A stretch of 31,378 nt of DNA from a virus (taxonomy: Duplodnaviria; Heunggongvirae; Uroviricota; Caudoviricetes): IMG/VR virus record IMGVR_UViG_2648501787_000011, positions 1 through 31,378 of that record; one strand, 5' to 3'. Positions 1 through 31,378 of the stretch are shown here, one piece after another. Both the position numbers and the translations under genes were made by a program. Position 1 is the first letter of the stretch. Each line of letters starts with the position of its first letter. The notes under the pieces were generated by a model. The model saw only the letters and a program-made list of their open reading frames with translations, was not told the origin of the DNA and did not search any database.

Positions 1-567
1 CATATCACCCAGCATTAACGTGCCGGATGCACCCGATGAAAAAATATTGTCACCACTACCAATACTCACCTGAATTTTGTCAGTCCGGTCATCTGGTACA
101 TAAAACGATGTATTTCCAACTAATGAGCGGTTGCAGTACAGACTGGCTGAGACATAGCCGTTTTCGTTTCGCGTTGCGAAAATTTCATAGTAATAACTGG
201 CTGCTTCATCAGGATACGGGGTTGTAAATGAATAGCCATTAATCCTGATGTGGGATGGCGAAGATGAATATTTCTTTCCCGCACTTAATGTCAGACGAAA
301 TCCCAGCTGTACAGCTGAGGCTTTTAAGTCCGGAAGTGTGCTGTACAGTGTGACATATGAGGATGTCGTGAAAATCAGCCCCGTTCTTTCTACAGTATTT
401 ACGGCCTGAGTGCCACGACAGACGGATGTTACAGAACCGGACATATCATTGATAAGCGTGACACCGTTTTCGTTCAGTGCTGAAATAATATTTGTTGAAT
501 AATAGTTCTCGCACAATCCCTCATTCGCCGGAATTTGTCGAAAACTTTCGAGTTTAATAATATTCAA
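1..567 (-). CDS. Tail fibre / receptor-binding protein, N-terminal part (runs off window start)
   Basis: Minus-strand frame is open for 189 codons from TTG at 567..565 to position 1 (checked triplet by triplet, no stop). AAGGAG lies 7 nt upstream. Translation is S/T/N/G/Y-rich, AT-rich DNA, directly downstream of the gp48-like gene. Not in the ORF track because no in-window stop. Confidence 0.5.
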   Translation of the reverse strand, partial: MNIIKLESFRQIPANEGLCENYYSTNIISALNENGVTLINDMSGSVTSVCRGTQAVNTVERTGLIFTTSSYVTLYSTLPDLKASAVQLGFRLTLSAGKKYSSSPSHIRINGYSFTTPYPDEAASYYYEIFATRNENGYVSASLYCNRSLVGNTSFYVPDDRTDKIQVSIGSGDNIFSSGASGTLMLGDM

Positions 568-590
568 AGCGGCTCTCCTTTTATTTTATG

Positions 591-1565
591 TCATTCGGAC
601 GTGACCACAGCAAAATGCAGTCCCGGGTGATTAATCAATAACGGTTCACGGGTTCTGCTGGCTGTCTGCAACTGCATGCTGTTAACCGGTACGGGGGAGC
701 GGGTCCTGTATCCCGTCTGCAACTGTGCGCTGTTCATGGTCATGGGGTCCGTTGTCGGCAGACCTGAGTGCAATTGCGCCCTGCTGAGTACCAGTGGCTC
801 TGCCATCGGACGGGCGGCATAAAAGTTAATCCGGTTAATTGTCAGCGGCTTACCTGTCAGTGCCGGAACAAGTGCAAAATGCAGCCCTGCACGGTTAACC
901 GTTAACGGTTCTTCTGGTTTATATCCGGCCTGAATCTGTATGCGATTAACGGATAATGGCGGACCGGACACAGCCTCATCGTTACCATCGGTGTAAAAAA
1001 ACTCATACCCTGTTCCACCCATGCGGTAATTTTTCAGGAGACATTCCAGCTCGCGGGTGCGTCCGCTGATTAATGGTGTCATGACATCATCAACACAGGT
1101 AAAACGCCCGGCGTCGCTGTCCTGAACCTCCACTTTCAGCAGCCAGCGATACCGCGCCGGATGCAGCGGGTACATGCAGTCGCGCAGGCAGTGATGCGGC
1201 AGAACGGCCGTCACCTTGATGGTGAAGCCCAGCGCCGCAGCAGCGGCTTCAATCTGCCAGGTTGCCAGCCCACCCTTGCGGCGGTATTTCTCCACCACGG
1301 CACGACGGCGGGCTTCCGTTGTGGTGGCGGCAATTCCGCATTCCGGCAGCGCCAGATACTGCTCCCACTCCGGCAGCAGCTGGAGCGTGGTTTCCGGGCG
1401 CATCTCCACATGCAGACGCGAGGCGTCGTATTCAATGCGGGTTAAACGCGCTGCAAGCGCCCTTAAAAAACGGTTTAAATCCGCGTCGTTATCACGCGGC
1501 CATGCTTTACCCCGTGGCATGACCTGTTGCAGTGCGGTCAGCCATTCCGTCACGCTGTGAGCCAT
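591..1565 (-). CDS. Baseplate wedge protein, Mu gp48 / P2 gpI-like, with C-terminal tandem-repeat extension
   Basis: 324 aa, last gene of the baseplate block before the fibre ORF. Residues ~202-320 are seven repeats of ~17 aa with P-[LM]-x-[VI]-N-[RS] cores (PLSVNRIQIQAGY, PLTVNRAGLHFALV, PLTINRINFYAARP, PLVLSRAQLHSGL, PMTMNSAQLQTGY, PVPVNSMQLQTAS, PLLINHPGLHFAVV). Confidence 0.65.
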   Translation of the reverse strand: MAHSVTEWLTALQQVMPRGKAWPRDNDADLNRFLRALAARLTRIEYDASRLHVEMRPETTLQLLPEWEQYLALPECGIAATTTEARRRAVVEKYRRKGGLATWQIEAAAAALGFTIKVTAVLPHHCLRDCMYPLHPARYRWLLKVEVQDSDAGRFTCVDDVMTPLISGRTRELECLLKNYRMGGTGYEFFYTDGNDEAVSGPPLSVNRIQIQAGYKPEEPLTVNRAGLHFALVPALTGKPLTINRINFYAARPMAEPLVLSRAQLHSGLPTTDPMTMNSAQLQTGYRTRSPVPVNSMQLQTASRTREPLLINHPGLHFAVVTSE

Positions 1566-2626
1566 GTCACCTCCCCGATGGTGATAAGCTCATCCACATC
1601 ACTGGTGGTGTCTTCCCCGATGTTGAGAAAGTAATCTGTAATGCCGGATGTCATACCGATGGCCGTGCGCAGCGAGGACACCGGCAGCATCTGACCAGGG
1701 GCCAGCGTTTTCTGTAATGCGGTCAGGTTTGCCCGGACGGCGTTCCTGTTCGCCTGGCCGTCCGGTGTCAGACGGATGGACAGGTCGACTTTCTTCAGCC
1801 TGACCTGAACCGGCCAGACCTCAATGCCGCCCGGTTTGCCCACCATAACCCCAGTGGCCGGGTGTTTGTGGCAGAACAGATACTGCTCCATTGTCTTCAG
1901 GTCTTTGCGGGTCGGTACAATATCTTCACGATCATCGTAAAGCCATGCCAGTCCGACCGTGCCGGGGCCGTGCCACGCATCCCACGCCCACGCGCGGCTG
2001 ACGCCAGCCACTTCGCGAGCCCAGATGACGTAATCATGCAGAGCACCGCCCACCGGGGGATTGCGACGCACATACAGCAGACGGTCCAGCAGCTCCGCGA
2101 TGGATTCAGTGTCTGCGCCACCGGTGATGCCACCTTCAGCCACCACGCCTGCACTGGCCGTTCCGGGCAGCGGAGATAACAGGGTCAGCACGGCACCGGC
2201 AGCAAGATTACCCGCCACCCCGGCTTCTTCAGCCTGCACAATGACGGTGACCTCGCCGTCCCGTACCTCACCGGATGTGAGCACCTGGTACACCTGATTC
2301 GTGTCGGACTGCATCCGTGTTTCAGCCGGAAGGAGAGACTGACTGGTGAAGGTCACCGGCCCGCTGGCAAAGGTGGCCTGTTTGCGGATAACCCCTTCAT
2401 ACGTTGCTGTTTTGATAATGGTTTCATCATCAGACGTGGCGGACGGGATTATCTGGTCCTTAATCCAGCTCTGATGGTCGTATAAATCCCGGACCTGACT
2501 GCTGAATGACACGTTCAGCGCCTGCTCAACACTGACAGGCGGCAGCTTTTGCAGGCCGAGTTCATACGCAATATCTTTTTCGCCGTCGGCAATCAGTTTG
2601 CCCAGCGTGGGGATTTCATACGGCAT
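1550..2626 (-). CDS. Baseplate protein, Mu gp47 / P2 gpJ-like
   Basis: 358 aa; position between gp46-like and gp48-like ORFs; start overlaps upstream gene stop. Confidence 0.7.
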   Translation of the reverse strand: MPYEIPTLGKLIADGEKDIAYELGLQKLPPVSVEQALNVSFSSQVRDLYDHQSWIKDQIIPSATSDDETIIKTATYEGVIRKQATFASGPVTFTSQSLLPAETRMQSDTNQVYQVLTSGEVRDGEVTVIVQAEEAGVAGNLAAGAVLTLLSPLPGTASAGVVAEGGITGGADTESIAELLDRLLYVRRNPPVGGALHDYVIWAREVAGVSRAWAWDAWHGPGTVGLAWLYDDREDIVPTRKDLKTMEQYLFCHKHPATGVMVGKPGGIEVWPVQVRLKKVDLSIRLTPDGQANRNAVRANLTALQKTLAPGQMLPVSSLRTAIGMTSGITDYFLNIGEDTTSDVDELITIGEVTWLTA

Positions 2627-3068
2627 TAATGGTGGCCTCCCATCGACGGGTGATTTCGATTGTGAGCGTGGTTTTGTCCGGGCGGGTTAACACCACCTGA
2701 AAGGCAATACAGTCAGGGACGATGATTCTGGCCGTGACAGTGGCGTTACGGGCGTAACCGGCCCGCAGCAGCGGTTGCATGGACAGCCGTGCGTAATCTT
2801 CCACGCGCAGGCGGACATCTTCCGTCAGCTTTTCACGCTCAAGCAGCCACAGGCGGGAACCCCACGAAAAATCGCTGTATGTGTCGCCCGGCCAGCCACG
2901 CGGGTCGCCGGAACCATCAGGGATGACATCATCGTCATCAGCGCGGGCATCGGTGAAAAGGCAGATAAGAACCTGAGTGACCAGCCCCTCATCCCGTGAG
3001 AGGCCGTTATGGGTGACGGTGATGTCACCCCGTGAGAGCATGTTATTCCAGCGGATTCCTGTCGTCAT
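2616..3068 (-). CDS. Baseplate protein, Mu gp46 / P2 gpW-like
   Basis: 150 aa; position between spike and gp47-like gene; size typical of gpW/gp25 family. Confidence 0.6.
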   Translation of the reverse strand: MTTGIRWNNMLSRGDITVTHNGLSRDEGLVTQVLICLFTDARADDDDVIPDGSGDPRGWPGDTYSDFSWGSRLWLLEREKLTEDVRLRVEDYARLSMQPLLRAGYARNATVTARIIVPDCIAFQVVLTRPDKTTLTIEITRRWEATINAV

Positions 3069-3601
3069 ACGGGCGGTGATGTCTTCTCATTGTCGCCGTC
3101 CTTATGAATATGATTGCTGAAAGATTTACCGTTGATGGTGACATCTTCAGTAAATTCACAGGGACCGACGAATTTCATTTGTTTACCGATAATATTCAGC
3201 AATTCGTCGGCGGTGAGATTTACCGTTTTCCCTGAAACGTCTAATTGTTCCCCTGTTATTTCAATAACGCCGTTTTCCTTCAGGGTAATGTGTGATTTTC
3301 CGTCCCGGTGATACAGCCGGACGTCGCCGGGGGACAGGTCTTTAGGGCGACATCGCTTGTCCTCCACTGCGATGGCAACCAGCCCGTCACGCCGTCCGCC
3401 AACGGCCAGCACTATGGCTTCTGAACCTTCCGGCGGAACGGAAGTAAAACCGTAATTCTGGAAGCGTTCCACGTCGTCATCGGTGGCATCTGCCAGCGTC
3501 TGGATTTGCAGGTTCTGCCGCTCCAGACTGTCAGACACCATGCGGACAATGGCACGGTCAACCATCAGCCGCAGACGGCGGGTAATTGCGCTTAATCCCA
3601 T
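3065..3601 (-). CDS. Baseplate central spike, Mu gp45 / P2 gpV-like
   Basis: 178 aa; contains QNYGFTSVPPEGSEAIVLAVGG segment typical of gpV-type spike N-terminal domains; follows hub gene. Confidence 0.7.
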   Translation of the reverse strand: MGLSAITRRLRLMVDRAIVRMVSDSLERQNLQIQTLADATDDDVERFQNYGFTSVPPEGSEAIVLAVGGRRDGLVAIAVEDKRCRPKDLSPGDVRLYHRDGKSHITLKENGVIEITGEQLDVSGKTVNLTADELLNIIGKQMKFVGPCEFTEDVTINGKSFSNHIHKDGDNEKTSPPV

Positions 3602-4665
3602 GTGGCCACCGCTTTTGCTGATTTCTTCGTTTTCACTTTCATTTCCGGCATGTCCAGTGATTCAGGCGGAACCAGCGCCAGAACCGTTATCCGCCCCTGT
3701 GCACCATCCGTCCAGGTCACCCCGGATATCAACCAGGTGGTTTTCAGGTTCTGAATACTGTCGTCGATATCAACAAGGCGGTTGGTCTGCCACAGCGGGC
3801 CGCTGTCGCCCCGTTCGCGCCAGCCTGCCACCGTGATTTCCGTCGTGCGGGCCTCTCCCAGCATCCGGGCTTTGAACCATTCCCCGCGAATGCTGGCTCC
3901 ACCCACGGTCAGACTGTCTTCATTGACCAGAATGCGCGGGCGGTAACGGTTAATTTCCGGGTCTTCGGTGATGTACTGGCGACCGCCCACCATCGAGGCA
4001 GGCTGGCTGTCCCACAGTTTGCCACCGGCACTGGTGGTGCCCTTGATGATGTACTGACTGTTACGCTCCCGCCAGCTGAAGCGCCCACGGGCGGCGAGGA
4101 TATTTTTTCCCAGCACCAGTGAGACACCTGCGCGAACGGAAGAGGCGCGGGTGATAATCAGGTTACCCCCTCCGTCAGACGTCAGCAGAACGCCGCGCTG
4201 TTTTGCCAGCCGGTCGAGCAGTTCAAAGCCCGTTTCACCCTGTTCCAGAACGACAGACGCAAACGCCTCCCCGGTCGGGGTTTCCGTGATGACGGTTATC
4301 CCGAACGGGCGGCAGACATCAGCCGCCACCTGTTCAAGCCGCACGCCTTTCCATTTCCCGGACGAATGCACCACAGAGCAGTCCACCAGGTCACCGGTTT
4401 TGTCGCGCCCCATGACGCGAATCTCCACGTTTTCTGCGTCATAGCTGGGAATAAAATCATCGATATACCCCGTCAGCACGGTATCCGCGCCCAGCCTGAC
4501 CGTGCAGGGTTGCCCCTCACGAATCACGCGCGGTGCCGCCGCTGACCAGCGGGTTGTCACACTGAGATCAAACTCACCGGCAATCGCCTTCAGGGAACGA
4601 CTGACGGACATTTCCGTCCAGCCTTCCCACAATTTGCCGTCAACGGTAAGAATCACGGAGCCCAT
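3592..4665 (-). CDS. Baseplate hub protein, Mu gp44 (P)-like
   Basis: 357 aa; position after gp43-like gene; 1-nt start/stop overlap with upstream ORF. Confidence 0.65.
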   Translation of the reverse strand: MGSVILTVDGKLWEGWTEMSVSRSLKAIAGEFDLSVTTRWSAAAPRVIREGQPCTVRLGADTVLTGYIDDFIPSYDAENVEIRVMGRDKTGDLVDCSVVHSSGKWKGVRLEQVAADVCRPFGITVITETPTGEAFASVVLEQGETGFELLDRLAKQRGVLLTSDGGGNLIITRASSVRAGVSLVLGKNILAARGRFSWRERNSQYIIKGTTSAGGKLWDSQPASMVGGRQYITEDPEINRYRPRILVNEDSLTVGGASIRGEWFKARMLGEARTTEITVAGWRERGDSGPLWQTNRLVDIDDSIQNLKTTWLISGVTWTDGAQGRITVLALVPPESLDMPEMKVKTKKSAKAVATWD

Positions 4666-5939
4666 CAGTCGGTAATCTCCACAGGTTGCGTTGGCAGTAT
4701 GAATGACGGATGGCGCAGGCGGTTACGCTGCACGATTTCATCCCGTCGGCTGGTGTCACCATGCTCGCGCCATGCCAGCAATGCGGCAGATGTGGTTGTG
4801 GTCAGCGTCACCTGCCGGGTTTCCGGCAGACGGGCGGCACGCTCGCGGGCATCCGTAATCACGGCCTGCCGTAAATCACGCAGCGTTCGCCACAATGCCC
4901 GCTGGTTATTTTCCACCGCCGCGACCGCCTGCTCATGCAGTTCAGCCGCCAGCGCGTCACCGGCAGATAATGCCGCATCACTGGTATCGAACGTCATCGA
5001 GGCCACGGCACTGGCCTGTCCCAGCAGGGTTTCCAGCACAACCACCTGGCGGAAGTCGTCAATGTTCTTCTGCAGGCTGTCAGATACCGGCTGATAATCC
5101 GCTGACAGCCCGATGGCAAAGCCGATTTCACCGTCTGCCACGCTGCCGGGCTTCACGGTGATATCTTCCGGCAGTGCGCCAGTGGCAACCTGTCGGGCGC
5201 GTTCTCCGGCCCACTGGTTGCGTAATGTCGTGTAAACCGCCAGTGCTTCGGGTGATTCCGTCACCAGATCAACCACGCCGTCAATGAGCAAGGACAGCTC
5301 ACTGACCAGACGACCCGGCGTGGCAATAATGGTTCCGGCCATCTCCTTAAAATGGTTCAGCCTGTCCATCCACTGATTCAGTGCCGTCGGTAACGTGGGC
5401 AGGTTGGCCACAAGGTTTTCCATATCGGCCAGAAAGCTGTCGGCCATCTCACCCAGCCCGTCAGGTGCACCGAACCAGTTGCCATCGTCAATGGCCGCTT
5501 TTACCGCATCAATGCCCGTCAGCACTTCCTGCTGCGTGTTATCCGCCGCAGACGGGAACAGACGCTCGCCTGCCTCAAACACTTCAAATGTGACATACGC
5601 AATGCCGTCTTCCTCCGTGCTGAGGCGATGGGTGACCTTGCCAACCTGTACGGTCTGTATCCCGAACCACGGATGGATAAGCTCGCCGGGGCCGGGGGTA
5701 TTGAGCGCATCTAAAAGGGCGTTTAAATCAGCCTGGAAGTTGCTACCCAACAGCTTCGCGTTAATCTGCTGTTGCCCCGGAACGGCCCCGTTATCATCCG
5801 TCCAGGCGGTTTCACGCCGGGGATAAGCACGGGGAATGGCACGACGGCCACCTGTGCCTTCCGTATCCACCAGAAAAAAAGGGACACCGCGAAACGAGGC
5901 GTCGCGCAGCCCGTCCCATTTGCCTTTGCTTGTTGTCAT
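4665..5939 (-). CDS. DNA circularisation protein N, Mu gp43-like
   Basis: 424 aa; immediately downstream of tape-measure gene, as in Mu. Confidence 0.65.
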   Translation of the reverse strand: MTTSKGKWDGLRDASFRGVPFFLVDTEGTGGRRAIPRAYPRRETAWTDDNGAVPGQQQINAKLLGSNFQADLNALLDALNTPGPGELIHPWFGIQTVQVGKVTHRLSTEEDGIAYVTFEVFEAGERLFPSAADNTQQEVLTGIDAVKAAIDDGNWFGAPDGLGEMADSFLADMENLVANLPTLPTALNQWMDRLNHFKEMAGTIIATPGRLVSELSLLIDGVVDLVTESPEALAVYTTLRNQWAGERARQVATGALPEDITVKPGSVADGEIGFAIGLSADYQPVSDSLQKNIDDFRQVVVLETLLGQASAVASMTFDTSDAALSAGDALAAELHEQAVAAVENNQRALWRTLRDLRQAVITDARERAARLPETRQVTLTTTTSAALLAWREHGDTSRRDEIVQRNRLRHPSFILPTQPVEITD

Positions 5940-7795
5940 TACCCTTGCTCCACGCTGGTGACGCCAGCCTGCGCACTGAGTCTGACGCCGGGTTGATCCA
6001 CTCTGACGCTTTTCACGCGGGCGTCACCTTCCACCACCACACGGATTTCCCCCTGCAATTGCTGCGGAAGGAAAGGATAATTCTGTGTGGGTTGCATACC
6101 TGCCCACGGTCGCGGGTCGGCAATGTTCTTGTCACCCAGCGAATTGAACCAGTCTGTTACCTTACGCCAGACGGATTCCAGTGCTTTCTGGTTGTCCTGG
6201 CTTTGTTGCGCGAACTCGCGCTCCCACGGGCTGGCGTCAGTGGCACCGGCAACGGATTTAGTGAGCGTGTCAACCTCGCCCGGCAGGGCGTGTTGCGTGG
6301 TCAGAAAATCGTAAAATTCCAGACCAGCAGCAATGATGCCTGCACCTTTACCTGCCTTTCCTCCACGGTTCCCCGGACCTTGTGGATTGCTGGAGTTACG
6401 GGGATTGCGCGATGAATCCGGCGCATCCGGCAAACCACCGGTATTGCCATTCATCCCGCCGTTGCCCATGTTGACCACATAAACCGGCATCACACCGGAG
6501 CCGAAAACATCCGTAATGCCGCCGGGTATCCCTTTGCCTTTCTCTTTGGGATTCATGATGTCGTGAATGGTTTTACCGAACTGGTACGTCTTTCTGATGG
6601 CGATAATGCCACCCAGCGCGATCGCCATATACTTACCGACCTGCAACCAGTTCTGGACAGTGTTCTGGTCCACGCTGTTGAGCGCATCAGCCAGTTCCTG
6701 AACGGGCTTTGCCAGTTGTCCTTCAGCAAAACGTTGCCATTCGTTATTCAGTGATTGCATTGCAGCATTAAAGCCTTCGGCATTGGTCTGTGCGGCCTTT
6801 TGCGTGGAACCCAGATCAATCGTGCCGTAAATCATTTGTTCCATCAGTTGCCGGTTTTCAGGGTTGAGCAGCGCCTTAATCCCCTGCATCCCGGTCAGAT
6901 CAAACACATCCTGAAGTTTCAGCGGGTCGTATTTGGCCCGTTTAAGGATTTCCATCATCAGCTCATAGGGCTTTTTGATGTCTTTTGTGCCTTTGACAAA
7001 AACGTCAATGCCGTTTTTTTTCAGGAACTCAATGTTCTTTTTGTCCGACAGGGAGGCATACATGGCCTGAATACTGGTTACCGTCTCATCAATGCTGCCT
7101 TTGTTTTTGGCGAACACCTGAGCAAATGCCCCCATCTGGGCAATGGCTTCCGGTCCCTGATCCTGAATGATGGAAAACAGTTTCGGGGCAGCGCGGGCAA
7201 CATCGGCAACGCTGACAGACCCCACTGCGAACTGCGAATACAGCCTGTCCATCATGTTATTGACCGCATCAGCACCCCGAACGTTTTTTTCCCAGAACTG
7301 GGCCATCAGCCCGGCTGCAACCTGTCCGTCAACACCGAACGCCTGCATCATCAACCCCATGTTGCGGAGGTTGTCCACCACATACTGATAATCACCGGTT
7401 TTCCCCAGAAGTTCGCTGGCCCCCTGACCAAGCGCAGAGGCATCAATACGAATATCTTTCTGGTTCGATACATCCCTGATTTTGTCGTGAAGCGTCTTTA
7501 CCTGTTCAGTGGTTAACTGGGCATCCGTACCCATCCGGCGCATCTGCGCATCAAAATCGGCAACCTGTTTGATAGTAAGACTACTGCCAAGCCCGGCTAT
7601 CATTGCCGTGTAGCGGTTACCCAGCACGTCGAGGCCACGTGTGGCAGATTCCGTAGTGGCTTTAACAAGGCGCATAGCCTTCTGATGGTTCCGGGCGAAC
7701 TGCGACATGTTTGCGCCGTATTGCCGGGCTTTGGCGGTCAGGTTCCCGGCAAGGTTGATCATGATTTCCGTGCTGAGACGGTTACCTGTTGCCAT
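5939..7795 (-). CDS. Tail tape measure protein, Mu gp42-like
   Basis: 618 aa; long Gly/Asn-rich low-complexity segment; preceded by chaperone ORF pair; position between tube/chaperone and baseplate genes. Confidence 0.85.
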   Translation of the reverse strand: MATGNRLSTEIMINLAGNLTAKARQYGANMSQFARNHQKAMRLVKATTESATRGLDVLGNRYTAMIAGLGSSLTIKQVADFDAQMRRMGTDAQLTTEQVKTLHDKIRDVSNQKDIRIDASALGQGASELLGKTGDYQYVVDNLRNMGLMMQAFGVDGQVAAGLMAQFWEKNVRGADAVNNMMDRLYSQFAVGSVSVADVARAAPKLFSIIQDQGPEAIAQMGAFAQVFAKNKGSIDETVTSIQAMYASLSDKKNIEFLKKNGIDVFVKGTKDIKKPYELMMEILKRAKYDPLKLQDVFDLTGMQGIKALLNPENRQLMEQMIYGTIDLGSTQKAAQTNAEGFNAAMQSLNNEWQRFAEGQLAKPVQELADALNSVDQNTVQNWLQVGKYMAIALGGIIAIRKTYQFGKTIHDIMNPKEKGKGIPGGITDVFGSGVMPVYVVNMGNGGMNGNTGGLPDAPDSSRNPRNSSNPQGPGNRGGKAGKGAGIIAAGLEFYDFLTTQHALPGEVDTLTKSVAGATDASPWEREFAQQSQDNQKALESVWRKVTDWFNSLGDKNIADPRPWAGMQPTQNYPFLPQQLQGEIRVVVEGDARVKSVRVDQPGVRLSAQAGVTSVEQG

Positions 7796-7991
7796 GCTGT
7801 TTCTCCAGTTGCTTTATCAGGCGGAACAGCTGCCGCAGGGGCAGCTGTTCCAGGTACTGAATGCTGAATCGCGAAGACAGGTTAACCAGCAGGTTCATCA
7901 GTGCCGCCGCCAGCGGCATCAGTTCGCCCCCGCGTTGCCACCTCCTCAAGCATTTCATCCAGCGCAGCGGCTTTCGTGCTGATAAGTTCAA
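7782..7991 (-). CDS. Candidate frameshift extension of tail assembly chaperone (alternate-frame ORF)
   Basis: Open frame, +1 relative to the chaperone ORF, overlaps its 3' end and ends 14 nt inside the tape-measure start. Region contains GCGGGGGCG (minus strand; C-run at 7927-7931 on plus). Unlikely to start independently at the track Met. Confidence 0.4.
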   Translation of the reverse strand: MNLSARKPLRWMKCLRRWQRGGELMPLAAALMNLLVNLSSRFSIQYLEQLPLRQLFRLIKQLEKQHGNR

Positions 7992-8277
7992 GGTCTGCCG
8001 GGTGGAGCATTCGCAGCTGTTTCATGTCCAGCGGGCCGGGGATATTACCGATTGACGCAACCTGACGGCGCATCATCTCCAGCCCCATCAGCACTTCCGA
8101 GCAGTAAGCCACCGCCTTTCCGTTCCCGCCCATGACGACGCGTTCTGCGGCCAGTTGCGCATCAATCACGTCACTGGCGGTCAGTTCGCGCAGTTTCACG
8201 GTTTTATGCAGGGTTTCATCTGCCGTGCCTTTGCCGGTCAGAAGCCCGTGTTTCAGTTCAAATTCCATTGCGGCCAT
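7882..8277 (-). CDS. Tail assembly chaperone, Mu gp41-like
   Basis: 131 aa acidic protein between tube and tape measure, with overlapping alternate-frame ORF downstream. Confidence 0.65.
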   Translation of the reverse strand: MAAMEFELKHGLLTGKGTADETLHKTVKLRELTASDVIDAQLAAERVVMGGNGKAVAYCSEVLMGLEMMRRQVASIGNIPGPLDMKQLRMLHPADLELISTKAAALDEMLEEVATRGRTDAAGGGTDEPAG

Positions 8278-8278
8278 G

Positions 8279-8635
8279 TCACACCTTCACGCATTTTTCA
8301 CCGATAAAGTTCGCACTGATGGTGCCGGAATCCTCGTCCAGCTCCGCCGGGTTATCCGTGGCTGAACCCGTCATCATGTAGTTCAGGCCGTTGTCGCCGT
8401 AGAACATCACCGTGACGTCTTCCCAGCTGCTGATTTCAATCACGTCCATATCCGCTGCTGCCGCAATGGTCACCTTGATGGACGGCGAGGCCATCTTGCT
8501 GGAGATGCCCCAGACCTTGCCGCCGCCCATATGCTGGGTGCGGCTGAAGCCGCCCGGATTCAGTATGGATTTCCCCTCGGTTTTAATTTCGCGGCCATTC
8601 ACGCGAATGGTCGCCATGCCAAGAATTTTTGCCAT
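8279..8635 (-). CDS. Tail tube protein, Mu gp40 (M)-like
   Basis: 118 aa, directly downstream of sheath gene. Confidence 0.8.
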   Translation of the reverse strand: MAKILGMATIRVNGREIKTEGKSILNPGGFSRTQHMGGGKVWGISSKMASPSIKVTIAAAADMDVIEISSWEDVTVMFYGDNGLNYMMTGSATDNPAELDEDSGTISANFIGEKCVKV

Positions 8636-8644
8636 GCGGCCCCC

Positions 8645-10120
8645 TTAAAGTTTGAACTGAATCAGGCCTGCCAGCACACGCAGCTGGTTCACCAGATTCG
8701 GGTGGCAGATAAAGTTCAGGCGGTTTTTATCACTGCTGTCGCGTGTCACCTGAAGCGTGTCCCTGTAATCGCTGAAGTTCTCCACAAGGCCCGCCGGGAG
8801 GAGTTCGGTCTGGCAGATATCCAGCAGCTCTGCGGTGCACAGCTTCGGCGTCATCACCGGCTGCCCCGCATCCAGCGAGTCCAGCACGTCATCGTCCGCC
8901 AGCTTGTGGCGCGGATAACGGTTCGTGAAACGGTTCTTGATGATGTAACGGATACGGCCCAGCGTGGCGGGTGACTGCACATCCAGGTACGACACATCCG
9001 CATCACCGTACTGATTAACCCGGTACATGGTGATTTCACGCTCGATGCAGACGTTATCCCCGGCGTCCACCATGTGCGTGGCAATGCCGTCATGCAGCAG
9101 CAGGTTACGTTCCGGCATATCCCAGCGAACATTACGCGCAGGCGGCAGAATGCCGGTCAGAACCAGCGTCTGAAGCGGACGCGCCGGGTCAATGGCAAGG
9201 TGATACGCTGCCGTTGCGCCGTATGACGCGGCCCACATCCACGCCGGGTGCGGTGACAGGTTGGTGCCGATACAGCTAATCAGCCAGTCATTGCGGGTTT
9301 CACCAAACGTGCCGGTTTCCCCGTGCGTGCCACGAAACGCTGTCCACAGCTGCGCCTCCATCATTTTGAGCGGCCCCCAGCGATTCAGCAGTTCATCACG
9401 CAGGGTGTTCAGGCTTTTCGTGTCGGTGAACGGGGCGATGATATCGGTAAACCACTCCGGGCCGATGGCCGCAACGGCATCCGCCATTTCCGGTGTCCCG
9501 GTGCCGTCGGTAAACGCGGTTGCGGTCACCTTCACACCTGCCGGGAAGGCTTCACCGGTGTAGTAGTTCAGGCGAACGTCGGCACCGTTGCCGGTGACGC
9601 CGTGCCAGTTCACGGTCAGCTCCACGGTATCCGTGGCATCATCCTTCACCGCAGCGGCCACCTGCGTGGCAGGCTTTTTCGTCACCGCATCAGCAATGGC
9701 TTTTGCAATGTTTTCCTTCGTAGCCCCGGCGCTCACGCTCACCTGAACGGACACACCGTTAATCAGCAGTGCCACCGTTCCGGCTTCAGTCGCTGTCCCC
9801 AGCACGGTCAGCGTGGCTTTTGCGGCAGCGCCTTCAGGCGCGGCAACCGGCATTGCCCAGGTTTCCGTGTACGTGTTGGCACGGCGCAGCATTTTGAGCA
9901 TTTCAGCCAGCATCGACCCTTTGCCATAAAGCTGGTCTGCCTGGCTGTCACTGGTGATGCGGGTCAGTGACAGGGCGTCTGCGCTGCCGGACGATACCGC
10001 ATGGCCCATGACCAGAATTTTTCGGCTTTGCGCGGATGCACCATCCAGCGCCTGTGAATTGTCGATATCGATCCAGACAAGCGGGACGCGGATATCATCA
10101 GGAATTGAACCCAGCGACAT
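8645..10120 (-). CDS. Contractile tail sheath protein, Mu gp39 (L)-like
   Basis: 491 aa; position and size match Mu L; followed by tube gene. Confidence 0.85.
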   Translation of the reverse strand: MSLGSIPDDIRVPLVWIDIDNSQALDGASAQSRKILVMGHAVSSGSADALSLTRITSDSQADQLYGKGSMLAEMLKMLRRANTYTETWAMPVAAPEGAAAKATLTVLGTATEAGTVALLINGVSVQVSVSAGATKENIAKAIADAVTKKPATQVAAAVKDDATDTVELTVNWHGVTGNGADVRLNYYTGEAFPAGVKVTATAFTDGTGTPEMADAVAAIGPEWFTDIIAPFTDTKSLNTLRDELLNRWGPLKMMEAQLWTAFRGTHGETGTFGETRNDWLISCIGTNLSPHPAWMWAASYGATAAYHLAIDPARPLQTLVLTGILPPARNVRWDMPERNLLLHDGIATHMVDAGDNVCIEREITMYRVNQYGDADVSYLDVQSPATLGRIRYIIKNRFTNRYPRHKLADDDVLDSLDAGQPVMTPKLCTAELLDICQTELLPAGLVENFSDYRDTLQVTRDSSDKNRLNFICHPNLVNQLRVLAGLIQFKL

Positions 10121-10305
10121 TATTTTTTCCCTCTGGTTTTGTTGTTATTTTTCGGAAGTGTGGTTATTTCCACATCTCCCTCGGCTTCACGGCGCAGCCA
10201 GTAAGCGCAGACATCGAGACGTTCCCCTTCCGGGGATAAATGCGCGCCATCCGGTTTACGGACACGAACGCTTTCCCGCGCTGGCTTAATCAGTTTCTGT
10301 TCCAT
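10120..10305 (-). CDS. Small hypothetical protein between gp38-like gene and sheath gene
   Basis: About 61 aa from an internal Met (MEQKLIK); its stop overlaps the sheath start codon; track ORF start at 10320 overlaps the upstream gene. Confidence 0.35.
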   Translation of the reverse strand: MEQKLIKPARESVRVRKPDGAHLSPEGERLDVCAYWLRREAEGDVEITTLPKNNNKTRGKK

Positions 10306-10897
10306 CGTCACCCCGTACATGGATCACGTCGTTAATCTCAGTATGTTCACCGCTACGCAGCGTTGTCCCGAGGCGCAGGAAGTCCGGGAGCGCAGCGAGA
10401 TCAAGCTCTTCATCCAGCTGAAATTCCTGCTCCCACGTCACCGCCCACATGGTGACGCCCAGCCCGTCGAGGCTGGCGGAGTAAATGTTGTCTGCCCGCA
10501 CGTCAGCAGCCATGCGTTCAGCCCCCATGCCCGCTGTGGCATCTGACGACAGCAGACGTTTGATCACCTTCCCGGCCAGCACTTCACAGCGCACGTCGCG
10601 GGAGTACCCCCACGAATCCGTCGCCATGATGTAAGCCACCCAGGTGACCAGACCGGACAGCCCGCCGCGCGGGTTAATATCCCGGACGCGCAGGGCAGCT
10701 ACCCGGATACAGCCGGTGCGACCGGACAGATAGCGTTTCACTTCATCGGGGCTGTTGAACTGGCCGATGTGACGCTCCACCACGTCGGCCCGGTCAGGGG
10801 TGTTTCCCTGAAGCGCTATTTTCAGCCAGGCCACAATGCGCTCTGCGGCCGCAACTGTGCTCCCCGGTGTGCGCAGTTCAGGGCGTTGTTCTGTCAT
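10286..10897 (-). CDS. Hypothetical virion protein, Mu gp38-like
   Basis: 203 aa; position in head-tail joining block. Confidence 0.55.
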   Translation of the reverse strand: MTEQRPELRTPGSTVAAAERIVAWLKIALQGNTPDRADVVERHIGQFNSPDEVKRYLSGRTGCIRVAALRVRDINPRGGLSGLVTWVAYIMATDSWGYSRDVRCEVLAGKVIKRLLSSDATAGMGAERMAADVRADNIYSASLDGLGVTMWAVTWEQEFQLDEELDLAALPDFLRLGTTLRSGEHTEINDVIHVRGDDGTETD

Positions 10898-11439
10898 GGC
10901 AGAACCTCCTTCCAGAAATGACTGATAACCTGTTGCAGCTCCTGCTGGTTGGCAGAAGACAGCCCCAGAAATTCACGTTGTGGAATATTCATCATGCGGT
11001 TATGTGCGCCGACGGTCTGCCAGACCGGATATTTCAGCGCCCGCCCGAAACACTGCGAGATAAGCCGCTTGTGGGCGCTGACCGGCACACTGCCGGAAAA
11101 GCCGTCATTCATGATGCGGGCATAATCCAGCGGTGAACCGATACGCACCACGCGGTTTTCCACAATGTACTGGATACTCTCCAGTAGATGACCTTCACCG
11201 CGCAGCAGACTCTGGTTGCCGTGGCGGGTCTTTTTGTACCCGTCAGACCAGTCCGGCCAGCGTTCGCCACCCGGACTGGTTTTCTCATCGATGATGCGGC
11301 GGCGGGTCTGTGATTCCACCACCGCACCGATGCTTTCCAGCAGCTCTGCCTGCAATGAACCATCTGCCAGCTTTTCAACGGCACGGCGGATATCCTCCAG
11401 CCGCTGGTCACCGCTGACCTGTACAGAAATCCCCATCAC
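10894..11439 (-). CDS. Virion morphogenesis protein, Mu gp37 (K)-like
   Basis: 181 aa; 4-nt overlaps with neighbours; position as in Mu. Confidence 0.55.
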   Translation of the reverse strand: MMGISVQVSGDQRLEDIRRAVEKLADGSLQAELLESIGAVVESQTRRRIIDEKTSPGGERWPDWSDGYKKTRHGNQSLLRGEGHLLESIQYIVENRVVRIGSPLDYARIMNDGFSGSVPVSAHKRLISQCFGRALKYPVWQTVGAHNRMMNIPQREFLGLSSANQQELQQVISHFWKEVLP

Positions 11440-11873
11440 AGCACCCCTTTCAGGTTGTTACGGGTGAACAGCCGGGCATTGGCACCCACCACAATGATCT
11501 TCCCGTGGTCGGTTTCTGCCGGGGTGGCATACGTCGGCAGACCAAGGTCACGGGTGCCGTTCGCCATCTCACGCAGGGTTTTAATGGCGTCGTCGTAGCG
11601 TTTCTGGATCAGCTCCGTGATTTGATTGTCACGCTCTGATAACCAGTAAAACGCCAGCGATACCGCCACGCGTTGCAGCGGGCGCGGGATTTCCGTCACT
11701 CCCAGCGGCAGCGGGTAGCGGCGGGACAGAAACGAATCAATTTCCGCTTCGGCATCACTGATGGCCTGACGGATTTTGTCTTCATCCAGTTCGTTGGTTT
11801 CCCGGTTAATCGCCATGTTCCAGACAAGATTGCCGTCCGCGCGTAACAGGTCTTCCTGCGTGATATACCCCAT
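11436..11873 (-). CDS. Head completion protein, Mu gp36 (J)-like
   Basis: 145 aa; position after gp35-like ORF. Confidence 0.55.
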   Translation of the reverse strand: MGYITQEDLLRADGNLVWNMAINRETNELDEDKIRQAISDAEAEIDSFLSRRYPLPLGVTEIPRPLQRVAVSLAFYWLSERDNQITELIQKRYDDAIKTLREMANGTRDLGLPTYATPAETDHGKIIVVGANARLFTRNNLKGVL

Positions 11874-12184
11874 CAGCCTTTCTCCGCTTCCCGGACAATC
11901 AGATTCGGTTCAGCCATCAGGCGGGTGGCAACCGCAGCGGTCACCGCCACATCCTCACCGGCATGTGACCAGAAACGGCCACAGCGCCAGAACCCGTTTT
12001 CAGACACGGCCCGGACGTTCAGCCGGACAGGGGCGTCACCCTGTACAGCAGCCGGGGCTTCAGCCGGACGTGGTTCATTCGCCTGACCGTCAGCCACAAT
12101 AACGTCTGCCAGCGGTGCCGGGTTTTCCTGTGCTGCGCTGTTCTTTGCGGCTTTCGCGCCTTTGGTTCCTGCTTTTTCACTCAT
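11873..12184 (-). CDS. Hypothetical head protein, Mu gp35-like
   Basis: 103 aa, Ala/Pro-rich; sits after the major capsid gene and a palindromic intergenic element. Confidence 0.5.
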   Translation of the reverse strand: MSEKAGTKGAKAAKNSAAQENPAPLADVIVADGQANEPRPAEAPAAVQGDAPVRLNVRAVSENGFWRCGRFWSHAGEDVAVTAAVATRLMAEPNLIVREAEKG

Positions 12185-12262
12185 GACTCTGCCTTTTAAA
12201 AGGCAGTTAAAAGGGCATTCACAGCGCCTTTTAACTGCGGGTTACAGATTACGGATGACGGG

Positions 12263-13165
12263 TTATGCCGGGGTGGTGATGAACGGACTGACCACGATGT
12301 CCACATCCTTGTACCAGATGTTGGAATCGCCGCCGTTTACCAGCATGGCGTCAATGATGCGCTTCGCAGCCGCGCGATTTTTCGGCCCCACCACAAGGGT
12401 GGTCGGGCGGATGCCCAGCGGTTCACCGTTGGTAGCCTTCATACCCAGCAGCAGATTGCTGGCCTTCTCGTAGTTCTCCGCTGTCAGTGCCGCACGGGAA
12501 CCGACGGCGGTCTGCCAGAAGCCGAAGCCCGCATTGCAGCGACCGTCCACCCCGTAAAGGAACTCGTTATTCTTGAAGGTGTGCTCGCTGTTCAGATCAT
12601 CCAGGGCTTCAAACTTAAAGGCGCGTCGCGTCTGCCAGATGATGGGTTTCAGTACCTGAGAATCATCAATCAGGAACCACGGTTCTCCCTGGTCTGATGC
12701 CGGGGTGCCGACAACGTTGCTGCAGGTGCCGTCGCCCAGCGGGTGGTCTTCATCAAAGAAGTTCTGACCGTCAAAACACAGGGTGTTAAACCCGGCACAC
12801 AGCAGGGGGTAACACAGCTTGTCCGGGAACTCCGACGTCTGGCGGCCATAGCGTTCAGCGATAATGCTGTACTGACCAATCTGATCGTCTTCAATGTGTT
12901 CGCGTTTAACGCGGATCGAACTTTCCCAGGTTTTGTTCGCAAGGGTGTAACCATAACCGTCCAGCGTTGCCATCTGACGGGCGCTGACCCATTCTTTAAT
13001 CTCCGGTAAATCCTTCATCCAGCCGTAGGTGTTGGAGGCGGACGAACTCGGGATTTCAGAGGCGATACGCTGCCACTGTGGGGTGACACCACTCAGACCA
13101 CGGGTATAAGCGGCGCTCAGACAGGTGGTCAGCGCGTGAAGGACTTCGGAAGTGACTGCTCCCAT
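12263..13165 (-). CDS. Major capsid protein, Mu gp34 (T)-like
   Basis: 300 aa; directly downstream of protease/scaffold gene; size matches Mu T. Confidence 0.85.
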   Translation of the reverse strand: MGAVTSEVLHALTTCLSAAYTRGLSGVTPQWQRIASEIPSSSASNTYGWMKDLPEIKEWVSARQMATLDGYGYTLANKTWESSIRVKREHIEDDQIGQYSIIAERYGRQTSEFPDKLCYPLLCAGFNTLCFDGQNFFDEDHPLGDGTCSNVVGTPASDQGEPWFLIDDSQVLKPIIWQTRRAFKFEALDDLNSEHTFKNNEFLYGVDGRCNAGFGFWQTAVGSRAALTAENYEKASNLLLGMKATNGEPLGIRPTTLVVGPKNRAAAKRIIDAMLVNGGDSNIWYKDVDIVVSPFITTPA

Positions 13166-14127
13166 CAGTTATTCTCCTGTTTTGGTTTAGCGGCGAGGAA
13201 CTCTTCCCCGGTAATACCCATGCTGCGGCACATCGCCAGTTCGGCGTCGGTCAGTGTCTGCGCGGGTTTATCCTTGCCCTGGCTGGGCTTGTCGTTGTTC
13301 ACCAGCGGCTGTGCACCTCTGGTGTACTCCGCAAACTGTTTGCGGCCTTCTTCCGTACGGCAGGTAGCAAGGAACATGTCACGGTTTGCCGGGGCCACTT
13401 TTCCGGCTTCGATGGCCGCATCCACAAGCGCTTCTGCTTCCTTAGCTTCCAGTTGCTGAAGGCGTTGTTCTGCGGTTTCGGCACGGTTCAGTGCCAGATT
13501 GTGGGTTTCCACCGGCACAAACTTCGTCAGATCAGGTGTCTGTGCGCGGTTCAGCGCCACCTGTTCGTTCTCCTGAAGTTGTTTAATGGCGGCCACGGTA
13601 TCGTCCACCGTGGCGGATTCAGCCAGCCCAAGCAGGCCGGTGATTTGCACAGGTACTGTCATCGGGTTTTTCTCCGTATTCAGTGCAGGAAAATCCAGGT
13701 TAGGTTTGTTGGTCAGCCCGACGCTGGACAGGCGTGTCACCGCACCGTCCGCGTCAAAGAAAAACGCCGGGCTGTAATAGCGGTAGCGGCGCTCGCTCAG
13801 CATCCACCGGGCGGACTCACTCCAGACAACACGGCCTTCAATGGTGCTGCTGTCCGTCACCCGCAGTTCCTCCACCCAGCCATACGCCGGAGCATCTTCA
13901 CCCCGCGGGCCTTTAATTTCGGTGGCGTGTTCAATGTCCACCGGAATTTTGATGTCGGACGAACGGGCAACCACCTCATGTGGATTGCGGTTAATCCACG
14001 TCCGGCCATCGCGCCCGGTGAACTCACCCGCAGGGACGAGTTCAAGCCATTCCGGCAGTTGAGCGGGTGTCAGCTCAGTGATGGGTTCTGGCAGGGAAAA
14101 ACACAGCGCCAGCAGTTCCGGTTGCAT
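13165..14127 (-). CDS. Head maturation protease with nested C-terminal scaffold, Mu gp32/Z (I)-like
   Basis: 320 aa; C-terminal half is coiled-coil rich (LQQLEAKEAEALVDAAIEAG); internal Met near EKNPMTVPVQI could start a nested scaffold as in Mu. Confidence 0.75.
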   Translation of the reverse strand: MQPELLALCFSLPEPITELTPAQLPEWLELVPAGEFTGRDGRTWINRNPHEVVARSSDIKIPVDIEHATEIKGPRGEDAPAYGWVEELRVTDSSTIEGRVVWSESARWMLSERRYRYYSPAFFFDADGAVTRLSSVGLTNKPNLDFPALNTEKNPMTVPVQITGLLGLAESATVDDTVAAIKQLQENEQVALNRAQTPDLTKFVPVETHNLALNRAETAEQRLQQLEAKEAEALVDAAIEAGKVAPANRDMFLATCRTEEGRKQFAEYTRGAQPLVNNDKPSQGKDKPAQTLTDAELAMCRSMGITGEEFLAAKPKQENN

Positions 14128-14176
14128 GTCAGTCTCCGTCGTTTGGGGTTACTGACGGTCAGTATGCGGAAGGCAG

Positions 14177-14200
14177 AAAAAAAGCCGGATTTACCGGCTT
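14177..14200 (-). terminator. Rho-independent terminator (minus strand) between F and I
   Basis: Minus strand reads AAGCCGG-TAAAT-CCGGCTT followed by seven T. Identical 27-mer recurs at 21738-21761. Confidence 0.6.
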
Positions 14201-14341
14201 CACTGAAAACGGGAAGAATACCCCCTTCAAAACCCCTTCAAAAACGCCACAGCGCCTTCAAAAACGTCAGAATGCACATTCACGCCATCAGAATAAAAAA
14301 CGCGTTTCTGATGCGTTTCAGGGGGATTTATGGCGGGAGGG

Positions 14342-15106
14342 TTACTCACTGTCAAAACGGGCCTGTTTTGTCGCCAGCTGGCGCGCCAGCGCCTGCTCAC
14401 GGTTTATGCCGGGATTGTAGTTCCAGCCCGGATCAATCCCTTCCGGCACATCTTCCTCTTCGCCCGTGCGTTTGTTCACCCAGCGGACAGTTCTGATTTC
14501 CGGCGCTTCGGTGTGAATGGTGCCCTGTGCCGCCAGTTGCGCATATTCACCACGGCTGACCTGACGGATGGTGCATTTGCAGCCCCAGCCGTTAGGGGCA
14601 AAATGCGTCTGCCAGAACGGATGATCTACCGGCAGACACAGACGCGCCCATTTCACATGCTCCGCCCGGTGCTCGCGGGATGGCCCCAGCTCGTAAATCA
14701 GATACGGCATGGCCCGTTTTGTCCGCTGAATGCGTTCCCACTGGCCCGCTGCGCGGGCGGTGCGCATGTTGGTATCAAAAATCGTGCGGAGGCGGCGGTC
14801 GCTGCCCAGCTGTACGGTGCGCGTTTCTCCTGTCAGCGGATCATCCATCTCCTGTACGCCCCACCATCCGCGTTTTATCAGCAGCGGTTGCAGCGCCTCC
14901 CGGAACTCACTGAACGTCTGCCCGCTTTGCAGGGCGTCTTCCACAAGGGCTTTCACATCCGACAACAAATCCAGTTGCAGCATTTTTGCCACGGTGAAGC
15001 TGTTCCGGTGTTCTTCCCGCCACACATCCCGGTAATCAAAACCGGGGCGCAGCTTCTTCGCCTTCAGCCACGCCAGCGCCTCTTTCGGGATGAGGGTTTC
15101 ACGCAT
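14342..15106 (-). CDS. Head morphogenesis protein, Mu gp30 (F)-like
   Basis: Follows portal. Start proposed at ATG 15106 (GGGAGA 8 nt upstream, 8-nt overlap with portal stop) rather than track start 15163. Confidence 0.7.
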   Translation of the reverse strand: MRETLIPKEALAWLKAKKLRPGFDYRDVWREEHRNSFTVAKMLQLDLLSDVKALVEDALQSGQTFSEFREALQPLLIKRGWWGVQEMDDPLTGETRTVQLGSDRRLRTIFDTNMRTARAAGQWERIQRTKRAMPYLIYELGPSREHRAEHVKWARLCLPVDHPFWQTHFAPNGWGCKCTIRQVSRGEYAQLAAQGTIHTEAPEIRTVRWVNKRTGEEEDVPEGIDPGWNYNPGINREQALARQLATKQARFDSE

Positions 15107-16670
15107 GAGCAGTGTCTCCCAGTGCTCGCGCCTTAAAGCACACCTCTGCCAGTTGCAGGGCAAAGTCGTCCGCGTTCAGCGTTTCCTGAAGCTCAGGCAG
15201 GCGTTTCAGAAAGTCATCAAAACTGTCGCATTCCTGCGCCAGTGTCAGCACCGGGTTCGTGAACGCCTCGCCGGTTTTCTGCCAGTCACGCAGGGCATCA
15301 TCCACCATCTGTGCCAGTTCGTCGGGGTGTTCCCGGTTCAGGGCGACGCGCTCACGGTTCATCGCCATATCACCTGGCACCCCGGCAGACACAGGATGCA
15401 GAACTTCCGCCCCTTCATCCGGTTCAGCAAAACCGAACCGGTCCCGCAGCTCCGATTCCTGAACCCGCAGCCCCCGGTCAATCAGCGGCACGACGGCGTC
15501 TGTCAGCGCCTTCAGATCTTCTGCTTCACTGATACGCAGAACAACACGGGGGTAGTGCGCCTGTGGCCCGTAGTTGGCCTCGATGTAGGGACGTACCAGA
15601 TATTCGTTCAGCGTGTTAGCCAGCTGCCGCGCATCCCAGCGCACAATGTCCATGCGCACCTGATTGTGCACGTCCGCCTGTGAACGCGAACTGCCGTTAT
15701 CCGTGGTCATGGTCTGCCCCAGCACAGCCTTACTGATTTGCGCATCACACCATTCCGCCATTTCACGGAACAGTGCACCGCCGTTATTCCGGCTGGCGGT
15801 TTCCTGCATCTCCAGTTGCATGGACTGCGGAATGGCACACCCGGCATCCGAGGCAATGGAGGCAATCGCGTCAATCAGCACGCGGATTTGCTCCTCCGTG
15901 GCGTTGGGGCCGTATTTCCCCACCGTGACCGGAATGCCGAATTTTTCCGCAAATGCCCACCAGTCACGTACGGTAAAGGATTTCAGCATGTACATTACCG
16001 CCACCAGACGGGCCAGACCGTTACGCAGCGGCAGACCGGATTTCAGACGCGGCTGGTGAACAATGAATTTTCCCGGTGTCAGCGGTACGCCATCCACCGG
16101 CTCATCGTCAGTCAGCAGGCGGAACTGGCGCAGCGTGGGCTTTTCGGCTTTCAGAAAACGGGGATCAACCCACTCATAATCACGGGGCACCCAGTGGTTG
16201 TTGCGGGTGTTCCAGAGAATTTCACAGACCGCCACACCTTTTCCCAGCCCGTCGAGCAAATCAAACAACAGTTCGGGAATTTGCGGAGCGTCCATCAGCG
16301 CCCGGATGGCGTCCGCCAGCTGCACGTCGGCATCGTCATCACTGGCGGCAACCACCACCGGTTCGATACCGGCTACCGTCAGCTTGCGGGTGCGCAACAC
16401 CGAAGCGTAATGCAAATCGCGTTCTTCCATCTCTTCGGCAAGGATAAAAAAATCACGTGTGATACCGTCGGCAGCATTGCGCAGAATACCTGCCAGCCTG
16501 CCGGGATTCAGCCCGGAAGCGATACTGATGCCCGGCGAGGCCGAGCGCACACCCGCCTGACGCGGACGGGCCTGTACTTCATCGAGCCTCTCTTTTTTCA
16601 GCGTATCTTCCTCACCGGTTGCCGGGTTCAGCAGACGGCGAACGGCTCCGGCCAGTTGTTTCAGGTTCAC
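15099..16670 (-). CDS. Portal protein, Mu gp29 (H)-like
   Basis: 523 aa; between large terminase and F-like gene; 4-nt overlap with terminase. Confidence 0.8.
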   Translation of the reverse strand: MNLKQLAGAVRRLLNPATGEEDTLKKERLDEVQARPRQAGVRSASPGISIASGLNPGRLAGILRNAADGITRDFFILAEEMEERDLHYASVLRTRKLTVAGIEPVVVAASDDDADVQLADAIRALMDAPQIPELLFDLLDGLGKGVAVCEILWNTRNNHWVPRDYEWVDPRFLKAEKPTLRQFRLLTDDEPVDGVPLTPGKFIVHQPRLKSGLPLRNGLARLVAVMYMLKSFTVRDWWAFAEKFGIPVTVGKYGPNATEEQIRVLIDAIASIASDAGCAIPQSMQLEMQETASRNNGGALFREMAEWCDAQISKAVLGQTMTTDNGSSRSQADVHNQVRMDIVRWDARQLANTLNEYLVRPYIEANYGPQAHYPRVVLRISEAEDLKALTDAVVPLIDRGLRVQESELRDRFGFAEPDEGAEVLHPVSAGVPGDMAMNRERVALNREHPDELAQMVDDALRDWQKTGEAFTNPVLTLAQECDSFDDFLKRLPELQETLNADDFALQLAEVCFKARALGDTAHA

Positions 16671-18202
16671 AGTAAACCTCCCTCATTTTTCAGGCCGCGT
16701 GTCAGTTTCATCTGGCGGCGCGTGTTGCCTTCTTCCGGTTTCGCCGGGCGGTTCAGGCGGTGCAGCTCGTAACGGTGGCAGTCATCCTTACTGGCAAGGA
16801 AGCCCAGGAAAATGGCCACAGCGGCGTCGCCGTGACGCTTGCGGCCATCACTACCTTTAGTACGGGCATCGTCAATGCCGGGAACACCACGCAGTAACTG
16901 AATGGCCCCGAGGTCATTGATCACGTCTTCATGCTTCGGAAGGATCAGCTCATCATCTTCAAACGCTGCACGGAAACGGGGCATGTTTTCGCGGTAGAAC
17001 GCCACGGACAGCATCACCTGTTCCACCTCATCGCCGTACCGCTCCGCCGCCTGTTCTGCCAGATACTGACCATTCCCCCGTGCATCCATTTTGATACCGT
17101 CACGACGGGGCAGACGATCGCAAAGCCAGAACAGCACCTGCTCCTGCTGTTTAAACGGCACATTGCCAAGCTCAACCAGGAACGGCACCTCGCGGGTGGT
17201 GTCATCGTTCACCGTCACAGGGGCCAGTACGGTCAGGTCACCCGAACGCGCAAAGTCTTCCCCCAGACAGTGGCGCAGGTTCTTCGGGAGTTTTTCCAGC
17301 TCGGGGCGCACCACCGTTTCCAGCCATTCCCGGATATCTGCCCGGCGCTGGCTTTCCGTCAGTGCGTTAAATTCCGGTGTGCCGGTAAAGCGCAACACTT
17401 TCCCGGTGCCACGGGCCGCACGTTCACGCAGTGAGCGGGGGATATACGTGCCGCCGCCGTTTTTCGGGACGCAGTAGTATTCCTCCAGGGCGTCTTCGCG
17501 GGTGGCGGTATTTCTCAGCAGACCTTCTTTCCATTCCGCCTCGGCCTCCGGTGACCACACCATGCCGCGCACCTGACAGATACGCCGGTACAGCCCGTCA
17601 TTGCAGGCGTCATCCAGCGTGATGGTGTGAATGCGGTAATCCCGTTTTCCTGCGCGGCTTTCCTGAATCAGCTGGTTAAACAGGTTGTCCACGCCGTCAT
17701 GGGTGGAAATAAGGCGAATTTTGCCGCCCCATGTTTTCAGCGGCAGCACCGCCTTCAGCAGCTCGTCCAGTTTTTCATGGAACGCGGCCTCGTCGATGGT
17801 GACATTCCCCTGCATCCCGCGAATGTTGCTCGGGTTGCTGGACAGTGCCTTGACCTTAAAACCGCTGGCGAAGTACACGACGAACGTCAGAATGTCCTTG
17901 TCTTCGTCGGTGATCACTTCCTCGCAGATTTCTTCCGCTGCCGCATTAAACGCTTTCGCCCACATCGCCACGGCGTCGATAAATTCGCGGGCCATCTCCT
18001 TATTCGAACCGATATAAAAGTGATCGCGCCCGCCGAATTCCTTCTTCAGCGATGCCGTCAGTGCCGCATCTGCCGCCTCCGCCCAGGTTAAACCGGTACG
18101 GCGGGATTTCTCGGCAATTTTCAGGTCGGCATCATCCGCCACCCAGCGTTTCTGATACGGCAGCAGAACATCGGATTCACTGAACGTGTTCATCTGTGTC
18201 AT
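16667..18202 (-). CDS. Terminase large subunit, Mu gp28-like
   Basis: 511 aa; position between small-terminase-like and portal genes. Confidence 0.8.
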   Translation of the reverse strand: MTQMNTFSESDVLLPYQKRWVADDADLKIAEKSRRTGLTWAEAADAALTASLKKEFGGRDHFYIGSNKEMAREFIDAVAMWAKAFNAAAEEICEEVITDEDKDILTFVVYFASGFKVKALSSNPSNIRGMQGNVTIDEAAFHEKLDELLKAVLPLKTWGGKIRLISTHDGVDNLFNQLIQESRAGKRDYRIHTITLDDACNDGLYRRICQVRGMVWSPEAEAEWKEGLLRNTATREDALEEYYCVPKNGGGTYIPRSLRERAARGTGKVLRFTGTPEFNALTESQRRADIREWLETVVRPELEKLPKNLRHCLGEDFARSGDLTVLAPVTVNDDTTREVPFLVELGNVPFKQQEQVLFWLCDRLPRRDGIKMDARGNGQYLAEQAAERYGDEVEQVMLSVAFYRENMPRFRAAFEDDELILPKHEDVINDLGAIQLLRGVPGIDDARTKGSDGRKRHGDAAVAIFLGFLASKDDCHRYELHRLNRPAKPEEGNTRRQMKLTRGLKNEGGLL

Positions 18203-18780
18203 GCGCTAATCCCCAGAAGTTCACGTTTGATGGTGTCAGCCGCACCACCTGACAGACCGCCCGTTCTGACCAGTTCTTCGGTTTTCTCTGCCATCTCCTG
18301 CGCAAACGCATCGCGGATCGCTTTCTCGCGTTTATGGCTGGTCATGGCTGCCGCTTCCAGACGCTGGGCAACCAGCGCCAGTTGGCCCAGCGCCTTCGGT
18401 GCAACAGGTTTGTCGTCTTCTGCCATCGACATGGACGTTTCAAAGGCCAGCGTTTTTACAAACTCCATCAGCAGCTTGCCGACGTCTGATGTTGGCGCGG
18501 AACCCAGCTTTGCCGCCCAGACCTCGGCCATCTCGCGGGAGGCGCGGATTTTGGCCCCGACTTTTTCCATACGGCTGGCATAGCGGTTTAAGCCCGTCCG
18601 GCTTAACTGCATCTCTTCCGGCAGGTTGTGTTCGTCAATCAGGGCGTTGATGGCTTCGCGGATTTCTTCCTGCGTGTGCCGCTTTTCCCGCAGCATCTGA
18701 TGTAACTGCTCCCGGATGCTGTCCGGAAGTAAATCCACTTTGGAAAGACGGCCACGGGTGGGGCGTTGTTCATTTTCCAT
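18199..18780 (-). CDS. Probable terminase small subunit, Mu gp27-like
   Basis: 193 aa; immediately upstream of and overlapping the large terminase. Confidence 0.6.
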   Translation of the reverse strand: MENEQRPTRGRLSKVDLLPDSIREQLHQMLREKRHTQEEIREAINALIDEHNLPEEMQLSRTGLNRYASRMEKVGAKIRASREMAEVWAAKLGSAPTSDVGKLLMEFVKTLAFETSMSMAEDDKPVAPKALGQLALVAQRLEAAAMTSHKREKAIRDAFAQEMAEKTEELVRTGGLSGGAADTIKRELLGISA

Positions 18781-19057
18781 CTTCAGACCTCTGCGTTTTC
18801 AGACCGGCGTATATTTCTTCACGAACGGACTGAATATCCTTACTTAACAGCTTCCACAGCCGCGCACATGCCGGTGATGATCGCAGGGCGCGTTTCATGG
18901 GGGTATCCGGTGCATCCGGGTTCCAGGGCTTTCCTGTCTGTTTTTCGTATGCACGGACAATGGCGTTTTGCTCAATATCTGCCAGCACAAGGCAGTACGC
19001 CAGTTGCCGCACGACGGCCCGTTCTCCGCGACTTAACGGCTTCAGTTTTCGGGCCAT
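18770..19057 (-). CDS. Hypothetical protein (late region)
   Basis: 95 aa ORF tightly packed between neighbours. Confidence 0.45.
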   Translation of the reverse strand: MARKLKPLSRGERAVVRQLAYCLVLADIEQNAIVRAYEKQTGKPWNPDAPDTPMKRALRSSPACARLWKLLSKDIQSVREEIYAGLKTQRSEDGK

Positions 19058-19059
19058 GC

Positions 19060-19353
19060 TCAGTCCCTCGCACGGGGTTTTTTAACGCCCGGAACGCTGG
19101 ACAGGCCGTTTGCCACATCCTCGCCGCTGCCGGTGATTTCAGCCACGTAACAGCCGCCCACATCAGACAGACGAACCAGCCCCTGCTCGCGAAGCCATGC
19201 AAGCTGAGTGCGCACCACATCACGGGATACCTTATGACCGTAAGCCTGAAGGCAGGTCTGCAACACGGATTCATTCGCGCTGTCGCCACAGTCCAGCAGG
19301 GAACGCAGCAACACCAGACGACGGTCTTCAGTGAGGATCTCTTTCATCGCCAT
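19060..19353 (-). CDS. Hypothetical protein, possible winged-helix DNA-binding
   Basis: 97 aa; segment KVSRDVVRTQLAWLREQGLV resembles a recognition helix/wing; function unknown. Confidence 0.45.
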   Translation of the reverse strand: MAMKEILTEDRRLVLLRSLLDCGDSANESVLQTCLQAYGHKVSRDVVRTQLAWLREQGLVRLSDVGGCYVAEITGSGEDVANGLSSVPGVKKPRARD

Positions 19354-19658
19354 TAATTTTTTTCCTTTAACTCGTTCTCTAATAACAAATCGCTGATGCG
19401 GGATACCTGGCGGATGGATGGCCCCAGTTCTTTGATTTCTCCCCGCAGATTGCTGATATCCAGTTGCAGGCGGTGGAACTCATCACGGTCGGGTAAATGG
19501 TGTACCTGGCTTTCCACCACCGACACGCGGGAACGGAGTGAATCAAACTCTTCGCGTTTGACGTAGGTTTTCGCCAGAATCAACTGAAGCAGGTTTATTC
19601 CTGTCATCAGCAATGCCCACAGAATGGGCCAGTTGGCTCTGATCATTTCCCAGGACAC
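19353..19658 (-). CDS. Membrane-anchored coiled-coil protein (spanin/releasin-like candidate)
   Basis: 101 aa; N-terminal hydrophobic helix (WPILWALLMTGINLLQLIL) followed by coiled-coil; in lysis cluster. Confidence 0.5.
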   Translation of the reverse strand: MSWEMIRANWPILWALLMTGINLLQLILAKTYVKREEFDSLRSRVSVVESQVHHLPDRDEFHRLQLDISNLRGEIKELGPSIRQVSRISDLLLENELKEKN

Positions 19659-19870
19659 GTTTTCCTCCTGCGTTCCCGAATATGCTGACAGTCAATACAG
19701 GTCACCACATCCGGCAGCGCCGCAAGGCGTTGTGCCGGAATAACGTTCCCACAGTCATTGCAGCAGCCCCGACTATGGGGCGCTTCTTTTGTCCGCGTCT
19801 GCCAGGCGTTAACGACGCTCTGACGTTCGTTCATAACCACTTCACTGATGCGGTCGATTTCGTCGGTCAT
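19643..19870 (-). CDS. TraR/DksA-family C4 zinc-finger protein
   Basis: 75 aa with CCNDCGNVIP...CIDCQ (CxxC-N17-CxxC) motif characteristic of TraR/DksA-type zinc fingers. Confidence 0.6.
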   Translation of the reverse strand: MTDEIDRISEVVMNERQSVVNAWQTRTKEAPHSRGCCNDCGNVIPAQRLAALPDVVTCIDCQHIRERRRKTCPGK

Positions 19871-20475
19871 TTCGGCCCCGCAGACATTTTGTGACGGCTC
19901 GATTTGCTGTACCGGGCAAAGCCGTCCATGGTTCTTACTCCGAGATAGCCCAGCGCCGGGGTAAGCAACATCAGCGTGATATCCCAGTCCGGTGACGGCA
20001 TATGCAGTGTGATACCTCTGGCACCGGCAATGGCTCCGGCAATCTGGCCACAGGAGAGCAACAGCACATAGGTCAGACTGCTGTAACAGGAAAGACGGGC
20101 CAGCAGCGGGCGCGTCTGGCGCACATAGCTGTCCGCAGCGTTGTCACCATTGCGGATGGTTTCCTGCTGTTCGTGATGCGCGGCCTGCTCGTCAGCCAGC
20201 ACCAGCTTCTGCCGTTCCACCTCAAGCTGTTGTAACTGGACTTTCAGCGTTTCCAGTTGCATCAGTTGCTCCGGTGACAACGCCGTCAGTTGTTGTTCCA
20301 GAATGCGTTGCTGTTCGGTAACCGGCAGGCTTTCCCGGACGCTTTCCACCATACCGGCCACCGAGTCAGCGGCGGCAGATGTGCTACCACCAAACCAGCG
20401 CCCGACGGAACGAATCAGCCCCGGCCCGGCTTTCAGCAGAACAGAGGCGATGCCTGAAAGGGTTAACGGATCCAT
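19867..20475 (-). CDS. Hypothetical coiled-coil protein with C-terminal transmembrane segments (lysis-associated candidate)
   Basis: 202 aa; Q/L-rich coiled-coil centre; two hydrophobic helices near C-terminus. Confidence 0.5.
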   Translation of the reverse strand: MDPLTLSGIASVLLKAGPGLIRSVGRWFGGSTSAAADSVAGMVESVRESLPVTEQQRILEQQLTALSPEQLMQLETLKVQLQQLEVERQKLVLADEQAAHHEQQETIRNGDNAADSYVRQTRPLLARLSCYSSLTYVLLLSCGQIAGAIAGARGITLHMPSPDWDITLMLLTPALGYLGVRTMDGFARYSKSSRHKMSAGPK

Positions 20476-20873
20476 GAATCCCCCTTATGAAAACTGCGCT
20501 GATGTTTATAAAGTGCCGCGCAAAAGATACCGCCCAGCCAGAACGCCAGCTGATAAGGCTCCTTCAGATAAAGAAGGCCGAATGTCAGCATGAAAAGACC
20601 AACGGCCCAGACCACCCATGACCACACGACAATTCGAAGGGAGGCGGCCCGGAAACGCCTTTTGGGTTGCAGGCGATAAGGTACGTTGCCCAGCGGGAAA
20701 CTGTGAATCAGGCAGAGTGTCGCGCCGTATGCCAGCACCATGACCGCAAACGCCCGCCATCCGGCAAAACAGCTTGCCAGAAAAAGTACTGCCGACAGTC
20801 CCAGAAACGACCACTGGCACAACATAAAGCGGGAGTAAATAACGCGAACAAAAAGACTATTCATTCTGTGCAT
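20463..20873 (-). CDS. Polytopic membrane protein (holin-like candidate)
   Basis: About 136 aa from ATG 20873 (AAGGA 8 nt upstream) with 3-4 predicted TM helices. Track ORF extends to 21044 but that part overlaps the preceding ORF and is Arg/Trp-rich. Confidence 0.5.
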   Translation of the reverse strand: MHRMNSLFVRVIYSRFMLCQWSFLGLSAVLFLASCFAGWRAFAVMVLAYGATLCLIHSFPLGNVPYRLQPKRRFRAASLRIVVWSWVVWAVGLFMLTFGLLYLKEPYQLAFWLGGIFCAALYKHQRSFHKGDSWIR

Positions 20874-21084
20874 TGAGTTTTTCCTTGTACTTCTGGCACT
20901 GCCAGAAAATGTCCCGTGTATCCACGGAGTTCCAGCCACGCATGTAGTAGCTGGCGTGTGTACCGTCATGACCGGTATAGTCCACCGGCTCTGGCGGCGG
21001 ACCTCCGGCCATACGATGTAAAACCTCCTGACGCAGGCGGTCACGCCGCCCGGCTCTCAGCGAGGCATCCCAGCCTTTACCCAT
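20857..21084 (-). CDS. Hypothetical protein immediately downstream of endolysin
   Basis: 75 aa; start ~2 nt after the endolysin stop; no TM segment or lipobox. Confidence 0.4.
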   Translation of the reverse strand: MGKGWDASLRAGRRDRLRQEVLHRMAGGPPPEPVDYTGHDGTHASYYMRGWNSVDTRDIFWQCQKYKEKLNAQNE

Positions 21085-21085
21085 A

Positions 21086-21682
21086 TCACCCCCGCGTGGC
21101 GGACATGATGCCTAAAGGGGTATCGATGATTTCCAGACAGGCGTCGGTCAGCTTTTCCATGCGGTTAAACCAGCCGTTCAGGTATTTACCCTGGGCGGGT
21201 TTTGACTTGATGATGTCGGCATAAAAGCGGGAACGACGGACAATGCAGCGGGCCAGCAACCAGTCCGGGGTGGACAGACTCACGGCCTTACGGGTACGCG
21301 GGCCGATGATGCCGTCAGCATCCACATCAGCGGCTTCCTGCAAAATCCTGATAGCTTTTTTAACGCCATGCTGAACGGCTGCATCGAACACAAACATCGC
21401 CACGCCATCAGGCCACTGGTCACATCCGGCAGGCAGCCAGTAATCGCGCCAGTAAATCTGCGCGACCTGTTCGCGGGTTAAATCCCTGATGCGGGTATCC
21501 GGTTTACCGTCGCCGCTGACATCGGTTTTGCCGTCAATCACACCGTCGCGGCGGTCAGAAATGCCGTATTTGGTTTCGCCGCCACGGTCAGTGGGGTCAT
21601 TGACATAGACGCCTTCGATATCGGGACGCAGAATAAAATTCAGCGCATGTTCAAAGGCCGGGGAGAATTTCAGATTTTCCAT
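21086..21682 (-). CDS. Endolysin, GH108-type N-terminal domain plus peptidoglycan-binding domain
   Basis: 198 aa; N-terminal motif IEGVYVNDPTDRGGETKYGISD matches the GH108 signature EGGY-N...D-GG-T-YGI; no N-terminal hydrophobic SAR segment; AGGTG RBS 7 nt upstream. Confidence 0.75.
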   Translation of the reverse strand: MENLKFSPAFEHALNFILRPDIEGVYVNDPTDRGGETKYGISDRRDGVIDGKTDVSGDGKPDTRIRDLTREQVAQIYWRDYWLPAGCDQWPDGVAMFVFDAAVQHGVKKAIRILQEAADVDADGIIGPRTRKAVSLSTPDWLLARCIVRRSRFYADIIKSKPAQGKYLNGWFNRMEKLTDACLEIIDTPLGIMSATRG

Positions 21683-21737
21683 AAAAGCACCTGTGAAGCA
21701 GATTTAAACGTGGTCTGTTTCATGGTGCCGGAGGCAT

Positions 21738-21761
21738 AAAAAAAGCCGGATTTACCGGCTT
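21738..21761 (-). terminator. Rho-independent terminator (minus strand) between secreted-protein gene and lys
   Basis: Same AAGCCGG-TAAAT-CCGGCTT hairpin plus T7 tract as at 14177-14200 (27-nt identity). Confidence 0.6.
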
Positions 21762-21781
21762 CATTGAATTAAAAAAGATGA

Positions 21782-22261
21782 CTACTCATCACCTTTGATG
21801 GAGCAATCTATTACCATATCGTTACCCATCTTGAGAAATTTGGTTTGCATGAGAAAACCCTGTATCACATCAGTTAACCCATACCCTTCAACTTTTGTAG
21901 CTGAAACTACCATGTCAATAATTCGTTTCTGCTGTTTCTCTGTTAGTTCGCCAATTGCTGACTCCGCAACTCGCGAGCATGCCACAAAAGAAGACAACAC
22001 ACCTGAAGGATTGTTTTCATAATCCTTCACTGTCGTCGTTGAGCTGACGACTTTATTGTTGATCGTAAATACCCCGAATTTACTGTGGGCAGTTTCTGTT
22101 CCACCGTTCTTAATTGAATCGCCCCCTTTAAGAGGCTTCCAGCTATTTAGTGCAATGAGGTCTTTTTCTGTAAGACGTTTTTTGATGACATCTTCAGCTG
22201 GCAGTTTTGCCGCATTCGCGCAAAATACGCCCAGTAAAAGTATAAGAGGAAAGTATTTCAT
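21782..22261 (-). CDS. AT-rich secreted/periplasmic protein of unknown function (moron candidate)
   Basis: 159 aa with clear signal peptide MKYFPLILLLGVFCANA; lower GC than flanking phage genes; ATG overlaps the mor stop (ATGA). Confidence 0.65.
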   Translation of the reverse strand: MKYFPLILLLGVFCANAAKLPAEDVIKKRLTEKDLIALNSWKPLKGGDSIKNGGTETAHSKFGVFTINNKVVSSTTTVKDYENNPSGVLSSFVACSRVAESAIGELTEKQQKRIIDMVVSATKVEGYGLTDVIQGFLMQTKFLKMGNDMVIDCSIKGDE

Positions 22262-22659
22262 GACTCATCCTTAAATAGTTGCATTTGATATTTTTCACGC
22301 TCCAGTCGGCGCATTCTTTTGATGGCCTGATATACCGTTTTGTATGTCACTTTGTAACGCTGCACCAGCTCCGCTACGTTTTTCCCATCAAAATCATGCC
22401 AGATGCGCATGTCTCTGATAAGATTTTCCAGTATTTTCCCTTTCGGAACATATACCTGAATCCCACCGATATGATTGCAAATCGCCACTACCAGCTCAAG
22501 GGAGTGGGCAGGGTTAACTCCAAGCCTTATCAGCTCCTGTCGCAACAGAGCATTCAGCTCAGCCAGTAAAGATGGGAATCCCGATTTTTCCTGAACATCA
22601 TCAAAATATTCAAGGATACTGTCGTCCTGATAATCACCAAATAAATCTAGCTCTTTCAT
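22258..22659 (-). CDS. mor: Mor/C-family transcriptional activator (Mor by position)
   Basis: 133 aa; C-terminal HTH GKNVAELVQRYKVTYKTVYQAIKRMRR and N-terminal LFGDYQDD resemble Mu Mor; ATGA overlap with upstream gemA-like gene. Confidence 0.75.
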   Translation of the reverse strand: MKELDLFGDYQDDSILEYFDDVQEKSGFPSLLAELNALLRQELIRLGVNPAHSLELVVAICNHIGGIQVYVPKGKILENLIRDMRIWHDFDGKNVAELVQRYKVTYKTVYQAIKRMRRLEREKYQMQLFKDES

Positions 22660-23207
22660 AGAACTATTCTCCCGCTGTTTCTGGCGCGGGCATACGCACT
22701 GGTCAGTGCATCATATCCGCGCAGTTCCCGCCCGGTTTCGCTCACAGGTAAAGGCACGCCATGTCGGGCAAAGGCTTCCCGAATGCAGCGCATATGCCAC
22801 TGTTTGAGCGTTTCGAGCACAACCTGCAACGATTCCCCATGACACCAGGCAAGCGTGGAAACACCCTGACCGCCATTACGTCTGGCCGTCAGGCGTTCAA
22901 CGTATTTGTCCAGCGCGACGTCGCTGATATCGGAGACGAAACCATCAAGAAACATCTGCTGCCAGATTTTATAAATCTTCTCGCGCGGTGTGACATACCC
23001 CTTAAAGCGACGGCGGGGATGTTTTTTCTGCTTCTTAAAACCGCGCTCTTTCATGGCATTGAGCACCTGTTCCAGTTGTGTAACGGACAGCTCGCGGCAA
23101 CTGGTCTTGCCCGTGCACTGCACCAGAAAGGCGCGGTAAGTGTCATCGTCGAGGTGCAACTCCCGGCGGGCAACATGAATTAATTTAATCAGGGATGTGC
23201 GGCTCAT
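22656..23207 (-). CDS. gemA: GemA-like protein (Mu gp16)
   Basis: 183 aa; directly upstream of mor with overlapping stop/start, as gemA-mor in Mu. Confidence 0.6.
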   Translation of the reverse strand: MSRTSLIKLIHVARRELHLDDDTYRAFLVQCTGKTSCRELSVTQLEQVLNAMKERGFKKQKKHPRRRFKGYVTPREKIYKIWQQMFLDGFVSDISDVALDKYVERLTARRNGGQGVSTLAWCHGESLQVVLETLKQWHMRCIREAFARHGVPLPVSETGRELRGYDALTSAYARARNSGRIVL

Positions 23208-23520
23208 TATGTCCCCCGGATTTAAAAATTAATTCAGTGTTGAATAGCTCTTTACTCATTCGCTGTAGCACATCAAGGGCGGCAACTGCCGCCACTTTAT
23301 CCTGGCTGGCAATGATTCCCCGCAACTCTTCGATAATCCATGCAGGACTTAATGATTCAGCAATCATCATGCGCTTTTCTGAAATTAAATTTTCTCTGGC
23401 CTGCTCAAAGTGCTGGTATACAACATTATCCAGAAAATAATTTACATCTTGTTCTGACATACCACTGGAAATTAAGGTTGCAGCCATTAAATCAGCATCA
23501 GTAATCATCTGTATTTTCAT
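23185..23520 (-). CDS. AT-rich hypothetical protein (early accessory region)
   Basis: About 111 aa from ATG 23520 (GAGG 9 nt upstream); AT-rich relative to neighbouring phage genes; no recognisable motif. Confidence 0.45.
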   Translation of the reverse strand: MKIQMITDADLMAATLISSGMSEQDVNYFLDNVVYQHFEQARENLISEKRMMIAESLSPAWIIEELRGIIASQDKVAAVAALDVLQRMSKELFNTELIFKSGGHNEPHIPD

Positions 23521-23695
23521 TTCGTAATACCTCTTCGCAATAAAAGATTTCACCGGGATAACGTTTTTGTATGCGCTCCATCACCTGCATACATGCCTGC
23601 TCTGTGGGCCAGATTTTTTCTGTTACCGGGATAGCATCACAGGCATCATTCCCGCAGGTGCCAACCAGCAGGACAAAGCCAATTGACTTAATCAT
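23498..23695 (-). CDS. Small Cys-containing signal-peptide protein (possible lipoprotein / exclusion-type protein)
   Basis: About 65 aa from ATG 23695 (MIKSIGFVLLVGTCGNDACD...); hydrophobic N-terminus followed by Cys; four Cys in total. Confidence 0.4.
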   Translation of the reverse strand: MIKSIGFVLLVGTCGNDACDAIPVTEKIWPTEQACMQVMERIQKRYPGEIFYCEEVLRNENTDDY

Positions 23696-24227
23696 GCTCA
23701 CTGGCTTCCTGTGTTGCCGCCGGAACCGGTGAATAATCAAGAATGAGATAGCGCATGACGTGGTCGGTGATATTCCAGCCACTGGAGCCACAAATAAAAC
23801 GTCCCAGCCGGATATCGATATACGCCATCACAAAACGGGGCATTCCCTGTTTGCACATTTCATCGCCCACTTCTGCAACGATGTAAACCGACTCGCAGGT
23901 CAGTACGCCTGTCGCAAATTCTTTTGCCAGTGCCGGAATGGCATTGCCTTCCAGCCAGGGCAAAGAGCGGCGGAACGCACACCATTGAGCATCATCAACA
24001 GCGGGGTGCTCCGTTGTGTTTCGTCTTACCGGCGGCGTCGGGCGAGGGCGCGGAACATCATAAAACCCGTTGCATTCTGTCAGCATTCCGGCATCAACCG
24101 CATCACGCAGGAAATACACCATTGAAGAAGGTGGCATATTCATTTTTTCCGCCAGAACGCCACAGGTCAGACGTCCGTAAGCCCGTAATAATGTACTGAC
24201 ACCGTTCAGAACTTTTGCATCAACCAT
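23688..24227 (-). CDS. Hypothetical early protein
   Basis: 179 aa ORF between gam and the AT-rich ORFs; Cys-rich; no recognised domain. Confidence 0.5.
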   Translation of the reverse strand: MVDAKVLNGVSTLLRAYGRLTCGVLAEKMNMPPSSMVYFLRDAVDAGMLTECNGFYDVPRPRPTPPVRRNTTEHPAVDDAQWCAFRRSLPWLEGNAIPALAKEFATGVLTCESVYIVAEVGDEMCKQGMPRFVMAYIDIRLGRFICGSSGWNITDHVMRYLILDYSPVPAATQEASEHD

Positions 24228-24325
24228 TTTTTATTCCTGAGTAATCTGTTTCAGGCGCGAGCAATCCCCTGACGCATCGCGCCATAATTAAAAGAAAGTG
24301 AATTAATTAAATATTCGTGGTGGTA

Positions 24326-24850
24326 TTAAATACCGGCTTCCTGTTCAAACGGAATAATAGAAAAATCTTCAATGCCCGATTTAACTGTAATTCCGGCAAC
24401 ACCTGCGACCGCTTTCGGTTCCAGTAAAATCGCTTCCTTGTTGATTTCCTGTTTCGTGCGAATAAAACGTTGCAGGCCAAGACGCTCCAGCGTTTCCATC
24501 ACCGCATCCACTCCGCGAATACTTACCGATGGTGGGCGCTGACGCCATTGCACATCACCGGTAACGAGGTTAGCACTTTTCACTTTGCCGCCGTTCGTCA
24601 GCTCGTCACGGTTCGCTTCACACCATCCCTGAACGCCTTTTGAAAGGGTTTCAATACTGGTTTTAAGGGGTGCAATCTGTGAGGCGTATTTCTCCGTAAT
24701 CTCAGCGATAGCGTCATTCATTTCCGTTTCAAGTCGTGCCGCTTCGCGTTGCAGGTCACCAATCCGGCGGATATCACATACCACGGCATCGCGGGATTGC
24801 GGAACATAAGTCGCTGCGGCGTTCCTGATTCGTTTTGCTGACTTAGCCAT
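24326..24850 (-). CDS. gam: Host-nuclease inhibitor Gam (Ku-like DNA-end-binding protein)
   Basis: 174 aa, same length as Mu Gam; sequence recognised as Mu Gam-like. Confidence 0.85.
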   Translation of the reverse strand: MAKSAKRIRNAAATYVPQSRDAVVCDIRRIGDLQREAARLETEMNDAIAEITEKYASQIAPLKTSIETLSKGVQGWCEANRDELTNGGKVKSANLVTGDVQWRQRPPSVSIRGVDAVMETLERLGLQRFIRTKQEINKEAILLEPKAVAGVAGITVKSGIEDFSIIPFEQEAGI

Positions 24851-24870
24851 ATAAATAAAGCTCCTGTTAA

Positions 24871-25170
24871 TTAATATTCGCTGTATACAATACTGGATAC
24901 AGCACGATTGCTTAATTCCATCTTTTTGGCTATCACATGAATAGCCAGCCCTTCTTTATAAAGTTCACGACACAAATATTTGTCGTGCTCACTGATTCGG
25001 TATGCACACAACGATATTCCGTGCCTTCTGGCATGTGCCCGGAGGGCGGTTGTGGCAACGTTCAGTTTTTTCGCCATTTCTTCAACGGTCATTTTTCCGA
25101 CACTGGCTTCGATAAATTCCCGGTCTTCGCGTGACCAGCGTTTACGATTACACATCATTCCGGTCACCAC
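24871..25170 (-). CDS. Hypothetical early protein with helix-turn-helix-like segments
   Basis: 99 aa; segments MTVEEMAKKLNVATTALRAHARRHG and LAIHVIAKKMELSNRAVSSIVY look HTH-like. Confidence 0.45.
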   Translation of the reverse strand: MVTGMMCNRKRWSREDREFIEASVGKMTVEEMAKKLNVATTALRAHARRHGISLCAYRISEHDKYLCRELYKEGLAIHVIAKKMELSNRAVSSIVYSEY

Positions 25171-25590
25171 TCAGTACAACAGGGGTTCGCGCAGTGATGC
25201 CGGAATATGCCGCAACGATAACTGAACTGCTTTCAGGGCAAGGGAAGAATACGCCCCCTGCGTCCAGCCTTTCGCCATTTGCCGGTACTCGCGCCAGATG
25301 TTCTGCCACTGCTCCCGTGCGTCCGGGTCTGACGCGCTGATGTATTCTCGGTCCATGACGTATTCCCATAAATCCACATTGAAAGCATTGCCAAACGTAA
25401 TGGCGCGGAATACCGCCTCTCCGCAATAACGCGCACAAATGCTGTAATGGTCAAATGCAATCAGGTAAGTCTTTTCGCCATACCCCTCAACTTCGCGCGC
25501 GCAAATAAACTCGCGTAAGTCTCCGCCATTGTTATTACGCATTTTGATTCGAATTAATGCCTGGATTTCGTTTCTGATTCTGGCGTTCAT
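25171..25590 (-). CDS. Hypothetical early protein
   Basis: 139 aa ORF adjacent to the next gene start; no recognised motif. Confidence 0.45.
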   Translation of the reverse strand: MNARIRNEIQALIRIKMRNNNGGDLREFICAREVEGYGEKTYLIAFDHYSICARYCGEAVFRAITFGNAFNVDLWEYVMDREYISASDPDAREQWQNIWREYRQMAKGWTQGAYSSLALKAVQLSLRHIPASLREPLLY

Positions 25591-25604
25591 TGTCAGCGCT
25601 CCTT

Positions 25605-25868
25605 TCAGTGACGTGTTCCTTCAACTGTCGTTTTTGTGACACTGCCACCCGTGATGACGCCGTCATTTTTCAGAATTTCAATGGCCTCATGGGTTGACTC
25701 GCAAACAATATCCCGACTTTTTTCCAGAACCAGTAACGCTACCATGCCAGCGAGTGTACATTCATCGCCGTCCAGCTCTGCACTGTGTTCTACGTTAATA
25801 CTGGTACGTAAACGCTGCCCTTTAACTTCAGATGTCGCATTTTTGATTTCGATAATGACTTTTGCCAT
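25605..25868 (-). CDS. Hypothetical early protein
   Basis: About 87 aa from ATG 25868 (GAGGAA 8 nt upstream); track start 25922 overlaps the kil-like ORF. Confidence 0.45.
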   Translation of the reverse strand: MAKVIIEIKNATSEVKGQRLRTSINVEHSAELDGDECTLAGMVALLVLEKSRDIVCESTHEAIEILKNDGVITGGSVTKTTVEGTRH

Positions 25869-25900
25869 TTTGTTATTCCTCACAAATAAATAAGCCGTTA

Positions 25901-26128
25901 TTAACGCCAGATAATCTGACAACCATTAAGACGGGCCGTCCATACTGAACGGGCAACCCCTGATTTATGCTCCATAATCCTGACAGCATTCCTGACAAGC
26001 TCCGGTGGTGGGCAGGTGATTTCAAGCACCGGGCGGGCCACGCCCAGCCAGGATTCGTTGACGTGGCTGCCGCGCTCCTGTAACCAGCTCTTTACTTCCG
26101 TTGCCATTTTGATATTCCGTGACATCAT
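25901..26128 (-). CDS. kil: Kil-like small protein
   Basis: About 75 aa from ATG 26128 (AAGGAG overlapping B stop); position right after B and size match Mu kil. Confidence 0.5.
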
Positions 26129-26141
26129 AATTTCGCTCTCC

Positions 26142-27080
26142 TTACGTGCGCAGCAGGGTTGAAATATCAACGTCCAGGTCTAATTCACGGAAAGCCTGAC
26201 GCAGATAATCTTCATTAACACGTTCACCTTTACCGTGGGCGGTCATGGCAGCAAGGCGCAGCGAGTGGTTCAGGATGCGAAGCGCACCTGGCTTTTGTGC
26301 AATCTGCTGTAATAATTCCCGCTCGTTTTCGCCGGTAATTTGCCAGGCATCCGCAATGGCTTTTACATCATCAATTTTGGTTTTATTGATTGCCGTCCGT
26401 TTGGCAATACGGGAAAACAGGCGGGCAAATTCAACCGTTCTGTTACCACCGGTCATGTTTGAATAAACACGGTGATTCCCCATCAGAACAAGGCCAATAC
26501 GGGCGGACTCCTGTAACAGGCGGAGTTCTTCCAGAACCTCAGCGCCAAGATGATCAGCTTCGTCGATAATGACCAGCCCCTGGGTACCTTCAAGACGGCG
26601 TCGCAAAGCGCGGGAGAGTGGCCCCTTACGGCGTGGTGCGTCATTCATTCCCAGTTCATAAGCCAGTTCAGTCAGGCATTCCAGAACACTGGCACAGGAT
26701 GGGGTAATGGTAATCATCCAGACATTGTTATTGGTGCGACGAAATTCGCGGGCCGCTTCAGTTTTTCCCACACCTGGATTACCGCAGATAACAGAAATAC
26801 TTTCAGTCAGGCTGGCAAAACGCATACTCGTCCAGATTTGGCGTGCTGTTCTGGTTTCCACAAAACGTGGTGGTTCTGGCAGCTCTGCGGCACGGTGATA
26901 GTTCTCCAGCCAGCGTTCCAGCATCTGCGCAACACGTTCATTGTCGCCGTTGTACTTGTTATTCACGAATGCGCTTAACGTTCCTGCGGCCACGCCAGAC
27001 TCGCGTGCAATTTGTGCATAAGTCGCTTTTTCACTTTCTACAAGCGTGCGCAGTCCTGCGCGAATATCGGAAATATTCAT
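26142..27080 (-). CDS. B: Transposition target DNA activator B (AAA+ ATPase MuB)
   Basis: 312 aa; Walker A GNPGVGKT; recognised as near-identical to Mu B along its length. Confidence 0.95.
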
Positions 27081-27118
27081 CTGAATAACCTCGTAATTAA
27101 ATTTTGTTTAAACGTTAA

Positions 27119-29107
27119 TTAAATGGCTTTTTTACGTCTGTTCTGTTCCAGAATATCCAGCGAATGATTCAGATATTCATCACGATCAGTTTCATATTCA
27201 TCATCGGGTTCCTGGTATTTCACCTGCACCGTGTTACCGGAAGGCCGGAAAATACCAACAACCCTTGATTCTGGCGCTGCTGCTTCGGCTATCTGCGGCA
27301 GCAGTTCAGCAACTTCCAGCGCGTCCATTTGCTTCTGCGCCTTAATGGCTGCTTTAGTTGCAGATTTCAGTTGTTTCTGGCGGCGGCGATATTCGCGGCC
27401 TGCCGCAGCATCATTAAATGCAACAGGTGCCAGACATTCCGCTTCACAGATAAACCGACCGTCCAGGGTGTAACAATAAACCGTGCTGTGTAACTGCTGT
27501 GGATCAAACCTGACCACAACTTTTTTCACGCCGGCATTCATTAACGCCATGTTGTAATAAACGTTTTTCGCGCCTTTAAGGGAGCCGCCAACTTTAAGCG
27601 TAAACTCGCCTTTGCGTGAAACGTTCACCGCCTCGGCAGGCAGTAACAGCATCCGTTTTTGTTCTTCGGTTGGCTTACGCACAATCGTTCTGGCGTATTC
27701 ACGCTCGAAAACATCATCAAACGAGAGTTTGCCCCCGCACATTTCTGTTTCACGGCCTGTTCTGGCATTGAACATCGCAACACCTTCAGCAAGGGTTTTC
27801 AGAAACAGCTCTGCATCAACAGCACGGTCGCCATAGTTATCAGGTTTTGCCTGCGGATTTGGCCCCGTATATGCGCCAGCCAGTGCCGGATGCTTATCAA
27901 TGTATTCTTCAAGCCCACCAACACCGAAAGCGCGTTCAACAGGTTTTGCCTGGCCCCAGCCTTTACCGGCAACAACGCTTGTCCAGTGCATTTTTGCGCC
28001 CATCAGTAAAAACAGCCCCTTTGGATCGTCCTCTTTCACTTTAAAGCGGTAACGATTGGGCGCGCCCCCCGTCAGCCATTTATTCGCTGCACCACGGGTG
28101 TTATCAATGGTGATGTGAAAATCTTCCGGGATGCCGTAGCGTGTCACCACATCCATGAATGAGAGGCGAATTGAATCGATGTTCTCGCTTACATCGCAGC
28201 GCCAGCCCAGAATTTTTCGGGTTTTCACATCCTGCCAGAACCATGTTTTCGGGCGGATCACATCACCGTTAAACCAGCGTACAAAGACGTTATGCAGATA
28301 ACCGTCGCCGTTGATCCACTGCATGGCGTCCAGGTGTTCCACAGTTCGCTGCTGTGCCGGTATCAGATGCATCAGTGCATGTTCACCTTCACGGCAGGCA
28401 ACAACCATTGCCTCGTCCAGTTGTTGAATCCGGCGAAAGGCCGTGGCACGGGAGGGAATACTCCAGCCATGCTCGCGGGCTGCCAGTTCCAGACGCTCAT
28501 AACATTTGCGGAAGGCGGGTTTTTCCGGTCGCAGATAATCTGCAATCAGAAACTGCCAGGCATCCTCGTCAAATTCACTTTTGTGAACGTTGCGACGAGA
28601 TGCACCACGTCCATCAACAAGTGCAGCCGCCCAGTCAGGCTTCGCAAACTTCTGTACCTGGTAATACTTGTCCCGCAAAGTGGATGCGCTGACCTGGTAA
28701 TGGCCTGCAACGGTCGCAAATGCCGTTTTCGTTGAAATCCCCTGGTTCAGCATTTCGTCTGCAGCCTGAACCGCAGGCAACCATTTTTCAGCAAGTCTGC
28801 GCTGGGAATCGCTGGCGTTATCCCATTTGCTCCACAGTGCCTCACGATCATAATCATGGGCTTCCAGCGTGGGGCGGGCGATTTCAAAACGGCCCTGGCT
28901 TGTTTCAATTCTCCCTTGTTGCAACAGAATTTCAGCACGTAATGTGACAGGAAATGATTTGATATTGAATTCAAATGATACACCTTTAGTTCCTGCAACC
29001 TGCCTGAACTCCCAGCCTTCTCTTTGTGCCTTACGTGTAATGTTAGTGGCTTGCTTTGGTAAACCTGCCAAACCGAGCAACTCTTTTGCTGTATACCATT
29101 CTTTCAT
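27119..29107 (-). CDS. A: DDE transposase A (MuA), D108-type N-terminal domain
   Basis: 662 aa; from about residue 70 onward recognised as Mu A; first ~65 aa differ from Mu and resemble the c repressor N-terminus in this window. Confidence 0.95.
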
Positions 29108-29114
29108 AGCGCAC

Positions 29115-29336
29115 CTAGTATCGAGACGGCCAAATATCTTGCGGTGTCATTCCCAGTGCATCTGCAATGATTTTCTCCGCTTTCGGATATCTCTTATCCA
29201 AAGCATTTTTTAATGTTGAAGACGAAAGATGATTAGATCTTCCCAATTCAGCTAGTGACATATTGCGTTTTCGTAGCGCTGCAACGATGTCAGCTCTGTG
29301 CCAATCTTGGCTGTTAGTTCTTTTATTCATATGCAT
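29115..29336 (-). CDS. ner: Ner DNA-binding regulator
   Basis: 73 aa (D108 Ner length as I recall it; Mu Ner is 75 aa); conserved DWHRADI..A.L...ELGR and IWPSRY C-terminus; first early gene upstream of A. Confidence 0.9.
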
Positions 29337-29521
29337 TTCATGTAATCCTTTCAGATTCCCCCGTGAGCTACGCTATAAAGTAGCTCACGGCATATCGTGC
29401 AATGTAGTGTGGAATCACTTTCAAATCAATAGTGATTTGAGAGGATTTACCGCAATTTTGCATAACGGCATGATTTTTATATGAATTTATTTTATCTCTA
29501 TTGAAATCACTAGGATTTTAA
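29337..29521. promoter_or_regulatory. Immunity/operator region between ner and c (divergent promoters, Ner and repressor sites)
   Basis: Perfect inverted repeat CCGTGAGCTAC-N8-GTAGCTCACGG at 29361-29390; palindrome TCAAATCA-ATAG-TGATTTGA at 29421-29440; repeated (G)AAATCACT 9-mers at 29411-29419 and 29504-29512; AT-rich stretch at 29470-29500. Confidence 0.7.
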
Positions 29522-30046
29522 ATGATGTCTTTTGAAATCAAAGAATGGTTTAATGCGAAAGAGCTGGAAGGGATGCCTGGTGTACCAAAGTTGGCGACTA
29601 ACATTACCAGGAAAGCTGTGGCGGAAGATTGGGTAAAACGTCAGCGTCACGGTGGGAAAGGTGTCGCTTATGAGTATCACATCAACAGTCTGCCAGAAGA
29701 AACACGCAGGGCCATTAAAGGAGCCTCACTTTCTGATAAACCAGTGCATACATCAATCGCCCATACAGTTGATGAGAGGCTAATTTATGCAATGAGCTTC
29801 TTAACACCAGATGAGCAGGCCGCAGCTGTGGAGATCATTCGTGTAGCAGGGATTAAAGGTCTTATGCCTACAATTGTCAGTAAAGATAAGGCATTAGAGG
29901 CATTAGGGATTACTGTGGAGCAACAGAAAACCCTGCAAACTCTTCAGGCATTACCACCGGAAAAAGTGAGAGAGATTTTGTCTCAGTATGAAGGCAAAGA
30001 ACATAATTTCCCTGTAAGAGAAAACGATGTAAAGAAGGCTGTATAA
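29522..30046 (+). CDS. c: Repressor c (Mu/D108 immunity repressor)
   Basis: 174 aa on opposite strand to early operon, between operator and attL; N-terminus shares a DNA-binding domain with A ([26 protein letters not shown]); C-terminus LPPEKVREILSQYEG...KKAV resembles Mu c. Confidence 0.85.
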   Translation: MMSFEIKEWFNAKELEGMPGVPKLATNITRKAVAEDWVKRQRHGGKGVAYEYHINSLPEETRRAIKGASLSDKPVHTSIAHTVDERLIYAMSFLTPDEQAAAVEIIRVAGIKGLMPTIVSKDKALEALGITVEQQKTLQTLQALPPEKVREILSQYEGKEHNFPVRENDVKKAV

Positions 30047-30179
30047 CAACCAGGTAATGGCTAAGACATAAACTTCACTCCAGGTTATTACATATGTAAG
30101 ATACCCAAACAGTGATGATTGTTTTTGATACACAGCACTTGCTGAAAGCCTGGTTGTTACCGTTTTTGAAGCATTTTTG

Positions 30180-30385
30180 AAGCTGTACTTGAAATGATGC
30201 GTGAAGTAATTGCTTTTCGTGTCTTTAATGAATCAAAAGCTGTTTCCAACAATCTTTCGCGTTTCAAGATGTAACGGCTAAAATCTATCCTACAGGCTTG
30301 CAAGCCCCGCTAAATCTAATCCCGCCAAATCCCGAATAATCCAATGTCCTCCCGGTTTTTTTCGTACTTCACGTGAATCAATACA
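30180..30385 (-). repeat. Mu-type left end (attL) with MuA-binding sites
   Basis: Reverse complement starts TGTATTGATTCACGTGAAGTACGAAAA (L1-like); second site around 30258-30275 contains TGAAACGCGAAAG (L2-like); further CGAAAA repeat inward. Confidence 0.8.
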
Positions 30386-30397
30386 ATGTTCAATTCC

Positions 30398-31378
30398 TTA
30401 CTTACTGATAAGACGGTCAAGGGCGACAGCCGCGATAATTAATCCGCCCATCACCACCAGTTGGTAATAGGTTTGTACCTGCAAAATATTCAGACCGTTG
30501 TTGATGGTGCCGATGATCAACCCGCCAATCACCACAGAGAAAATGCGCCCCTTGCCGCCGAAGAAACTGGTGCCGCCAATGATGGCGCTGGCAATGGCAT
30601 AGGTTTCAAAACCCATACCGGCAAGCGGTTCTGCGGCACCGAGTCGTGCAGTTGAGACGACGCCTGCCAGACCTGCACAAACACCGGAGATGATAAACAC
30701 CACCAGGATGTGGAATTTCACGTCAATCCCGGAATAGAACGCCGAGTTTTTGTTGCCGCCCAGTGCGTAGATGTTGCGCCCGAGCCGCATACGCGTTGTC
30801 AGAAACCAAAGGATGAGCGCGACAATTAGCGAGAAGATAACGGGGACAGGTATCCCAATTACGCTGGCGGCAAAGAAGTTCACGAAGTCAAATGAGAAGC
30901 CGTATACCGAGTTGGCATCGGAGATCACCAGCGTGATCCCACGGAAAATAGCGTTGGTGCCAAGGGTGATAATGAACGGGTGTAGTCCCGTCCAGTTGAC
31001 CAGGCAGCCGTTGATCGCCCCCAGTGCGCCGCCAACCAGTACACCGCCAATCAGCGCCGCGAGAAACGGATCAATACCTGCCAACATCAGTTTAGCGGTC
31101 ACCATACCGGAAAGCGCCAGAATCGCGCCAACCGAAAGGTCGATACCAGCGACCAGGATAGCGAAAAACTCGCCCATGCCGATCAATACCGTCACGGAGC
31201 TTTGCACAAAAATCTGGGTAATATTATTGGTGGTCAGAAAATATTCTGACGACAGCGAACCAAAAATGGCGACGATGATTGCCAGGATAAAAAAGGTGCC
31301 GTATTTATCCCAGAACAGCGCAAAGTTGAACGGTTTCTTCTCGCTCGCTTCGCTTTTTACTCTTGTGGTAAAGCCCAT
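30398..31378 (-). CDS. Host sugar ABC transporter permease (RbsC/AlsC family)
   Basis: 326 aa polytopic membrane protein; start codon is the last 3 nt of the window. Length and family fit a D-allose/ribose-type permease, but the gene name is not verifiable here. Confidence 0.85.
   Translation of the reverse strand: MGFTTRVKSEASEKKPFNFALFWDKYGTFFILAIIVAIFGSLSSEYFLTTNNITQIFVQSSVTVLIGMGEFFAILVAGIDLSVGAILALSGMVTAKLMLAGIDPFLAALIGGVLVGGALGAINGCLVNWTGLHPFIITLGTNAIFRGITLVISDANSVYGFSFDFVNFFAASVIGIPVPVIFSLIVALILWFLTTRMRLGRNIYALGGNKNSAFYSGIDVKFHILVVFIISGVCAGLAGVVSTARLGAAEPLAGMGFETYAIASAIIGGTSFFGGKGRIFSVVIGGLIIGTINNGLNILQVQTYYQLVVMGGLIIAAVALDRLISK

Follow-up and report, generated by a model that had tools for sequence, protein, structure and literature searches.

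The lysis-lysogeny switches and transposition enhancers of phages D108 and Mu are classic systems that were dissected experimentally. For D108, Tolias and DuBow in 1985 and Kukolj et al. in 1989 reportedly footprinted Ner on two 11-bp inverted repeats lying 8 bp apart, and Kukolj and DuBow are said to have located the c operators as well as the IHF site in 1991/1992. In Mu, the enhancer overlaps the operators O1-O3 and is constituted of two clusters of MuA sites with an IHF site between them (PMC3145075). That the Mu operator serves also as a transposition enhancer is taken here from the title of Mizuuchi et al. 1986, as listed in PMC3820752. In the Mu GenBank record, the promoters on either side of the spot equivalent to the one described below are annotated as parts of the Ner binding region; older Mu GenBank records have no operator features, and the D108 genome record is likewise without an annotated operator.

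Two other systems are useful for comparison. The solved structures nearest to the Ner protein studied here are those of EnrR, a Ner-like regulator of Edwardsiella (7f9h/7f9i, E=1e-23), which is the closest, and of Mu Ner (1neq). EnrR binds palindromic DNA via its helix-turn-helix, and when it was expressed in E. coli BL21 the cells lysed and a D108-like phage was released (PMC9023278). Thus, a foreign Ner-family protein may be able to flip a D108-type switch. However, EnrR differs from Ner in that its palindromes are AT-rich with a short or absent spacer, and in that it is a global H-NS antagonist and not a phage switch protein. The lambda OR region with CI and Cro is a functional analogue only. 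It also has two divergent promoters under the control of one repressor for maintenance and a small one for the lytic phase, but its proteins are unrelated, and CI and Cro act on the same operators, whereas in the DNA analysed here the Ner and c sites appear to be separate and the c sites would also be used by the transposase.

The DNA in question (hereafter the window, 31,378 nucleotides, record IMGVR_UViG_2648501787_000011) comprises about 31 kb of a D108-type Mu-like E. coli prophage, which it shows reversed. Its c-ner region copies, almost without change, a system whose biology is already known, and is ordinary for the D108/Mu phage family. What the comparison may add is minor, namely a possible third repressor site at 29344-29357 and support for the IHF site from relatives.

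A D108-type c-ner region and its relatives

Judged by the match to D108 in DNA, Ner and c, and by the boundary with host DNA, the window is the left ~30 kb of a D108-type prophage, reversed. In a megablast of 29100-30400, phage D108 (GQ357916) was 97.8% identical to the c-ner-A region over 1286 bp, SfMu was 81-86% identical, and Mu aligned over the left-end part only. Related copies were found in 48 of the 5426 complete E. coli genomes. Ner is 97% identical to D108 Ner, the differences R9S and E20A both lying outside the helix-turn-helix, and c is 99% identical to D108 c. The N-termini of c and transposase A are 55% identical over 60 aa, with PF02316 in both. The divergent c and ner genes are separated by a 185-bp stretch (29337-29521), which constitutes the c-ner control region. 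The coordinates of all the features are collected in Table 1.

Table 1. Genes and observed or predicted sites around the c-ner control region of the window
Feature	Position	Strand	Description
Mu-type B gene	26142-27080	-	From the ORF list
Transposase A, 662 aa	27119..29107	-	ORF; N-terminal domain, PF02316, helix ATNITRKA as in c
ner, 73 aa	29115..29336	-	ORF; first gene of the early operon; Pfam HTH_35 PF13693, E=8e-29
Possible O3-like repressor site	29344..29357	.	AATCCTTTCAGATT, AATC-N6-GATT; overlaps the ner Shine-Dalgarno; tentative, weak
Predicted Ner operator	29361..29390	.	Perfect 11-bp inverted repeats, 8-bp spacer; rarity, identity to D108, covariation
Candidate early promoter Pe	29401..29429	-	-35 TTGATT 29429-29424, 17-bp spacer, -10 TACATT 29406-29401
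O2-like cluster, four half-sites	29412..29448	.	Holds the 8-4-8 palindrome and the Pe -35
O2-like half-site	29412-17	+	GAATCA
O2-like half-site	29423-28	+	AAATCA
O2-like half-site	29433-38	-	TGATTT
O2-like half-site	29443-48	-	GGATTT
IHF-like site	29463..29475	-	AATCATGCCGTTA; one mismatch to WATCARNNNNTTR; an A/T tract adjoins
O1-like cluster	29503..29518	.	GAAATCA 29503-09 (+), GGATTT 29513-18 (-); overlaps the c Shine-Dalgarno
c repressor, 174 aa	29522..30046	+	ORF; Pfam HTH_Tnp_Mu_1 PF02316, E=3e-51
Further half-site	29534..29540	+	GAAATCA in the first c codons, 31 bp from the 29503 copy; direct repeat

The corresponding stretch of D108 (GQ357916, about 865-1049) has the same genes, order and spacing, the same Ner palindrome and all the conserved half-site cores, and differs by about a dozen substitutions between 29417 and 29493. 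Where the window has the block CGCAATTTTGC (29451-61), D108 has CATGATTTCAT with an extra TGATTT. As most relatives share CATGATTTCAT with D108 at this place, the window and E. coli E94 represent a variant without one TGATTT half-site of D108. Both read C(G/A)CAATTTTGC at 29451-29461, the second base being G in the window and A in E94, and this local cluster of changes resembles a small recombination patch.

Shigella phage SfMu and the RM11911-type E. coli prophages share with the window the Ner arms, the half-site cores and the predicted Pe, and differ in the palindrome spacer and in the IHF-like middle sequence; their c is 91% identical. Mu is more distant. It has the same divergent arrangement of c and ner, half-site clusters that flank an IHF site and double as transposase enhancer, as those of the window may do, a DNA-binding N-terminal domain common to repressor and transposase, and a Ner site between Pe and ner, where the window has its predicted one. 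Nevertheless, no DNA is alignable in the c-ner stretch, c and Ner are only 32% and 49% identical, the half-site is of the CTTTT type and the Ner site of the ACTAAGT type. Also, Mu has three operators, where the window has two clear ones and a third that is only a candidate. A third immunity type is represented by the prophages of E. coli cS51a and STEC388 (cS51a type), with c 40% and Ner 65% identical to those of the window.

The left end of the prophage (…CAATACA) lies at 30385, and host DNA (alsC) begins at 30386, 12 bp past the alsC stop codon. The prophage has apparently inserted within the alsE start codon (AAGGAATTGAACAT at the junction; window 30380-30400), and alsE is thus probably separated from its start.

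The inverted repeat upstream of ner

A reading made earlier from the letters of the window (the sequence-only reading) had described a perfect 11-8-11 palindrome at 29361-29390, and the palindrome is present at exactly these coordinates, with arms CCGTGAGCTAC (29361-29371) and GTAGCTCACGG (29380-29390) around the spacer GCTATAAA (29372-29379), of which 6 of the 8 bases are A/T. It lies upstream of ner, as had been said, at a distance of 24 bases from the ATG at 29336 instead of the 25 bp given. The 31-kb window has 3 places with a perfect inverted repeat whose arms measure 11 bp or more and whose spacer is up to 20 bp long, while Markov simulations predict 0.18; no second copy of the Ner half-site was found anywhere else in the window. 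The two other palindromes of this size are GGAACAGCTGCC-5-GGCAGCTGTTCC and GCAGTTAAAAGG-12-CCTTTTAACTGC (window 7823-7851 and 12190-12238), the latter being preceded by a further palindrome, CTGCCTTTTAAAAGGCAG; either might be a terminator, a late-promoter element or a coincidence of coding sequence.

The proposed fit to the D108 Ner site was supported by the comparison with GQ357916, in which 30 of 30 bases are identical, and by the relatives, in which the core of the palindrome goes with Ner. The palindrome is identical in most of the D108-type prophages examined, one variant having a single-base change in one arm. In the SfMu type, both arms are kept and the spacer TCTGCAAA replaces GCTATAAA, as would be expected if the site is read through its arms. 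For more distant comparisons we used 80 IMG/VR loci oriented on ner. These were preferred to a genome-contig scan with c alignment, which returned a single unrelated-looking locus; a scan of viral contigs for the pattern AGCTAC-N8-GTAGCT...AGGAT gave mostly chance matches. Several Ner clades, of 62-79% identity, have an inverted repeat with the core GCTAC-N8-GTAGC located 23-33 bp upstream of ner. The outer positions of the arms change symmetrically in these relatives (ATCAGCTAC/GTAGCTGAT, ATAGCTAC/GTAGCTAT, GCGAACTAC/GTAGTTCGC), and a script run over all the fetched loci found TTATGAGCTAC-N8-GTAGCTCATAA in locus L024, where three outer pairs are altered on both sides. Among 11 distinct Ner-associated sites, the 5 inner pairs are invariant and all 6 varying pairs change on both sides. 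Pairing holds in 95.9% of the cells, compared with 20-45% when the partner column is slid, and the covariation score was reached by 0 of 500 shuffles.

The association with Ner, as opposed to c, can be followed in both directions. The core GCTAC-N8-GTAGC is constant across phages whose c half-sites are AAATCA, AATACA or AATTCA, and three loci (L030, L035 and L047) have AAATCA half-sites and the c helix ATNITRKA, yet a different Ner and no such palindrome. Thus, the palindrome goes with Ner and not with c. Ner clades with other recognition helices have different symmetric or repeated sites, such as TGATTAAG..CTTAATCA, or ACTAAGT in the Mu type. Two perfect 11-bp repeats identical to those of D108, situated upstream of a ner gene of the HTH_35 family and covarying with Ner, therefore support the assignment of the palindrome as a probable Ner operator of the D108 type.

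Probable half-sites of c and transposase A and the candidate early promoter

The sequence-only reading had also proposed a second palindrome at 29421-29440, and this is indeed a perfect 8-4-8 inverted repeat, TCAAATCA-ATAG-TGATTTGA. By itself such a repeat is not rare genome-wide; relatives keep the palindrome with compensating changes. The single repeats listed with it needed some correction. There is a half-site at 29411-29419, but the exact motif given does not hold, as the place reads GGAATCACT and the match is GAATCACT, one mismatch from AAATCACT. The repeats placed at 29504-29512 and, inverted, at 29431-29439 exist, with their coordinates shifted (GAAATCACT at 29503-11 and AGTGATTT at 29431-38). 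Half-sites that had escaped that list are GGATTT at 29443-48 and 29513-18, GAAATCA at 29534-40 and the pair AATC-N6-GATT at 29344-57.

AAATCA/TGATTT is the most over-represented hexamer of 29391-29545, with 5 copies against 0.67 in dinucleotide-preserving shuffles. The four half-sites of the O2-like cluster are 10-11 bp apart, two forward and then two reverse, symmetrically disposed about ~29430.5, and the O1-like cluster is the sole AATC-N5-GATT pair of the window. Conservation was assessed on a set of 17 distinct D108/SfMu-type sequences. Invariant in all 17 are, in the O2-like cluster, AATC at 29413-16, AATCAAT at 29424-30, GATTTG at 29434-39 and GATTT at 29444-48, and, in the O1-like cluster, TGAAATCA at 29502-09 and GGATTTTAAA at 29513-22, the stretch between the clusters (29449-29501) being the most variable intergenic part. 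The conservation of the further half-site at 29534-40 is confounded by the c coding sequence. A 30-nt direct repeat (29480-29509 / 29511-29540, 77% identical) takes in the c ribosome-binding site and the opening codons of c, and places copies of TTGAAATCA 31 bp apart, which corresponds to about three helical turns (window 29480-29540).

The over-represented hexamer shifts with the recognition helix of c and A from one immunity type to another, this helix being common to the two proteins within each type. The D108 type has ATNITRKA. In the cS51a type, whose helix is S(S/A)ISRKA (ASSISRKA), the homologous positions read AATACA/AATGCA/TGCATT/TGTATT: the O2-like cluster becomes AATGCA/TGCATT and the O1-like cluster GATACA/TGTATT. 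As AATGCA/TGCATT takes the place of AAATCA/TGATTT, the central palindrome is kept by compensating changes. The helix ATNITRRA goes with AATTCA, and the Mu helix AGV.Y (AGVHYRA) with CTTTT. This covariation supports the view that the AAATCA half-sites are read by c and by the transposase, and with it the earlier suggestion that the repeats are candidate c operators and enhancer elements; it fits a Mu-type operator that doubles as transposition enhancer. As in Mu, two half-site clusters lie between c and ner, and c and A have homologous N-terminal domains. The pairing of helix and half-site could become a rule by which the sequence of a Mu-like prophage predicts its immunity and its enhancer specificity.

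A strict scan for promoters and terminators gave nothing in the c-ner region. With a looser position-weight scan, the candidate Pe was the best sigma-70-like intergenic site in the window, in D108 and in SfMu, and both of its hexamers are invariant in the 17 sequences. In the cS51a type, TTGCAT-17-TAGCAT is found at the position homologous to Pe, so that in three immunity types the best promoter-like site is at the same place and overlaps the central half-sites. The predicted Pe start would be near 29393, ~3 bp upstream of the palindrome, which would put the Ner palindrome at about +3 to +33. Because the predicted -35 lies inside the central half-site pair, an overlap of operator and early promoter as in Mu, a bound repressor would occlude Pe. 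In the direction of c, the looser scan gave no convincing sigma-70-like site. TTCAGA-18-TATAAA, a candidate whose -10 falls within the spacer of the palindrome, was weak, scored below the threshold and is lost in SfMu; it was rejected, and no site is assigned to Pc. An effect of Ner on c transcription is thus proposed by analogy with Mu and D108.

An AT-rich IHF-like stretch had been placed between the binding elements, and an IHF-like site does lie between the two clusters, although its match, with one mismatch, is not significant on its own. The three loci L030, L035 and L047 carry a perfect WATCAANNNNTTR at the homologous central position and on the same strand as the IHF-like site of the window.

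AATC-N6-GATT matches the 31-kb window only twice, at the centre of the O2-like cluster and at 29344-57, in the interval that separates the Ner palindrome from the ner ATG. The latter pair is invariant in the 17 D108/SfMu-type sequences, a conservation that is ambiguous because the ner Shine-Dalgarno is complementary to one half of it. From one inverted pair to the next, the centres (29350.5, 29430.5 and 29511) are spaced by ~80 bp.

Proposed switch and alternative readings

We consider it very probable that the c-ner stretch works in a D108-type prophage both as lysis-lysogeny switch and as transposition enhancer, made up of a Ner operator, clusters of c/A half-sites and a predicted IHF bend. 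For binding, promoter use and regulatory outcome we infer the following. In the prophage, the winged-helix N-terminal domain of c would read the AAATCA-type half-sites at 29412-29448 and 29503-29518, possibly with the further copy at 29534-40, and c bound at the first cluster would cover the Pe -35 and keep the prophage silent. Two Ner molecules, or oligomers, may sit on the symmetric arms of the palindrome, just downstream of the predicted Pe start and just upstream of ner. Bound Ner would damp early transcription and, if the analogy with Mu and D108 holds, shut off transcription of the repressor in the opposite direction. Since the N-terminal domain of transposase A is homologous to that of c and has the same recognition helix, the same two clusters would serve as the transposition enhancer once the repressor is gone, with IHF bending the AT-rich DNA between them. 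A broader proposal holds that the Ner palindrome is in addition a stable 5' stem-loop on the early transcript, that an O3-like c site lies over the ner ribosome-binding site and that a helix/half-site rule applies; as a whole this appears rather unlikely to us.

The palindrome could also act mainly as RNA, forming a stem-loop, either in the c leader or 5'-terminal on the early (ner-A-B) transcript, that stabilises or attenuates the RNA. The hairpin on the ner-sense RNA is stable (-23.4 kcal/mol, z = -4.5), and the compensating changes seen in relatives are as expected of an RNA hairpin too. Cells that are not Watson-Crick pairs are mostly G.U-compatible on the ner-sense strand (14 versus 5, or ~7 versus 2 independent events, from few lineages), which hints weakly at a possible additional role of the operator as a 5' RNA hairpin of the early transcript. 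Nevertheless, the inner stem GCTAC/GTAGC and the 8-bp length of the spacer are conserved as such across Ner clades of 62-79% identity, and pairing alone needs neither. The type of palindrome tracks the type of Ner; 0 terminator-like sites and no T-run were found, no Rfam match rose above noise, and Ner footprints on the D108 sequence have reportedly been published. A mainly RNA role has, in our opinion, a slim chance of being correct.

Slimmer still is the chance that the palindrome is a third c operator, comparable to Mu O3, and not a Ner site. Its place between Pe and ner is roughly that of O3 in Mu, but it contains no AAATCA-type half-site, and its core remains unchanged when the c helix and half-sites differ and is absent when the c helix is the same and Ner is different; the AATC-N6-GATT pair at 29344-57 would be a better candidate for O3. 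As for the AAATCA repeats, they might be a by-product of AT-rich promoter DNA, with no specific reader, in a region that has 30% G+C against 54% for the window, as short AT-rich words recur in DNA of this kind. We consider this nearly excluded: in 5000 dinucleotide-preserving shuffles of this stretch, 5 copies were never attained, the cores of the half-sites are invariant while their flanks vary, and the homologous half-sites become AATACA/AATGCA, AATTCA or CTTTT as the c/A recognition helix changes. The reading of the stretch as a D108-type switch, with separate sites for Ner and for c and transposase A, is thus the one that we retain.

The practical value of these observations lies in annotation, since they offer a simple means of calling Ner sites in Mu-like prophages, as well as the c/A half-sites from which the immunity type follows. 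RefSeq/PGAP names conceal the phage switch: in loci L004-L012, PGAP names c a 'MerR family transcriptional regulator' or a 'DNA-binding protein', and Ner a 'helix-turn-helix domain-containing protein'. In one of these genomes (L008), c is called from a downstream start. Another record, L094 (IMGVR_UViG_2541047851_000005), has an intact ner and an intact Ner palindrome upstream of it, followed by unrelated G+C-rich sequence in place of the expected half-sites of the repressor and the -35 of Pe, which suggests a truncated or rearranged prophage without c and operator.

Follow-up and report, generated by a model that had tools for sequence, protein, structure and literature searches.

At one edge of the DNA analysed here, the sequence of a Mu-type prophage gives way to that of a bacterial sugar permease gene. 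The stretch of 31,378 nucleotides, which we refer to as the window, belongs to the record IMGVR_UViG_2648501787_000011, and the question raised by this locus is at which base the prophage starts, which host operon it entered, and what its insertion would mean for the gene that used to follow the permease.

The first part of the question could be answered by comparison with known phages. In a megablast search of the phage collection, bases 1-1286 of D108 aligned end to end with window positions 29100-30385, on the reverse strand and with 97.8% identity, and since the alignment stops at D108 base 1, window position 30385 is phage base 1. Read downward from there, the prophage begins with TGTATTGATTCACGTGAAGTACGAAAAAAACCGGGAGG..., and in a multiple alignment with the prophage the left ends of both D108 and Mu start exactly at TGTATTG. 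The two prophage termini have the form 5'-TG...CA-3' and align with the ends of Mu and D108 (left, TGTATTGATTCAC; right, ...GCGCCGCTTCA). The same boundary was recovered from a panel of left junctions in public contigs whose c repressor or transposase A is identical to that of the window: in 16/16 of these junctions, which represent 13 distinct insertion sites with unrelated flanks, the switch from host to phage occurs at the same base, that is, at TGTATTG. The look-up of the c repressor returned 4,190 blocks, from which ten independent junctions were obtained, while the look-up of transposase A was carried out with 10-kb flanks, the als locus being merged into a group of similar places when the flanks were 3 kb. 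The junction is base-exact and independent of chance statistics. An initial annotation, made from the sequence by itself, had put a Mu-type end at 30385 and host DNA from 30386 onward, and the position was borne out by D108 base 1 and by the 16 public junctions, as was the Mu type of the end by the identity with D108 and by three matches to the MuA site followed by c, ner, A and B.

These elements of the left end are arranged much as in D108. The 339 nucleotides next to the terminus are non-coding, given the location of the c stop codon, and contain three predicted MuA binding sites (Table 1). The sites were searched for across the whole window with the consensus used by the D108 annotators, YMYNWRAARYRCGAAAR, and the candidates for L1, L2 and L3 account for 3/6 of the matches in the 31 kb, all three being located in the first 175 bp or so from the left terminus. 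The window-wide count of matches is not above chance, with six or more being found in 14/100 shuffles, so that the support for L1-L3 comes from their canonical positions. Beyond them, the c repressor gene is transcribed toward the left end, convergently with alsC and divergently from the early operon, whereas the early genes ner-A-B (26142-29336, minus strand) are co-directional with the als operon.

On the other side of the junction, positions 30386-31378 match alsC, as annotated by RefSeq, with 100% identity in five complete E. coli genomes and with 95-99% identity in most others. The gene is left unaltered by the insertion, from its ATG, which forms the final three bases of the window, to its stop codon at 30398-30400. 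The 12-base stretch that remains between this stop codon and the phage (30386-30397) reads GGAATTGAACAT on the gene strand, and in strain FHI_NMBU_03, where the site is empty, GGAATTGAACAT continues as GGAATTGAACATGAAAATC, with RefSeq starting alsE at that ATG. In full, the uninterrupted gene strand is ...AGTAAG TAA GGAATTGAAC ATG AAA ATC TCC..., in which the ATG is the annotated start of alsE, and the alsC TAA and the alsE ATG are 10 bases apart in the uninterrupted genomes. Window positions 30387 and 30386 are the A and the T of the alsE start codon, respectively; the phage end falls between T and G, and where the G would follow, the window continues with phage DNA instead. The annotated order in FHI_NMBU_03 is alsR-alsB-alsA-alsC-alsE-alsK-yjcS, where alsE encodes D-allulose-6-phosphate 3-epimerase (231 codons) and alsK is next downstream. 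Gene order, and essentially also the sequence, are shared by the locus studied here and the uninterrupted alsRBACEK loci of FHI_NMBU_03 and K-12 MG1655, the difference being a 33.8-kb prophage and one extra AACAT between alsC and alsE in the former. The initial annotation had read a permease stop codon 12 bp from the junction, followed by what looked like a ribosome-binding site and the first bases of a start codon, and had proposed that the insertion separates a downstream gene of the operon from the permease. All of this was confirmed: the permease is AlsC of the D-allose operon, the bases at the junction supply the first two letters of the alsE ATG, comparison with the uninterrupted homologous locus places alsE downstream of the empty site, and alsC now lies 33.8 kb from alsE-alsK, genes that adjoin it in the listed complete genomes of E. 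coli. As for the limits of the window, they look like a consequence of how it was cut rather than of biology: the alsC ATG at its end (31376-31378) belongs to the overlap of alsC with the 3' end of alsA, and a tail gene of 352 aa is cut midway by position 1. A 34-aa open reading frame that spans the left junction returned no record on look-up.

The right end, which lies beyond window position 1, was sought by a look-up of the gp48-like protein encoded at 591-1565, which led to ten contigs, two of them matching window positions 1-11565 with 0 mismatches. One of the latter, SPKX01000011.1 (GCA_049894145.1, 325 kb), continues through the tail-fibre genes, com and mom up to ...CGTGCGCCGCTTCA, whose terminal TTCA is reached at position 14969 of the retrieved stretch. 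The right junction is ...GCGCCGCTTCA/AACAT/GAAAATC, and reading on, G AAA ATC TCC CCC TCG is alsE, then come alsK and yjcS. A total of 3,404 bases (tail-fibre genes, com, mom and right end) are thereby added to the 30,385 of the window, giving a prophage of 33,789 bp. The left junction was read in a sister draft assembly, in contig SPKU01000010.1 (GCA_049894205.1), which has 0 mismatches to window positions 17119-31378, the identical left junction, and rpiB-alsR-alsB-alsA-alsC upstream of it. By its coordinates the window fits positions 74,570-105,947 of SPKX01000011.1; SPKU01000010.1, which stops 120 nt before window position 1, is excluded as its source. The pentamer AACAT, made up of the final three spacer bases between alsC and alsE plus the A and T with which the alsE ATG begins, is present at both junctions, just as had been predicted from the left end when a 5-bp target duplication was proposed at 30386-30390; the contrary outcome, a right end beside unrelated host DNA with a different pentamer, was not seen, as AACAT and alsE were found there. 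A Mu-type element has integrated here through 5-bp staggered cuts of the target at AACAT, very probably by MuA-catalysed transposition. Neither the left junction nor the predicted right-junction string had an exact match in the viral, metagenome and species-representative genome contig collections.

Table 1. Features of the left prophage end, the early region and the interrupted als locus (window coordinates unless stated otherwise)
Feature	Position	Strand	Remarks
Prophage part in window	1-30385	-	30,385 bases
B, AAA+ protein, 312 aa	26142-27080	-	Pfam PF09077
Transposase A, 662 aa	27119-29107	-	Pfam PF02316, PF09039, PF02914, PF09299 (Mu transposase domain set, DDE)
ner	29115-29336	-	Pfam PF13693
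c repressor, D108-type, 174 aa	29522-30046	+	Stop codon 30044-30046; Pfam PF02316
attL, non-coding left end	30047-30385	-	339 nt; 5'-TGTATTGATTCAC... from 30385
L3-type predicted MuA binding site	30214-30230	-	Phage 156-172; 1 mismatch; D108 annotates the same site at 156-172
L2-type predicted MuA binding site	30254-30270	-	Phage 116-132; 2 mismatches
L1-type predicted MuA binding site	30359-30375	-	Phage 11-27; 0 mismatches; D108 annotates the same site at 11-27
Target-site duplication, left copy	30386-30390	.	ATGTT on plus strand, AACAT on gene strand
alsE ribosome-binding site, orphaned	30394-30399	-	AAGGAA on gene strand; overlaps alsC stop codon; from empty-site sequence and annotation
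alsC, D-allose ABC transporter permease, complete, 326 aa	30398-31378	-	ORF list; RefSeq identity
Target-site duplication, right copy	14970-14974 of the SPKX01000011.1 stretch		AACAT, then G of alsE

We consider it very probable that a full-length Mu/D108-type prophage of about 33.8 kb was inserted in alsRBACEK at AACAT, with a likely polar effect that would amount to a null or near-null mutation of both alsE and alsK. The coding sequence of alsE is not damaged, since the duplication puts AACAT before the G at the right junction, where the gene keeps an intact ATG and its full frame of 231 codons. Its ribosome-binding site and the als promoter, on the other hand, would have been left at the left junction, 33.8 kb from the alsE coding sequence, and the ribosome-binding site would be replaced by the right end of the phage, GCCGCTTCAAAC. 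At the empty site, the computed pairing with the 3' end of 16S rRNA is -6.1 kcal/mol, whereas the bases preceding alsE at the right junction give +0.6 kcal/mol. The prophage would also cut alsE and alsK off from the allose-inducible promoter, and it is from this separation, together with the loss of the ribosome-binding site, that a polar null or near-null of both genes can be expected. It has been reported that alsE is part of the allose-induced operon alsRBACEK and that growth on allose is abolished by knocking out alsE (PMC12216980). A lysogen carrying this insertion is likely to take up allose through AlsBAC, with the transporter still being inducible, and yet to be unable to grow on D-allose. 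It is a small curiosity, and a mildly unusual detail of this insertion, that a target duplication can re-create a start codon and at the same time leave the gene without its ribosome-binding site.

It could be argued that the insertion is functionally silent, with alsE being expressed enough for allose catabolism either by read-through from the right end, in the com-mom direction, or from an unrecognised promoter. The intact start codon and frame of alsE are compatible with this possibility, as is the fact that mom and alsE are transcribed in the same direction. However, the sequence preceding alsE at the right junction offers no ribosome-binding pairing, the terminal 870 nt of the prophage (14100-14969 of the SPKX01000011.1 stretch) showed no promoter-like site facing alsE, and a hairpin is located after mom in the same contig. 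Moreover, lysogens keep mom, a late gene, silent, and strong polarity is a classical property of Mu insertions. For these reasons we regard residual expression of alsE at a sufficient level as unlikely, and a polar effect on alsE and alsK as the preferred explanation.

A different objection is that the two ends might be flanked by host DNA that is not contiguous, as the result of a Mu-mediated deletion or inversion or of a chimeric assembly. Replicative transposition of Mu can rearrange the DNA around it, and the window shows one end only, but nothing specific speaks for such an event here. The left junction is present in three contigs among those read (SPKU01000010.1 and two others with the same neighbours), and beyond the right end, after the same five bases, the locus resumes exactly where it had been broken. 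When the host flanks of SPKU01000010.1 and SPKX01000011.1 are joined with one AACAT kept, the resulting empty site agrees with the intact operon of FHI_NMBU_03 save for 5 mismatches in 6,993 bases, being exact around the insertion site, and the gene order rpiB/alsR-alsB-alsA-alsC-alsE-alsK-yjcS is recovered from the two junction contigs in near-identical sequence. The complementary right junction and this reconstruction exclude a rearranged end or a chimera, to which we assign an extremely low probability. Mu-type virions carry host DNA at both ends, and the bacterial sequence beside the left end could be taken for such a short variable tail of packaged DNA and not for a chromosomal junction. 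This reading has practically no probability: left-end tails of virions measure about 50-150 bp, and it is excluded by the 993 bp of host DNA in the window and the 8.7 kb of contiguous als and rpiB sequence in the 250-kb contig SPKU01000010.1.

With a simple insertion into alsRBACEK as the favored reading, it may be asked whether the host operon affects the prophage in turn. Given that the als operon and ner-A-B are co-directional and that no convincing intrinsic terminator was found between the alsC stop codon and ner, it is conceivable that als transcription reads into the prophage. In the search of 30047-30385, on both strands, the terminator-like signal was limited to a weak 6-bp stem at the c stop codon, and the RNA folds were no better than those of shuffled sequence. 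A read-through transcript would be antisense to c and sense to ner, A and B, and in the extreme case allose-induced transcription would cross the left end and make derepression or transposition of the prophage responsive to a rare sugar, a scenario that we regard as very unlikely. In the same region, just past the c stop codon, an inverted repeat of 9-12 bp, CAACCAGG...CCTGGTTG (30047-30159), brackets about 90 nt and is followed by a T-rich plus strand. It could be a terminator of the c transcript, but its fold is not better than shuffled (z = -1.3).

Concerning the prophage as a whole, the likeness to D108 comprises the 174-aa c repressor, ner, the 662-aa A, the 312-aa B, the MuA sites at phage positions 11-27 and 156-172, and the TG...CA termini. 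The two phages differ in total length (37.2 kb in D108 vs about 33.8 kb here), and any megablast match of this prophage to D108 or Mu is lost from about 7 kb inward. The prophage is a mosaic, in which the left 7 kb or so are D108/Mu-like at 87-98% identity, whereas the rest (window positions 1-23700) has no megablast match with a coverage above 13% in 50,697 phage records. Its late and middle region is 99.6-99.7% identical to prophages in at least 23 complete E. coli genomes. The homologue of gp48 has 324 aa in this prophage vs about 180 aa in Mu. No gin gene was called between the tail-fibre genes and com in SPKX01000011.1, so that the invertible G segment seems to be lacking in this prophage.

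Regarding the choice of target, Mu is known to produce 5-bp target duplications and to have a degenerate preference for 5'-CYSRG, of approximately 7-fold in vivo, which resides in MuA (PMC7350765). The als pentamer agrees with that motif at 2/5 positions on either strand (AACAT/ATGTT) and does not satisfy the preference, while most of the other flanking pentamers in the junction panel fit the central Y-S-R triplet. Because CYSRG is a preference and not a requirement, the misfit of AACAT is no argument against the membership of this phage in the Mu type, and the als site is off-consensus but allowed. The element resembles Mu in its near-random insertion, the 5-bp duplication, the L1-L3 architecture of its end, and the separation of distal operon genes from their promoter; it departs from the classical Mu mutations in being an event in a natural isolate, with the cut inside a start codon and a poor fit to CYSRG.

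The occurrence of near-identical phage at 13 distinct left flanks among the 16 public junctions means that there is no fixed attachment site. In the Logan assembly ERR10982864, a copy of the phage with 0 mismatches over 11.5 kb adjoins a macB-like gene, and in GCA_029423015.1 another with 0 mismatches over 5.6 kb adjoins selO, which suggests very recent transposition, or infection by one phage clone. The als insertion itself is absent from the complete RefSeq genomes of E. coli: among the 5,426 searched, 0/3,412 with a match span the junction. The identical copies elsewhere and this absence point to a recently mobile phage and to a recent, lineage-specific insertion in als. The permease gene alsC is found in 3,383/5,426 of the complete E. 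coli genomes and is missing from 2,043 (about 38%), and the als operon appears to be often lost or disrupted in this species; given its absence from such a share of the genomes, the loss in the lysogen is probably of small consequence. What is described here is a standard Mu-type insertion mutation in a dispensable operon, in line with textbook Mu biology and of little import beyond annotation, where its value is that the boundary of the prophage is fixed to the base, that the earlier call from sequence was accurate, and that a simple phenotype can be predicted for this lineage.

Three further loci came to light during these searches. In strain FG92-1 (NZ_CP142677.1, 4259094-4260170), the sequence corresponding to the 3' portion of alsC is interrupted by some 0.8 kb, and the annotation of the matching region includes an IS1B transposase. 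A related prophage, flanked on either side by ACGAG, occupies the interval from yehQ to yehR in a series of clinical isolates, those of RIVM included; there are 10 further similar places beyond those listed, and this suggests that the Mu-like prophage is clonally inherited. Finally, NZ_AP041814.1 carries the same left end at 1490571-1490872 (99.3% identity over 302 nt), where the sole annotated feature is a gene for a prophage tail-fibre N-terminal domain, and this left end may represent a Mu-type insertion into a resident prophage.
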